A stretch of 61,248 nt of DNA, filler included, from Jimgerdemannia flammicorona (taxonomy: Eukaryota): assembly GCA_003990765.1 (NCBI GenBank). It is 2 parts of 2 records of this genome, joined end to end, with 100 filler letters (N's around TTAATTAATTAA, not from the genome) between each part and the next. Parts side by side here need not be neighbours in the genome. Positions count along the whole stretch, not along the records: positions 30,680 to 61,248 come from RBNJ01000439.1; 1 more part is not named here. The stretch is one strand, 5' to 3'. How positions within the stretch are numbered: the stretch's first letter is position 1; the number at the start of each line of letters is the position of its first letter. Of this stretch, positions 1 through 61,248 are shown in pieces. The notes under the pieces were generated by a model. That model ran no database searches. It saw nothing but the letters and a program-made list of their open reading frames with translations, and was not told the origin of the DNA. The position numbers and the translations under genes were made by a program.

Positions 1-3000
1 CCCCCCCCTACCCCTTCTTGACGAAAGACCACTTTATCAAACACCATCGCCACCCGCCCACCACTCTGCTCACAGATCCCTTCCACCAGGTGGCGATGTC
101 ACCCACCCTATGGTCCCCACCCAACCCACCACTCTGTCAGCAAATCTGCCACCAACTCCTCCTATCTCAATAACTTCTCCCTTATCCCTATCTGTTACCC
201 CTCCTTAAAAACAAAGAGCCAATGTCCAGCCAATCCCACCCACACTGCTACAACCCATCCTACAGTAAACCACCTATTGCCAACACCTCCCACAAGTCTA
301 GATTCCAGATCTTCCCAGTGACCCCTCTTCCTATCTGGTCTTCTGTCAACCCCAAGGTAGTCCCCTACAGCTATCCAAAAGTCCCCCAGAACCTCACACT
401 CCCCCAGCCAATGTTCTGGCATTTGCACCAAACCCCCAACTTGCCCAACATTATAACACTCCTCACAATCCAGCTGACCACCATCCACCAGATGCCCAGC
501 ATGGAAGTTCAACATAACATTCCTCTGCAACATTCACCACCACACTACCCAGAACTTGAGAGAAAGCCACCACCATACCTCTGTACTCCAAGACCAGATC
601 TCTGCCCAATCCCACTCTTCACCAATCCCCACCACTTGCCAACTACTCAGCCAAAGATCCTGGCCAATTCGCTGCTGACACTCTACTCCATCTCCAATGT
701 CAAACTCAGCTAGTGGAACTCCCCCTAGAAGCAGACAGTCCCATCACCACATAGCTGGACCCCATACCTCCTCCCCCTTATTTCCACGCCAGTGCAGACC
801 TATCTGGTGCACCCCATCGACCACTCCCCACTAGAAGCCCTTATACCATAGCCATTGGCTTCCATTCAAACCCACCAAAGAGAGTAGATCCCCTGTGGAC
901 CCCTGGGGGGAGACTCTCATCTCCCACACCTTCTTCATCAATGGCACCCAACCTCCACCCTGTAGATCAACAGCCCTTCTCAACCACCAAGCTTGCAGGC
1001 AGTATAGACACTTAGGGAAATCAACAAGGCCCAGGACTCCCCTAAGCTCTGGCTCGACAAGGGTATCCCAACTGATCTGGGCTCTTCTACCAGTCCAAAT
1101 TCAATCTCTAGCCAGTTTCATCAGCCTCTTCACCACCCAAGTGGGAAAGTCTAAGTGATATGTCACATACCACAGCTTGAGGAACCAGTATACATTCAGA
1201 ATTGCCACCCTCCCCACTAGGGAGATGTGACAACCCCCCCAGCCTTTTAGAGCCTCACCCCAAATGGCCACCCTCCTCTCTCACCATATCTGTGGTAGGA
1301 CTGATCCATATACAGAGAGGAAGATACCTAGGTACCACACCACCTCTCCTGTGGGGACAATTGTTCCAATAACATCCCCTCCCACTAGCCCATTCCCCAG
1401 CACCATTGTCTCACACTTATGCCAGTTGAGCTTTGCTCCAGAGTGTGCCTCATACCACTCCACTGTTTCCTGAAGAGCCTCTACATCTGCTACTGATCCA
1501 AGTCCAACCACCATATTATCTGCAAAGGCCCCCACCTTCCACTCTATGTCATATACAGAGAGCCCAGTCACCCTCTTACAGATCCTGTCCATCAAAGGTT
1601 CCAAGGAGAGTGCATAAAGGATAGGGGACAGTGGGTCCCCCTGAGGGACTCCTCTCCCCAAGGGGAACACTAAACCCCTGTGACCATTACACATCAGTAC
1701 CACTCGACTCCCTTCCAACAAACTCAACATAGAGGCCTGAAACTGTGGTGGAATGCCAATTCTGTCCAGTATCTTGCCCAACCAAACCCACTGCACATGG
1801 TCGTAGGCCTTCTCTTAATTCAAAAAAACCTGTCTCCCATCCAGTCTACAGGCCCAAGCTCCTTCAATAATGCCATGCACCCAGGCAGTTCCATCTCTGA
1901 TAAGTCTACCACCTACAAAGCCCCACTGCTCCTCCCCCAGCACCTGTTGAGCAACCTTCTGTAGTCTTGCAACAATCACCTTAGTTACCAACTTCCGATC
2001 CATATCCAGAAGCATGATTGGTCTCCAGTTCTTCCAATCCTCACGCCAGCCCTTATCTTTGTACAATAGGGCAACCAGCCCTAAGTCCTGCTCACCAACC
2101 CACATGCCATTCAGAAGAACATAGTTACAGAGTGCTGCCATCTCTCCCAGCATCCCTGGGACTTCCACCATCTTCTTCCAGAAGTCTCATGGTAACCCAT
2201 CCTCTCCTGGCGCCATCCCGAGCTTAGTCACTGCCAGGACACCTTATATCTCCTCCTCCTGGACAGGTAAGACCAAGTCACCCAGCCCCTCTACCTGTGG
2301 CGGCTCCCACTCTTCCAGTGTGTCACCAATTGCCTCTGCATCAGTACCCCTTTCTTCCTCACTCTACAGACCCCGCCAATTCTCCTTCAATACTCCCAGG
2401 ATCTGCTGTGTGCTATGCACCAACTCTCCTTCAGCATCCAAGATCCCATCCCACCTATGCCTCACCTGCCTGGCTTTGAGGAGCCTAGACAAGTACCTAG
2501 TAGGCCGCTCCCCCTCCTCAAGCCCCTGCCATCTAAGCCTGGCTGCCATACCTCACATATGAGTCTCCTCCTCCTCTCGCAACACCTGTTGCAGTTCTAT
2601 AACCTCCAATTTCGCCCTCACTAACCTCCAATCCTCCACCTCATCAGACACAAGCAAATCTGCCCACTCTAACTGCAATCTCCTCAGCCTATTTGAGGCA
2701 CACTGTATTCGCCTCCTCCTCCTCCTCCTTGCCTCCCTGCCAGCTCCACCCCAATAAACCCTCACAGCCTCCTTCAATCTCATCCAACGGACACCTATAG
2801 ATAAACCTTCCTGTCTCCAAAATGGAATCTTTGCCTGTATGTCCTCCACCCATGAGTCCGACAATCTTTTCTCAGCCAGCAGGGAGGAGTTAAGATGCCA
2901 ATGTCTGGGTCCATCTCCACTCCCCGCAAACCGTCCCTGCCCAATTAGTCCCTAGTGATCAGACCACGGGCACCACACCACCTCCAAAGTCTTCCAGACA

Positions 3001-3624
3001 TCAGCACCCCAACATTCAGCTGTCAGAATTCAGTCAATCCTTGTCCCTAAGCCATTCACCCAGTGCATGTAGACCCTGGTGTCACCCCACCATGTTCGGC
3101 CCATATTCCCGGTTTTCCACCTCCTCCCATGCATCTAGACTGCCACTCCTCCCACTGGCATTTCTTCCTCCATCAGTCCTATCCAACTGCAAATCTCGAA
3201 CTATGTTAAAATCACCACCAAGAACATCGATCCCTTTCTCCAAGAGAGTGCCCTCCTCTAGTAGCTCCTTAATCCACTCAATTCTCTCTCCCCTAGCTGC
3301 CAGCCAGTAACACAAGCCCACCCTCACTGATTCCCACCCTGGCCGGTACCATTCACTCCAGACCAATCGATCTCCCCAGTTCTTGATCCCCTCCAAATCT
3401 CCTCTACCCTTCTTTATCAGAATTGCCACCTTTCCAAACCAAGCAGTAGCCCCACCCCATTCTCTAGTCCATTCTACCCAGTCATTCTCATCCTCACACT
3501 GTACATCCTGCAGTAAAAAGAGATCAGCCTCCAATCCCTTTAGCCAAGTAAAAATGTTCTTACGCTGCCCAGATCCTTGAAGACCATTCACATTGAGAGA
3601 GAAAATGTTAGTTGTACTGTTCAT
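1..3624 (-). pseudogene. LINE ORF2 relic: APE endonuclease + reverse transcriptase + C-terminal zinc finger
   Basis: Motifs MNSTTNIFSLNVNGL, LGGDFN, NWRPIMLL, RGVPQGDPLSPILY, FADN(D), SGAKLNWHKC, YLGI and CEECx13Hx4C (195..533). Multiple stop codons. Confidence 0.92.
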
Positions 3625-3655
3625 GAGGAATATTGTTAAAGATTAAACCTCTCCT

Positions 3656-5688
3656 CTACAAATCCACACTCAAGTCCTCCTGTGCCAAATCCAAGACATG
3701 TCCTACAGCCACCTCCTTCTTCTCAGCTCCCTGTACCTCCAATCTCTCCAGAAGTTCAACCATTGCCCCATCTTCTTTCTCCTCAAAGTCCTCCCTATAC
3801 TCCCTACAGGCCTCTTGCCAGAACTGGAAACCATGGTGTTCTGCCCAACAGTAGGCTGTCCACTCACCTGCAACAACCACCAGCTCCGCCTTCCTCACCT
3901 CATCTACCTTATAACCCTCTTCCTCCAGTAATACATATCATAAGAATCTCCATCTGCAGCACCTCCACCACTCCCTCACCTTGCAGAATCTGTGCCCAGT
4001 ATTCCTCCAGCATGACCCTCAGATCTACTTCCCCCAACACTTCAGCTGCAAGGTTATCCATCACCTTACTCATCCACAGCAGATTCCCAATCTCCTTCCC
4101 TCCAGGAGTCCCTGGCTGCCCTGCATCCAGCATCATAGTATCTGCACCCACACTGGTATCCTCATTCTACTCCTCTTCTGGGACATCCACCAGCTCATCC
4201 TCACCAACAGCCACCACCTGGTCCCCTTTCACCACATCTGGGACCCCAAAGGTAATCCACTGGGCCCCCTTCATCAGTACATCTTCTGCTGCCCCTCTCC
4301 ACCCCACTGGGCCCCTCCTGATAAGTGGGGGGGGGGTACTATCCGACTCTTCCTCCCAGACCTCGAAAGTACCATCTGCATAGGGATCCCTGCCCAGTAC
4401 CTTCACAGCCCATTCTTCAGTCACCACCACCTCCTTTCTGCCTTCGCTAGCCCATACACTGGCTTTGACACCTCCAGACCCTACAGCCCCATCAACCTTC
4501 CTCTTCTCCCCTCCTGTCATACTTGCCAAGAGCTCCCTCTGCCTCAAAGCGCCCCTGGGCCCACTCCCACTGCCTCTTGTCAGTGCGGATATGCTTCCCC
4601 TCGATAATCTCCAAGTGTGTCAACTCCTCAAAGAGCTTCCAGGCCTTAGCCTGCCATTCCACCGCACCACTCATCTCCTCCAATGCCTCCACCAAATCCT
4701 CCTCCTCCTCCTCACTCCCCTTCACCCTCGACACCTTACAAATAAAGGCCCCCCACATCAACACTGAGGGCCAGTCACCAGCCTTCCCTGTGGCCTCCCT
4801 CCTGGCCAGCCGAATCCTGACATCAACATCACCAGTCCTAATCATCATCCCCTCCCACACCTGGAAGCCAATATCCACCACATCCCCATACTCCACCATC
4901 ACCTCCTCTACCCTCCTCCTCATCTCCTCCTTCATCACTGAGGGCACCCTCTTCACCAGTAGCTGCACCATCCTGGGGTCCTACCTCAAACAGCGTACCA
5001 TGGGGACCACCACCTCTCCAACTGCCACTCCCACCCTCAGTGCCTCTTCCAGTGGGCCTGCCTCCTCAAAGCCTACCTCAACTCCCTCCAGACCCTTCAG
5101 GAATTTCACCAAAGCTGCCCCAATCACCTGCTTTGAGATAAGCCCCAAGACCATTCTTGCCATCACCCCTAAGCCTCAGAAGCACAGAGTCACTGCAAAC
5201 TCTGAGATCGACTTCTTGAGTAACAGTGCCACCGCTAGCCCCATTATACCATTGGCCAGGTCCCCCTTCTGCATTGGGAACCCCTGCCCCACCCTGCCAT
5301 CAGCTGTCACATCTCTTTTTTTTTCCTGATCCCCCATCACACTCCCATCAACAGTCACACTCCCAGCCACAGCACCACCAGCCCCTACACTCACCACTCC
5401 TCCCTGAGGGCCACTCTCCCTCCTGACACTAGCCTTGCCCTTCCCCTCAGCAGTGCCAACCCTTGTTCCAGTAGGCCATCCACCTGTCTTCACCTTGTTG
5501 GCAAAGCTGGAGGGACCAGACCTTCCTCCAGATCCCCCAGACACCAGTCCACCTCCAGCGCTTTCTCCCATCTTCGACCCACCAAAGGCCCCCATCCCCA
5601 GTCCATACCCCCTCCCCACCTTCTGCCAGCCAAAAGTCCCAGCTCCCCCCGACCCAGTATGCTTGTCAGAACTCTTGCTTGATGATAT
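3656..5688 (-). pseudogene. LINE ORF1 relic (RRM-like central part, acidic C-terminus)
   Basis: Fragments 5176..5619, 4492..4971 (VQLLVKRVP...YGDVVDIGFQVWEG...GDVDVRIRL), 3909..4151 and 3656..3898 align to ORF1 of the copy at 9819-11842. The start codon appears mutated to ATA. Confidence 0.8.
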
Positions 5689-5771
5689 CTTGATAGTACC
5701 TTTTCTCCTAGTTGTGTCGAAACTGTTGCTTGAAGTTTTTGTATAATGTGAATTGTACAGAAGAAAGGTGA

Positions 5772-6250
5772 CAAACTCTGGCCCACTCCATCAATTTATT
5801 ATAACTGCTGCTCAGCATCCCCATACTAAGCCCATCAATTGCTCTGCCTCTACTATACCAAATCCTACCCTCTTTAGCACAGCCTCCAAATAACTCCACC
5901 TCACTCTGTCATAAGCCTTCTCTTGATCCAGAAAGACCATCTAGCCATCTACCTACTGGCTCCTACATCCTTCCAAGATATTCTGTACCTAAGCAGTACT
6001 ATCTCTGATCTGTCTCTCCTTAATGAAGCCTTACCACTCTTCACCAACTATTGCACCAATATACTGCTGCATCCTCTCTGCCAGAATCTTTGAGACCAGC
6101 TTTCTATCTACATTCAGCAGTATAATAGGTCACCAATTATGCCATACTTGTCAATTCCCCTTTTCTTTATATAGAAGGGAAACTAATTCCAAGAAACTAT
6201 TACCGATCTAGCTGTCCTCCTTCAGGGTAAAGTTAGCCATCTGAAGAGCT
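5772..6250 (-). mobile_element. RT fragment of an older, second LINE family; interrupted by LINE copy 1
   Basis: Minus strand translates as MVFLDQEKAYDRVRWSYLEAVLKRVGFG. 6060-6245 is homologous in reverse orientation to 9485-9670. Confidence 0.82.
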
Positions 6251-9200
6251 TTGCAGCTATTGCAGGAGCTGGCATGGCTGCTGGAGAGGCTAGTGGTCTG
6301 GGGAGTTCTGGTGGAATCAAGGCCTGGGATACTGTGGTGGGAGTATGGTGTTGACAGGGGGAGGGGTCAGGTGATAGATCAGGTAATGGGTCAGATGTCC
6401 AGCAGGGGGCAGGGGTCTGGTGGTGTGATATTGGGGACTGGTTCTTCTAAGGCTAGGCCAGTGGCTGGAGAGAGAACTGCTGGTGGCACAGTTGTAGCTG
6501 GTGAGGTGACTGCTGGTATTTCTGGGATTAAGAGGAAGGTGACTCTGGTAGCTAGAACAGGTGAGCTAGTAGTGAGACCCTTCTTTCACAAGTTAGTGTC
6601 AACATAGACAGTTTCAGCAAACTTTCTGAGATTGGCAATATCAGCTAGAGAGGTTCTGAGACTTGTGGGGGAGGAAGTAGCTGGGGCAGAATCCTTGAAG
6701 TTTATCCCTTCAGTAGAGGCAGTGGAAATTGGATTTGTGGAGGAGGATGCAATGATGAAGATGCTAGAGAAAGAGCTGAATGTCAAGGGTATCTAAATTG
6801 AAATAGTGAGGTATCTGAGGTGGGACCTGTGTGCTGTTCAGCTGATGGTGGAGGGTCTGTCAGCTCTGGGCAGACAGGAGACCAAGGAGATAGTGGGTAG
6901 CTATAGTGAGATGGTGGATTTTGGGTTCATGTTCTGGGAGGGCACCAAATTGAGAAATGGCAATTGTGAGGTAATGCTGCAACTGGAAGGCAAGGAGGCA
7001 ACTGGGCTGGGACAAGATTGGTCTGAGGAGATTTGAATTAGAGAACAAGAGTATAAGGTATGGAGGAGGAAAGGAGTAGAACAGGAGAAGGAAGAGTTGG
7101 CAATTGTTCTGGAGGAGAGAAAGGCTGCAAAAAAGTTGCATAAGAGGAATTGGGAAGAGTTTGCCAAGGATTGAGTCTGGATTCAGGCAGATGGCAAGTG
7201 GAAGAGGTGGAGAAAAGGAAATTGAGAGCATCTGCAGGCAGCCCTTCAGAGGGCAGCAGTGGAAGAAGAGGTGAGAGTAGAGATGGCAAATAATCAGATA
7301 GAAGGAGTAGAGGCAGTGGAGGTATCCTTCTTCAAGCTGGATGGTGTAGATGCTGGTGAGAGGAAAGTGGGCAGATAAAGAGAAAGTGGGAGAGGTAGGC
7401 TTTGAGGATGATCTCAAAGTAGTATCAGAGACTTAGGTGGAGGACACCCATCTGGCTGGGGTGGTGAATGTCTATTGGGAGTACCCTGAGACTGGTGAGG
7501 TAGTACATTTGGAGAAGGTTGCAGAGGAGGATGAGCTCATGGATGTGGCTTCAGATATGTTAGCAGATAGAGAGCAATTGCAAGAGTTGAGCAGGACCTC
7601 AAGGCCACTGACTCCTGGGCTGCTGGCAATAATAACAGAGAACTAGTATCAGGTGATACTTGAGGAACTTGCAGAGGAGGACATCAAGGAAGTAGATGTG
7701 TTTAATAGATCTCAGGAGGCATGAGAAGGATTTCTCAATATTGTGATGCAGGGGTCTAAGCTGGTAATGGTGATGGTAGCAGCTCTTCTGGATGATGAAG
7801 GATATGATATTGATGAGAGCAGGATGGTGGATATCAGAAAGGTGACAGCAGAAAGAGTGGACCTTTTCTGCAGCAATGTAAATAGTGAAGGGCAATTTGT
7901 AAGGACTAGTAAGAGATTATTAAAGGATGGGCCAAGAAAGTGGTGGCAGTCCCAGCTGAGCTTTAAATAATTTCTTTGATGATGATGAACAGTTTATACA
8001 TCTTATCAATCAATATCAATGGAGTGTGTGATGGTATTAAGAGACAGAGGCTGTTCTGATAACTTAAAGTCAGAAGATATGATATTGTTTTTCTTCAGAA
8101 TATTCAGGCTTATAGAGAGCAAGACTATGAGGTATGGAGTAAAGAATAGTATGGTGGAATGGGGTGGACTAAGCAGGTGGGCATCTTGGTTGGTGTAGGC
8201 AAAGGTGAGCTGGTGGAGGTAGAGATCTATAGTGATATATTGGTATAGGGAAAGCTAAAAGGAGGGGCAGGTGATAGTTTGGCAGTAGGCTTGGTTTACC
8301 TCCCTACAGTTGGCAGAGAGCAAAAGCAATGGGTTGAGGACTGGTGGGCTTAGGAGGGTTGGGAGGTGGTTGTGCTGGACATTCTGGGGGGAGACTTCAA
8401 TATGGTGTATGATTGGATACTGAATAGGTCAGATGGTGGGGCAGGTGTAGTAGTATCCTCTGGACTATCTCAATGGCTTCAGGTGGAGCATAACATGGGA
8501 CTGGTGAATAGCATTCATCAGTGCTAGGAGAATGAGTCAGGACTGTTCACCTGGTGTTACCCAGTTGGTGACAGATTGTTCAGGAAACAAATTGATTGGG
8601 TGCTGATAGCTGAGTGTTGGGGTAATATAACTGGATATTGCAGGGGTACATTGGTGCCCTTGGTCAGATTATTCAGGAGTGGACATGTGTGGTAGATTCT
8701 AAGCAGCAGGCTGTGGTGGAGGGTGCTGGTGTCTCAATATAGCCTTACTCAGGAGAAAGGAGAGAGAACAGTTTGTGGGCATTATGAGACAGAAAGTAGC
8801 ACATTGGCAGAATAATGGGTAGCTGATAGCAGAATGGTGGGGTAAATTCAAACATTTGGCCAGTGCTTACTGGTGGGACATTGGAGAAGTGGCTGGAAAG
8901 GAGCAAAAGGACAAGGAAAGGAGGGTAGAGAAGAGGCTGTGATGGCAATTGAAGCTAATAGAAGGGGGGAACTTGTCTGGAGAGATATGCCACCAGTTGG
9001 CAGTAGAGGTAGCAGAGTTGCAGACAGATTTGAGGGTGGTTGAGAACAGGGCAGTAGATGGCCTGCTAGTCAGACTATAGGCTAGGCAGTTGGAGGAATG
9101 AGAGAGGCCAACTAAATATCTGTCTGGCATTTTAAAGGCCAGAAGGGTTTAACACAGCTGGGCCTCAGTATTGCATGAAGATAGAGTGGTCTCCAAGATT

Positions 9201-9736
9201 ACCAATATGTTCGGAGTAGTCTCAGGACAATGGCAGGCTCTCTGATAGGATAGAGGGGAGCATGCTGAGGATGTGATACTTTAGGAGAATGATGACAATA
9301 TGGTGAACAATTGGCTAGTGATAGTAGTATCTGAGATAGGGGGGGTGGTGATGGATGCAGTGTCCTTGGATGAAGTTTTAGAGGTATTAAGAAAGACATA
9401 GACTGGTTCATCACCTGGGGAGAATGGGCTGCTCTGGAAATTCTGGAAGGAGTTCCAGATAGAGTTTGGCAGCTAGTTGGTAGAGTTGGCCAACTTTGCT
9501 CTGAAGGAGGGTAGCTGGATTAGCAATGGCTCCTTGGGATCAGTCTCTCTACTATATAAGGAAAAAGGTGATCAGTAGGTATGGTGGAATTGGTGACTTA
9601 TTATACTGCTGAATGTGGATAGAAAGCTGGTCTCAAAGATTCTAGCTCAGAGGATGTAGCAGTATATTGACATGTTGGCAGGTAAAAAGCAGTGAGGTTT
9701 TGTTAAAGGAAGGCAGATCAGAGATAGTATGGCTTG
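6251..9736 (+). mobile_element. Older L1/Tx1-like LINE (copy 2), heavily mutated, truncated inside RT
   Basis: ORF1 relic (YSEMVDFGFMFWEGTKLRNGNCEV). ORF2 starts ~7984 (MNSLYILSININGV), LGGDFN ~8384, and RT GFVKGRQIRDS is cut at 9736. Confidence 0.85.
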
Positions 9737-9818
9737 CACCTCTTTCCAGTACCATTTGGATTACACAACCTTTGGGAGACACTTTCAACATCATTTTCGG
9801 AGAAAAGAGACTAACAAT

Positions 9819-11842
9819 ATGGCAACTGACAGGCAATCTGAGGTGCATACTGGGCAGGGTGGCCCAAGCGCTTTCGACTGGCAGCAGGTGGGGAGGGGTC
9901 CAGGCCTGGGGGGAGGTATGAGGGGCCTGCTGGCGGGTGGACGTAGAAGGGGTGGAGGTGGGGGTGGAGGATCAGGATCTGGGAGGGCAAGCTTCGCAGA
10001 GATAGTGAAGGGAAGACAGCAGGTGTCAGGGCTAGAGAGCTGGCTGAGGAAGGGCAAGGAGACCGAGAAGGCGACAGTGCCGGGGGGAGCGACCCTTGGA
10101 AGGGGGGGTGGTGGAGCTGGGGGAGTAGTGGCTGGGGGGGTTGTGACTGCTGATGGTAGTGGGACTGTTGATCTGGAAAAAAAATCCAGATGTGATGGCT
10201 GATGGCATGGCTGAGTGGCTGCATCTTAGGAGACAAGGGGACTTGGCGGATGGTGTGATGGGTCTGGTGGTGGCCCCGTTACTCAAGAAATCGATTTCAG
10301 CATTCGCAGTCACACTGTGCTTCTGGGACCTGGTGGTGATGGTGAAAATGATGCTGGGGCTCATTGCTAAGCAGGTGGCAGGAGTAGCATCTGTGAAGTT
10401 TTTGAAGAGACTGGAAGGAGTGGAGGTGGGTTTTGAGGAGGCAGCTCCACTAGAGGAGGCACTGAAGGTTGGATTGGTAGTTGGGGAGGTGTGTGTTCCA
10501 ATGGTGTAGTGCCTAAAGTGGGACCCCAGGGTGGTCCAACTGCTAGTGAAAGGAGTGCCGATGGTGATGGCAATAGAGACAAGGAAGAGAGTTGAGGATT
10601 TCATGGCGGAATATGGGGAGGTGGTGGATATTGGGTTCAGGGTCTGGGAAGGGACCTCGCTCAGGACTGGTGACGTGGATGTGAGGATTCGGCTGGCTGG
10701 GAGAGAAGCCACTGGGAAGGCAAGGGATTGGCCTTCGGCGATGGTCTGGGGAGCAATCCTGTGTAAGGTGACAAGGGTAAGAGAAGTGAGGAGGAGGAGG
10801 AGGATTTATTGGAAGCACTAGAAGAGCTGAGTGGTGCTGTGGAGAGGTGTGTGAAGGCTTGAGAGGCTTTTGTTGAGGCGACATACTTGGAGGTAGTGGA
10901 TGGAAAGCGGATTCGAGTGACTAAGGAGCAGTGGGAAAGGGCTCAGGGGCATAAGAGACAGAAGGGTTGCTGGCCAAGCTGGATAGCGGACCACTGGGGG
11001 AGGCAAGCAAGGTGATGGGCACAGGGAGAGCTAGAGCAAGTGTCTGGGCTGGCGAGGGGGAGGGGAAGGACAAGAAGGAGGCGGGGGAGGACAAGAAGAA
11101 GGCTGGGAAGGACCCATATGCAGATGGTACACTGGAGGTGTGGGAGGAGGACTGGGTGGGCTCCCCTACCCCTACCCCTCTCATCAGACATGGCCCAGCT
11201 TCCCGGAATAGGGTGGTGGAAGATGTGCCAATGCGAGGAGCCCAGAGGGTGCAATTCGGATTTCCAGAGCTGGCACATGGGGGATAGGTGGTGGTGGCTG
11301 GCGAGGAGGAACTGGTGGATATCCTGGAAGTATGGGATGAGTCTGCAAGCACTGGGACTGACACCACAATGTTGGATGGAGGGAGGCCGGTGACTCCGGG
11401 GGGGAAAGAGGTGGGGAATTTGCTTTGGATGTGCCAGATGATGAATAACCTGGCAGCAGAAGAATTGGGGGAAGTGGACTTGCAAGTGATGAGTAATGAG
11501 CATTGGGCAGGGATACTACAGGGGGATGGCATAATGAAGGCATTGAAGGCAGAAATCCTCGCGGTATACCTGGAGGAGGAAGCATATGAGATGGATAAGG
11601 AGAGGGAGGAGGAGATGGCGGTCGTTGCTGGAGAAAGAGCTGAATATTGCTGGAACAAGCATCATGGACTACAGCTCTGGCAGGAGGCATGCATCAAATA
11701 CTGAGAGGAGTTCGAGGAGAAGGCCGACAGAGAGATGAATGAACTGCTGGCTGGATTGGAGGCTCAGAGGGCAGAAGAGGAGGAGGTGGCTGCGGAACAT
11801 ATTTTGGACAGGGCGCAGGAGGAGATGAGCATGGAGCAGTAG
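9819..11842 (+). pseudogene. LINE ORF1 (nucleic-acid-binding protein), frameshifted and with stops
   Basis: ATG at 9819 (MATDRQSE), Gly-rich N-terminus, RRM-like VQLLVKGVP...YGEVVDIGFRVWEG, TAG at 11840-11842. No CCHC knuckle recognised. Confidence 0.8.
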
Positions 11843-11875
11843 AGGCTGATTGATGACATCACATATATCATCAAT

Positions 11876-14800
11876 ATGAACAGTACAACCAACATTTTCT
11901 CTTTGAACATGAATGGGTTACAGGGCGCTTCTCAAAGTAGGAACATTTTTACTTGGATGAAGGGATTGGAGGCCGATCTCTTCCTATTGCAGGATGTCTG
12001 GTGCGAAGATGACTCTGATAGGTTAGAATGGATGACAGAATGGGGAGGTGTAGCGATTTGGAAGGGCAAGGTTGGGATTTTGGTTAGGAAAGGCAGAGGG
12101 GAGATACAGAATGTGCAGTGCTGGGGAGAGAGACTGGTCTGGGGAGAGTGGATTCAAGCAGGCTGGGGGCCAGTTATGGTTGGCTCCTGCTACTGCCCTG
12201 CAGTATGGGGTGAGAGAGTAGAGTGGGTGAAAGGCTTACAGGAGAGTGGATTACTTGTGGAGACTGGGGTGGATGTGCTTGGGGGAGATTTCAATATGGT
12301 TAGGGATACACTGCTGGATAGAACAGATGGAGGACAAGGTGCTGAGAGCAGGAGTGGTGGACTGGTAGTATGGGAGGAGGTAGAAAGACTAAGTGTGCTA
12401 TTGGATGCTAGAAGGGAGTGCTGGGGGAGTAGGAGGGTCTATACACACTGGGCAGGGGGTCTGGGGACTAGAATCAACTGGATTTTGATGGCCTGCTGCT
12501 GGGGACTAGATGTTTGGAAGTCATTGGAGGTAGAATGGTGTCCATGGTCAGATCACTGGGGGCTTTTGGGACAGGGGTGCTTTGGGGGAAGTGGGGATGG
12601 GCCTGGACATTGGCATCTCAATTCCTCTTTGTTAGATGACAAGACCCAGTGGGATGAGTGGGCTACAGACATTCAACTGAGGGTGGAGAATTGGAGGCAG
12701 GAAGGGGCCTCAGTTGGGACTCGATGGATGAGGTTGAAGGAAATGGCCAGGATTTACTGGAAGAAGGCCGGCAAGGAGGCAGGGAAGCAGCAAAAACAAA
12801 GAGTGCGTTGGGCCTCCACCAGATTGACAAGACTCCTGGAGGAGTGGGCAAGGCTGACGATGTTGGAGGGAGAAGAAGATTGGAGATTATTGAGGGCGAA
12901 ATTAGAGGTTGGGGAACTTCAACAGATGCTGCAGAAGGAGGAAGAGGCAAGGGTACAGAGCTTGGCAGCATATCTTCGCTGGCAGGATCTGGAGGAAGGA
13001 GAGAGGCCTTCCAAGCTTTTTACAAGGGCCCTTAGGGCAAGGCAGGTCCAGCAACAGTGGGAAGGAGTATTGGACTCTGATGGTGTACTGGTGCATGGTG
13101 TACAGGACATCCTTGGATCACTGAAGGAGAGATGGAGTGGATTGTGGAGTGAGGAGGAGGGTGGGGCAGATGCCACTACAATTGAACGGACATTGGAGGA
13201 TTGGCACCCACCACAAGTTGAAGGGCTAGAGGACCTGGTGATGCCTGTACAGGAGGATGAGATCTACCAGGTTCTTGCCATGACAATGCCTGGTATAGCA
13301 CCTGGGGAGGATGGTCTGCCCTTGGACTTTTGGAAGCAAATGGTTGGAGTCCTGGGGGTGATGGGAGAGATGACAGCACTGTGTGACCTTATTCTACAGA
13401 CAGGGAGGTGGGTGGGGGAGCAGGACCTTGGGCTGGTGATGCTGCTTTACAAAAACAAAGGAAGGTGGGAGGATTGGAAGAACTGGCGGCCAATAATGCT
13501 GCTAGATATGGACAGAAAGTTGGTAACTAAGGTGGTGGTGGCATGACTACAGAAGGTGGCCCAGCAAGTCGTGGGTGTTGAGCAGAGGGGTTTTGTGGGT
13601 GGTCAGCTCATCAGGGATGGCACTGCCTGGATGCATGGCATTATCGAAGGGGCAAGGGCCTGTGGACTGGATGGGCATCTAGTCTTCTTGGACCAGGAGA
13701 AGGCATATGACTGGGTGCATAGAGTCTGGCTAGAGAAAGTTTTGGATAGAATGGGGGTACCATGTCAATTCCGGTCAACAATGGTCAGCCTACTGGAAGG
13801 GAGTAGGGCTGCACTCACATGTAATGGACATAGAGGGGTAGCATTCCCCTTGGGTAGGGGGGTGCCCCAGGGGGATCCATTGTCCCCCATTTTGTATGTT
13901 CTTTCCCTGGAACCACTTATGGACCAAATTAGGCAGAGGATAGTGGGGCTCTCTGTCTTTGGCATTGGATGGAAGGTTGGGGCTTTTGCTGATGATATGG
14001 TGGTAGGTTTGGGTTTGATTGCTGATGTGGAGGAGCTCAAGAGGACTGTGGAGTGGTTTGAGGAACATTCTGGAGCTAAGCTGAACTGGCATAAGTGTGA
14101 GACAATGGTGCTCAGTAATGGCCTGGTGGGAGGGGAAGTTATAGGAACAATTGTCCCCACCAGGGAAGCAGTGTGGTACTTAGGTATCTACTTGTCAGTC
14201 TATGGGTCTGTTCTGCCCAAGCTTTGGTGGGAGCAGAGGATTGGAATCTGGGAGGAGGCTCTGCAGAGTTGGGGGGGAAGACATTTTTCTCTGGCAGGGC
14301 GGGTCTCGATTTTGAATGTCTACTGGCTACCAAAGTTGTGGTACCTGGCATATCATTTGGACTTCCCAGCCTGGGTAGTGAAGAGATTGGTGAAGTCAGC
14401 GAAGGGATGGATTTGGGCTGGCAAGCAGAGTCAAATTAGTTGGGAGACCTTGTCCCTACCAGTGGCAAGAGGCGGACTTGGGCTGGTTGACTTCCCAAAA
14501 CAGTTACACTGCTTGAGAGCATGGTGGCTGAAGAGGGTGGTGGAGTTGAGAGGAGGTGGATGGGTTCCTCTGTTACAGAAGATATGGGGGAGGCGGACAT
14601 CGCCAAGGGGCTCAACTGGCAATCTCCTCTCCCTGGTTGGACTTCAGGATACCACCCAACTACAATATAAAGGATTTTGGTGGGGGATTGCAGATGGAGT
14701 ACACTGCATTGGTATTTGTTGGCAGGGGAATGAAGGCAAGGAAGATTGGGACCCGGCAATGTGGAGATGGAACCGTATACTGCTGGGTGGCACTCCTTTA

Positions 14801-15532
14801 GTTGAGTTTGACATTGGTGATGGAATGGAATGCCAAAGGGGACCAGGCCAGGATCTGTGGCCTAGCAGTTGGCAAGGAGTTGGAATTGGCGAAGAGTGGA
14901 ACTGGCATGATGTTTGGACCTGGAGTGCTGCAGTGAGAGTGTGGCTGCCACCAAAGTACTGGGTGGTCTGGTGGCATATGCTGCAGAGAAATGTTATGCT
15001 CAACTTTCACTCAGGGCACCTTGTAGTAGGGGGTTGCTTCGACTGTGAGGAGTGCTATAATGTAGGGCAGGAGGAGGGTTATGTACAGATGCCAGGACAT
15101 TGGCTAGGAGAGTATGAGGTGTTGGGGGACTTTTGGTGGACAATTGGGGATCGCTTAGGGGTATGGGGTAGGGGTGATGAAGTACGGGGGTGGTGGGAGG
15201 ATTTGAGGGATAGATTGGTAGGGGGGATAGAGAAGGAGTGGCTCACACTAGGTTGGGCTTTGGCTATTTGGGTGGGGCTGGCCAGTCATTGGCTTTTTGT
15301 TTTTGAGGATGGGAGGAGACAGAGCGTGGGGGACCAGCTGCTGCGATGGCATAGGCTTATGGAAGACACCTTAACTGGCTGGTGGCTGGGTTGGGGGATG
15401 CAGGGTGGTCGGCAGCGCTGCTTGGTGGAGAAAATCTGTGGGCAAAGTGGGGGGAGAGTTGGGGTAGTTGATGAAAGGGTGATTTTCATTCGTGAGGGTA
15501 TAGAGAGGGGCCCCCCTGTGGGGATTGGATAG
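11876..15532 (+). pseudogene. LINE ORF2 (APE-RT-zinc finger), 1218 codons with one internal TGA
   Basis: ORFs 11876..13546 and 13556..15532 share one frame. The TGA at 13544 is probably from CGA, since copy 1 reads ARLQ here. Motifs FLDQEKAYD, QGDPLSP, FADD, YLGI, SLAGRV, GGLGL. Confidence 0.95.
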
Positions 15533-15591
15533 TGGGTCAGAATGATGTATATTTACTCATAGACTGGTAATAAAGGTGGAGTCCAAGTGAC

Positions 15592-15628
<37 letters not shown>

Positions 15629-15633
<5 letters not shown>

Positions 15634-18600
15634 AGAATTCGAAACCTTCTGTACAAAACTTGAGTCACTCCTGAACACTGTTGGCCTAGGATATATCGCC
15701 AATGATGAAGCACGAAATGGTATAAGAGCAGACCATTTATTCGATGCCCTACCTGAATGGCTTACTAGAAAAATCTGAGAACAAGGCTGCCCAGTTGGTT
15801 GTGATTACCAACAATGGTGCCTGGTAAGAATCAAGACTATGGTCAAGCAAATCCTAACAGCTGGACCAATTCTGCCCCAAAGACAATTCAACAATAAGGA
15901 AAAGACTTGGATCAAGAAAGAAGAACCCAAGCATGAAGCATCCTGAGCTTCCTCTACATCCACCTCTTGGACACCCAGAAATCATGAACCCACGCAACCA
16001 AGTACCTTCAAAAAACTCACTGAAGGTGAAAGGAATGAACTTCAAAGAAGTGGAGCATGTTTCTATTGCTGAAAGACAGAACACATGGCCAGTGCCTGCC
16101 CTAACTGAAAATCCTGAACAGCAACATGAGCAACTGTTACTACTCTGCACCACCTCAATAACCTGACCATCAGAACACTGGACTTTGTCAAGTTAAGACA
16201 AACTGCTAAGGCCCCAACCAAAGAAAGTCAAAAAGCAGCTGGATATAACCTATATACAGCCGAAGAAGCTACAGTTTCCAACCAAGAAGTCAAGCAAGTC
16301 TACACAGAAATCAGTATCCAAATTCCTGAAGGACATGTTAGAAGAATATACTATCGCAGTAGCCTAGTATTGAAAGAACTCTCAGTAGAAGGAGGAGTCA
16401 TTGATGAGGATTATACAGGCGAAATTATTGTCCTCATCCAAAACTACAATTGGACACCCTTCAAGATCCCTATTGGTTTCTGCATTGCCCAGATCCTATT
16501 CAAAAAAATTGAGTCAACCCTGACAGTCAAAGAAGTCTCTGAACTACTGCCCACCATCTGAAGACCTAAAGGATTTGGCTTATCAAACAAAGCCCCAGCC
16601 CAATCTACCATAAATAAAGAAGAACAATTCAATAAGAAAATTGAAGACAGATATGTACCAAGTGGCTGATGCCCTCATGGTATTGGAATGTACTCATCCC
16701 AAATGATTGATGATTGCTTCTCTCATGTCAACAAATTGACTTAAAGAAGAACTAACAGAAGGAAAGCTCCTATAACTGAAATCACCACCATTGGATCAGA
16801 CAAACTGCTTATACTTAAAGCTTTTATCAACTGAGCACCTGTCAAGATTATGATAGACAGTGGTGCCTTAGGCAACTTCATCAATAAAGAAACAGCCAAT
16901 AGACTTAAGGTCTTCACCTCTCCAGTACAACAAACCCAAGCAGTTGCCACAGCTGATGGAACCTCACATGTTATCAGCAAGGAAGTCTGCAATCTACCCT
17001 TTCGAATTGGTGACTATTGAGTATATATTACCCTCCAGATTATACTACTTCCAGACAACAAAATCATCCTTGGAACTCTATGGTTAAAATAAGAGAATCT
17101 CATGATCGATTGGATAAATCATTCTCTGACCATCAAGAAAGGACACCACAACTTCAAACTGTAAGGTGAAAAGGACCCACTTAGTCCTAATGACTCTAGA
17201 TCAAAGATCACCCACATCAACAAGCTACAACTCAAGAAATTGGCCAAGAAATTCCCTCTCTTTGTCATCTCCATCCGCCCATCCAAAGGAGAACCTAAGA
17301 ACTCTGAAGAAGACTTTTCCAAAGTTGACAGCTATATCAGACCATTACTCTAGAAAGCCTGAGACACATTTCTGAACCGAACTATAGAACCACCTATATC
17401 TGTCATTATTAATGACCAAGAAGAATACAAAGTTGAACAAACCCTCAACAAACACAGTCACAAGAACCATCCAAATGGTACAACAATATCAGAACAAATT
17501 AGAAGGCCCTGACAAGAATGTCGAAAGCTAAAAAGGGGAGAGTTGTAAGTGTATAACCTCTAAGCCACCAAAATCACATGGCATCCTCAGAACTAATTTG
17601 GAAACCACATGTGAGACTACAAAACAAGTTACTGAAGAGATCATCTGATTATACAAAATATGCCAGCAAGTACAAGAACCCACCGCCAAGATACAAGAAT
17701 ACTTAAAGAAGTACTATAACCACAAGACTGACTCCAAACTACTATAACTAGTTTGGTATACTGTACTATTACAAAAGGAAACTGAAAGTACCAAACTTAA
17801 ATTGAGATAAGAAGAACCCTATCTCATCTACCAAAAGGTTCACGAACTGCACTTATCAACTCAAGACCAAGATACATTGTGACTATACAAGATCTCATTA
17901 CTTAGCAGAAGTAAAATGCATTTGAACAACTCTGTTCACTCTATCTGTGTCACCTCCATTGGAGAGTAACAGATGCTTCATCTGAACTCAAGAAAGCCAA
18001 TATCATCAAAACCAATCTCAAGCCATCCACGTGACAGATATTACTACTAGAAATTGCCTCAGATTACAGAAAATATCATTTCCAAGAGGTTTCAACCCCC
18101 AGCTGTGACATTGGGAGTCCTCGTCCTAGACAAGAATGGTCAGTCCTTGCAAATATACCAGAAGACCAAAAAAAAAAGAGAACCAAGACCTGTTATCCTT
18201 GTACAACCACTGCCACCAAAGACAGCCTTAATCTTACAAGAGATAGAAGTGACAATATCTTGAAACTGATACATAATGTCAGAAGTTAGAAAACTACTCA
18301 GATTTTGCCAGCAATGATGCCATTGATGGTGATGTCATCAAAGACTACCCAGATAGTGTCTAAACCTATAAATAGCTTAGCAATCATAGTATAGTTAGAT
18401 TAGCCTGGTACAATATGACTGTGAACTGACTCAGCAGTCAGACAATCTCTTGACATATTAGATTACACTTGTACTACATGACTGCATTCCAACTCAGCAA
18501 GGCACTAAGTGCTACATCTATATTTAGCATAGTCCAGATAGCCCCTTACTAGTATAAATACCCCCTCCCCCAGATCTCAGAATCTCAGACTTGAACACAA

Positions 18601-19033
18601 CTCCTGAACACTTCCCCACAATATCTCTTCACACAACCACTCCTAATATAGTAATATCATAAATAGCAAATAAACCTATTTAATAACCCACAACCCACTT
18701 TTAAGTAAATCTACTCTCCATTAGATCCCACTCCTAACCCCATTACGAAATTTCCTAATTGGGTATTGTCTACAGTGATACGCCAATTCAACTAAGCTGG
18801 TCTTAGTTTCTTGAACTTTCTGAAATATGGAAAATCCTGAACATCCAGAACTAGTCCAAAAAAGGACTTTGGTTGAGACATTAACCCAATCTTGAAATCA
18901 ATAAGTATAGAGAATGTACTCCATATGAAATTGATCTTGACCATAAGAAAACAGTCTTCTAGAATATCCAGAACTTCTAGAAAAACCCTTCCAGAACTAT
19001 GTAACAGTTACTCTAAAAAGCAACCCTCTTACA
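15629..19033 (+). mobile_element. Gypsy family A, RT/RH/IN-deleted copy, 5'-truncated: gag end, zinc knuckle, dUTPase, protease, partial chromodomain, PPT, 3' LTR
   Basis: Collinear with 41510-43350. CFYC..GH.ASAC ~16057, GGVIDEDYTGEI ~16391, MIDSGA ~16850, PPT 17530-17543. Confidence 0.92.
17544..19033 (+). repeat. Family A 3' LTR, variant (1490 bp) with a different U3
   Basis: TG...CA termini. The first ~45 bp and 18315-19033 match the other A LTRs; ~17590-18310 does not. Confidence 0.9.
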
Positions 19034-21720
19034 GGTCTTAACCTATACTCTGTTAAGTAAGTTACTATTCCTACCAAAGGCTGAACTCTGGTGCCTACTG
19101 GAATTATAGTCCAAAGTTATATCAGAATTATACTATAATCAGGACTCAGTGTCAAATATTATTTAGATATTAGTACTAATATCATTGACTCAGACTATTG
19201 AGGATAAGTTCAAGTCTTACTTATTAACTAGAAGAATTAAGACTATATAGTTAAGGAAGGAGACTGAGTTGTATAAATAATTCTAGAAAAAGTCAGTTAA
19301 CTCAAGATTATAGAAGTCCAAGAACTATCTAAAATCAAGTAAGATCAGAAATATTTTGGTAGCACTGATCAAGTAGTAAGTCTTACTGAAAATTAAGCTC
19401 AAGTTATGCTTATTTTTAAAGATTTAGTTAAAGGGAAAGAAGTTTAAGTACTCATAGATAGCAAAGCTATAGAAAACTTTATCAACTAGAATCTCATCAA
19501 AAGCCTCAAAATACTTATCAAACTAGTACCCAAGAATGATAGTATAGTTACTACAGATAATACACTATATCCTATTGAGTTAATTGCTACCAAACTACTT
19601 ATCAAGAATTAGAAATATTGAGAATAAGTAGATTTTGATATTATACTATTAGGAGATTATGATCTGATCTTAAGAAAACTCTGACTTATTAATACAATCC
19701 AAATATTAATTGATACAAGAATGAAGTTATTCTACTTTAAAAAGAAGTCAATATTACTATTAAGACAGACAAGTCTATAAAAAAAACCCCCGGATTATAA
19801 TACTATCAGTAATATAGTATACGAAAATACTCAAGAAGACAGTATATATCTTTATTATAATAGTCTGTCTTAAGAAGCAAGATAAAAAGCTATTAATCAA
19901 TAAAAGTATTAAGTTATTACTTGAAGAATTAAAGGATATCTTTCCAGATAAGCTATCTGATCTATCTCCTATATAAGAAGTTGATCATAAAATTAAACTG
20001 ACCACAGGAGCTGTATTATTCAAAAAATATATATACTGTATACATATCACCTCTCAAGATTGAAGTAGTTAAGAAAAACTAGAAGAGTTACTTGTAAGGA
20101 GCTATTCAATCAAGCAAATTCCCCTATGGCTCATCAGTTTTATTTATTAAGAAGAAGAATGGTATCTTGTAAATATATATAAATTACTGAGCACTCAATA
20201 AGCTTACAGTCAAGAACTGATATCTGCTATCCTTGATTAATTAAATTTTTGATACTCTCAAAAGTATCAAGTACTTCACTAAGCTAGACCTTATATCAGA
20301 TTACTATCAAATCTGAATTAAGCCAGAAGATATCTTTAAGACTATATTCATGACTCCTTTTAGACTCTATAAATTTCTAGTTTTAGTATTTGGTCTTACC
20401 AATATATCTGCTATATTCCAGATCCTTATGAATAAGATATTTAAGAACTAACTATTTATCTTCTTGTTGATATATCTTAACAACATTCTGATCTTTAGTA
20501 TAACTAAAAAAGAATATCTCAAGTATATCCAAGTAGTTCTGGAGATTTTATGAAAATATAAACTATATATAAAGCTCAAAAAGTATGAATTCTTCAAAGA
20601 ATAAGTCAAATATCTTAGTCATATTATCTCTATATAAGGAATTTAAGTAGATCTATATAAGATAGAGATAATTCAAGAATAATTTATTCTATTAAATCTC
20701 ACAGAACTCTGGCTCTTTCTTAGTCTAACTAGCTACTACTATTACTTTATCAAAAATTCTCTAGTATTACTGAGCCACTGACTAATCTTATAAGAAAGGC
20801 CTCTAACTCTGATCACTATATATTCTATATCTGAGATCTTTTTTGTTAACAAATTTTTCAAGAACTTAAAAACTATCTAACCTATACTCTAGTTCTGCAC
20901 AATATAGATCTAAGTCTGAAATTTACTATTACTACTAATGTATTAAATTTTGCTATTAAAGTAGTCTTATTATAAGATAATAGTAAAAGATATATATCAC
21001 TCTATTGTCTTTGAGTCTTATAAGTTATCTCTAGCCAAATAAAAGCTAACCATCTATAAAAAGGAGCTATTGATAATAATATATATACTATATCACTAGT
21101 AATACTATCTAGAAGATGTTGAGTTTAATGTTATTACTGACTATTAATTACTCAAATATATTAACTCCCAACCTAATCTATTATATCTACAAGCTAAGTA
21201 GAGTCTCAAGCTTCAAACTTTCAATCTAATAATTATCTATAAGTTTGGTAAAATACTTATAGTATCAGATATCTTATCTAAATATTCAGACCTTACCACA
21301 ATTATACAAGTTACTCTGGCATCAGAATTCTTAGACCAAATTAGACAAGCTTACAAAGAAGACACTATTGTTATTAGAGTTTTCTCAAATGAGCTCAAGA
21401 ATACATATACTATTGAGAACAATCTGATCTACTATCAAGACAAAGTCTACTTACTTGATAATATAAACCTATATTATAAATTACTATAAAAATACTATAA
21501 CTCCCCACTTATCAGTTATTTTGGAATTGAAAAAACTGTTAAGAATATTCAATATCACTACTATTGACTAAATATGATCAAGAAAATTAAGAACTATATT
21601 ACTAGCTATGACCTCTATTAGTATAACTAGTTTACTAATTAAGTACTAGCTAGTTTACTACAACCACTGCTAATTTTAACTAAGAAATTTGAGTAAGTTA
21701 TAATAGACTTTATAACTAGT
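19034..21720 (+). mobile_element. Gypsy family D internal relic: dUTPase-PR-RT-RNaseH-integrase N-terminus, very heavily mutated
   Basis: GLNLYS at 19034, IIDSDY ~19182, VLIDSKAIENFI ~19448, YFTKLDLISDYYQI ~20272, IYLNNILI ~20470 (from YLDD), integrase HHCC relic ~21490-21620, ending at IDFIT. Confidence 0.85.
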
Positions 21721-21779
21721 ATTCTGTAAACCTGACTTAATTAATCTGAAACCCAATCTATAAAACAGTCAACTTGGAA

Positions 21780-21995
21780 TTAGATATTAACTATCTTTAA
21801 CTCAACTCAAAATTGTATATTACCTATCTTTAACCTAATCTAGAATTATATATTATTAATCTTTAACCTAATCTGAAAATGTATGTCACCTGACTTTAAC
21901 CTGATCTATTATTTACCCTAAATTTAACTATAAACCCAACCCCTAAATCTGACTCTGAACCCAATCTCTAAATCTGATCCTAAATCTGACCCTCT
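21780..21995 (+). repeat. Degenerate ~33-bp tandem repeats plus short aacccaac/aatctgac repeats; possible DNA-transposon subterminal repeats
   Basis: ctatctttaactcaactcaaaattgtatattac / ctatctttaacctaatctagaattatatattat / taatctttaacctaatctgaaaatgtatgtcac. The assignment to a hAT end is inference. Confidence 0.55.
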
Positions 21996-22098
21996 AAACT
22001 CTGTCTTAAAAAAATGATTCAGATAATATTTGGATAATATTCAGAGCAATTAAAAGTAAAAAATATCTAAAGATTACTAAAAATCTAGACATATATAT

Positions 22099-23673
22099 TA
22101 TTATATAGTAATTATTGAGTCCTTCAAATATGTACATCAGATTCTCTTTAAGGTATATCTCTTAGACTAACTCAAATTTATTATAAGTAAGTTCTTGTTG
22201 GAGTACCTTCCCAAGATCTTATAGTCCTTAAACTTCTTATCTTTAAACTATCTTATTATCTCTTTAGATTGCTTGCAAGAAATTGTATATATTGAACTGG
22301 AACTAAAACTGACTTTATTTTGAAGGAAATAAGAGGAGTATTTATACAAAATATAATTCAATAGTTGCTAAAATATAAAGTTAAATATAAATTTCAATAA
22401 CTAAATAAAATACTAGAATATAGAAAACTATAGTTATTGGTACAGATTCCAGTATTAGTATAGATAGTTATACAAGTTCAGAGTGCTGGTAGAATTTGGT
22501 GGTATAGGAAAAGGATGCTGAAAGAATTCTGAGTCATACAGGATAAGAATGCCAGTGGAAGAATTAACTGTTATATAGGAAAAAGATGCTGGCAGAATTC
22601 AGTATAACTAAGAACTTTAAATCAGAATGTTCAGGACTATGGAGGTTTCATCCTCATCATTACTGAAGGAGATGAGATCTATGAATATTTCATTTGTCTC
22701 ATTGTATAGGTCATATGTTTCATATATGTCATGTAGGATGACATCATCACCAATGATGTCATCACATTTAGCAGTAAGAGCTCTCCAATCTATGACATTC
22801 TCTTCCACAAAATAAGGAATAAATGTGGAGTCTTGGGGAGATCTAACCTAGATGCTGGAGCCTTAGAATGCTGAGATCAATCTTTGCAAGAACTGATTTG
22901 AGTTGTTCTGAAGGATGGAATATCAAATTCTTCTACCTTATTATTATTGAGGATAATAGTGGACTGGACCTCTATAGCTACTATGGCTTCTAGTGCATTG
23001 ATATAATGGACTGACAGATCTCTGAAGTCTGAGACTCTGGTATACTCTAAGTTGAGAATCAATTATGGTATATACCTAAAGATCTGATGAATCTTCTTGA
23101 CTATCCTTATTTTATATATATCTATAGGAGTGGCATCTTATAGCTCTTGATGGCTGGCTTGAGAGAATTCCTAGCAGAAGAGGTTTCTTATTCTGTATTC
23201 TTGCCACATCTAGAGGTATTTGATAGCAATGATGATTCTTGTCTCCATTTCATTGTAGTAGAGAATATAATGATAAGGGTCACCAGTACCTAGGTTGATA
23301 CTAGGAGTCCTTGTGGTATAAGTCCTTATGGCTCATTGGATGTCTTGAAATATCCTTTCCTAGACTGAGAGGCCTTGGTGATTCCTTGATCTTGAGGTTT
23401 GGTGAGTAGCAGGTATTTTTTTTATAATAAGTCTTTGAGTTATTTCAGAATTAGTGGGTCTTGTTGAGTTGCTGCTACTGCAGTTCCTTGATCCTTCTTT
23501 TATATTCCTCAAGATATCTGTATTGTAGTCTCAATGACTTACAATTGGTCATTATTACTCATCTTATAGCCTGGGTGAGTTATGCTATATGATCTTCTCA
23601 TGCTTCAATCTGGTAGCTTGTAAGGAATTGCTATCTCTTGTGCTAATATCATCATTCTGAGGTTACTATTACA
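22099..23673 (-). repeat. Family B 3' LTR (1575 bp)
   Basis: Begins tgtaatag after the PPT aggaggaaga (minus strand) and aligns with 29332-30570. TATAAATA near 22340. Confidence 0.88.
22617..23416 (-). pseudogene. Family B LTR(U3)-encoded accessory ORF relic (~265 codons)
   Basis: Reconstructed from both LTRs: ERIFQDIQ(R)AI...EYEIGNLL...RIVKKIHQIFRYIP(Q)LILNLEYTRVSDFRDLS...DDIIGDDVI...acidic end. Stops are C>T/G>A-type; one frameshift in this copy. Confidence 0.7.
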
Positions 23674-24039
23674 TCTTCCTCCTGAATAAGGATCTTCTTA
23701 AATATCCTTATTCATTAGTCCAGTCCTGAAAAATTTGCTGATTTCATAACCTCTGATAGAGGGTTAAAAGGTAGTATTTATGAGCTGGTGTCTTCTCTAG
23801 TATTTTGGTATGATGGTGAAGAGTCATTATCTTCATATAGAGCAAGGGCCTGATTATGATCTTGACTAATCAGTTGATAGTTCAAACTCCTCTAGCTTCA
23901 AAAGTCTCATGGATGAGTAGTTGCTGGTACTATATCCCTTAGAGAATGGTCCAGACAGATTGCCTACTGGTTACAGGACATACTGTTATGATTCACAGAC
24001 TAGAACCTCATGGGTGGTCATCACATTTTACTTCTCTTA

Positions 24040-27000
24040 TATAAGTTCATGGTACTTCTTGAGTCTGTTTCTATATACCATAGTAGGCAGTATGGTCTCT
24101 AAGAGGTTTTTAAGCCAGAAGGTAGTTTTCTTGATATCTTGCACATAGAAGGGTCCTTCTCATTTAGGCTCCAGTTTTCACAACCATGAGGCTTCTATTA
24201 TATTTTAATATAGTAGGACCTTTTCTCTAATTTGGATGGGTTCTAGAGTCTTGTGATTCTTTTCTGCATTCTTCCTCATCAGTACTTGTGACTTGATGAT
24301 GTAATCTTCAGCCTTCTTCCTAATTTAGTATAGTCTCTGGATTTCTGAGTCAACTCATCTCTAAGTTAGGTTTAGATTTGTAGCTGAGGTTCCATTGGAA
24401 TCTTTTTCTCTGAAGAGTAGTTCTCTTGGGATAAAGTGTATACTCTATAACCATATGTCTCATAGGACAGAGAGGGTAGTTGAAAGATAGTTATCCTAAT
24501 TCTTGTATGCATCTGAGATCTTTGCCAAAATGTTCTTAAGGGTCTTATTAGTTCTCTCTATCTATTCATTTCCTTGAGGGTAGTATACAGTAGTCTTGAT
24601 GTACTGAATCTTGTATTTTTGATATATTATCTCATAGAATCCATTGTCAAATTCAGTGCTGTAGTCTGTAGTGGTTTGCTTTGGTGTCTTGTAGTGACAG
24701 ATGATTTCTTGATACAGGAAGTCAGCTATAGAGAGGGCATTGGCTTCCTGTAATGCTCCTACTTCTATCCATTTGATAAAGAGGTTTACAATAACAATAA
24801 TGTAGTGGTTTCCTGATAGTGTTACTAGTAGTGGTCCAATGATATCCATTTAAATGTGGTGGAAGGGAATAAACTCAATTTTTGATGATCTGGGTATCTA
24901 GTCTTACTGATCTTATTTCTGTTTTTGGCACTTATCACACTCTTTGATAAATTGGTATAGATTTTCTTCTATCTTAGGCCACTACATAGTTCTTCTTACT
25001 TTGTCATATGTGTTGGTTCCTCCTAAGTATTCTTGTTTATATACTTCCTTCATTACTTGATACTTCTTATATTCAAGTATTATAAGCTTTCCTTCTTTTC
25101 TGAGTATAGTATTGTCTAGTTAAAACTATTTCCAAGTCTAGTTAATGATGGTAATTGTTGAGGGTTCAAGATAGTTGGGTATCTTCTACTGCCTAAGATA
25201 GCTAATTAATCTATAGTATAACTCCTTATTCATGTTGAATAGTCTTGATGGGAGTATTTCAGAGTGTTCTTGAGAGTATATCAGTATTGGTATTGGTTCT
25301 TCCTGGGTATGCTTGACAGTATAGTCATACTCTTATAGCCTGTAGATCCATCTGATATATATTCCTTTGAGGTTCAGAGTATAGAATAGCCAGGTAAGAG
25401 CAGAATAGTCTGTTTGAATAGTGAAGTGTTTTCCAGCTAGGTAGTAGTAGAACTTGTCTACTATCCAAACTACTGCTAAGCATTTAAGCTTGTATGACTC
25501 ATAGTTTTGTTCTACTCCATAAATATCTCAGCTTGTATAGGAGATAACATATTTATATCTATCTTTCTTCTACATAAGCTAGGACTGCTCCAAGTTCTAT
25601 AGTACCTGGTCTTCTGAGAATGAGTGCTTGGGTCAACCTGGTCTTGAGTTCATTGAAGATTTCTTAGTATTTCTTAGTCCATTTAAATTTAGTCTCCTTC
25701 TTCAGTAGCTTATAGATAAATACTATAATGTTAGAGTATTCTTTGATGAATCTTCTATAGTATGAGGCTAGTCCAAGGAAGACATGGACTTCTGTGGTTG
25801 TTCTGGGTCTTGGGTAGACTGTAATAGCCTCAATCTTCATAGAGTCTATGTGGATTTCAGTTTGGTTGATGAGATATCCTAGGTAGGTAATTTTCTGAGC
25901 TGCAAACTTATACTTCTTGAGCTTGATGTAGAGGCCATACTCCTTGAGCTTCTTGAGGACTAGCTGTATATAGTTGATATGTTCCCATACAGTATTGCTA
26001 AAGATGATCACATCATCAATATAGACAAAGAGCCATTTTCCGATCTTATTGCTAAAGACTCTGTTCATCATTTACTGAAAACTTGCTGGAGTATTGCACA
26101 TTCCAAATAGTATTTGTAGGTAGATATAGGTGGTATCAGGTGTGATGAAGGCTGATTTCTCACTGGCATCTTGAGTGAGACCAATCTGATGAAAGACTGA
26201 GAACAGATCTAAGGTGGTGTAGTATTTGGCTTTGCTTCTAAGGGTGGTAAGGATTTCTTGAATATTTGGCAAGAGCTGCCTATCTTTCTTAGTAATTGCA
26301 TTGAGCTTCTTATAGTCAATGCAGAGTCTTGGGGCAAACTCACCAGGCTTGCTTCCTTTCTTTGGGGTAAGAACAATGGGTGAAGTCTAGAGACTGATAG
26401 CTTGCTTGATAATTCCAGTATCTTCTATTTCCTTGAGTTCTGCTTGTAGCCATTCTCTGTAGGCAAGTGGTATAGGTCTGGCTTTCTGGTAGATAGGCTT
26501 GGTATTGCTGGTGTCACTTCATGGTAGTATTTGGGTTCTTGATTGTGGATATTTCTGAAGTCTGTAGTAAGTACTTCTTCATTCTAGTATAGGATCTTGA
26601 GAAGTTGTTCTTATAGGGGAAAGTTTTCTCCAATGGTATATATATACTTATTCTGATTCTTGTCTTTCTTATACTTAAGTTTAGTAATCTTGGTAGTAGC
26701 ATAGGCTCCTTTTCCAGTAGATCTAAAGCCTTGTTCTTCTCTCTTAGTCTTAATGAGTTCAATGGCTTCAGTGATCTTGGGCTTCTTGATTTCATGGATT
26801 AGCATCTGATCAATCCTATCATGCTTCTTGACTTCAAATAGAGTGGTGGAGTTGTGATTTCTGACTATGAGAAAGATCTCACCAGTGTAATCAGAGTCAA
26901 TTACTCTTCCTTTAACTGAGATTTTGCTTTTGACCAGACTGCTCCTGGTCTTGATAATTCTAGTATAGTTCTCTAGCAACTTGACTTTAATTCTGGTGCC

Positions 27001-29275
27001 AAGTAGAGTAGTGGTCTGTGGTTTGAGGATAGCATCTTAAATGCTGGCAAGGTCCATTCCTATAACTCCTTCAGTCTTGTATTCTAGAATCTTGGCTTTG
27101 GGATAAAACTTCTTGACCTTGAGGGTAATGTCTGGTTCTTGTTTCTCCTTATCATTACTATCAGCATGAAGCTCTGAGGGCTGGTCATCTTCTTCGACTT
27201 TCCTTTTTACTTCAGCAGCTTCTTGCTCATACTTCTGTTGACAGATTTTCCTGATTTCACTGATACAGAACCAGCAGTCATTCAGGTGTTCAGAGTAGTA
27301 CATCCTAGTACCATGGGGACATCTTTCTTGAGGAGTATAGCTATCGATGATCTTGTTATATCACTGCTCATCTGTGAGCTTGGATGTCTTGTTCTTATTC
27401 TTGTTCACCAAGTGTATGAAGACTTCTGTGTCCTCTTCATCTCCTTTCTCTATGTCTGGTAGAACTCCTTTGTGGACATTGATAGAGACTTGTATCTTTC
27501 TTTCTCTATAGTTGATTGGCATCTTCTGGGTATTGAGATCAATAATGACCTTGGCCTTATAAAGCCATTGATTGCTAATGAGAATATCATAGTTAGTGGT
27601 ACTTATAATAATCATATCTACTGAGATAGTAGCTCTTCTTATCTTGATGGGGACTTCTCGGATTTTGCCAAGGAGGGTAGCTTATATATTATCTTCTATA
27701 ATATAGACCATCTTAGTTGACTGTTCAATATCCTAGCCTAAGCAGTCAATTGTCTTCTTACTTATGAGATATCCTCCAGCACTAGTATCAATGATGGTAT
27801 CAAAAATACAATCTTTAACCTGACATGGAGTATAGGCTGATGTTTTGTACTGGTCTTCAGATTCTTTGCTTGAGTTTTCTTAATTATCTTCTTATGCATT
27901 ATAAGCTTCTATGATCTTGTATTCTTAGTTCTTGACAGTGGTTGTAAGTCCTACTCTCAACTGCTGTCTGAAGGCAGAGACTTCAGCTAGTTGTCCAAAA
28001 GTAGCATTGATCTTCTATTCCTTGAGATCCTTATAGATATCATACTGATGGATCTTGGTCTTGTGCAGCTTCTGTTCCTTTTTGCTTTCACTTTTTCCTA
28101 AGACTGGAGTAGTGCCTTCAATAATTTGGTGGACAGCTTCATCTAACTCCATATCTTGATCAATCTCCTCAGATTGGATCTTACTTTGGATAATAATAGC
28201 TAGAGTCTTCTTTGATCTTCCAACTGGCTTACTGTTATTCTTCTTATCATAGAGCTTAGACCAGATTCTAGTACCTTCAGTAATAGGGTAGAATTCAGGC
28301 TCCTTATAGTATTCTTCATCATCAGTATCACTAATCTCCTCAATGACTACTGCATTGGTTTTTTCTCTAGTTCTGATAGTATTACTTAATTGAGCTTTAT
28401 ATCTTGTTTTAGTTATACAACTCTTTGCATAGTGGCCTTCTTCTCTACATCTAAAGTATATAATATTGTATTCTTCTATAGTAGCTGCAAATCTCTATAC
28501 TAGTCTCCTGTTGACACTTTGGACTTCTCTAACAATATTACCAAGGTATGCAGTCATCTTGGCAAACTGCTTGGTGAATTCCTCCACTGGGTCAGCTTTG
28601 GCTACCTTGGAGATAGGTAGAGATAGTTGTCTGTTTACAACTATAGTAGGTATAATACTAGTTAGCTTTGATGGCTCCATCTTGATGCCAGTTATTTTCT
28701 CCATTGAGTATTTAGTGGGGTGTCTGGCAGTCCAATATCTCTATACAAAGATCACTTTCTGATCAAGAGTTAGAGCAGCTAAGGTAGACCAGATTGCTAG
28801 GGAAATTTCAGAGTGAACTTCTTTAAGGAAGGTTGAATCCACTATTTGTTCCTTAAGGTGGTCATCATAGCCAGCCAAGACAATCTGGTGGCAGATTTGG
28901 GTATAGAATAAGTTGGGATCTTCACTGAGTCCCTAACAGATAGTGTTGAGTTGATCCTTGATCTCTTCAATATAGTATATTGTTCTGAGGAAGATCTTTA
29001 TATTAGCAAGTCTGGCTGTACTAGTATCAGCAATGGTGGCTATATTGAACTTGTCTCTGACAGGTCCTCTAAGGCTAACTGATAGAAGAGTCAATTGTGC
29101 ATCCATATTAAGGGCTTATACAGTAGCAAATTGTTCAAAGTCTTCAATAAAGGTCAGGATTGACTCTTCAGTAGTATATATATCTATAGAATGTAGGGGG
29201 ATATATTTCTATCTTGTTTTGAATTCTTGCAGGGGTGACTCTTGTAGTCAGGTAGTTGTTATAGTAGTTGTTCAT
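24040..29275 (-). pseudogene. Family B gag-pol relic
   Basis: ATG at 29275. Knuckle relic YFRCREEGHYAKSC ~28440, PR, CPHG module ~27320, dUTPase ~27075-26710, RT 26400-25700, RNase H, integrase with GPF-type end ~24150. Confidence 0.9.
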
Positions 29276-29331
29276 TTTTCAGCTTGAAAGTGAGGGATTC
29301 ATCTTGAATCACCAGCCAATAGGTACCAAGT

Positions 29332-30579
29332 TGTCACATAGTGGTTGCTGAGTTCTTCAAATATGTCAGATTCTCTTCAAGGTATATCTCTTAGACTAAT
29401 TCAAGTTTGTTATAAGCAAGTTCTTATTGGAATACCTTCTCAAGGTCTTATAGTCTTCAAACTTCTTATCTTTAAACTGTCTTGTTATCTCTTTAGATTG
29501 CTTGCAAGGAATTGTATATATTGAACTAGAACTGAAACTGACTTTATTTCAAAGGAAATAAGAGAGGTATTTATACAAAATATAATTAGTTGCTAAGATA
29601 TAAAGCTAAATATAAATTCCAATAACCAAATAAAATACTGGAACACAGAAAACTATAGTTATTAGTATAGATTCCAATATTGGTACAGATGGTTGCACAA
29701 GTTCAGAGTGCTGGTAGAATTTAGTAGTATAGGAAAAAGATGCTGGAAGAATTCTAAGTTATGCAGAATCAGAATGTCAGTGGAAGAATTAACTATTATA
29801 TAGGAAAAAGATGCTGACAGAATTTGATATAACTAAGAACTTTAAAGCAAAATATTCAAGACTATGGGGGCTTCATCCTCATCATTGCTGAAGGAGATAA
29901 GATCTGTGAATATTTCATTTATCTTATCATATAGGTCATGTGTTTTGCATATATCATGTGGAATGATATTATCACTGATAATATTATTACATTCAGCAGT
30001 AGGGGCTCTCTAATCTATGACATTCTCTTCTACAAAATAAGGAACAAATATGGGGTCTTGGGGAGGTCTAACCTAGATGCTAAAGCCTTAGAATACTGAG
30101 ATCAATCCTTGTAGAAACTGATCTAGGTTGTCCTGGAGGATGAGATATCAGAACATTTCTATCTCATCACTATTGAGGGTGATAGTGGACTAGACCTCTG
30201 TAGCTATCATGGCTTCTAGTATATTGATATGATGGGCTAACAGATCTCTGAAGTCTGAGATTCTGATATACTTCAAGTTGGAGATTGACTATAGTATATA
30301 TCTGAAGATCTGATGAATCTTCTTAACTATTCTTATTTCACATATATCTATGAGAGTAGTATCTTGTAGCTCTTGAGGGCTGGCTTGAGGGAATTCCTAG
30401 CAGAGGAGGTTTCCTATTTCATATTCTTACCACATCTGGAGACATTCAGTAGCAATGGTGATTCTTGTCTCCATCTCATAGCAGTAGAGAATATAATGAT
30501 AAGAGTCACCAGTACCTAGGTTGACACTAGGAGTCCTTGTGGAGTGGGTCCTTATGGCTCTTTAGATGTCTTTTTTTTT
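29332..30579 (-). repeat. Family B 5' LTR (partial)
   Basis: Ends ...tgtgaca, followed by act and TGGTACCTATTGGCTGG (PBS). Homologous to 22099-23345. Confidence 0.88.
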
Positions 30580-30679
30580 NNNNNNNNNNNNNNNNNNNNN
30601 NNNNNNNNNNNNNNNNNNNNNNNTTAATTAATTAANNNNNNNNNNNNNNNNNNNNNNNNNNNNNNNNNNNNNNNNNNNN
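30580..30679. other. Assembly gap: 44 N + TTAATTAATTAA + 44 N
   Basis: Exactly 100 bp with a palindromic six-frame-stop linker. Contiguity across it is not established. Confidence 0.97.
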
Positions 30680-32817
30680 CTGATCAAATGGCGACCATAT
30701 CTAGAAGGAGCACACTTCACTGTATTGACTGACCACAAGTCATTAGTCAACATCAAGACACAGGCTACTCTTTCTCGAAAGCAAGCTAGATGGATGAAAG
30801 TCCTCACCAACTTTGACTACGAAATTCAGTACTGCCCTGGCAAGGAAAATATTATTGCCGATGCAATCTCCAGACCACCAATCGAAGAGGTTATCCAAAC
30901 TCTGACTTTGGTTACCAATACTATCATGGAACAAATCATCACAGCATGTGTTGATGATAAAGAAGCATAAGCACTCCGAGAAATCCTGAACAATGATGAT
31001 ACTGACAAGCATACCCGGTACAATCAATACCAACTCAAGGACAATGCTATCTACTATAAGGACAGACTGTATGTCCCAAACAACTGAGACCTCCAAAGGA
31101 CTATCCTATTCGAATGTCATGATGCCCCTACAGCTGGACATTTAGGATTTGATAAATGTTACAAAGTTATCTCCCGAAACTTCTATTGGCCCCACATGGC
31201 AGATCAGCTCAAAACTTACATCACTTCCTGTGATGCCTGCCAACGAAACAAGTCCTCAACACTAGCAAAGCCCGGCTTACTTCACCCTATCCCAGTACCA
31301 TCTGCAAATTGGGAATAAATCTCTATGGACTTCATTGTACAACTACCAAGAACCAAGAATGGAAAAGATGCAATTGTTGTCTTTGTGGACTATCTCAGTA
31401 AACAAGCCCACTTTGTACCTACTACCACTACTGCAACAGCACCAGACATAGCCACACTCTTGTTTGACAACATCTTCCACTATCATTGTCTTTCTAAGAT
31501 CATTGTTAGTGACCGAGATCTGAAATTCACCAGCCACTTTTGGAAAGCCCTCCATGCACACCTTGGAACAAAACTTGCACTATCCACAGCCTTTCACCCT
31601 GAAACCGATGGCCAAACCGAAAGAATGAACCGAACTCTGGAACAAATGCTAAGGAACTATGTCTCCTACAGACAAGATGATTGGCATGAACATCTCACCG
31701 CAGTCGAGTTTGCCTATAACAACAGCAAGCAAGCCTCTCTTGGAATGACCCCATTCTTCACCAACACTGGACAAAATCCAAACACCCCTTTGACACTTAT
31801 CCGAACCACTGAAGAACCCTCCACAGTTGAAGCTGTTGAAGAATTCCTACTCTGAATATGCAATCTAAGCCAGATCGCAATTGAGAATTTATCATGAGCT
31901 CAAGAACAACAGTCACAGTATGTTAACCAACACCGCCAAGAAGAAACCTTTGATATTGGAGAAAAAGTTCTACTAGACATCAGAGGATACCGAGTTGACA
32001 ACCTCAAACACAGACCATCTACAAAGCTGAACAGCAAATTCATTGGACCATTTGAAGTCATCGCACAAGTCTCTCCAACCTCCTACAAACTGGCACTACT
32101 GGACACCATTAAGATTCACCCAGTCTTTAATGTTCAACGTCTCAAGCGATATAATGATAATGACGACGAGCTATTTCCAAATCGGACCACCAAACCACCT
32201 GCACCTGTCATCATAAATGACCAAGAAGAATACGAAGTTGAACAAATCCTCAACAAACGTGGCAACAAGAACCATCCTGAGTATCTTGTCAAATGGAAAG
32301 GTTACCCGATCCACGATGCAACCTGGGAACCCAAGACCAATCTTCAGAATGCTACCAACCTAGTTCAGGAATATGATTCCTTGAACAACTAGAACCAAAT
32401 ACTCTGCACCTATCCATACATACTATATATTACCCTCCTGAACATTATAACTATTACAAACCAAATCAAGAACTCAGCAAAATAAGACAAGAATACCAAC
32501 CCTCTGGAAAAAATAGCAAAACTGAAAGCAAGCCTATTCTCCCCATACCACTGATGGGAAATGAGGCGTAGATATTTAAGAAGATTCCTTAGAGGAAATT
32601 CTCCAGCAGTGAATGATGTCAGAATCACTTCCGGTACATGGCATTGAACACACGACCCTTTAACGTATGAATCCAACGTGTTAGGCAACTGTACTATGAG
32701 CATGCCACTTTCTGAGAAAATGAACCTTACTAGGCTTTTGACCTCCCAAATGGTGTAACAATACTAGAATAAATTAGAAGGCCCGACGAGGATGTCGAAA
32801 GCTAAGAAGGGGAGAGT

Positions 32818-34881
32818 TGTAAGTGTATAACCTCCAAGCCACCGAAATTACATGTCACCCTCTGAACAAAGCCACTGAAATCACACGCGACCTCTGAACA
32901 AATCTGGAAATCACCTGCTTGATCACGAAGCTGAGTCAAACCGAAGTCACAGTGCACAAAGCTGAGTCAATACGAAGTCACGAAACACAAGATCTACACA
33001 AACAGAACCTTACCAATCAGGACCAAATACATATATACTGAGCACCGAGACGCGTCGAATCAGAGAACCAAAACAAATAACAACCACAACTTTCAAACAC
33101 ACAAACATGACCACTGAGATCTACAACCGCATCCGCGCTGATATTTGGAATGCCATTGTCAACCGAGCCACACCCCCTCTGTCCCTCATGAATATCCATA
33201 GCCTGGCACCCCTCTACTTCGTGGAAGCCCGATGGAATGCCCTGAACATGCTTAGCGAGGCCCACTGAATCAGACAAATCTCAAGCTACTACCAGATTGG
33301 CTGCCTCCTGGAAGACATGGTCGAACACCACCATGATACAGACATTACCCAGATGTCTCAACACCAGAAGCTCATCGCCCGCAAACATCGAGAACTCTTC
33401 TATGAGTATAGCACCTTTATTCCCTGCCTCCGAGTTACTACCAGCGAAATGGTTGCTACCCTGTCCTATGGCCAAATCGATAACATGATACAAGAAATCA
33501 ACCACAAGTACCTCGAATATGTCCAGACCACAGACAGAACCTTCCCGCACCCTGACGACCACATCCTGCAAATGCCTCAAGTTGGATATACCATGAAGGA
33601 TGTCTACAATATAATCCACTTCGACGAAGATGAAGTAGAAGACAATGATCCCTCTGACGCTGACATGACCTCTAGCCAAAGATCTCTGCCAACCCTGATC
33701 ACACTGCCAAACTTACCGATGAACCTACAACAGTTCATAACTACATATGAAACTTATTGGGACAATGACCACTAGCATGAATATCAACCCGCGTTCACCT
33801 CCGACTATTTCAACTACAATGAGGAGACTGGAGAATACAACCTGTACCTCCAGACAACCCTCGAGATCGAACCAACTATACCACCACCTGAGTACGAGCG
33901 ACATGAACCACAGCCGCCAGCTTATTACAATTCTGCAACTCATAGTGCTGTAACCTATAGAAGGTACGCAGACAGTGAATCTGACGAAAGCGAAGACAAT
34001 ATACCCATCCTTCATCCACCAACATCTTATCCAGCCTACGAGACAGACGATGCTATCCTGTGGGATGGAGATGAAGTCCCAATGTATTACTACCTCAGCC
34101 AATAAGAAGAAGTAATCCGCGAACCACTCTTTCTAGACAACTACTTCATCAGAGATGATGCAATCGATGGTGATATCATTGAAGACTACCCAGATAGTGC
34201 CTAAACCTATAAATAGTCTAGCAGTCATAGTATAGATAGATTAGCCTTGTATGACATGACTGTGAACTGACTCAGCAGTCAGACGATCTCTTGACATGTC
34301 AGATCACACTTATACTACATGACTGCATTCCGACTCAGCAAGGCACTTAGTGCTACATCCATATCTAGTATAGTCCAGATAGCCCCTCACTAGTATAAAT
34401 ACCCCCTCCCCCAGATCTCAGAATCTCAGACTTGAACAATCCGAACACAACTCCTGAGCACTTCCCCACAATACCTCTTCACACAAATACTCCTAGTATA
34501 GCAATATCATGAATAGCAAATAAACCTATTCTATAACCCACAAACCACTCTTAAGTAAATCTGCTCCCTGTTAGGTCCCACTCCTAACCCTATCACGAAA
34601 TTTCCTAATTGGGTATTGTCTGCAGTGATACGCCAATTCAACTAAGCTGGTCTTAGTTTCTTGAACTTCCTGAAATACGGAAAATCCTGAACATCCAGAA
34701 CTAGTCCGAAAAAGGACTTTGGTTGAGATGTCAACCCGATCTTGAAATCAATAAGCATAGAGGACGTACTCTATATGAAATTGATCTTGACCATAAGAAA
34801 ACAGTCTTCCAGAATACCCAGAACTTCCAGAAAACCTTCTAGAACTATGTAACGGCTACCCTAAAAAGTAACCCTCTTACA
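32818..34881 (+). repeat. Family A 3' LTR (2064 bp)
   Basis: TG...CA termini, preceded by PPT aagaaggggagagt. Near-identical to 43894-45967. Confidence 0.95.
33107..34204 (+). pseudogene. Family A LTR(U3)-encoded ORF, copy 1 (365 codons, internal stops)
   Basis: ATG at 33107 to TAA at 34202-34204, same length and frame as the other copies. Reads CGA where the other copies have TGA after PPPEYE. Confidence 0.8.
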
Positions 34882-34959
34882 TCTATCTAGATCAATTAAT
34901 TAAATAAGTTCTGAAGATTATAAAGAAGTAGGAGATGATATTAATACTATACTATATGA
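34882..34959 (+). pseudogene. hAT transposase relic, fragment 1
   Basis: Joins in frame with 49712 onward once element C1 and one ATGA copy are removed (DDINTILYEYIFNKRQKLIINPEQEIDAYL). Confidence 0.6.
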
Positions 34960-37900
34960 TATGATGGTTGATCTGAATTAGTATGAATCAGAGGAATAAG
35001 ATATTTGATCATAGTATCTGAATCTGATTCCCAAATATAGTATAGCTCAGATAGCAGTCATTTCACAAATGTTAAAGTTTTCACAAATATTAAACTATTC
35101 ATAGATATTAAACTCTTTGATGATTGTCAAAGATTTAACAGATATCAAAGATTTAATACTTGTGAAAGAAATGACTCATAGGAAACATAGTCATAACTTA
35201 GCCATCTTATAGCTAGTGAAACTTGTATAAATAACCCAGTATCTTAGAGTGAATAAAGCCTCAGATCGAAATAGTTCAAAGCAAAGAGATAGCAAGAAAC
35301 TAGTAAGCCTGCAAGCAGATACACTTTGAACTCACCCACTTCTATAACTCCAAAGACTCTGCAAGAGTCAGAACAGTTAAGTATTCAAGATACAGAAGTT
35401 TAACTTACTTTCAAAAGTAAGTATCCACTACATTATAACTTGGTACCTATTGGCTGGTGATTCAAGACAAATCTCTCACTTTTAAGCTGAATAATGAACA
35501 ACTGCCACTACCCAAACAACTATACAAACTGAGCCCCAATACCCAGACAAGATAGATATAAGATCACCAGTATTTTATAGATATATCTCAGATGAATCAA
35601 TCATCACCTTCATTGATGATTTCGAGCATTACACTGCTGTAAGGACCCTGACAGCAGTACAGAAAGTAGCCCTTATGCTCTTTAGCCTATGAGGCCCTGC
35701 AAGAGCAGCATTCATAGCTGCAAACTATGTGAAAAATGATGCCATTGTTACACTGATAGTACAGAAGACCTGGCTTTGAACTACTTACTACATAGATGAA
35801 ATTAAGTAAGCTCTAAAGAATCAGCTCAACACAATATACCAAGGAATGAGTGAAGATCTAAACACATTCTACATAAGAATCTGATACTAGATAATCCTTG
35901 CAGATTATACTAATGCTATCTGAGACCAAGTAGTAGAAGCAACCTTTATAAAAGGAGTCTACCCAGAGATAGCCATGGCTATCTGCTTATTACCAGTAAT
36001 TCTAGATCTGCCACAGAAGGTCACCTATGCTCAGTGATACTAGATAGCCAGACACCCACAAGACCATATGATGGAGAGGGTTACAGGAGTCAGAATCGAA
36101 GTACCCAAGACAATTAGTGTGATCCCTATCATAATGATCAATTGAAACACACCTCAGCCAAAAGCTATAGAGCAGCAAAAGAACAGTGACCCTTTGGAGG
36201 AACTTACTAAGAGGTTTGTAGAAATGACTGCCCACCTGGGAGATATAGTAAAGGAGATCAGAGGAAGAGACCACCACCTTGTTCAGAAGTTTGCTGCCAC
36301 CTCAGACAGAAAGAAAGGTACTTATTATACCTGTGGAGAAGAAGGCCACTACTCTTATAAATGCATGAGTGAAACCAAGCACAAGGTCCAACCAAGTAAT
36401 GCTATTAGAAACAAGGAGTAGACCAACATAATTATCTTCAAAGAAATTGGAGATTCTGATAAAGAAGAATGGGAGGCCTATCCTGCCCAGACCTCTAAGA
36501 AGGATGTTCGCAAGGAACCCTACAAGAGACTGCCAGGAAGACCCAAGAAGAACTCAGTGGAAAAGCAGATGAAAACTGCCACAGAAAGCCAAGTTGAAGA
36601 GATAGACCAAGATATGGAGCTAGAGTAAGTAGTTCAAAATATTATCTGAGAAACCACTCTAGCCAGCAAAGGAGAAAAAGAAAAGAAACTTCACAAGACT
36701 AAGACCTTCAAGTATGATATCTTCAAGGATCTTAGCCAATAAAAGGTCAATAAAACTTTTGGTCAGCTCGCAGAAATCCCAACATTCAGACAGCAAATGA
36801 GGTTTGGACTCACCGAAACAACCAAGAAGCAAGGATGGAAGATAACCAAGGCCAATAACATTCAAGAGGACTCAGGAGAAGAAAGTGAAGACAATTGTAA
36901 AACCTCTGTCTATGCAATATGCCAAATCAAAGATAGAATCTTTGAAGCCATCATTGATACTGGAGCAGAAGGATATCTTCTCAGTAAGAAGGCAGCAGAC
37001 TGCCTAGGTTGGGAGATTGAAGAAGCAACCAAGTTGGTGTTCATCACAACAGATAGTACAAGAGCCACCCCTCTGGGAAAGATCTGAGATATCTCCATCA
37101 AGATTGGAGGAGTAATCATTCCAGTAGATATAATCGTAACTAATGCTACCAACTATGATATCCTTATTGGCAATCAATGGCTTCACAAAGCCAGAGCAGT
37201 AATCAAGCTCAATGCTCAGAAGATGCAAATTACCTATTGGGGACAGAAGATACAAATTTCCATCAATGTCAATAAAGGAGTCTTGCCTGATATAGAGTAA
37301 GAAGAGAGTGAGCAAGAGGAAGCTTATATAGTGACTACTCCGAAGAAGAAAGTAGAATGGATGAGTGAAGAAGAATAGTATAAGAAGATCACAGAAAGCT
37401 ACACACCACAAGGAGTCTGTCCTCATGGGACCAAGATGTACTGTATGGAGTATGTTAATAATTGCTACCAGTGCACCATCAGAATCAAGAAGATCCACCA
37501 GGAAAGAAGACAGAAAGCTCTTGAAAAATAGGTCAGAGAAGAGAAGGAGGAGGAAGATAATGAACCACCAGCCCTCCTGGAGGATAGTGATGATGAAGAA
37601 GAAATCAAGGTCAAGATTTAAAGGACCCACCCTGATATAGTCTTACCAGAATATAAGTTGGAAAATGCAGCTGGAATGGACATCACCACAGTAGAAGAAG
37701 TCATAATAGAACTCCAGACAACCACCCTACTTGCAACTGGACTAGAGATGACTATCTCAAAGGATCATGTCAGAATCCTCAAGACAAGAAGCAGCCTGGC
37801 CAGAAGTGAAATTACTATTGAAGGAGGAGTCATTGATTCTGACTATACTGGAGAAATTCTGCTCATTGCTAGAAATCACAACCCTACAATTCCATTCCCA

Positions 37901-38247
37901 GTCAAGAAGAAGGACTGATTGGCACAGATGCTGATCTTTCTGATCCTATAACCAAGGATGTAAGCGCACAACCTCTAAGCCACCGAAAATACACGTCACC
38001 CTCTGAACAAAGCCACTGAAATTACACGTGACCTCTGAACAAATCTGGAAATCACCTGCTTGATCACAAAGCTGAGTCAAACCGAAGTCACAGCGCACAA
38101 AGCTGAGTCAATACGAAGTCATGGAACACAAGATCTACATAAACGGAACCTTACCAATCAGGACCAAATGCATATATACCAAGCACCAAGACACATCGAA
38201 TCAGAGAACCAAAACAAACAATAACCACAACTTCCAAACACACAAAT

Positions 38248-39345
38248 ATGACTACTGAGATCTACAACCGCATCCGCGCTGACATTTGGAATGCCATTGT
38301 CAACCGAGCCACACCCCCTCTGCCCCTCATGAATATTCATAGCCTGGCACCCCTCTACTTCGTGGAAGCCCGATGGAACGCCCTGAACATGCTTAGCGAG
38401 GCCCACTGAATCGGACAAATCTCAAGCTACTACCAGATCGGCTGCCTCCTGGAAGATATGGTCAAATACCACCACAATACAGACATTACCCAGATGTCTC
38501 AACACCAGAAGCTCATCGCCCGCAAATATCGAGAACTCTTCTATGAGTACAACACCTTTATCCCCTGCCTCTGAGTTACTACCAGCGAAATGGTTGCTAC
38601 CCTGTCCTATGGCCAAATCGATGACATGATACAAGAACTCAACCACAAGTACCTCGAGTATGTCGAAATCACAGACAGAACCTTCCCATATCCTGATGAC
38701 CACATCCTGCAAATGCCTCAAGTCGGATACACCATGAAGGACATCTACGATATAATCCACTTCGACGAAGATGAAGCAGAAGACAATGATCCCTCTGATG
38801 CTGACATGACCTCTAGCCAAGGATCTCTGCCAACCCTGATCACTCCACCAACCTTGCCGATGAACTTACAACAGTTCATAACTACATACAAGACTTATTG
38901 GGACAATGACCACTGGCACGAATACCAACCCGCGTTCACCCCTGACTACTTCAACTATAATGAAGAGACCGGAGAACACAACCTATACCTCCAAACAACC
39001 CTAGAGATCGAACCAACAACCCCACCACCTGAGTATGAGTGACTCGAACCACAGCCGCCAGCTTACTACAACCCCACGACTCATAGTGCTGTAACTTATA
39101 GAAGGTATGCAGACAGCGAATCCGATGAAAGCGAAGACAATACACCCATCCTTCACTCACCAATACCTTATCCAGCATATAAAACAGACGATGCTATCCT
39201 GTGGGATGGAGATGAAGTCCCAATGTATTACTACCTCAGCCAACAAGGAGAAGTTATTCGCGAACCACTCTTCCTAGACGACTACTTTATCAGAGATGAT
39301 GCAATCGATGGTGATGTCATCGAAGACTACCCAGATAGTGCCTAA
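38248..39345 (+). pseudogene. Family A LTR(U3)-encoded ORF, copy 2 (5' LTR)
   Basis: 365 codons. Three TGA stops, each at a position that is CGA in at least one other copy. Confidence 0.8.
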
Positions 39346-40035
39346 ACCTATAATTAGTCTAGCAGTCATAGTATAGATAGATTAGCCTTGTACGACATGA
39401 CTGTGAACTGACTCAGCAGTCAGACGATCTCTTGATATGTCAGATCACACTTGTACTACGTGACTGCATTCCGACTCAGCAAGGCACTTAGTGCTACATC
39501 CATATCTAGTATAGTCCAGATAGCCCCTCACTAGTATAAATACCCCCTCCCCCAGATCTCAGAATCTCAGACTTGAACAGATTTGAACAATCCGAACACA
39601 ACTCCTGAGCACTTCCCCACAATATCCCTTTACACAAATACTCCTAGTATAGCAATATCATGAATAGCAAATAAACCTATTCCATAACCCACAAACCACT
39701 CTTAAGTAAATATGTTCCCTGTTAGGTCCTACTCCTAACTCTATCACGAAATTTCCTAATTGGGTATTGTCTGCAGCGATATGCCAATTCAACTAAGCTG
39801 GTCTTAGTTTCTTGAACTTCCTGAAATACGGAAAATCCTGAACATCCAGAACTAGTCCGCAAAAGGACTTTGGTTGAGACGTCAACCCAATCTTGAAATC
39901 AATAAGCGTAGAGGACATACTCCATACGAAATTGATCTTGACCATAAGAAAACGGTCTTCCAGAACATCTAGAATATCCAGAAAACCTTCTAGAACTACG
40001 TAACGGCTACCCTAAAAAGTAACCCTCTTATAACT

Positions 40036-40047
40036 TGGTAGCAGCGA
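40036..40047 (+). promoter_or_regulatory. Primer-binding site, probably initiator tRNA-Met
   Basis: TGGTAGCAGCGA lies 3 nt after the LTR. It implies a tRNA with A1:U72 and A73, the eukaryotic iMet signature (inference). Confidence 0.7.
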
Positions 40048-40993
40048 TTTACAATCCAATTCCGCTTTAAGACGCTTCCTCACCCCGCTACAAACCCCTC
40101 TGCGAATTCCTACAAGTTGGTATAAAGCCCAACCTCTGAACTGGAATTTATCTGAACAATCGGACAATCTGGAGAGAATTGAACCTGATGTACAAGGACA
40201 ATTTGACCTCCACATCTGCAACAAGTGGGATAAACTTCATTCAAAGAAAGAAGTACTCAAGTTAAATCAGCAAATAGGCGAAACCCTATTCATCGAACTC
40301 CTTGCACTACACCCAGCAAGTCAAGATGAAGAAGGTCTTATTGAAGTCTTCTTTACTCTTCTCAACAAGAGTTTTGTCAGCTCCACAAATCCGAGCAACC
40401 TAGGACAACCAGCAGCAGTCTTTCTAGCCTTAGTTTCTCACGAAGCCCAAGCCTCTGTAGCCAAGTGGCTCAACTCTACCAACTTTCACCGCACCAGGAC
40501 CAAGACTGCATTATACTACTGATTCCAGAACAGCAAGGCCCGCCATATTCTTAAGGAAGAAGCAAGAGAAATCCTTCATCAACTACCTAACCCCGAACCT
40601 GAAGCAGGCCCTACTACAGCCCTACCTGAATCTGAAACCAACACCGAACCTGAACTTGACTTTGAATTAAGTCCATCTGAAATCAGATATACAACTGATT
40701 CTGTCTACTTTGACGCTGAGCAAACCCAATTACACAGGGACCAAACCGAAGAAGAGGAGGAGTATCTCACCGAATTCGATCCCGGATACACCACCGAAGG
40801 AGACATACATCCATCAGGATAGAATACACCTACACAGCAACAAACAGCTATCTATCAAGCTCTCACTCCAGATCCACAACTACTACTCCAGCAACTTACA
40901 TAGACCCAAAGAACCCCATCACACTCTGCACCAGTACCTCAAGTAGTACCAGTAATACCACTACCAGCAGTCCAACTGTCTCCAGTAAACAAC

Positions 40994-43468
40994 ATGGTGA
41001 ACCAACAGATTCTAGACCTTACAGCCCAAGTAGCTATAATGGCAGCAACCATTACTGCCTTAGCTGAACAGACCCGACCTACCAAAAATCTGAGCCTACC
41101 TACCTTCAATGGTACTGCACAAGAAGTCCAAAGCTTCATTAGTGTAGTTGACACCAACTTTGAAGCCAATCAATGGACCAATGAGCAAGTTGCTGACCGC
41201 GTTCTGACAAACAATCAAGACCACACCCTGGAACAACTCTTTGCTACAACTACAGCCTATGTCCACCGAGTTGTTACATTCTTCCAAGGACCTGCCGAAG
41301 AATGGTGGTGAACTCTTCCTGAAAAACCCCTCATATGGGATATCCGACCTGCAGTAGTTACTCAGAATGCAGCAAACAATGCCCCAGGATATGGAGCCCA
41401 TCCTGCAGCACCTGGACTCAAACAACTCATGATTGCTCAATATCGCAGCGAGACCATGATTGCCGAATCTCGAGTAAAACTCCGCAACCTCAAATTTGAT
41501 GTACATGGCAAAGAAGAATTCGAAACCTTCTGTACAAAACTCGAGTCACTTCTGAACACTGTTGGCCTAGGATATATTGCCAATGATGAAGCACGAAATG
41601 GTACAAGAGCAGACCATTTATTTGATGCCCTGCCTGAATGGCTTATTAGAAAAATCTGAGAACAAGGCCACCCAGTTGGTTGCGATCACCAACAATGGTG
41701 CCTAGCAAGAATCAAGACTATGGTCAAGCGAATCCTAACAGTTGGACCAATTCTGCCCTGAAGGCAATTCAACAACAAGGAAAAGACTTGGACTAAGAAA
41801 GAAGAACCCAAGCATGAAGCATCCCAAGCTCCCTCCACATCCACCTCTTGGACACCCAGAAATCATGAACCCACCCAGCCGAGTACCTTCAAGAAACTTA
41901 CTGAAGGTGAAAGGAACGAACTTCAAAGAAGCGGAGCATGCTTCTATTGCCGAAAGACAGGACACATGGCCAGTGTCTGCCCCAACTGAAAACCCCAAAC
42001 AGCAACATGAGCAACTGTTACTACTCTGCACCACCTCAACAACCTGACCACCAGAACACTAGACTTTGTCAAGTTAAGACAAACTGCTAAGGCCCCAACC
42101 AAAGGAAGTCAAAAAGCAGCTGGATATAACCTGTATGCAGCCAAAGAAGCTACAGTTTCTAACTGAGAAGTCAAACAAGTCTATACAGGAATCAGCATCC
42201 AAATCCCTGAAGGATATATTGGAAGAATATGCTGTCGCAGCAGTCTAGCATTGAAAGGACTCTCAGTAGAAGGAGGAGTCATTGACAAGGATTACACAGG
42301 CAAAATTATTATCCTCATCCGAAACCACAGTTGGACACCCTTCAAGATCCCTATTGGCTTCTGCATCACCCAGATCCTATTCGAAAAAATCAAGTCAACC
42401 CTGACAGTCAAGGAAGTCCCTGAACTACTGCCCACCATCCGAGGATCCAAAGGATTTGGCTCATCAAACAAGGCCCCAGCCCAACCTACTGTGAGCAAAG
42501 AAGAACAATTCTATAAGAAGATCGAAGATAGATATGTACCAAGTGGCCAATGCCCTCATGGTATTGGAATGTACTCTTCCCGAATGATTGATGATTGCTT
42601 CTCTTGTGTCAATTAACTGGCTCAAAGAAGAACCAACAGAAGAAAGGCTCCTACAACCGAAATCACCACAATTGGATCAGACAAACTGCTCACTCTTAAG
42701 GCTTTTGTCAACGGAGCACCTGTCAAGATTATGATAGACAGTGGTGCCTCAGGCAACTTCATCAATGAGGAAACAGCCAACAGACTCAAGGTCTTCACCT
42801 CCCCAGTACAGCAAACTCAAGCAGTTGCTACAGCTGATGGAACCTCACATGTTATTAGCAAAGAAGTCCGCAATCTACCCTTCCGAATTGGCGACTACCG
42901 AGTACATATTACCCTCCAAATCGTACCACTTCCTGATAATGAAATCATCCTTGGGACTCCATGGTCAAAACAAGAGAACCCCATGATCGATTGGGTAAAC
43001 CATTCTCTGACCATCAAGAAAGGACGCCACAACTTCAAACTATAAGGCGAAAAGGACTCACTCAACTCTAGTGACCCTGGACCAAAGATCACCCACATCA
43101 ACAAGCTACAACTCAAGAAATTGGCCAAGAAATGCCCTCTCTTCGCCATCTCCATCTGACCATCCAAAGGAGAACCCGAGAACTCCAAAGAAGATTTTTC
43201 CAAAGTTGACAGCCATGTCAGACCACTACTCCAGAAGGTCCAAGACATATTTCCAAACTGAACCACCGAACCACCTACACCTGTCATCATAAATGACCAA
43301 GAAGAATATGAAGTTGAACAAATCCTCAACAAACGTGGCAACAAGAACCATCCTGAGTACCTTGTCAAATGGAAAGATTACCCGATCCATGATGCAACCT
43401 GGGAACCCAAGACCAATCTTCAGAATGCTACCGACCTAGTTCAGGAATATGATTCCTTAAACAACTAG
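40994..43468 (+). pseudogene. Single-frame Gag-zinc knuckle-dUTPase-CPHG-protease-chromodomain polyprotein
   Basis: All domains share one frame: LPTFNGT, CFYCRKTGHMASVC at 41939, AAGYNL/GGVIDKDYTG/RGSKGFGSS, MIDSGASGNFI at 42731, EYEVEQIL...WEP, TAG at 43466-43468. Internal stops are mostly C>T-type. Confidence 0.92.
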
Positions 43469-44182
43469 AACCAAATACTCTGCACCTATCCATACATACT
43501 ATATATTACTCTCCCGAACATTATAACTATCACAAACCAAATCAAGAACTCAGCAAAACAAGACAAGAATACCAAATCCCTGGAAAAATAGCAAAACTGA
43601 AAGCAAGCCTATTCTCCCCATACCACTGGTGGGAAATGAGGCGTAGACATTTAAGAAGATTCCTTAGAGGAAATTCTCCAGCAGTGATTGACGTCAGAAT
43701 CACTTCCGGCACACGGCATCGAACACACGACCCTTTAATGTGTGAATCCAACGCATTAGGCAACTGTACTACGAGCATGCCACTTTCTGAGAAAATGGAC
43801 CTTACCAGACTTTTGATCTTCCAAACGGTGTAACAACACTAGAACAAATTAGAAGGCCCTGATGAGGACGTCAAAAGCTAAGAAGGGGAGAGTTGTAAGC
43901 GCACAACCTCCAAGCCACCGAAAATACATGTCACCCTCTGAACAAAGCCACTGAAATTACACGCGACCTCTGAACAAATCTGGAAATCACCTGCTTGATC
44001 ACGAAGCTGAGTCAAACCGAAGTCACAGCGCACAAAGCTGAGTCAATACGAAGTCACGGAATACAAGATCTACATAAACGGAACCTTACTAATCAGGACC
44101 AAATGCATATATACCGAGCACCAAGACACATCGAATTAGAGAACCAAAACAAACAACAACCACAACTTCCAAACACACAAAC

Positions 44183-45280
44183 ATGACTACTGAGATCTAC
44201 AACCACATCCGTGCTGACATTTGGAATGCCATTGTCAACCGAGCCACACCCCCTCTGCCCCTCATGAATATCCATAGCCTGGCACCCCTCTACTTCGTGG
44301 AAGCCCAATGGAATGCCCTGAACATGCTTAGTGAGGCCCACCGAATTGGACAAATCTCAAGCTACTACCAGATTGGCCGCCTCCTGGAAGACATGGTCGA
44401 ACACCACCACAATACAGACATTACCCAGATGTCTCAACACCAGAAGCTCATCGCCCACAAATATCGAGAACTCTTCTACGAGTACAACACCTTTATCCCC
44501 CGCCTCCGAGTTACTACCAGTGAAATAGTTGCTACCCTATCCTATGGCCAAATCGATGACATGATACAAGAACTCAACCACAAGTACCTCGAGTATGTCG
44601 AAACTACAGACAGAACCTTCCCGCACCCTGATGACCACATCCTGCAAATGCCTCAAGTCGGATATGCCATGAAGGACGTCTACGATATAATCCACTTCGA
44701 CGAAGATGAAGCAGAAGACAATGATCCCTCTGATGCTGACATGACCTCTAGCCAAGGATCTCTGCCAACCCTGATCACTCCGCCAACCTTGCCGATGAAC
44801 TTACAACAGTTCATAACTACATACGAGACTTATTGGGACAATGACCACTGGTACGAATACCAACCCGCGTTCACCCCCGACTACTTCAACTATAATGAAG
44901 AGACCAGAGAACACAACCTATACCTCCAAACAACCCTAGAGATCAAACCAACAACCCCACCACCTGAGTATGAGTGACTCGAACCACAGCCGCCAGCTTA
45001 CTACAACCCCGCAACTCATAGTGCTGTAACTTATAGAAGGTACGCAGATAGTGAATCCAATGAAAGCGAAGACAATACACCCATCCTTCGCCCACCAACA
45101 CCTTATCCAGCATATGAAACAGACAATGCTATCCTGTGGGATAGAGATGAAGTCTCAATGTATTACTACCTCAGCCAACAAGGAGAAGTTATTCGCGAAC
45201 TACTCTTCCTAGACGACTACTTTATCAGAGATGATGCAATCGATGGTGATGTCATCGAAGACTACCCAGATAGTACCTAA
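44183..45280 (+). pseudogene. Family A LTR(U3)-encoded ORF, copy 3 (best preserved; one TGA)
   Basis: The 264-aa ORF continues after the TGA at 44975 (CGA in copy 1) to TAA at 45278-45280, giving 365 codons. Unknown function. Confidence 0.85.
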
Positions 45281-45469
45281 ACCTATAATTAGTCTAGCAG
45301 TCATAGTATAGATAGATTAGCCTTGTACGACATGACTGTGAACTGACTCAGCAGTCAGACGATCTCTTGATATGTCAGATCACACTTGTACTATGTGACT
45401 GCATTCCGACTCAGTAAGGCACTTAGTGCTACATCCATATCTAGCATAGTCCAGATAGCCCCTCACTAG

Positions 45470-45477
45470 TATAAATA
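45470..45477 (+). promoter_or_regulatory. Putative TATA box of the family A LTR
   Basis: TATAAATA followed by a C-tract, conserved in all five A LTRs, with AATAAA ~135 bp downstream. This places the ORF in U3. Confidence 0.6.
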
Positions 45478-48400
45478 CCCCCTCCCCCAGACCTCAGAAT
45501 CTCAGACTCGAACAGACTTGAACAATCTGAACACAACTTCTGAGCACTTCCCTACAATATCCCTTTACACAAATACTCCTAGTATAGCAATATCATGAAT
45601 AGCAAATAAACCTATTTCATAACCCATAAACCACTCTTAAGTAAATCTGTTCCCTGTTAGGTCCTACTCCTAACTCCGTCACGAAATTTCCTAATTGGGT
45701 ATTGTCTGCAGCGATATACCAATTCAACTAAGCTGGTCTTAGTTTCTTGAACTTCCTGAAATACGGAAAATCCTGAACATCCAGAACTAGTCTGCAAAAG
45801 GACTTTGGTTGAGACGTCAACCCAATCTTGAAATCAATAAGCGTAGAGGACGTACTCCATACGAAATTGATCTTGACCATAAGAAAACGGTCTTCCAGAA
45901 CATCCAGAATATCCAGAAAACCTTCTAGAACTACGTAACGGCTACCCTAAAAAGTAACCCTCTTACAAAGGATCATAGAAGTCAAGAATTTGGAGGAAAC
46001 AAAAAGAGGAAAGAAAGGATTTGGATCTATAGGAAGAGGAGTATTCACCAGTACCAAGATCACCAAACTGAAGCATAAGAAGAAGGAAATCACAAACAAG
46101 TACAGCTATACCATTGGAAATAAATTTCCACTCAAGGAGAAATTCAAGAAAATACTCTATAAATTCAAGGATGTCTTTGTCATGAACTTCAAGGATATTA
46201 AAGGAAAGACTCCACACTACTATCATAAGGTAGATACTGGAGACACTGAACCAATTTACCAGAAGGCAAGACCTGTCCCACCAGCCTACCAAGAATAGCT
46301 CAGAGAAGAAATCAAGCAGATGGAAAAAGCCAGTATTATTAAAGAAGCCAGTAGCCCCTGGTCTTCACCAGTTATACTAGCCCCAAAAAAAGAAAGCAAG
46401 CTTGGAGAATTTGCCCCAAGACTCTGTGTTGACTACAGAAAGCTCAATGTGGTTATCAAGAAGGATCACCAATCACTGTCCCTCATCAGTGACATCCTTA
46501 TAATACTAGGAGATGAAGTACAGTACTATAGCACCTTGGACTTATACTCAGAATTCCACCAAATTGGACTCACAGAAATGGCAAGTGAAAAGTCAGCCTT
46601 CATCACTCCTGACAGAACCTATATTTACCTGTGAATGCCATTCGGGATGTGTAATGCACCAGCAAGCTTCCAGCAAATGATGAACAAAATCTTCTGCTAT
46701 GATATAGAAAGATGGATGATGGTTTATATTGATGATGTAATTATCTACAGCAAGATACCTGAGGAATATCTGCAGCACATACAGCAGATAATGGAGAGAC
46801 TAAGACAATATGACCTTTACATCAAACCCAAGAAGTGTAAGTTTGCAGAAATTGAGATCTTCTACCTTAGCTATGTTATCAATTGAGATGGAACACATAC
46901 AGACCCCCTCAAGATACAAGCAGTAGCAGCATACCCAAGGTCCACTACTGTTACAGAAACCCAAGCCTTCATGGGACTTATCTCCTACTATCACAGATTT
47001 ATTAGAGGATTCTCTAACATCACAGATCTAATCTATGAACTCAATAGGAAGGACACCAAGTTTCAGTGGACTGGTAGACAATAAAAAGCATTTGATGAAC
47101 TCAAGGTCAGACTGACCCAGGCACCTATTCTTAGATGACCCAATTGGACTCAAGAATTCATCCTGCAGACAGATGCAAGTGCACAGGAACTAGGAGTAGT
47201 TCTAGCTCAAAAGGAAGACAAAAAAGAGTACATCATTGCATACCTTAGCTACAGAACCTGAGGAGCTGAAAAAGAATATGAATCCTACAAGTTGGAATGT
47301 CTTGCAGTCATCTGGGCTATAGAAAAGTTCCACTACTATCTGGCTGGAAGACACTTCATCATTCAGACAGACCACTCAGCTCTCACCTGACTACTGACAA
47401 CTGGATAACCTAAAGGAATCTACACCAGATAGATAATGAAGCTACAAGCCTACAATGTAACCATTGTACACCACCCTGGAAGAACAAATTCCAATGCAGA
47501 TGCTCTCTCATAAACATCCCAAAATACCTCCAACCAACAAATTAATTATAAATAAGAAGCTCTACTATAGAATTATCACATATCTGGGACAGCAAAAGAT
47601 GCCCCAACATCTGGAAGAATAGATACAAATGATTATCAACAAAACATGGAAACAATTCAAAACCAACAGAGAAACACTGAAGAAAGGAAAACTACTGGTC
47701 ATACCAGAACACAAGAAGGAGTAAGCTATGAAATCAGTATATAAACTTGGCTATCTAGGAGGAACAAATATATATAACAAGGCAAGAAGAATGATATAGT
47801 GATCAGAAATGGAGGAAGATATCAGACAATTTGTCAAAATCTGTAACAAATGCCAGAAACAAAAGCAAGACCAACAAAACCAAGCTCTGGAATCAGCATA
47901 CATAGAACCAGTACCATTTGCCCATATAGCAATGGATGTAATTGGCCCTCTACCTTTGACCTTGACTGACAACTGATATATCATTATCATCATAGACCTT
48001 TTTACAAAATGGATAGAAGCAAGACCCCTTAAGGAAGTCAATGTACAGTCAATTGCCTATTTCTTTCACAAAGAAATCATCTGCTGGTTCAAGACTCCAA
48101 TGCAAGTAACTACAGATAGAGGAACAGAATTCATGAACCAGTTCTTTGAGATTCTCTATAAGAAGTACAAAATCTAGCACATTCAGACCACAGCCTATCA
48201 CTCTCAAGGAAATAGACAAGTAGAAAGAACCAACAAGACCCTCAAGAATATTATCACCAAGATCTGTGATAACTATGAAAACTGGAATCATTATCTGCCA
48301 ATAGCATTATCTGCTCTCTGGGATATCAGATTACAAAGTACCTACTTTATCTCTCAAGAAATACTGTTTAGAGAAGAAAGTTCTTAAGAAACCCTATTGT

Positions 48401-48730
48401 CCAATAGAGATGCTATATGAAAACATATGGATCAAGAAATATAGAGACTACACCAAATCAGGAAGAAGGTCAAAGATTATATAACCAAGGTACAGGTACT
48501 ACAATAGAAGAATGTGGAAAAGACCCACAAACCCTTGGAGATTATCAAGATAGGAGACAAAGTTCTGGTGTATCATAATATAGTAGAAGCTTCATAGTCA
48601 TAAAAACTGGAGCCCAAGTGGGAAGGACCTTACCTTGTGCAAGATATAAAAGAGACTACCTTTTGGCTACAAAAACTCTCAGGCACAATCATCCCTACTA
48701 CCATTTATCAAAACCAACTCAAGAGGTACC

Positions 48731-49192
48731 ATAACTAACCAGAGAAGTATTGCCTCAGCTCTCAAGATCACTAGTGCTGCACAGTAAGCCATAGAAAGAC
48801 AATGGTGCACCACCAAACCACCTGCTATGGAGGAATCCTTTGATAGTATCCAGAGTATAGTCCAGACACACTTGTCATGAATTTCACACTTTAAGGCCTA
48901 TCAGAACTGAACCGAGTTTCAGGAATACTTCAAACTAGGATAACTACTAAATTTGCAGCTAGAGATGGGAAAAGAAGACTGGATTAGAGAGTGCCAGCTT
49001 TCCCATATTCAGATCACAATTACCAAATAAATCAACAAGTTGTTCAAGGATAATGAGCCAGCCTTAGCCTACTTTCGAGGAGTAGTCCCAGGAAATTTTG
49101 GATATATCAAAAGACATCATTAGGAGAATGTAATGATATAAATTGTATAGTATAAGGAGATACAAATTATAGAAGCATGGGAGTTTGAGTAA
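48731..49192 (+). pseudogene. Family C post-integrase accessory ORF relic (~153 codons)
   Basis: Frame intact from ATA (ATG in C2 at 58858) to TAA at 49190: QEYFKLG(Q)LL...ITITK(R)INKLFKDNEPALAYFRGVVP. All stops are transition-derivable. Confidence 0.72.
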
Positions 49193-49711
49193 ATAGGATG
49201 TTTCAGAGATAAATCACCTATTCAGGAGGAAGTTGTGACAGTTGATCTGAATTAGTATGAATCAGAGGAATAAGACATTTGATCGTGGTATCTGAATCTG
49301 ATTTCCAAATATAGTATAGCCCAGATAGCAGTTATTTCATAAATATTGAAGTTTTTACAAATGTTAAACTATTTACAGATGTTAAACTCTTCGATGATTG
49401 TTAAAAATTTAATAGATATCAAGGATTTAACACTTGTGAAAGAAATGACTCATAGGAAACATAGTCATAACTTAGCCATCTTATAGCTAGCAAAACTTGT
49501 ATAAATAACTCAGTATCTTAAAGTGAATAAAGTCTCAGATTGAAATAGTTCAAAGCAAAGAAATAGCAAGGAACTAGTAAGCCTGTGGGCAGATACACTT
49601 TGAACTCACCCACTCCTGCAACCTCAAAGACTCTGTGAGAGTCAGAACAGTTAAGTATTAAAGATACAGAAGTCCGACTTACTTTCAAGAGTAAGTGTCC
49701 ACTATGTTACA

Positions 49712-50021
49712 ATGAATATATATTCAATAAAAGACAAAAACTGATAATAAATCCTGAGCAGGAGATAGATGCTTATTTGAAAAGTAAAACTATTAAATTT
49801 TAAGTAGAAGTTGATATATTATCTTAGTGATAAGTGAGTTAGAAATTCAAGTTTCTCTAATTGATTTAATTGATTGAAAAATTAGATCCATAGTGGGGAT
49901 TTCTAAATTTAGTAAAAATGGCATATATATATAACTACTTAACTATTATAGTAACAAGTATTCTAATTGAGAGAGTTTTTTTAAATAGTAAAAATCTTAT
50001 ATAATTTTACTATATAAGATA
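49712..50021 (+). pseudogene. hAT transposase C-terminal dimerisation domain relic with a probable intron
   Basis: EIDAYL...DILS(W)(W), then gtgagt...tag, then FLNLVKMA...YLTIIVTSILIERVF. Matches the hAT consensus FPxLAxMARDYLAIPATSVPxERVFS after transition mutations. Confidence 0.75.
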
Positions 50022-53000
50022 TATAATAGTTGATCTGAATTAGGAATATAAATCAAAAGAATAGACATTTGATTATAGTATCTAAATATGATTCTCAAAT
50101 AAGTATAGCCTTATAAATAGCAGTCATTTTACAAATATAGAAACTTTAACAAATGTTAAAATTTCACAAATATTAAGATTTCACAGATACATATTAAGAA
50201 TCTATATTTGTAAAAAAAGTAACTTATAGAAAATATAGTTATAACTTAGCCATCTTATAGCTAGTAAATTTATATAAATATTTTAATATCTAGAGTAAAT
50301 AAAATCTCAGATAAAAATAGTTTAAAGTAAAGAGAAAGCAAGAGAACTAGTAAGTCTGCAGATAGATATACTTTGAACTCATCCACCCCTATATTCTGAG
50401 GACTCTATAGAGTCAAAGAAGATCAAGTTTTTAAAATACAGAAATCTGATATATTTATATAGTTATGTGTTCACTATATTACAACTTAGTGCCCATTAGC
50501 TGATGATTCAAGATAAATCTCTCACTTTCAAGCTAAATAATGAACAACTACTATTACTAAACTAAGACACCCAAATAAGATAGATATGAGACTACCAGTA
50601 TTCTATAGATATACTTCAGATAAATCAATTATTACCTTCATTGATAATTTCAAGCAATATGCTACTATAAGAATCCTGATAGCAAAACAACAAGTAGCTC
50701 TTATACTCTTCAGTCTCTGAGACCCTACAAGAGCAGTATTCACAGCTGTAACTTATATAGGAAATGATGATAATGCTGTACTGACAGTACAGAAGATCTG
50801 GCTCTAAGCTACCTACTATATAGATAAGATCAAGCAAGCTCTAAAGGATCAGCTCAATACAATATACTAAGAAATTAGTAAGTATCTAAACATATTCTAC
50901 ACTAGAATCCAATATTAGATAATTCTTATAGATTATACTACCACTATCTGAGATCAAGTAGCAGAGGGAATCTTTATAAAAGAAGTCTATCCAGAGATAG
51001 CCATGTCTATCTACTTATCATCAGTAGTCCTAGATCTAGTACAAAAGATCACCTATGCTTAGTAATACTAGATAGTCAGACATCTCTGAATTGAAGTATC
51101 TAAGATAACCAATATAATCTCCACTATAGTAATTAATCAAAACACACCTCAGCTAAGAGTTACTGAGTAGTAGCAAAATAGTGACCCTATGGAGAAACTA
51201 GCTAAGAAGTTTACTGAAATGACTGTCTACCTAGGAGATGTAATAAAAGAAATCAGAGAAAGAGACTATCACCTAGTTCAAAAGTTTGCTGCCATCTCAG
51301 ACAAGAAGAGAGATATCTGCTACATCTGTAGAGAAGAAGGTCATTACTCATATGAATATATAAGTGAGACTAAGTATAAGGCCCAGCTAAGTAATACTAT
51401 ATAAAACAAGAAACAGATCAATACTATCACCTTCAAAGAAATTGGAGAGTCTGATGAAGAAGAATAGGAGACCTACTCTATATAGACTACTAAGAAAGAT
51501 ATTTATAAGAAACTCTACAAGAGACTACCAGAGAGACTTAAAAAGAACTCAGTGGAGAAATAAATAGAAATTACTATAGAAAGCCAAGTTGAAGAAATAG
51601 ATCAAGATATGGAGTTGGAATAGGCTATTTAAGATATTATTTAAAGAACTACTCCAACCAGTGAAAGAGAAAAGAGAAAAAGCTTTGCAAAATCAAAACT
51701 TTTAAATATGATATCTTTAAGAACCTCAGCTAATAAAAGATCAATACAATCTTTAACTAGTTGGCAGAAATATCTACATTTAGACAGCAAATAAGATTTG
51801 GACTTACTGAAACAACTAAGAATTAAGACTGAAAAATAACTGAGACCAATAATGTTCAGAAAAATTTAGAGAAGAAAGTAAAGATAATTATAACACTTCT
51901 GCCTATACAATCTATCAAATTGAAGATAGAATCTTTGAGGTCATTATTGATACTAGAGTAGGAAGATGTCTCCTCAGTAAGAAAGTAGTAGACTATCTAA
52001 ATTGGGAGGTTGAAGAACCAATCAAGTTAGTATTCATTATAGTAGATAAAACAAGAGTCACACTTCTGAAAAAGATCTGAGATGTTCTTTTCAAGTTTGG
52101 AAGAGCAACTATCTCAGTAGATGTAATCATAATTAATACTACTAATTATAATATTCTCATTATCAACTAGTGGCCTCATAAAGTCAGAGTAATAATTGAC
52201 CTAGATGTCCAGAAGATGCAAATTACCTATTATGGACAAAATATGTAAATTTTTATCAATATCAATAAAGAAGTACTCCTCAAAATAAAGAAAGAAGAAA
52301 GTAAGCAAGAAGAGACCTATATAGTAACTACTCAGAAAAAGAAGAAGAAAGTTAAATAGATAAGTAAAGAAGATTGATATAAGAAGATTATAGAAGAATA
52401 TATACTATAAGAAGTCTGCCCCCATAGGATCAAGATATACTATATGAAGCATATCAATAATTATAATTAGTATACTGGCAGAATCAAGAAGATCTATTAT
52501 AAAAGAAGACAGAAGGCTCTCAAGAAACAGGTAAGAGAAGAAAAGAAGGAAAAAGAGGATAATAAACCACCAGCTCTCCTTAAAGACAGTAATGATGAAG
52601 AGGAAATCAAGGTCAAGATTCAAAAGATCTATCCTGATACAGTTCTACCAGAATATAAGTCAGAGAATATAGCTAGAATAGATATTACAATAGTAGAAGA
52701 AACTATACTTGAACTCTAGACAACTACTCTACTTATAACTGATCTAGTGATAGTTATTCTAAAGGACTATATCAGAATTCTCAAAACAAGAAGTAGTCTG
52801 GCTAGGAGTGAGATTGTCATTGAAGGAAGAGTTAGAAGTTAGCAGAAACAGAGAAAGAAAGGAAAGAATTTAGATCTATTAGAAGAGAAGTATTCACCAG
52901 TACTAAGATCACTAAACTAGACCACAAGAAGGAAAAAACTACAAATAAGTATAACTATACTATTGGAAATGAATTTCCACTCAAGAAAGAACTCAAGAAG

Positions 53001-53932
53001 ATACTTTATAAATTTGAGAATATTCTGGCTATAGATTTCAAAAGATGCTACATTATTACTATGATATAGATATAGGAGATACTAAATCAATTTATCAAAA
53101 AAGTAAGACCAATTCCATCAGTCTACTACAAATAGCTCAGAAAAGAAATCAAGCAAATGGAAGAAGCTGATATCATCAAAGAAGCTAGTAGTTCTTAGGC
53201 TTTACCAGTTATACTAGTCTCAAAAAAAAGGAAATAAGTCAGGAGAATTTACTTCAAGGCTCTATACTGATTACAGAAAGCTCAATCTAGTTATCAAGAA
53301 GGATTACCAACTACTATCTCTCATCAGTGATATCCTTATAACTCTAGGAGATGAAGTATAGTATTATAGTACCTTGGACTTATATTTAGGATTCTATCAA
53401 ATTAGTCTCATAGAAGTAATAAGTGAGAAGTCAGTCTTTATTACTTCAGATAAAACTCATATTGATCTGTAAATACTATTCAGAATATATAATATACTAG
53501 TAAATAATGAATAAAATATTCTACTATAATATGGGAAAATAGATGATGGTTTATATGGATAATATAATCATTTATAGCAAGATACTAGAAGAGTACATAC
53601 AATATATTCAGCAGATGATAGCTGAGAAAGTATGGTCTATATATTAAGCTCAAGAAGTACAAGTTTGTAGAAATTAAGATCTCCTATTTTAGCCACATCA
53701 TCAACTGAGATAAAACATATATAAACTCTCTCAAGATTCAAGCAATAGTAGCATATCTAAGACCTACTACTGTTACTGAAGCCTAAGCTTTCATGGGACT
53801 TACCTTATACTACTGTAGATTTATCAAAGAATTCTCTAATATCATAGATCTAATCTATAAACTCAATAAGAAGGATATTGAGTTCTAATAGACTAATAGA
53901 TAATAAAAAGCATTTGATGAGCTCAAGATCAG

Positions 53933-55134
53933 CCAGTGTCCCTTTCTCCACTATATTACCAGTCACAAGGTTTGGTAGGCAATCTTCTGAGTCCTCTTTC
54001 CCCTATTATTACCCCCTCTACCTCAGGTTGATTTGCTGTGCCTGCATGGGTATAGTGGGAGGAGAGCAATGGTGATGAGTTACTTCTTTATCAGTATCAG
54101 ATCAGTATCTTTTCTACTTTTTCATAGTTTCTGGTACCTTTGGCTATGTCTAGAGTACATCCATTTTGGTGCAACATCTTCTTCTTTTTGCCATCACCAA
54201 TAAGGTACTGCCTTGGTACATCATAAGTTATATAGGGAGTCAGCTGATCTTGGGTGTCAAGTACTCAGTGTAGGTTATCTGCAAGTCCTTAGTACCTGTG
54301 GTGGGGCCCTCTGACTTTGGCGAGCTTCCCAGTAAGTACAGTTCTGACATAGGTGAGGTGTTGTCAGGATGGGAGGAGAGATGGCCATCACAGATAGGAG
54401 GATGGATGATAACAGTGAACCAGTGGAGTGCCAGGCTGGGAGCAGTCATTGGGGCTAGGGTAGACAATATTTCAGTGGGGCCTTTTGATTGGCTGGTGGG
54501 AGGTGGGGTGGTATAGGGGCTGGCATTCTGGCTGTACCCAACTAGAACCAGGAGCTGACATGGCAACATGATCAAGGTCCACAGGCTTGGGGAGTGGGGC
54601 CTTTCTCATTTGGTAGTATCCAACTGGAACCAGGAGCTGACATAGTAATGTGATCAAGGCCTGCAGGCTCAGGGAGTGGGAGTGGGGTCTTTTCAAGCCC
54701 TAGCCCATATGTAAGTCCTTTGAGGAAGGTGCTGTATATAAGTTCTTTACTCATCCACTTTGAATCCACTTTGCTCTCTGTTGGTTAGTTGGGGTTTTTT
54801 CTTTACCTTGGGCTTTTTTTTAGAGTTTGGGAGGCTATTCTTTATTTAGTCCCGGTGCTGCTAGATCTAACATATAGGTGTGCTCTCACATATAAACAAT
54901 GATCCAGCCCTGGTAAGCAGACAAGTCTAGTCTATATCATTGGGGTCAATGTAGCCAGTGTTTGATAGATATAGCTAGAGCAGTAGGACTGCTGGACAAT
55001 TTAGTAGTCTAGATTAATGGGGGGATATTATTCGGTGGGTAGTGGGGGAGGGTTTTGGCCTATATAGTCTAGGTTCCCTTCTAATAAAAATCCATGGGAC
55101 TATGAGTCCATTAAAAAAAAAAAAAAAAAAAAAA
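53933..55134 (+). mobile_element. 1.2-kb retroposed (TPRT-type) insertion of unknown origin
   Basis: 16-bp TSD ATGAGCTCAAGATCAG (53917-53932 and 55135-55150), AATAAA at 55083, 22-A tail. Internal ~80-bp duplication (54535/54617). Confidence 0.9.
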
Positions 55135-55282
55135 ATGAGCTCAAGATCAGACTGATCTAAGCACCTATTCTCAGAAGACTCAATTGGACTCAAGAATTCA
55201 TTTTGTAAATAAATATAAGTATATAAGGACTAGGAGTAGTCCTAGTTCAGAAGAAAGACAAAGTAGAGTATATTATTACATA

Positions 55283-57355
55283 TATAAGTGCACAACCTAC
55301 AAGCTACCAAATTGGATAAATCTCAAGCTATTATCAGATCAGCTACCTTTTAGAAGATATGATTGAACACTATCATGATACAGATATTATCCAGATATCT
55401 CAAAATCAGAAACTCATTACCTGTAAACATTAAGAACTCTTTTATGAGTATAGTATCTTTATTTTTCACCTCTAAGTTACTACTGCTGAAATGGTTGCTA
55501 CTCTATCTTATGGCCAAATCAATAACATAGTATAAGAACTCAACTACAAGTATTTTGAGTATATTCAAACTACAGATAGAATCTTCTCATACCCTAATGG
55601 CTATATTCTATAAATGCTTCAAGTTGGATATACTATGAAGGATATCTATGATATAATTTGATTTGATGATAATGAAGTTAAAAATAACAATCTGTCTAAT
55701 ACTGATATGATCTCAAGCCAAGAATCTCTACCAACTCTAATTACTCTACCAATCTTACTAATGAACTTATAACAGTTCATAATAACCTATAAGACCTATT
55801 CACTAGTATGAGTACTAACCTGTATTCACCCTTAATTACTTCAACTATAATAAAGAGATCAGAGAATACAACTTATATCTCTAGACAACCCTCAAAATTG
55901 AACTAATAACTCTACCACTCAAGTATAAGTAATATGAATAATAACTGCTAGCTTACTATAACTCAGTAATATATAGTATCATAACCTATAAAAGGTATAC
56001 AGACAGTGAATCTGATGAAAGCAAAGATGATGTATCTCTTTTTTGCTTACCAACTCTATATCTAGTATATGAGATAGATAATACTATCCTGTAAGATAAT
56101 GATGAGGTCCTAATATATTATTATCTAAGTAAACAAAGAGAAGTAATTCAAGAACCACTCTTCTTAGATAACTACTTTATCAGAGATGATGACATCAATA
56201 GTAATATTATTGAAAACTACCCAGACAGTATCTAAATCTATAGATAGCCTAGCAGTTATTAGTATAGTTAGATTAGTCTTATATAATATAATTGTAAACT
56301 GACTCAGCAGTCAGATGATCTCTTGATATATTAGTTCATACTTGTACTATGTAACTACATTCTGACTCAGCAAGACACTAAGTACTATATCTATATTCAG
56401 TATAGTCCAGATAGACTTCTATTAATATAAATACCCCCTCTATCAGACCTCAAAATTTCAGATTGGAATAGATAAGAATAATCTGAATATAACTCCTGAA
56501 CTAGTGCTCCCAATGAATCAAATCAAATCGAATTTGGCCTAAACTCAATTCGATTCAATCGAATCAAGGGTCCAATTCAATTCAATTTGAATCAAATAAA
56601 AGGTCCAATTCGATTTAAAGTTCGATTTGAACCTTAATTTTCAAAATATAATAACTCGACGAAAACTCATCTAAATTTAACTTATTTTAGCTTGTTAGAT
56701 TCACCATATTAATGTGATTCTAACAAGCTAAAGTACGTTAGATTTGGATGATTTTATGGTGAGTTATTGCATTTTGAAAATTAGGGTTCAAATCAGACCC
56801 TCAATTTGATTCAACTTTTGATTTGATTCAAATTGATTTGAATTGAAAAATCCCCAATTTGATTTGACTCATTTAACCCTCAATTCGATTCAATTTGAAT
56901 TAATTCAACTCATTTGGGAGCACTATCTTGAACACTTCCCCACAATATTCTTTTATACACTACTCCTAGTATAGCAATATTATAAATAGTAAATAAACCT
57001 ATTTAATAACTCACAAACCACTCTTAAGTAAATCTGAACTCTGTTAGGTCTCACTCTTAACCACATTATGAAATTTCCTAATTGGGTATTGTCTGCAGTG
57101 ATATGCTAATTCAACTAAGCTGGCCTTAGTTTCTTAAACTTCCTGAAATACAGAAAATCCTAAATATCTAGAACTAGTCTGAAAAAGGACTTTGGTTGAG
57201 ATATTAATTTAATCTTGAAATCAATAAGTATAGAGGACATACTCTATATGAAATTGATCTTAACATTAAGAAAACAGTCTTCTAGAATATCCAGAACTTT
57301 CAGAAACTCCTTCCAGAACTATATAATAATTACTCTAATAAGTAACCCTCTTACA
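55283..57355 (+). repeat. Family A solo LTR with an internal deletion and a MITE insertion
   Basis: tataagtgcacaacc...ctcttaca with TSD acata/gcata. C2 RNase H resumes at 57361. Confidence 0.92.
56502..56925. mobile_element. hAT-type MITE (424 bp)
   Basis: TIRs TAGTGCTCCCAA / TTGGGAGCACTA, 8-bp TSD tcctgaac/tcttgaac, empty site in the other A LTRs, internal hairpin. Confidence 0.93.
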
Positions 57356-59931
57356 GCATATCTCAGCTGAGAAATCTGAGAAGCTGAAAAGAAATATAAA
57401 TCCTATAAGTTGGAATACCTTATAGTCATCTAGATTATAGAAAAGTTTTACTACTATCTTACTGATAGATACTTCACTATTCAGATAGATCATTTAGCCC
57501 TCACTTGGCTACTGACCACTGGACAACCAAAAGGAATATATACTAGATAGATTATGAAGTTATGTATAAGCCTATAATATAATTATCATACACTACCTTG
57601 AAAGAATCAATACTAATACAGATACCCTCTTATAGAACACTCTAAAGAACTCTCAACTAATAAATTAACCATGAATAAAGAGCTCTACTATAGAATTATT
57701 ATCTATCTGAGTTAGTAAAAAAAAAACTCCCAATATCTAAAAGAATAGACATAAATAATTATCAACAGAATATGGAAATAATTTAAAACTGATAGAAAAA
57801 TACTAAAAAAAGAAAAACTACTAGTTATACTTGAATACAAGAAGGAGTAAATAATGAAATCAGTATACAAACTCAGTTATCTAGAAAGAATAAATACTTA
57901 TGAAAAAGCAAAAAGAATAATATAGTGGTCAAGAATGGAGAAAGATATCAAATAATTTATCAAGACCTATAATACATAAATATCAAATATAGAAATAAGA
58001 TCAATGAAATCAGACCCCAGGATTAGTATATAGATCTAGTACCCTTTACCCACATAGCAATAGATATAATTAGTCCTCTACTCTTGACTTTAACTGACAA
58101 TCAATATATTATTATTATTGTAGACCTTTTAACAAAATAGATAAAGGCAGAACCTCTCAAAGAATCCAATGTATAGTTAATTACTAATTTTTTCTATAAA
58201 GAAATTATCTGCCAATTCAAGACTTTAATATAAGTAACTGTAGACAGAGGAACAGAATTCATAAATCAGTTCTTCAAGGTTCTCTATAAGAAGTATAAGA
58301 TCTAGTATATTCAGATTATAGCCTATTACTCTCAGGAAAATAAATAAGCAGAAAGAATCAATAAGACTCTCAAGAATATCATTGCTAAGATCTGTAATAA
58401 CTATAAAAACTAGAATTACTATCTGCTAATAGCATTATCTACTCTTTGAGATATTCAATTATAAAGTACCTATTTTACTCCTTAGGAGATATTATTTAGA
58501 GAAGAAATTTCTCAAGAAACTCTATTATCTAATAGAGATATTGTATAGAAATACATAGATATAGAGATATAGAGATTATATCAAATTAGAAAGAAGGCTG
58601 AGAATTATATAACTAAGGTACAGATACTATAATAAAATAATGTAAAAAAGATTCACAAGCTCTTAGATATTATCAAAATGAGAGACAAAGTTCTAGTATA
58701 TCAGAATATAATAAAAACTTCATAGTTACAAAAACTAGAGCCTAAGTAAGAAGAATCTTACTTATATAAAATATAAAAGAAACTACTTTTTAGTTATGAA
58801 AACTCTCAGATACAATCATCCTCACTACTATTTATCAAAACTAACTCAAGAAGTATTATGACTAACTAATGAAATATCACTACAGTTCTCAAGATTACTA
58901 GTACTACACAATAAGCTATAGAAAGACAATAGTATACTATCAAGTCACTTACAATAGAGGAATTCTTTGATAGTATCCAAAGTATAATATAGATACATAT
59001 ACTTATCCTGAATCTTACATTTTAAGATCTATCAGAACTAGACCAAGTTTCAGAAATACTTTAAGTTGAGATATATAGCTACTGAATTTACAGTTAGAGA
59101 TAAAAAAGAAAGATTGGATCAGAGAGTATCAGCTCTATCACACTCAGATCACTATTGCTAAATGAGTAAATAAGTTATTTAAAGATGATGAGCCAGCTCT
59201 AGTTTACTTTTAAGAAGTAGTTCCAGAAGACTTTAGATATGTTAAGAGGTACTATTAGGAGAATATAATAATACAAATCATATAGTATAAGGAGATATAA
59301 CTTGTAGAACCTTGGGAGTTTGAGTAAATAGGATATTTCAAAAATAAATCACCTATTTAGGAGAAAGTTATAATAGTTGATCTGAATTAGGAATATAAAT
59401 TAGAGAAATAGACATTTGATTACAGTATCTGAATTTAATTCTCAAATATAATATAGTCTTATAAATAGTAGTTATTTAACAAATATTAAAATTTCACAAA
59501 TATCAAGATTTTATAAATGTTAAATCTTGACAATTATTAAGATTTTACAGATATCAAGGATCTATACTTATGAAAAGTAACTTATAGAAAACATAGTTAT
59601 AATTTAGCTATCTTATAGCTAGTAAACTTATATAAATATTTCAATATCTAGAGTAAATAAAACCTTAGATCAAAATAGTTCAAAGTAAAGAGAAAGTAAG
59701 AAAATGAGTAAACCTATAGGTAGATATACTTCAAACTCACCTATCTCTATATTTTGAGAACTTTGTAAAGTTAAAGAAAATTAAGTTTTTAAGATATAGA
59801 AATCTAATATACTTATATAGTTATATATCTACTATATTGATAATTCTATCAGAAATTCTGTTAGAACTTTTATTAGCTTATTATTATATATATAATAATT
59901 TATTATAATTTTACTATAATATAATATAATA

Positions 59932-60217
59932 TAGTACTCAGAATAAATTAAATTAAATCAAATTAATTTTAATTTAATTTGATTTAAAATATTTAAATTG
60001 AATTAAAGATTAATGTAATTTGATTTAATTTAAATCTAATTTTTCAAAATTCAATAACTTAATTAAAATATAACCAAATTCAATAAATTTTATAGTGAAT
60101 GTAGCATAATAAAAAATATTAAATTTGAATATATTTTTATCAAGTTATTATATTTTAAAATTGAGATAAAAATTTTAAATTGAATCAGATCTTGATTTGA
60201 TTTATTTGAGAGTACTA
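59932..60217. mobile_element. Degenerate relative of the same MITE family
   Basis: Ends tagtactc...gagagtacta. Shares ttttcaaaat..aataact and aatcaaat repeats. TSD only 6/8. Confidence 0.72.
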
Positions 60218-60840
60218 ATAGTATATTAAATATATAAAAGTAAAATATTATATAAATTTTTATAAAATTTAGTAAAAATAAATCTAGATATATGTATTAT
60301 AAAGTTATATTCTCAGATTTAGCTTAAATTAGTTTAAATTAGCTTTTTTTTTTTTATATAAAACTTTAACTTAAAAGAAATAAAGTTTAAAATATTAAAG
60401 TTATCTTAAAAAATAAATAAACTAATTTCTATACTAAAAATAACATAATTAAAAAATCTGTAAAAAAAACTAAATCAACTTCAAATCAAAACAGAAAGAT
60501 ATTAAAAAAATCAAATTTTGTAATATAGCCTTCTTAGAGCACACAAATATATCACATAATTGACCACATTTTGTATGAATTGCAGAGCTTTTTCCAGAGC
60601 AACTGAGAACTTTACAATGATAATATCGTCTATTAAAGAACAAGAAAGCATCCGTAGTATCCACAGACTACCCCCACACTAAGAGCTAAAGCGGGTTGAC
60701 AACCGAATTTTTGCGACAATTCATCAACGGGAAAGATGATCTTTTTTTACGGGAGCGAGCTAGGGATAACGTGTACACCGGAAAGATGTCAATGGACACC
60801 TTTGATACAGATTGTCTTGCGGATCCTCGGTGCTGGTTGT

Positions 60841-60905
60841 TTACTCTCGAGACTCGCCCTCAGGCGGGATTATCTTGGTGATCTTGCCGATGGCGATGGT
60901 TTTGC
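60841..60905 (-). CDS. SUP35: Translation release factor eRF3, last exon
   Basis: (G)KTIAIGKITKIIPPEGESRE-TAA. Preceded by a 135-bp GT..CAG intron (60906-61040) with a gcttaac branch site. Confidence 0.93.
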
Positions 60906-61040
60906 CTGCATGACGGAATGGTGGAAGGCAGAAAGGGTGGATGTTAAGCATCGTGCCAACAAATGACCATCAAGTTCGACAACCTGTACCACTCCGAGAA
61001 CACACAAGAGACACGACCCAATCTCCCCACCCCCGCACAC

Positions 61041-61209
61041 CTTCGTCACGCAGCGTGAACCGACCGAGCTGCGGGTGGTCCTCGAAACGTTCCACACAGA
61101 TGGGGCCGGCGGCCTCGATGCGGCAGATGACCTTCTGGCCCTGCTTGACGAATTGCGGCGCGCGCTTGGTCCTACGGCCCGTTTTTTTGTCGATCGAGTG
61201 CAGTAACGC
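61041..61209 (-). CDS. SUP35: Translation release factor eRF3, penultimate exon (domain III)
   Basis: ALLHSIDKKTGRRTKRAPQFVKQGQKVICRIEAAGPICVERFEDHPQLGRFTLRDE, matching the eRF3 PQLGRFTLRDxG signature. CAG acceptor at 61212-61210; the gene continues beyond the window. Confidence 0.93.
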
Positions 61210-61248
61210 CTGTTGCGCACATTATCGTTTTCGAATATGGTATGTGAA

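Follow-up and report, generated by a model that had tools for sequence, protein, structure and literature searches.

In a 61,248-nucleotide stretch of DNA from Jimgerdemannia flammicorona (the window, all features of which are given on the plus strand), a complete LTR retrotransposon of 8009 bp occupies positions 37959-45967. We think that this element is very probably a dead, non-autonomous deletion derivative of a dUTPase-bearing Ty3/gypsy chromovirus, copied by the reverse transcriptase (RT) and integrase of its relatives. Helper-dependent elements with internal deletions are already common and well understood, and the main finding is in this sense ordinary. What makes it valuable is that the case is clean and well delimited: one deletion with a probable microhomology, a pair of independent insertions, and selection on retained domains whose trace can be measured.

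Structure of the element

The element is bounded by two LTRs of 2074 nt each, at 37959..40032 (TG..TA) and 43894..45967 (TG..CA), and flanked by a target-site duplication (TSD), AAGGA, at 37954..37958 and 45968..45972. A PBS-like TGGTAGCAGCGA (40036..40047) is placed 3 bases 3' of the 5' LTR, and the polypurine tract (PPT), AAGAAGGGGAGAG (43880..43892), 1 base ahead of the 3' LTR. Thus, the two LTRs, perfect TSD, PBS and PPT that a first-pass annotation of this DNA had reported for 37959..45967 were all located. Besides, TATAAATA at 45470..45477 is a candidate promoter at the end of U3 and AATAAA at 45605..45610 a candidate polyadenylation signal, both by consensus only. Over the whole window, the tRNA scan returned no tRNA genes, and there were no Rfam matches. 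The LTR pair differs at 79 of 2074 sites (96.2% identical), by 78 transitions, one transversion and no gaps; 41 of these differences are at CpG and 28 at CpA/TpG.

The insertion site is inside the dUTPase of an older surrounding element (Pfam match on 37622-37915), and the frame of this host dUTPase, as read from the sequence, runs through without a break when the element is removed together with one copy of the TSD. Host-frame continuity was used instead of an empty site, as the related host element has a deletion of its own there that makes the three-way alignment uninformative.

A single internal frame, free of frameshifts, extends over 40034..43465 with 13 in-frame stops (nine TGA, two TAG and two TAA), and the copy is now a fossil. 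In this frame, a CCHC zinc knuckle forming the nucleocapsid end of gag (41936..41986; zf-CCHC, residues 635-651 of P0001, with an E of 0.0024 that is below the Pfam cut-off) is followed by a dUTPase (42086..42466; PF00692, residues 685-811, E 2.4e-31), a retroviral-type aspartic protease with the motif DSGAS (42677..43027; Pfam, residues 882-998, E 5.6e-12) and a chromodomain (43307..43453; Pfam Chromo, residues 1092-1140, E 6.7e-16). Gag is named by position and the zinc knuckle only, because Pfam gives no gag match, the four gag-region ORFs yielding nothing above noise. RT, RNase H and integrase (the RVT, RNase H and rve families) are absent from the Pfam matches of the internal frame. The element is therefore a non-autonomous LTR retrotransposon, with RT and integrase gone and the cis signals kept, and the dUTPase inside the polyprotein (PF00692) makes it a dUTPase-bearing chromovirus.

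The deletion junction and the family members that share it

The junction is the heptamer TATTTCC at 43248..43254, where the pre-RT linker (..DIFP) is joined to an integrase tail (..ELFP in the integrase-bearing partner described below). Similarity to that partner begins at this heptamer, and protease and chromodomain stay in one frame across it without a frameshift. When compared with the intact chromoviral Pol P0006 (1231 aa), the protease-chromodomain piece aligns in two blocks, residues 63-262 and 1149-1225, and therefore about 886 residues are missing. The first-pass annotation had proposed just such an in-frame joining of linker and integrase tail with RT, RNase H and integrase removed, and this description is sustained. 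It had also proposed that TATTTCC served as microhomology. The heptamer is indeed present in the partner at the breakpoint, and an xFP motif is conserved at both breakpoints in relatives; no copy in the window shows the parental breakpoint on the 5' side, and the microhomology is therefore plausible but something that we infer.

The same junction is found in two of the three copies that cover the site. The second junction-bearing copy (15629..19033, junction at about 17367) is 89% identical to the focal one, with differences at 201 of 1844 aligned sites (15629-17472). It is cut on the 5' side at 15629 by a poly(A)-tailed LINE, because of which its 5' end and TSD are missing. A further deletion (focal 43353 to 43820) has taken most of its chromodomain, and its U3 (17594-18313) bears no relation to that of the focal copy and lacks the U3 ORF.

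The integrase-bearing partner (30680..34881) contains the C-terminus of RNase H, the integrase zinc finger and core, SH3, a chromodomain and a 3' LTR. Its Pol order is thus RH-IN-SH3-Chromo, whereas only PR and Chromo are left in the focal copy, and RT is found in no copy in the window. It had been introduced as an autonomous copy carrying ELFPNRTT with near-identical LTRs. The integrase and the LTR type are as claimed, but the LTR shares 92.4-92.5% identity with the focal pair, and what is present of the copy is a 3' portion, which starts at N runs (30580-30623 and 30636-30679, read as an assembly gap) and has six in-frame stops, five of them inside the coding frame. As no full-length autonomous copy of the family was seen in the window, mobilisation in trans is inferred. 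In the language-model atlas, a query with the integrase core matched nothing more specific than generic clusters of plant and basidiomycete integrases.

The fourth member of the family in the window is a diverged solo LTR (55285..57355, TSD GCATA/ACATA) that lacks about 425 nt of the 5' U3 and carries a 432-nt insertion. In the 3' LTR part, 24 informative sites group the focal copy with the partner and only three place it with the other deleted copy. The different U3 regions of the two copies that share the junction make recombination likely.

Selection on the retained domains

Selection was assessed through the synonymous share of transitions, by 1500 simulations matched for mutation context. 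Between the focal and the second copy, 86 of 188 transitions are synonymous when 66.2 ± 5.0 are expected, and none of the 1500 simulations reached 86; the two wrong frames gave no synonymous excess for the same pair. The excess is distributed over the gag C-terminus (19 observed, 13.1 expected), the dUTPase (25 observed, 19.0 expected) and the protease (27 observed, 17.9 expected). In the stretch from the linker over the junction to the start of the chromodomain (43046-43353), there is no excess, with 15 synonymous and 17.0 expected on a basis of 42 transitions. As a control for decay after insertion, the ORF of the 5' LTR was compared with that of the 3' LTR, and it behaved neutrally (20 observed, 18.2 expected). 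A dN/dS analysis of the retained domains had been suggested earlier; the simulations show what appears to be purifying selection on the gag C-terminus, dUTPase and protease after the deletion, and none on the linker-junction-chromodomain stretch. The synonymous excess could also have come through recombination with autonomous elements and not from selection on the deleted lineage.

From the LTR-derived rate of CpG decay, about three new TGA stops are expected in the focal frame and nine are seen (Poisson tail about 0.003). This surplus over CpG decay means that the focal template may already have been broken at the time of copying. Shared TGA stops were considered separately as proof of a broken ancestor and rejected, since the three that are shared match the approximately three estimated from parallel CpG decay.

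These data bear on a stronger interpretation made in the first-pass annotation, namely an adapted parasitic or dominant-negative subfamily in which a translated protease-chromodomain fusion is functional, alongside a capsid, dUTPase and U3 protein that the element itself supplies. The frame maintained across the junction, the purifying selection that gag, dUTPase and protease show after the deletion, and the selection on the U3 ORF all speak for it, as does the in-frame fusion protein acting in cis that is documented for the mouse IAP I-delta-1 element in the available part of PMC6466679. Nevertheless, we consider it unlikely. Besides the missing synonymous excess over 43046-43353, three stops separate protease and chromodomain (43043, 43157 and 43259, the last directly 3' of the junction), and the first of them, a TAA just 3' of the protease (43043..43045), is common to both deleted copies, when an estimated 0.1 such shared stops would arise by chance. 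Moreover, the second copy is without most of the chromodomain and without the U3 ORF. When the protease-chromodomain piece was searched against 5.8 billion proteins, two matches of similar length were obtained among 360 candidates, 29-34% identical, neither of them with a chromodomain. The absence of constraint on the junction stretch and the stop shared after the protease thus leave a working fusion, or a dominant-negative role, unsupported. With the 525-residue region from dUTPase to chromodomain, the same search gave four matches, 29-39% identical, and the focal family is, by these sequence matches, barely represented among the searched proteins.

Origin and mobilisation of the deleted form

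The first-pass annotation had placed the same junction in an independent copy at about 17366-17380 and concluded that the deletion predates transposition. We agree on both points: the junction is identical in the two copies, while their U3 regions and 3' flanks are distinct, and therefore the deletion came before transposition, had a single origin, and the deleted form moved at least two times. The evidence for transposition of the deleted form consists of these two copies, with the TSD on the focal one and the 5' end missing on the second.

It would be very improbable, in our opinion, that the two junction copies derive from a segmental duplication or from gene conversion between loci. Such an origin would be in line with only two copies having been seen and with the missing 5' end and TSD of the second, but the 3' flanks of the two diverge immediately beyond the LTR end, a perfect TSD of its own flanks the focal copy within the host dUTPase frame, the U3 regions differ, and so do 11% of sites between the copies. 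Indeed, each of the four members of the family in the window has a different 3' flank after ..CTCTTACA.

Spliced retroelement RNAs can be copied back, and a deletion as precise and in frame as this one might have come about through reverse transcription and integration of a spliced subgenomic RNA. We give this origin equally little credence, as the two partner bases immediately preceding the shared stretch are GC, where an intron would end in AG, and the nearest AG predicts C where both deleted copies have A. An assembly artefact, by collapse between similar short motifs, might be suspected from the N runs read as an assembly gap 7 kb upstream in the window, but two copies with 201 differences over 1844 aligned sites carry the same junction, which is therefore no isolated mis-join, and this explanation can practically be set aside.

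A deletion derivative mobilised by its relatives is thus the reading that we prefer. It would have started with a single deletion of about 2.7 kb between two short ..FP-coding stretches, one where the RT region begins and one within the integrase tail; RT, RNase H and all of the integrase apart from the chromodomain would have been lost in it, with the frame left intact. The likeliest mechanism would be a template jump of the reverse transcriptase at the TATTTCC microhomology. The deleted RNA would have retained LTRs, PBS, PPT and presumably the packaging signal and, having kept these cis signals, it could therefore have been copied and integrated by the RT and integrase of full-length relatives, as its anatomy indicates. 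This copying would have taken place at least two times, and its products would be the focal copy, flanked by a clean 5-bp duplication, and the copy at 15629-19033.

The gag, dUTPase and protease regions would have been under purifying selection for a period following the deletion, and the analysis suggests that the element produced these three proteins for itself (cis preference). The stretch of junction and chromodomain, for which there is no such constraint, was probably untranslated or unneeded. The trace of selection, present on gag, dUTPase and protease and absent from the fused chromodomain, would thus tell what a parasite of this kind still needs. The inactivation of both copies, after their insertion, would be due to C-to-T / G-to-A hypermutation at CpG and CpA sites.

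Comparison with known systems

The closest precedent is mouse IAP I-delta-1, which the available part of PMC6466679 describes as non-autonomous, with an in-frame internal deletion, and mobilised in trans by full-length relatives. In both systems the retained coding matters, through a cis-acting product for IAP and through purifying selection on gag, dUTPase and protease here. However, the IAP element, as far as the accessible text goes, is a mammalian endogenous retrovirus in which a 1.9-kb deletion fuses gag to pol and parts of RT and integrase are kept, whereas the focal element has lost all of RT, RNase H and integrase, retains only the chromodomain tail and has a fusion without constraint.

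The plant TR-GAG, LARD, TRIM and BARE-2 elements, in what could be consulted of PMC4350172, resemble the focal element in having intact LTRs, PBS and PPT, lost polymerase functions and the need of an autonomous partner. The same portion of that source gives TR-GAG as shorter than 4 kb with a single ORF for gag only, LARD and TRIM as without coding capacity, and BARE-2 as without gag. The focal element, with 8009 bp and with dUTPase, protease and chromodomain besides gag, differs from TR-GAG; it also differs from LARD and its large non-coding internal region, as its domains stand in one frame with selection on them. The dUTPase-bearing fungal chromoviruses, as covered by the available part of PMC2864245, share with it the Ty3/gypsy type, a post-integrase chromodomain and a dUTPase ahead of the protease, which in PosPlaTy3-3 is at the N-terminus of Pol. 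They are full-length, unlike the focal element, whose best database relatives are only 29-39% identical.

The reading frame in U3

The less expected feature of the element is an orphan ORF in U3, which, if expressed, deserves a study of its own. In the 3' LTR, it comprises 365 codons at 44183..45280 with one in-frame TGA at 44978; the 5'-LTR copy (38248..39345) is in the same register, at an offset of 5935, and has three in-frame stops. The predicted protein of about 365 codons appears to be conserved in related LTRs and under selection.

In mouse mammary tumour virus (MMTV), a retrovirus, the gene sag is known to be encoded within the U3 of the LTR. Both ORFs are wholly within the LTR and upstream of the promoter, but no sequence similarity between them was found by Pfam, host and element class differ, and the U3 ORF is a predicted one. 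Among the literature matches listed, which were on retroviruses or other topics, there was no retrotransposon ORF inside an LTR, a weak negative.

A joint reading, possible in our opinion but somewhat short of probable, is that the U3 ORF is a real accessory gene of about 365 codons and the deleted lineage a self-provisioning parasite that swaps U3 modules. If so, the two together would be new. The U3 gene, without known relatives, under purifying selection and duplicated with every LTR, would be a retrotransposon counterpart of a retroviral LTR-encoded gene. The deleted lineage would then make its own Gag, dUTPase and protease and borrow only RT and integrase, and U3 modules would be exchanged with the helpers via recombination during co-packaging.

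The U3 ORF has no match in Pfam, its best score in the language-model atlas (0.86) is below the meaningful level, and an AlphaFold model from a four-row alignment, with a mean pLDDT of 30, is unusable. A word-index search gave one match. HMMER over 1.84 billion proteins gave three, of which one is a repeat protein matched over one short motif, and the other two are clear relatives (91% over 128 aa and 67% over 149 aa).

Structure and coding content of the element

The first-pass annotation gave the stretch 37959–45967 two LTRs, a perfect target-site duplication (TSD), a PBS and a PPT, and this anatomy is correct. In a self-comparison of the window, the LTRs of this focal element appear as direct repeats (37959–40032 and 43894–45967), which align without gaps over 2074 nt with 79 differing sites, 78 of them transitions. 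Both begin with TG, the 3' LTR ending in CA and the 5' LTR in TA. They are flanked by a target-site duplication, AAGGA (37954–37958 and 45968–45972), while the PBS-position sequence TGGTAGCAGCGA is present three bases 3' of the 5' LTR and the purine run AAGAAGGGGAGAG one base 5' of the 3' LTR. The focal element is nested in another LTR retrotransposon, at about 34945–49710 (LTRs 34967–35430 and 49241–49704), whose dUTPase it splits. The left flank (37622–37915) matches positions 4–85 of the 129 in the Pfam dUTPase profile and, as read from the sequence, the matching frame resumes on the right with ..RGKKGFGS after removal of the insert and one AAGGA.

A single frame (40034–43465), free of frameshifts, covers the whole internal region and contains 13 stops (nine TGA, two TAG and two TAA). 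The Pfam search of this frame, with X at the stops, gave a dUTPase (E 2.4e-31), a Chromo domain (E 6.7e-16), an aspartic protease (E 5.6e-12 for the best of several models) and a CCHC knuckle (E 0.0024, under the curated cut-off), and no reverse transcriptase (RT), RNase H or integrase family. Gag is named by position only, because the four stop-free pieces upstream in the internal region gave no Pfam gag family. P0008, a predicted database protein of 1179 aa that shares 39% identity with the dUTPase region of the focal element, has a zinc knuckle, a protease and a dUTPase, with RT and integrase absent from its precomputed Pfam list; it may come from a further RT-less retroelement or be an incomplete gene model.

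Origin and mobilisation of the deleted form

Besides the focal copy, the family is represented in the window by a second deleted copy (15629–19033), an integrase-bearing partner (30680–34881) and a solo LTR (55285–57355). The partner encodes the RNase H C-terminus, the integrase H2C2 finger and core, a Tf2-type SH3 and a chromodomain, and its similarity to the focal copy (92.4% over 2721 nt) starts exactly at focal 43248. TATTTCC is the start of the stretch common to all three copies in a three-way alignment; the sequence 5' of it is ..LLQKVQDIFP in the focal copy and ..NDNDDELFP in the partner. In the intact relative P0004, a database protein, the same motif is followed by ..KDVFPEDIPKGLPP, with which the RT region begins. 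When the focal piece from protease to chromodomain is compared with P0006, an intact chromoviral Pol of 1231 aa, it matches in two blocks (63–262 and 1149–1225), about 886 residues (2.7 kb) being missing, with an xFP motif at both breakpoints. TATTTCC microhomology, as put forward at first pass, was likely behind the deletion: the partner shares TATTTCC at the breakpoint, but the family's 5' parental sequence is absent from the window and that side can only be inferred. A splice origin is unlikely, since the partner has GC, not AG, immediately 5' of the shared stretch.

The same junction had been reported in an independent copy at about 17366–17380, and the second copy does carry it, with 89.1% identity to focal 41510–43353 over 1844 gapless nt. 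After ..CTCTTACA, the four family members have four different flanks, and the U3 of the second copy (17594–18313) is without similarity to the focal U3. In that interval, 720 nt of unrelated sequence replace the 1.3-kb central U3 including its ORF, with the LTR ends conserved on either side; the arrangement reflects either an exchange of U3 modules or a subsequent replacement. A further deletion in the second copy, spanning focal 43353–43820, has taken most of the chromodomain, and the copy is cut at 15629 by a LINE poly(A) tail, its 5' end and TSD thereby missing. Among the copies covering the junction site in the window, two of three are deleted and one has integrase. Neither segmental duplication nor assembly collapse explains a single breakpoint shared by two copies this different. 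Because such different copies, with different flanks and U3, have one breakpoint in common, the deletion came first, as the first-pass annotation held, and the deleted element then moved at least two times.

Selection after the deletion

The differences between the focal and second copies post-date the deletion unless imported by recombination. They were evaluated against a neutral simulation, in which the observed transitions were redistributed within each dinucleotide class. Over the whole stretch in the true frame (188 transitions), 86 were synonymous versus 66.2 ± 5.0 expected (0/1500 simulations), and no excess was found in the wrong frames +1 (56 versus 70.2) and +2 (47 versus 52.3). As a control, the LTR ORF compared between the 5' and 3' LTRs of the focal copy was neutral (20 versus 18.2). 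By region, the excess is present in the gag C-terminus (19 versus 13.1, P 0.011), the dUTPase (25 versus 19.0, P 0.022) and the protease (27 versus 17.9, P 0.0007), but not in the fused tail at 43046–43353 (linker, junction and chromodomain start; 15 versus 17.0, P 0.87), where constraint is not detectable on only 42 transitions. Gag, dUTPase and protease were thus constrained for part of the deleted lineage's life, with the proviso that recombination with full-length elements could import selected changes. Such recombination among family members is suggested by the discordant U3 regions and by conflicting informative sites in part of the 3' LTR (focal with partner 24, including 3 transversions; focal with second copy 3; partner with second copy 5). 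Much of this site grouping could come from CpG decay that ran in parallel in the partner and second copies, the older two.

An ORF in the LTR

The focal 3' LTR contains an orphan ORF from ATG at 44183 to TAA at 45278–45280 (365 codons, one TGA at 44978), with copies in the 5' LTR (38248–39345), the partner LTR (33107–34200) and the diverged solo LTR (55311–56250). Its frame and terminal stop are conserved in these four LTRs, and the second deleted copy is without it. The ORF is probably located in U3, because TATAAATA (45470) and AATAAA (45605), both consensus motifs only, lie 3' of it. Focal and solo copies differ in the ORF by 4, 4 and 17 transversions at codon positions 1, 2 and 3 (17/25 at the third), versus 6, 10 and 4 downstream. 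Synonymous transitions between focal and partner ORFs number 46 versus 35.8 expected (P 0.005), in the true frame only; the focal–solo comparison is weaker (87 versus 79.2, P 0.06). Neither a Pfam family, a protein-atlas neighbour nor a usable structure model was obtained for the ORF. Two database proteins match it, one of 128 aa with 91% identity over the N-terminus, and a stop-free one of 247 aa with 65–67% identity over residues 116–365, which terminates at the same ..EYPDS motif.

Decay of the copies

The 78 transitions between the focal LTRs include 41 at CpG and 28 at CpA/TpG; differences affect 43 of the 170 CpG positions and 20 of the 193 CpA cytosines. Because almost all the divergence consists of transitions at CpG and CpA, it is unusable as a simple clock. 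The observed/expected CpG ratio falls from 0.54 in the focal element to 0.15 in the second copy and to 0.01–0.07 in the older surrounding elements, where depletion is strongest (e.g., 19034–30572 and 34945–37958). Most focal stops are sense codons at the same place in another copy, and four are common to both deleted copies (TGA at 41657, 41987 and 42008; TAA at 43043). Where the other copy is intact, the proportion of mutated CpG is 81% for the second copy and 55% for the focal one. The three shared TGA are uninformative on the ancestor, because we estimate that about three would be expected by parallel CpG decay; the shared TAA, with a chance expectation of only about 0.1, may date from the ancestor. 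At the per-lineage CpG rate derived from the LTRs (about 13%), the focal copy should have gained about 3 new TGA stops after insertion, versus 9 seen, and either several stops are older than the insertion or the LTRs understate decay.

Relation to known elements

PMC4350172 describes non-autonomous LTR elements of plants (TR-GAG, LARD, TRIM and BARE-2) together with their partners, and such elements are common in fungi according to PMC3248453. According to PMC6466679, mouse IAP I-delta-1 has an in-frame internal deletion, requires Gag and Pol in trans, and makes a cis-acting fusion protein; it is the closest precedent for the focal element. The focal domain set (gag, dUTPase, protease, chromodomain) fits none of these plant classes. 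Fungal chromoviruses have dUTPase domains, some at the Pol N-terminus (PMC2864245). The dUTPase-bearing chromoviruses of the window, together with decay targeted at CpG, would be in keeping with a fungal host. The focal element is thus a fresh example of an already described element type.

Other repeats in the window

The whole window consists of nested repeats, with no host gene seen. Two LINEs, inverted to each other (375–6242, minus strand; 9484–15631, plus strand), are 70–80% alike; the two strands of each differ extremely in composition, with GC skews of -0.45 and +0.43. The plus-strand LINE has an endonuclease and RT frame (11843–15532, one in-frame stop), and its 35-nt poly(A) (15597–15631) truncates the second deleted copy. 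A 1.2-kb insertion with a 23-nt poly(A) end (53933–55135), in which no recognisable ORF was found, lies in the RNase H region of the 50008–59840 element, flanked by the 16-bp duplication ATGAGCTCAAGATCAG (53917–53932 and 55135–55150). That element forms a second LTR retrotransposon family with 34945–49710 and 22116–30572 (minus strand), 72–78% alike. A dUTPase 5' of the protease was confirmed with Pfam in 34945–49710 only; the corresponding stretch of 50008–59840 has a deletion of about 130 bp. At 30580–30679, two 44-N runs with 12 bases between them separate an LTR of the minus-strand element from the partner.

Follow-up and report, generated by a model that had tools for sequence, protein, structure and literature searches.

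A probable accessory gene wholly inside the LTR of a dUTPase-bearing fungal Ty3/Gypsy chromovirus

LTR retrotransposons are usually described as gag-pol units bounded by non-coding LTRs, and genes inside U3 are a hallmark of some retroviruses. The sag gene of mouse mammary tumour virus (MMTV), a vertebrate betaretrovirus, lies within U3 of the LTR and encodes a superantigen, i.e. a type II membrane glycoprotein with host T cells as its target. Other 3' accessory genes overlap U3, e.g. tas/bel1 of foamy viruses and nef of HIV/SIV. Tas is a trans-activator with an acidic domain, and its gene is expressed from an internal promoter of its own, separate from the LTR promoter.

Ty3/Gypsy elements may carry extra ORFs as well. 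According to the accessible parts of the respective sources, Retrosat2, RIRE3 and RIRE8 of grasses possess an additional ORF0 (PMC3485330), elements of plants and rotifers have captured ORFs 3' of pol, with further extra ORFs in Ogre (PMC6431247; PMC5408684), and an 'add. ORF' is drawn for fungal chromoviruses (PMC2864245). The accessible part of the last source also covers dUTPase-bearing fungal chromoviruses, namely Tmt1 of Tuber melanosporum and elements of Phanerochaete and Postia (PMC2864245). Our search for a gene or ORF inside the LTR of a retrotransposon, carried out in a literature collection without most subscription journals, figures and supplements, returned none.

Here we analysed a window of 61,248 nucleotides (the whole stretch of DNA under study, filler included) from Jimgerdemannia flammicorona, in which three repeats of ~2.07 kb share an ORF of 365 codons, termed ORF365. 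We consider it probable that ORF365 is a genuine accessory gene encoded by a dUTPase-bearing Ty3/Gypsy chromovirus and that it resides wholly inside the LTR, with U3 as the suggested location. The element that carries two of the three copies (element A), and the LTR that carries the third, are built as follows:

37954..37958 (left) and 45968-45972 (right), no strand: target-site duplication AAGGA, bounding element A
37959..40032, + strand: 5' LTR of element A, 2074 bp, terminal CA mutated to TA
40036..40046, + strand: PBS-like site TGGTAGCAGCG, separated by a 3-nt spacer from the 5' LTR (copy 2)
40033..43893, + strand: internal region of element A, a single frame comprising gag with a CCHC knuckle, dUTPase, aspartic protease and chromodomain
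43873..43892, + strand: polypurine tract AAAAGCTAAGAAGGGGAGAG, one base 5' of the 3' LTR and upstream of ORF365
43894..45967, + strand: 3' LTR of element A, 2074 bp, TG..CA, with ORF365 at LTR positions 290-1387
32818..34881, + strand: LTR copy 1, 2064 bp, with RNase H, integrase, SH3, chromodomain and a polypurine tract upstream

The three repeats are true LTRs, as indicated by TG..CA ends, polypurine tract, PBS-like site and 5-bp target duplication. They start with TGTAAG and end with TTACA (TTATA in the 5' LTR of element A), and the two that bound the internal region of element A as direct repeats (37959-40032 and 43894-45967) share 96% identity. Element A, which sits within another Gypsy element (element C), is a deletion derivative, i.e. 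RT, RNase H and integrase are missing between protease and chromodomain; its domain matches are dUTPase (2.7e-31) and Chromo (7.7e-16), plus CCHC and protease. The sister element preceding LTR copy 1 is 5'-truncated and contains RT_RNaseH, Integrase_H2C2, rve, SH3_Tf2-1 and Chromo. The chromovirus order is found piecewise, as a complete copy is absent from the window, and so is the RT of the ORF365-bearing family. The host element of ORF365 is a dUTPase-bearing Ty3/Gypsy chromovirus, and the LTR hallmarks, the chromovirus domains and the TATA/AATAAA pair downstream of ORF365 bear out the residence inside a Ty3/Gypsy LTR that had been proposed in the preliminary description. The polypurine tract AAGAAGGGGAGAG is located one base 5' of LTR copies 1 and 3, and as it lies upstream of ORF365, reverse transcription copies ORF365 into both LTRs, from where the gene would then be left behind in solo LTRs.

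The three copies of ORF365 are located as follows:

33107..34204, + strand: ORF365 copy 1, in the 3' LTR of the 5'-truncated sister element, internal stops at codons 54 (TGA), 223 (TAG) and 333 (TAA)
38248..39345, + strand: ORF365 copy 2, carried by the 5' LTR of element A, TGA at codons 54, 109 and 265
44183..45280, + strand: ORF365 copy 3, carried by the 3' LTR of element A, interrupted once, by TGA at codon 265 (44975-44977)

Translation confirmed that the ORF has equal length and frame in the three LTRs and lies upstream of the TATA box, as first noticed from the sequence: the copies are collinear, with 365 codons each and 0 gap columns in 1098 ORF columns. All three copies in the window are broken by internal stops, seven in total, which fall on five codons. 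For each of these codons another copy contains CGA, TGG or CAA, one transition away, and the earlier statement that every stop derives by a transition from a sense codon found elsewhere thus holds for all five, the stops being secondary. Formally, ORF365 might have arisen by chance, as an open frame in LTR DNA rich in A/C and poor in G/T, and might never have been protein-coding, since the + strand is low in G (17%) and T (21%), which lowers the stop frequency, and since neither a family nor a fold match was found. However, the ORF365 frame has 2-4 stops, the terminal one included, as compared to 13-30 in the other two + frames, and mononucleotide shuffles of copy 3 (n=5000), having the same composition, contain 16.2 stops on average, with ≤2 stops in a fraction of 0.0002. 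Moreover, third-position and synonymous bias are restricted to the ORF365 frame, and a 66%-identical homolog, P0001, is open over 247 codons and has the same C-terminal end (see below). We regard a chance origin of the frame as highly improbable.

Two further LTRs in the window are related to those that carry ORF365:

55283..57355, + strand: diverged solo LTR of the ORF365-bearing family, inside element B, with 5-bp target duplication ACATA/GCATA
17544..19033, + strand: LTR variant without ORF365, consisting of 53 nt from the LTR start and 720 nt from the LTR end with 717 nt of unrelated sequence in between

The solo LTR retains ORF365 codons ~53 to 365. LTR positions ~27-445 were deleted at a CCACCGAA microhomology, and the copy shows an 11-nt deletion in ORF365, an insertion of ~430 bp downstream of the TATA box and extensive decay by C>T changes. 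Of the suggestion that ORF365 is dispersed even by solo LTRs, the presence of the gene in such an LTR has stood, but the solo copy is damaged. The LTR variant keeps the last 19 ORF365 codons within its 720-nt end. As LTRs without intact ORF365 exist, i.e. this variant and the 5'-deleted solo LTR, ORF365 is not needed in cis.

The differences between the copies are distributed as expected for a coding sequence under constraint. Copy 1 differs from copies 2/3 at 70 sites, which fall on codon positions 18/9/43, and 44 of the 70 are synonymous, compared to 24.2±3.7 expected from a context-matched simulation (0/2000 simulations reach 44); when these differences are assigned to the two alternative frames, 15 and 12 changes are synonymous. 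This test covers 70 differences in three copies from one window, plus one solo LTR. Flanking LTR DNA shows differences of 5/5/6 and 9/7/10 by phase and the post-pol spacer 10/10/10, whereas the gag-dUTPase-protease region, used as positive control, has 95/201 synonymous differences vs 69.4±6.2 expected. Comparison of the solo LTR with ORF365 yields decay-type C>T/G>A changes of 53/39/57 by codon position, transversions of 3/3/14 and reverse transitions of 4/2/7. The private changes that followed insertion are neutral, with 8/26 (expected 7.9) and 12/23 (expected 8.2) being synonymous. During diversification of the family, ORF365 was under purifying selection (omega roughly 0.3), and the copies in the window later underwent neutral decay via C>T transitions at CpA and CpG. 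In public soil runs, contigs of the ORF365-bearing family (DNA or of undefined kind) are abundant in 4/4; none of the 12 indel places listed of 22 is in ORF365, and 4 of the 6 variant sites listed for ORF365 are synonymous third positions. A dN/dS near 1, frequent frameshifts or similarity to one of the usual Gypsy domains, which the preliminary description had named as arguments against a gene, were each looked for within the window, and none was found. The synonymous excess, the pattern in the solo LTR and the open homolog P0001 all support its view of a real, once-functional protein-coding gene.

Selection as such would also be compatible with ORF365 being a passenger, i.e. a captured host gene fragment or a cassette inserted in an ancestral LTR, the selection stemming from its former life or from a benefit for the host. 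In line with this idea, copies of a GCTGAGTCA..TCACAG module bound ORF365 in inverted orientation (44006-44067 vs 45319-45352, 71-74% complementary), the LTR variant at 17544-19033 has other DNA instead of ORF365, and elements B and C, a sister family in the same window, have 460-bp LTRs without ORF365. Nevertheless, no cellular homolog was found among 1.84 billion protein representatives, in Pfam or in the PDB, and the inverted module is centred on a palindromic site and may be merely a repeated enhancer. Finally, the synonymous excess is observed among the element's own LTR copies, which implies that selection acted while ORF365 rode in the LTR. We therefore hold a passenger to be improbable and favour a gene that belongs to the element.

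The position of ORF365 relative to U3 and R can be read from the following motifs:

44000..44061, + strand: two tandem 31-nt repeats with one TGAGTCA each, 120-180 nt upstream of the ORF365 ATG
44106..44114, + strand: TATA-like sequence CATATATAC, putative in function, ~70 nt 5' of the ATG, with a C/A-rich leader downstream
45470..45476, + strand: TATAAAT, LTR position 1577, presumed promoter of the genomic RNA
45605..45610, + strand: AATAAA, 135 nt past the TATA box, presumed poly(A) signal, which would define R

TATAAAT is the only canonical TATA box common to all three LTRs and is kept in the diverged solo LTR; it follows the end of ORF365 by 190 nt and has a TGACTCA upstream (at 45344). 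AATAAA is unique in each LTR, at LTR positions 1702-1712. ORF365 being upstream of this sole TATAAAT/AATAAA pair, the motifs suggest a location in U3. The 31-nt repeats, whose TGAGTCA we take to be an AP-1/Gcn4-type palindrome, are a candidate enhancer of an ORF365-specific promoter, and the TATA-like sequence is present in all three LTR copies. A conserved splice branch point/acceptor before the ATG was considered and rejected, as the TACTAAT in copy 3 is due to a private C>T change. A scan for bacterial-type promoters and terminators, which is irrelevant to a eukaryote, gave nothing above shuffles.

The motifs upstream of the ATG also allow a different arrangement, in which ORF365 is real but located in R (or R-U5). 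Genomic RNA would then start at the TATA-like box near 44106 with ORF365 as first cistron, and termination at the AATAAA of the 5' LTR would result in a short ORF365 mRNA, read-through in the genome. The TATA-like box, the two TGAGTCA repeats and the C/A-rich leader directly 5' of the ATG, present in all three copies, would fit such a start site. On the other hand, the canonical TATAAAT with AATAAA 135 nt further on, i.e. the usual LTR layout, comes after ORF365, is the sole pair of this kind and is conserved in the solo LTR, and R, at about 1.5 kb, would greatly exceed its usual size. A location in R is thus unlikely in our opinion, with U3 remaining the suggested one.

There are two routes by which ORF365 may be expressed. 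It may possess a separate promoter within the initial 289 bp of the LTR, as suggested by the two TGAGTCA repeats, the TATA-like box and the C/A-rich leader, with the transcript ending at the AATAAA of the LTR, or it may be expressed from a subgenomic spliced RNA. If the former is true, every LTR would constitute a self-contained 1.5-kb gene.

The product of ORF365 is an orphan protein. The D/E/Y/P-rich tail recognized at the outset is evident from the composition of residues 146-365 (46 D+E, 21 Y, 24 P, pI 4.05), and the protein contains no hydrophobic segment (maximum KD19 0.86). By its composition, i.e. the acidic-aromatic C-terminal half and its low pI, the protein would be compatible with an activator. 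Conserved PPxY motifs are a feature of adaptor or late-domain proteins, in which they bind ubiquitin ligases with WW domains. PPEY (260) and PPAY (270) are found in all three copies, the aligned places in P0001 being PLSEY and PLAY; by a rough estimate, ~0.3 PPxY motifs are expected by chance in a tail so rich in Pro and Tyr. The helical-looking N-terminal domain that had been proposed is partly reflected by the model of residues 1-145, which consists of five helices but has a pLDDT of only 52. The AlphaFold2 model of full-length ORF365 has a pLDDT of 32, a Foldseek search against the PDB gave no match at E ≤0.001 (best 0.86), and the models support no fold claim. Pfam matches had best E-values of 0.055-0.52, all short of the curated cut-offs, the best E in a PDB profile search was 0.45, and an ESM Atlas search with the open 264-aa part of ORF365 gave a best score of 0.86, under the meaningful level. 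ORF365 is not a diverged gag or pol of element A (BLASTP E of at least 0.5).

An exhaustive search of 1.84 billion protein representatives yielded two credible relatives of ORF365. P0001 comprises 247 aa without a stop, 166/250 positions being identical (66%) and 207/250 positive, with two in-frame 2-residue gaps, and its final residues align to the C-terminal end of ORF365. P0002 (128 aa) is 91% identical to ORF365 and has Arg where copies 1 and 2 have stops. Both were retrieved as called proteins, which means that their being open is in part due to ascertainment. With only two credible relatives the family is narrow and may be short-lived. Relatives with DNA context were found neither in the JGI metagenome contigs scanned nor in viral contigs. 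Two other matches were discarded. P0003, the only protein that the exhaustive search yielded beyond P0001 and P0002 (the single hits of word-indexed searches at near and shorter lengths), is a 436-aa tandem-repeat protein, in which 38 residues matched six times, and was judged spurious; L001 from an archaeal MAG, the sole match in contigs of prokaryote genomes (29% over 71 residues), is regarded as a chance match within a Tyr/Asn/Glu-rich stretch. LTRs are routinely masked ahead of gene calling, which may explain why only two ORF365 fragments occur in 15 billion predicted proteins and which should be taken as a warning for annotation.

As structure prediction gave no confident fold, any function is guessed from composition. 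We picture a soluble, acidic protein whose N-terminal domain is helical and whose C-terminal half is conserved, acidic-aromatic and equipped with two PPxY motifs; most likely, it would be a trans-acting regulator or adaptor that serves the element. Tentatively, it might be a transcriptional activator of the LTR, like Tas/Bel1 of foamy viruses. Going further, we speculate that each LTR, solo LTRs included, could be a self-contained gene, composed of promoter, ORF365 and poly(A) signal, for a trans-factor that activates the LTR or blunts methylation/RIP-type silencing, a scenario that we consider rather doubtful. If true, it would be a counterpart of retroviral Tas/Tat-type regulators in a fungal retrotransposon, with a dose that rises with each solo LTR left behind. 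More generally, if ORF365 is a gene of the LTR, each solo LTR would have potential coding capacity, and ORF365 would offer a tractable candidate factor for regulation of the element or for resistance to genome defence in fungi whose repeats are silenced via C-to-T mutation/methylation.

As far as the accessible parts of the sources go, the extra ORFs of other Gypsy elements resemble ORF365 in being lineage-restricted and obscure in function, in being carried in addition to gag-pol, in evolving faster than pol yet under constraint and often in being accompanied by unusually long LTRs, but they are located in the internal region, either 5' of gag or in the interval from pol to the 3' LTR, whereas ORF365 lies past the polypurine tract, inside the LTR. 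Tmt1-type elements share with element A a gag with CCHC, a dUTPase that precedes the protease and a chromodomain that terminates the integrase, whereas the accessible part of their description mentions no LTR-resident ORF (PMC2864245); a tie of element A to Tuber or another genus is a lead only.

With tas/bel1 and nef, which are 3' accessory genes that extend into U3, ORF365 would share its position (assigned from motifs), and Tas, with a promoter of its own, may serve as a model for ORF365 and its product. However, these genes only overlap U3, whereas ORF365 is wholly inside the LTR, and no similarity in sequence or fold was found. The likeness to MMTV sag lies in the arrangement, i.e. a complete ORF inside U3 (assigned from motifs in the case of ORF365), past the polypurine tract, present in both LTRs and separate from gag-pol(-env), whereas ORF365 differs by having neither a hydrophobic segment nor a Pfam match and by belonging to a chromodomain Ty3/Gypsy element. 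ORF365 may thus be viewed as an analogue of the retroviral U3 genes, i.e. as a known type of arrangement, and a selected gene wholly inside the LTR of a chromovirus, if true, would imply that the 'complex' layout arose independently outside the vertebrate retroviruses.

Comparison of the window with itself and a three-way alignment revealed a 2.07-kb repeat present three times (copies 1-3), here listed with the other repeats.

Repeats in the window
375-6242 (-) and 9484-15532 (+), LINE (non-LTR) copies, head to head, 70-80% identical
17544-19033, LTR variant without the ORF, keeping the first 53 nt and last 720 nt of the LTR, including the last 19 ORF codons
32818-34881, copy 1, 3' LTR of a 5'-truncated sister element
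34945-37958 and 45968-49704, element C, a second Gypsy element with 460-bp LTRs, RT, RNase H and integrase, hosting the nested element A
37959-40032 and 43894-45967, copies 2 and 3, the LTRs of Gypsy element A
50022-59838, element B, a third Gypsy element, 77% similar to element C
53933-55134, 1.2-kb insertion in element B with a 24-nt poly(A) run at its end (55112-55135)
55283-57355, solo LTR of a diverged subfamily inside element B, with the first 26 nt of the LTR at its start and TTACA at its end

Identity is 96% between copies 2 and 3 and 92% between copy 1 and either of them, and all three copies start with TGTAAG and end with TTACA (TTATA in copy 2). As the polypurine tract AAGAAGGGGAGAG plus one base directly precedes copies 1 and 3, a primer-binding-site-like string, TGGTAGCAGCG, lies 3 nt past copy 2, and an AAGGA pentamer stands on either side of 37959-45967, copies 2 and 3 bound a single integrated element as its 5' and 3' LTRs. 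The internal region of element A encodes, in a single frame, a gag with a CCHC knuckle, a dUTPase (E 2.7e-31), an aspartic protease and a chromodomain, RT, RNase H and integrase being deleted, and the DNA 5' of copy 1 codes for RNase H, integrase, an SH3 domain and a chromodomain; thus the family is a dUTPase-bearing Ty3/Gypsy chromovirus. Such a backbone is known from Tuber, Phanerochaete and Postia, according to passages of PMC2864245. Simple repeats consisting of stop codons only (X strings in one frame) occupy about 30560-30690; directly past them the RNase H-integrase frame of the sister element can first be read, so that this element is 5'-truncated. At 40034-41100, about 350 codons of nearly open gag-pol frame precede the capsid-like part of gag in element A; the product, with a helical-looking part and an acidic Glu/Asp/Tyr/Thr-rich part, has no match in Pfam and may represent either a long N-terminal Gag extension or an additional ORF.

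Elements B and C form a second dUTPase-bearing Gypsy family with short LTRs (about 460 bp), and C>T decay in element B (G+C 24-30%) goes far beyond that of element A (G+C 44%). The (+) LINE copy has 1230 codons with one internal stop and contains an AP-endonuclease and an RT domain; Gly, Trp and Arg are very frequent in its protein, and at a G+C content of 47-54% the GC skew of the coding strand is extreme (about +0.42, the other copy having -0.45). The poly(A)-ended insertion in element B is probably a 5'-truncated non-LTR retroposon, and a comparable A run is found at the LINE end (15593-15630).

As the preliminary description had it, the same 365-codon frame, ORF365, is present in all three copies (33107-34204, 38248-39345 and 44183-45280). 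It occupies LTR positions 290-1387, and its 1098 alignment columns are free of gaps, as compared to 10 columns with gaps in the last third (3') of the LTR. Copies 1, 2 and 3 carry three, three and one internal stops, respectively, and the idea that these arose from sense codons by transition proved correct at all five affected codons, each being CGA, TGG or CAA in another copy. Including the terminal one, the ORF frame contains 2-4 stops, the other two sense frames 13-30; shuffled sequences of the same composition (n = 5000) have 16.2 on average, and a fraction of 0.0002 of them has two or fewer. Mutations that can be polarised cleanly, i.e. those private to copy 2 or 3, are nearly all C>T (per site 17% at CpG, 9.6% at CpA, 2.8% at CpC and 0.3% at CpT). 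This spectrum is repeat-induced or methylation-driven, a mixed signature intermediate between classical RIP and methylated-CpG deamination.

Selection was assessed against an expectation in which the same changes are re-placed at random on sites with matching base and neighbour. Changes private to copy 2 or 3 should be neutral because they arose after integration, and the synonymous counts, 8 of 26 (expected 7.9) and 12 of 23 (expected 8.2), match this expectation. The 70 differences between copy 1 and the shared state of copies 2 and 3, which take in divergence within the active lineage, are distributed 18/9/43 over codon positions, and 44 are synonymous (expected 24.2±3.7), a number reached in none of 2000 simulations. 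In the other two reading frames, 15 and 12 of these differences would be synonymous (expected 21.6 and 20.8). The LTR DNA flanking the ORF shows phases of 5/5/6 and 9/7/10, and the spacer between pol and LTR 10/10/10, with 8 of 30 changes 'synonymous' (expected 9.2). With 95 of 201 synonymous changes (expected 69.4±6.2), the positive control, gag-dUTPase-protease in two copies, gives a signal that the ORF at least equals. The rough omega, (26/45.8)/(44/24.2), is about 0.3, a figure that also contains the decay of copy 1 after its insertion. Four public runs (three soil metagenomes and one coded organism) yielded 134 to 6744 short contigs per run on the element and at least 22 indel places, of which the 12 listed (40150/40151, the post-pol spacer, 43944, 45503-45535) all lie outside the ORF; among the listed variant sites within the ORF, four of six are synonymous third positions. 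As the listed rows are the smaller part of the variant and indel tables, this pattern gives weak support to a coding ORF. Taken together, we consider it probable that ORF365 is a genuine gene of the element that resides in the LTR and was once under selection.

LTRs usually comprise a promoter, then R, then a poly(A) signal. A single TATAAAT is common to all copies (45470 in copy 3); it lies 190 nt 3' of the ORF stop, has TGACTCA 5' of it at 45344, and is retained by the solo LTR. The LTR contains one AATAAA, a further 135 nt downstream (45605). As this pair follows the ORF, the motifs put ORF365 in a U3 of about 1.6 kb, the start site being placed by motif rather than mapped. The earlier interpretation is partly supported: the gene and its location in the LTR hold, the assignment to U3 is motif-based, and function and expression route are proposals. 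If genomic RNA started 5' of the ORF, ORF365 would lie in R instead, which we regard as improbable. Within the 289 bp 5' of the ATG, all three copies contain two tandem 31-nt repeats, each with TGAGTCA, the TATA-like CATATATAC about 70 nt 5' of the ATG, and a C/A-rich leader. Based on these features, expression of the ORF most likely starts from a promoter of its own, and its transcript would end at the LTR poly(A) signal, which would make each LTR a complete gene. Alternatively, a spliced subgenomic RNA might be used, by analogy with retroviral 3' genes.

The solo LTR stands between ACATA and GCATA, a 5-bp duplication whose site occurs once in element C. It lacks LTR positions of about 27-445, i.e. 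the upstream region and 52 codons, and the junction joins two CCACCGAA strings, which suggests template switching or a microhomology-mediated deletion. Its ORF has a further 11-nt deletion, and an AT-rich insertion of about 430 bp with short tandem motifs (56497-56928) lies past the TATA box, directly 3' of the presumed transcription start. Relative to the three full copies, C>T/G>A changes spread over codon positions in a decay-like manner (53/39/57), whereas the non-decay divergence again shows a third-position excess (transversions 3/3/14, T>C/A>G 4/2/7). The variant at 17544-19033 has 717 nt of unrelated DNA without an ORF in place of LTR positions 54-1338. This variant and the 5'-deleted solo LTR show that the ORF is dispensable in cis, as expected of a trans-acting product and also compatible with the ORF being a passenger in the LTR, e.g. 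an inserted cassette. A GCTGAGTCA..TCACAG module, found twice in tandem 5' of the ORF (44006-44067) and once inverted 3' of it (45319-45352; 71-74% complementary), may be a repeated AP-1/Gcn4-type enhancer, or may mark cassette ends or a trace of cassette insertion.

A search of 1.84 billion sequences representing 15 billion predicted proteins gave only two credible relatives of ORF365, both found as called proteins, so that their openness is partly due to ascertainment. P0001 (247 aa, on a 998-bp contig) aligns to residues 115-364 without a stop (166/250 identities, 207/250 positives, two in-frame 2-residue gaps), its final residues pairing with the C-terminal end of the ORF. P0002 (128 aa) is 91% identical and has Arg at the stops of copies 1 and 2. 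The only similarity outside the family, P0003 (436 aa, overall E 1e-7), contains at least six tandem repeats of about 60 residues, each matching residues 111-148 (the VATLSYGQIDDMIQELNHKY region), and was judged a chance or convergent match. The protein is acidic, with a pI of 4.34 and a maximum KD19 of 0.86, and has neither a hydrophobic segment nor a basic cluster. The helical-looking N-terminus and D/E/Y/P-rich tail described earlier recur here: a low-confidence model (pLDDT 52) has five helices in residues 1-145, and the remainder is rich in Asp, Glu, Tyr and Pro. As this remainder is well conserved with P0001 in blocks, e.g. YQPAFTPDYFNYNE and PLF.D.YFIRDD, it cannot be just a loose acidic tail. 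Copies 1-3 have PPEY and PPAY, which P0001 lacks. Searches of Pfam, the PDB (by sequence), the ESM Atlas and element A's own gag-pol returned no match, ordinary Gypsy domains included, nor did Foldseek with the low-confidence model. From its composition and by analogy with retroviral 3' regulators, ORF365 might be an LTR trans-activator or adaptor serving the element, a guess that we hold only tentatively.

Genes inside or overlapping U3 occur in retroviruses, as exemplified by MMTV sag, nef and foamy-virus tas/bel. Our literature search for an ORF located in an LTR, made in the main text of a library with few subscription journals, found no paper on a retrotransposon LTR gene. Additional ORFs are a feature shared with other Ty3/Gypsy elements: in the passages available, ORF0 of Retrosat2/RIRE lies 5' of gag in the internal region (PMC3485330), others were captured 3' of pol, likewise internally (PMC6431247, PMC5408684), and a figure legend indicates an 'add. 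ORF' for some fungal chromoviruses (PMC2864245). As far as these passages locate them, those ORFs are internal, whereas ORF365 lies inside the LTR. Thus, we would file ORF365 as a retrotransposon accessory gene that encodes an orphan protein and is placed like some retroviral accessory genes.

Follow-up and report, generated by a model that had tools for sequence, protein, structure and literature searches.

The locus raises the question of whether a short frame between integrase and the polypurine tract (PPT) of one Ty3/gypsy family, here called C, is the same gene as the frames inside the LTRs of two neighboring families, A and B, and how one gene came to occupy both sides of the PPT. An earlier note on this DNA had proposed that a single gene moves across the PPT and that LTR length follows its absorption into U3. 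We analyzed a window of 61,248 nucleotides, the whole stretch of DNA under study, from Jimgerdemannia flammicorona, together with further copies from the genome and relatives among public and metagenome proteins. Extra ORFs of LTR retrotransposons mostly come without a function, and soluble ones are poorly described.

Carrier elements in the window

Two contigs of the 231-Mb, repeat-rich genome meet at the N gap of the window (30580-30679). The first 15.5 kb consist of two LINE-like elements and the remainder of nested Ty3/gypsy elements (Table 1). Family A lies on the minus strand at about 22099-30579, the C1 element spans 34960-49711 with family B inserted inside it, and C2 is located at about 50008-59843. 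The carrier C is a Ty3/gypsy LTR retrotransposon with the order LTR-PBS-gag-PR-RT-RH-IN-PPT-LTR and a target duplication. The order gag-PR-dUTPase-RT-RH-IN without a chromodomain is found in A and C, while B has gag-dUTPase-PR and a chromodomain at the end; we take these domain names from recognized motifs rather than from a library scan. The dUTPase is located 3' of the protease in A and C and 5' of it in chromoviruses, namely B and a further family, E (window A, B and C1; L217). The LTR lengths given by the earlier note hold, with 478 bp in C against about 1575 bp in A and 2074 bp for each LTR of B.

Table 1 Coordinates of the accessory ORF and of the elements that carry it, counted along the window.
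Feature	Position	Strand	Remarks
C1 accessory ORF remnant	48731..49192	+	153 codons, start codon decayed, 8 internal stops
C1 integrase core and GPY/F-type C-terminus	47880..48738	+	No chromodomain; left end approximate
C1 PPT	49219..49233	+	Sequence identical to family A PPT
C1 3' LTR	49234..49711	+	478 bp, without ORF
C1 5' LTR	34960..35437	+	PBS follows; 90% identity to C1 3' LTR
C2 copy of accessory ORF	58858..59327	+	Two frameshifts and many stops
C2 3' LTR	59369..59843	+	Right end approximate
Family A ORF in U3 of 3' LTR	22617..23416	-	About 270 aa, acidic tail, broken
Family A ORF in 5' LTR	29842..30572	-	Cut by assembly gap at 30580
Family A 3' LTR	22099..23673	-	About 1575 bp; PPT at 23674-23689
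Family A integrase-PPT gap	23690..24030	-	Non-coding; site of the ORF in C
Family B ORF in U3 of 3' LTR	44183..45280	+	365 codons, acidic tail, one stop
Family B ORF in 5' LTR	38248..39345	+	Start set by offset from 3' LTR
Family B chromovirus nested in C1	37959..45967	+	LTRs 37959-40032 and 43894-45967, 5-bp target duplication, RT-to-integrase deleted

The C frame is a decayed gene

The frame in C1 overlaps the integrase stop (TAA 48736-48738) by 8 nt. Position, overlap and presence in both copies agree with the earlier description of a frame of about 153 codons at the integrase stop of C1 and C2, but neither copy is open: C1 has eight internal stops and ATA at the start codon position, where most copies have ATG, and the ORF region of C2 is frameshifted and spread over three frames. 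The motifs quoted earlier are indeed in frame at 48731-49192, and three of the eight internal stops of C1 are the residues bracketed in them. The frame also lacks an acidic tail, as had been stated. None of the 30 copies closest to C1 has an open frame. The copy at 48731-49192 is a pseudogene.

Several measurements bear on its former coding function. Among 30 C copies the terminal stop is the only in-frame stop that is fixed, while each of the other five frames contains 3-10 fixed stops, and transversions at the three codon positions amount to 0.025, 0.008 and 0.036. Between C subfamilies the ratio of 0-fold to 4-fold transversions is 0.16 in the coding frame, as opposed to 1.6 and 8.8 once the frame is shifted. 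As controls, gag, RT, RH and the IN core gave ratios of 0.04-0.21, while the integrase C-terminal 100 codons gave 1.1-1.2. The latter fail as a selection control because the C subfamilies barely differ there, a failure that revealed a step in divergence at the ORF.

Repeats of this genome are damaged by C-to-T decay, most strongly at CpG (0.53) and then at CpA (0.29). In the younger C subfamily the frame is open in 18 of 43 full-length copies, all from outside the window, compared with 0 of 42 older copies, the loci behind both counts coming largely from protein searches and thus being biased towards open frames. Intact C copies therefore do carry the open frame that the earlier note had asked for. 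The ATG of the C ORF is conserved, and full-length relatives of 153 aa are present among metagenome proteins. The frame is very probably a decayed copy of a real Ty3/gypsy accessory gene, which encodes a soluble all-helical core of ~140 aa and is carried by five families, ahead of the PPT in C and E and within U3 in A, B and D.

The ORFs of A, B and C share a domain without a library match

Pairwise comparison of the C1 ORF with the A and B ORFs gave no significant similarity (phmmer E 2.3-8.8). A profile built from 21 A and 30 B copies scored 24 C copies at a median of 14.2 bits, which 0 of 1000 shuffles reached; 6 of 30 C copies and 7 of 28 A copies had been dropped from this comparison as frameshifted. 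With an A+B profile made from intact sequences and without C, intact C-type proteins from outside the window scored 19-33 bits against shuffle maxima of 8-9, but decayed C1 itself scored 4.4 bits, below its shuffle maximum of 8. The check proposed earlier, detection of the C ORF by an A+B HMM, thus succeeds for intact proteins and fails for C1. A profile of three outside proteins alone (P0007-P0009) gave 38 bits for C1, 24-30 for A and 26 for B, a link that is transitive rather than blind, as these proteins were retrieved with a profile containing A, B and C. That the LTR ORFs of A and B and the ORF of C are the same domain is therefore borne out by profiles and intact copies and not by C1 in pairwise comparison.

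A search of 1.84 billion representatives yielded nine proteins, all unnamed, and two further searches yielded 19 and 14, none with a Pfam domain. The accessory protein gave no match above threshold in Pfam, PHROGs, PDB sequences, phage genomes or IMG/VR, nor did the B protein in an Atlas search. A literature search, whose scope excluded most subscription papers, Repbase and GyDB, found no description of it. This is a real accessory gene family without a library match. Two candidates were set aside: a weak C-profile match within the LINE (5665-5790, E 0.04-0.075), which we take as chance, and L219, rejected as a chance match to an unrelated protein.

Lying between pol and the 3' LTR, the ORF of C and E would by position suit an env-like membrane protein. 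The earlier note had remarked on this position and on the lack of a signal or transmembrane segment, and hydropathy bears it out: in 8 of 8 representatives no hydrophobic segment was found (maximum Kyte-Doolittle 19-mer 0.16-0.88, and 0.16 in the intact C-type copy). Together with the all-helical, soluble model described below, this makes an env-like protein extremely improbable.

LTR length follows placement in five families

Genome searches that started from distant members added two families, D and E, with at least 150 matches each. Family D has an LTR of 2.36 kb with the ORF 216 nt inside both LTRs, and no chromodomain in the stretch read. Family E is a chromovirus with an LTR of 0.82 kb; its ORF, about 280 aa long with an acidic tail, is missing from the 5' LTR and is placed before the PPT, with its stop abutting the PPT and a TATA box about 75 nt upstream of its ATG. 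No TATAAATA was found before the ORF in C. Tandem repeats follow the ORF in the D LTR (L190), and a long proline- and acid-rich frame precedes D gag (L213 3500-4200).

The ORF therefore precedes the PPT in C and E, while A, B and D have it in U3. LTRs without the ORF measure 0.47-0.48 kb (C) and 0.82 kb (E), and those with it about 1.57 (A), 2.07 (B) and 2.36 kb (D). The claim that LTR length tracks placement thus holds in all five families, partly because the ORF itself adds 0.8-1.1 kb, but the reason given for it, absorption of one gene into U3, is not supported by the comparison of A and C below. Acidic tails are present in A, B, D and E and absent in C. Tail and placement are independent, because E is pre-PPT and yet tailed. 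In the A/E group (P0026, P0077, P0017, L208) a conserved P-x-x-L-N-F motif lies at or close to the end of the acidic tail; in C and the P0009 family the protein terminates in acidic-aromatic motifs.

The layout of C recurs outside this genome. In a metagenome contig of the P0008 family (L218) the ORF has an ATG that overlaps the end of integrase and a stop next to the PPT, and the ORF of the P0009 family is also integrase-adjacent. In both C and the distant L218 family the ORF starts in the +1 frame, its ATG overlapping the end of integrase; a +1 frameshift could therefore fuse the domain to integrase as a targeting module that replaces the chromodomain, which is lacking from A, C and D in the stretches read; a public protein of 455 aa (P0074) is such an integrase-ORF fusion. 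However, the integrase C-terminus of P0074 is replaced by an alternative-frame peptide and the fusion occurs in one of nine members of its cluster, so it looks like a single-copy frameshift. Furthermore, B and E have both chromodomain and gene, the ORF is far from integrase in A, B, D and E, and the ATG is conserved. We regard an integrase extension as very unlikely.

Element and ORF trees disagree

RT and integrase trees group ((A,C),D) against (B,E), the B RT being taken from a B-like copy as the B element of the window has none. The ORF tree instead places A, D and E together (91/95) and C with P0008 and P0009 (83/85). An A+C clade, as expected if A and C carried the same gene as sister elements, is rejected for the ORF (AU p=0.0009), as is B+E (p=0.019); the ORF tree has long branches, for which the tool warns of false joins. 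The A protein shares 40% identity with the protein of chromovirus E and 10-14% with that of C, although A and C have the same PPT and the same PBS and are sisters in pol.

We looked for a remnant of a C-type ORF in the integrase-PPT gap of A and rejected it: all six frames contain fixed stops, there is no codon signal, and five younger copies scored at or below 0 bits. In the integrase tree A is nested inside lineages with short integrase-adjacent ORFs, which suggests that a short pre-PPT gene was ancestral for A and C. A has kept the PPT of C, has an E/D-like protein and has a gap without the domain; A would therefore have lost the short C-type gene and acquired the version of another family. 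The transfer proposed by the earlier note, one gene moved across the PPT and absorbed into U3, is contradicted for A versus C by the same three observations, the common PPT, the non-sister proteins and the lack of a domain trace in the gap. From the sequences, the difference between A and C appears to be due to replacement and not to a shifted boundary.

In a boundary shift, the resident gene would stay fixed while the PPT/U3 border crosses it and the LTR lengthens or shortens. Such shifts would explain why LTR length follows placement in five of five families, and in E and L218 the ORF stop does abut the PPT. The closest case is D and E, which have about 250 nt of post-integrase DNA in common (79-81% identity) with related ORFs downstream, the ORF following the PPT in D and preceding it in E. 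For this pair a boundary shift is possible. However, D and E integrases are merely 35-36% identical, so their common DNA itself requires a swap, and in A and C an identical PPT accompanies proteins that are not sisters, with no domain remnant in the gap of A. As a general account we consider boundary shifting unlikely.

The gene and U3 probably form a 3' cassette

The step in divergence at the ORF points to swapping within C as well. Between C subfamilies (five younger versus two older elements), 4-fold transversions reach 0.40 in the ORF compared with 0.014-0.071 in gag, RT, RH and IN, and silent divergence of ORF and U3 is about 10-fold above that of gag/pol. Differences between younger copies and C1 per 100-nt bin number 0-3 before the ATG, 8-16 in the ORF, 18-32 with gaps in U3 and 2-7 past the TATA region. 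The break is thus located at the ATG of the C ORF, persists through U3 and drops after the TATA region. Over 73 copies, whose pairs are not independent, distances correlate with rho 0.84 between ORF and U3 and 0.37 between IN and ORF; linkage alone would give such co-variation of ORF and U3.

Mosaic segments also connect families. About 50 nt around the TATA box are common to C and D at 88-91%, 50 nt around it are common to A and E at 80%, and the post-integrase segment of about 250 nt is common to D and E although their integrases have diverged as described above.

Overall, gene and U3 probably move together as a 3' cassette that elements exchange, for which template switching between co-packaged RNAs is the simplest route; the short integrase-overlapping form would be ancestral in the A/C lineage, and A would have lost it and taken an E/D-type version into U3. 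Template switching is part of established reverse-transcription biology. Between two co-packaged RNAs, it could swap ORF and U3 while gag-pol and R-U5 are retained. The 3' end of a retroelement, accessory gene plus U3, is here seen to evolve apart from gag-pol, with the break mapped.

Predicted structure and possible functions

An AlphaFold model of the accessory protein consists of seven helices and is all-alpha (pLDDT 86); mean pLDDT exceeded 70 in two of five full-length models and one of five domain models. Foldseek against PDB and BFVD returned nothing at E<=0.001. For the C-terminal domain (residues 55-149), VIA ranked a photosystem I subunit first (Z 6.2, rmsd 2.9, 64 aligned). Judged by title and known fold, about 26 of the 50 VIA rows belong to helix-turn-helix (HTH)-type DNA-binding or sigma domains, five of them ParB/KorB/SopB entries; their Z of 3.5-4.5 and rmsd of 2.5-8.8 fall in the range that the tool calls common for helical bundles, and Z reaches down to 3.1 among the HTH superpositions as a whole. 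Residues 56-150 overlay weakly on ParB-type domains with a similar order of helices (Z<=3.9). In the Atlas, the C-type protein matched RegA first (0.93, with 148 common features, below the 170 typical of true members), followed by DUF6192, DUF3102 (0.90) and DUF1016_N/ParB-HTH (0.89) clusters, all with low feature counts. ParB/KorB/SopB and DUF3102/DUF1016_N HTH domains are therefore neighbors by helix overlay and Atlas rank, but no Pfam profile of ParB, DUF3102 or DUF1016_N matched above its curated cut-off, and PF11300 found nothing in the genome. All 12 representatives have K or R at position 100, which falls in the third helix, and the core is not net basic (K+R 16, D+E 19 in the C-type protein). 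The models make an HTH core possible.

An HTH-like core, acidic tails, an internal TATA box in E and co-travel with U3 lead us to suggest, tentatively, that the accessory protein may be a nuclear regulator of the LTR of its own element. The HTH-like core would bind U3 DNA and the acidic end would recruit host machinery, as foamy virus Tas does. In C, translation could start by stop-start coupling where integrase ends or could rely on a subgenomic RNA, and in E the ORF could use its own TATA box. Against this stand the weak fold support, with a photosystem I subunit as top VIA row, a blank Foldseek search and the RNA-binding repressor RegA as best Atlas family, as well as a core that is not basic overall and the tail-less protein of C. 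The best overall explanation, an accessory gene with a swapped U3 cassette and an LTR regulator, falls somewhat short of an even chance. It is doubtful whether one may go further and see a Ty3/gypsy clade with its own HTH LTR regulator, an independent Tas analogue, in which gene and U3 target would be exchanged as one cassette among chromoviruses and non-chromoviruses and could lie to either side of the PPT. If the LTR-regulator reading is true, these gypsy elements would encode a regulator of their own LTR, as complex retroviruses do. The protein family occurs on five element families and has natural open alleles, which allows a direct test of whether ORF alleles act on the U3 type that accompanies them.

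The same data can be read as RNA binding, where the protein would bind element RNA and control its export, translation or packaging like Rev or Cer1 CERV, the latter a precedent in an LTR retrotransposon in the excerpted text of PMC10309623. Atlas ranks RegA translation repressor clusters first for the C-type protein and seventh for B, and the invariant basic residue fits RNA as well as DNA. However, the RegA feature counts are under the bar of the tool, RegA (PF01818) gave no Pfam match and is absent from the fold-search rows listed, and no arginine-rich motif is seen in the alignments. RegA has an alpha/beta fold, in contrast to the all-alpha accessory model. An RNA-binding regulator therefore seems improbable.

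We also weighed a counter-defence factor that would oppose host methylation or deamination in the manner of foamy virus Bet or plant anti-silencing proteins, with diverse alleles that would be kept and swapped because the host target changes. The C-to-T decay of the repeats, stronger at CpG than at CpA, and the dUTPase that is also carried by A, B, C and E would fit, as would amino-acid-changing transversions of 0.065 in the ORF, far above the 0.001-0.016 in gag/pol. Silent sites are equally more diverged, so positive selection is not indicated (ratio 0.16), and Pfam, PHROGs, PDB sequences and phage genomes showed no similarity to a known inhibitor. This unlikely reading also overlaps with that of an LTR regulator if the protein acts by binding the LTR.

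Comparison with known systems

Sense additional ORFs between pol and the 3' LTR (aORF-3S) are mostly env-like with transmembrane segments, according to the excerpts of PMC7264820 at hand. The accessory gene resembles them as a sense ORF after pol that is kept across copies and has no assigned function; in C it lies between pol and PPT in most copies and is conserved as coding sequence. Unlike them, its protein is soluble and is also found wholly inside U3, and the excerpts of PMC7264820 contain no LTR-internal case. In the parts of PMC5408684 consulted, the ORF3s on dUTPase-bearing gypsy elements of bdelloid rotifers are GDSL esterases, DEDDy exonucleases, and env or transmembrane proteins. 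They too are family-specific, common to distant retroelement lineages and accompanied by dUTPase in pol, but the accessory protein matches no Pfam family and crosses into the LTR.

Among retroviruses, foamy virus Tas/Bel1 is described in the excerpts of PMC517496 and PMC7828637 as a DNA-binding LTR regulator with an acidic activation domain, encoded between env/pol and the LTR and expressed from an internal promoter. Tas, from a vertebrate retrovirus and with no link in sequence or fold found here, could serve as a working analogy only. MMTV sag and lentiviral nef are long ORFs in U3, within the 5' portion of the LTR (PMC2664473). As in A, B and D, the U3 ORF makes the LTR long; however, these retroviral proteins are unrelated to ours, and in the present case one protein family is found at U3 as well as pre-PPT sites. 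Fungal dUTPase-bearing Ty3/gypsy elements (PosPlaTy3) have the dUTPase at varying places in pol, and a figure legend of PMC2864245 names an 'add. ORF' of unassigned function. This ORF may bear on the novelty of the accessory gene; a text search of one supplement of that paper for the accessory protein found nothing.

Other features of the window

The LINE-like pair at 57-15454 is arranged head-to-head, has endonuclease and RT motifs, is 69% identical and shows strong opposite GC skew. The B element at 37959-45967 is without RT, RNase H and most of integrase, yet its LTRs are 96% identical; a copy at 15629-17472 seems to have the same deletion, which suggests a non-autonomous subfamily. A fragment at 17600-18250 (+), in a B-like 3' end, contains a D-like integrase end followed by roughly 250-300 nt of the post-integrase segment common to D and E (70-79% identity); a small ORF or RNA signal may account for this segment. 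Finally, two palindromic AT-rich inserts, possibly MITE-like, lie at 56573-56845 (273 bp, 79% self-complementarity), within a decayed B LTR, and at 59948-60033 (87 bp, 80%).
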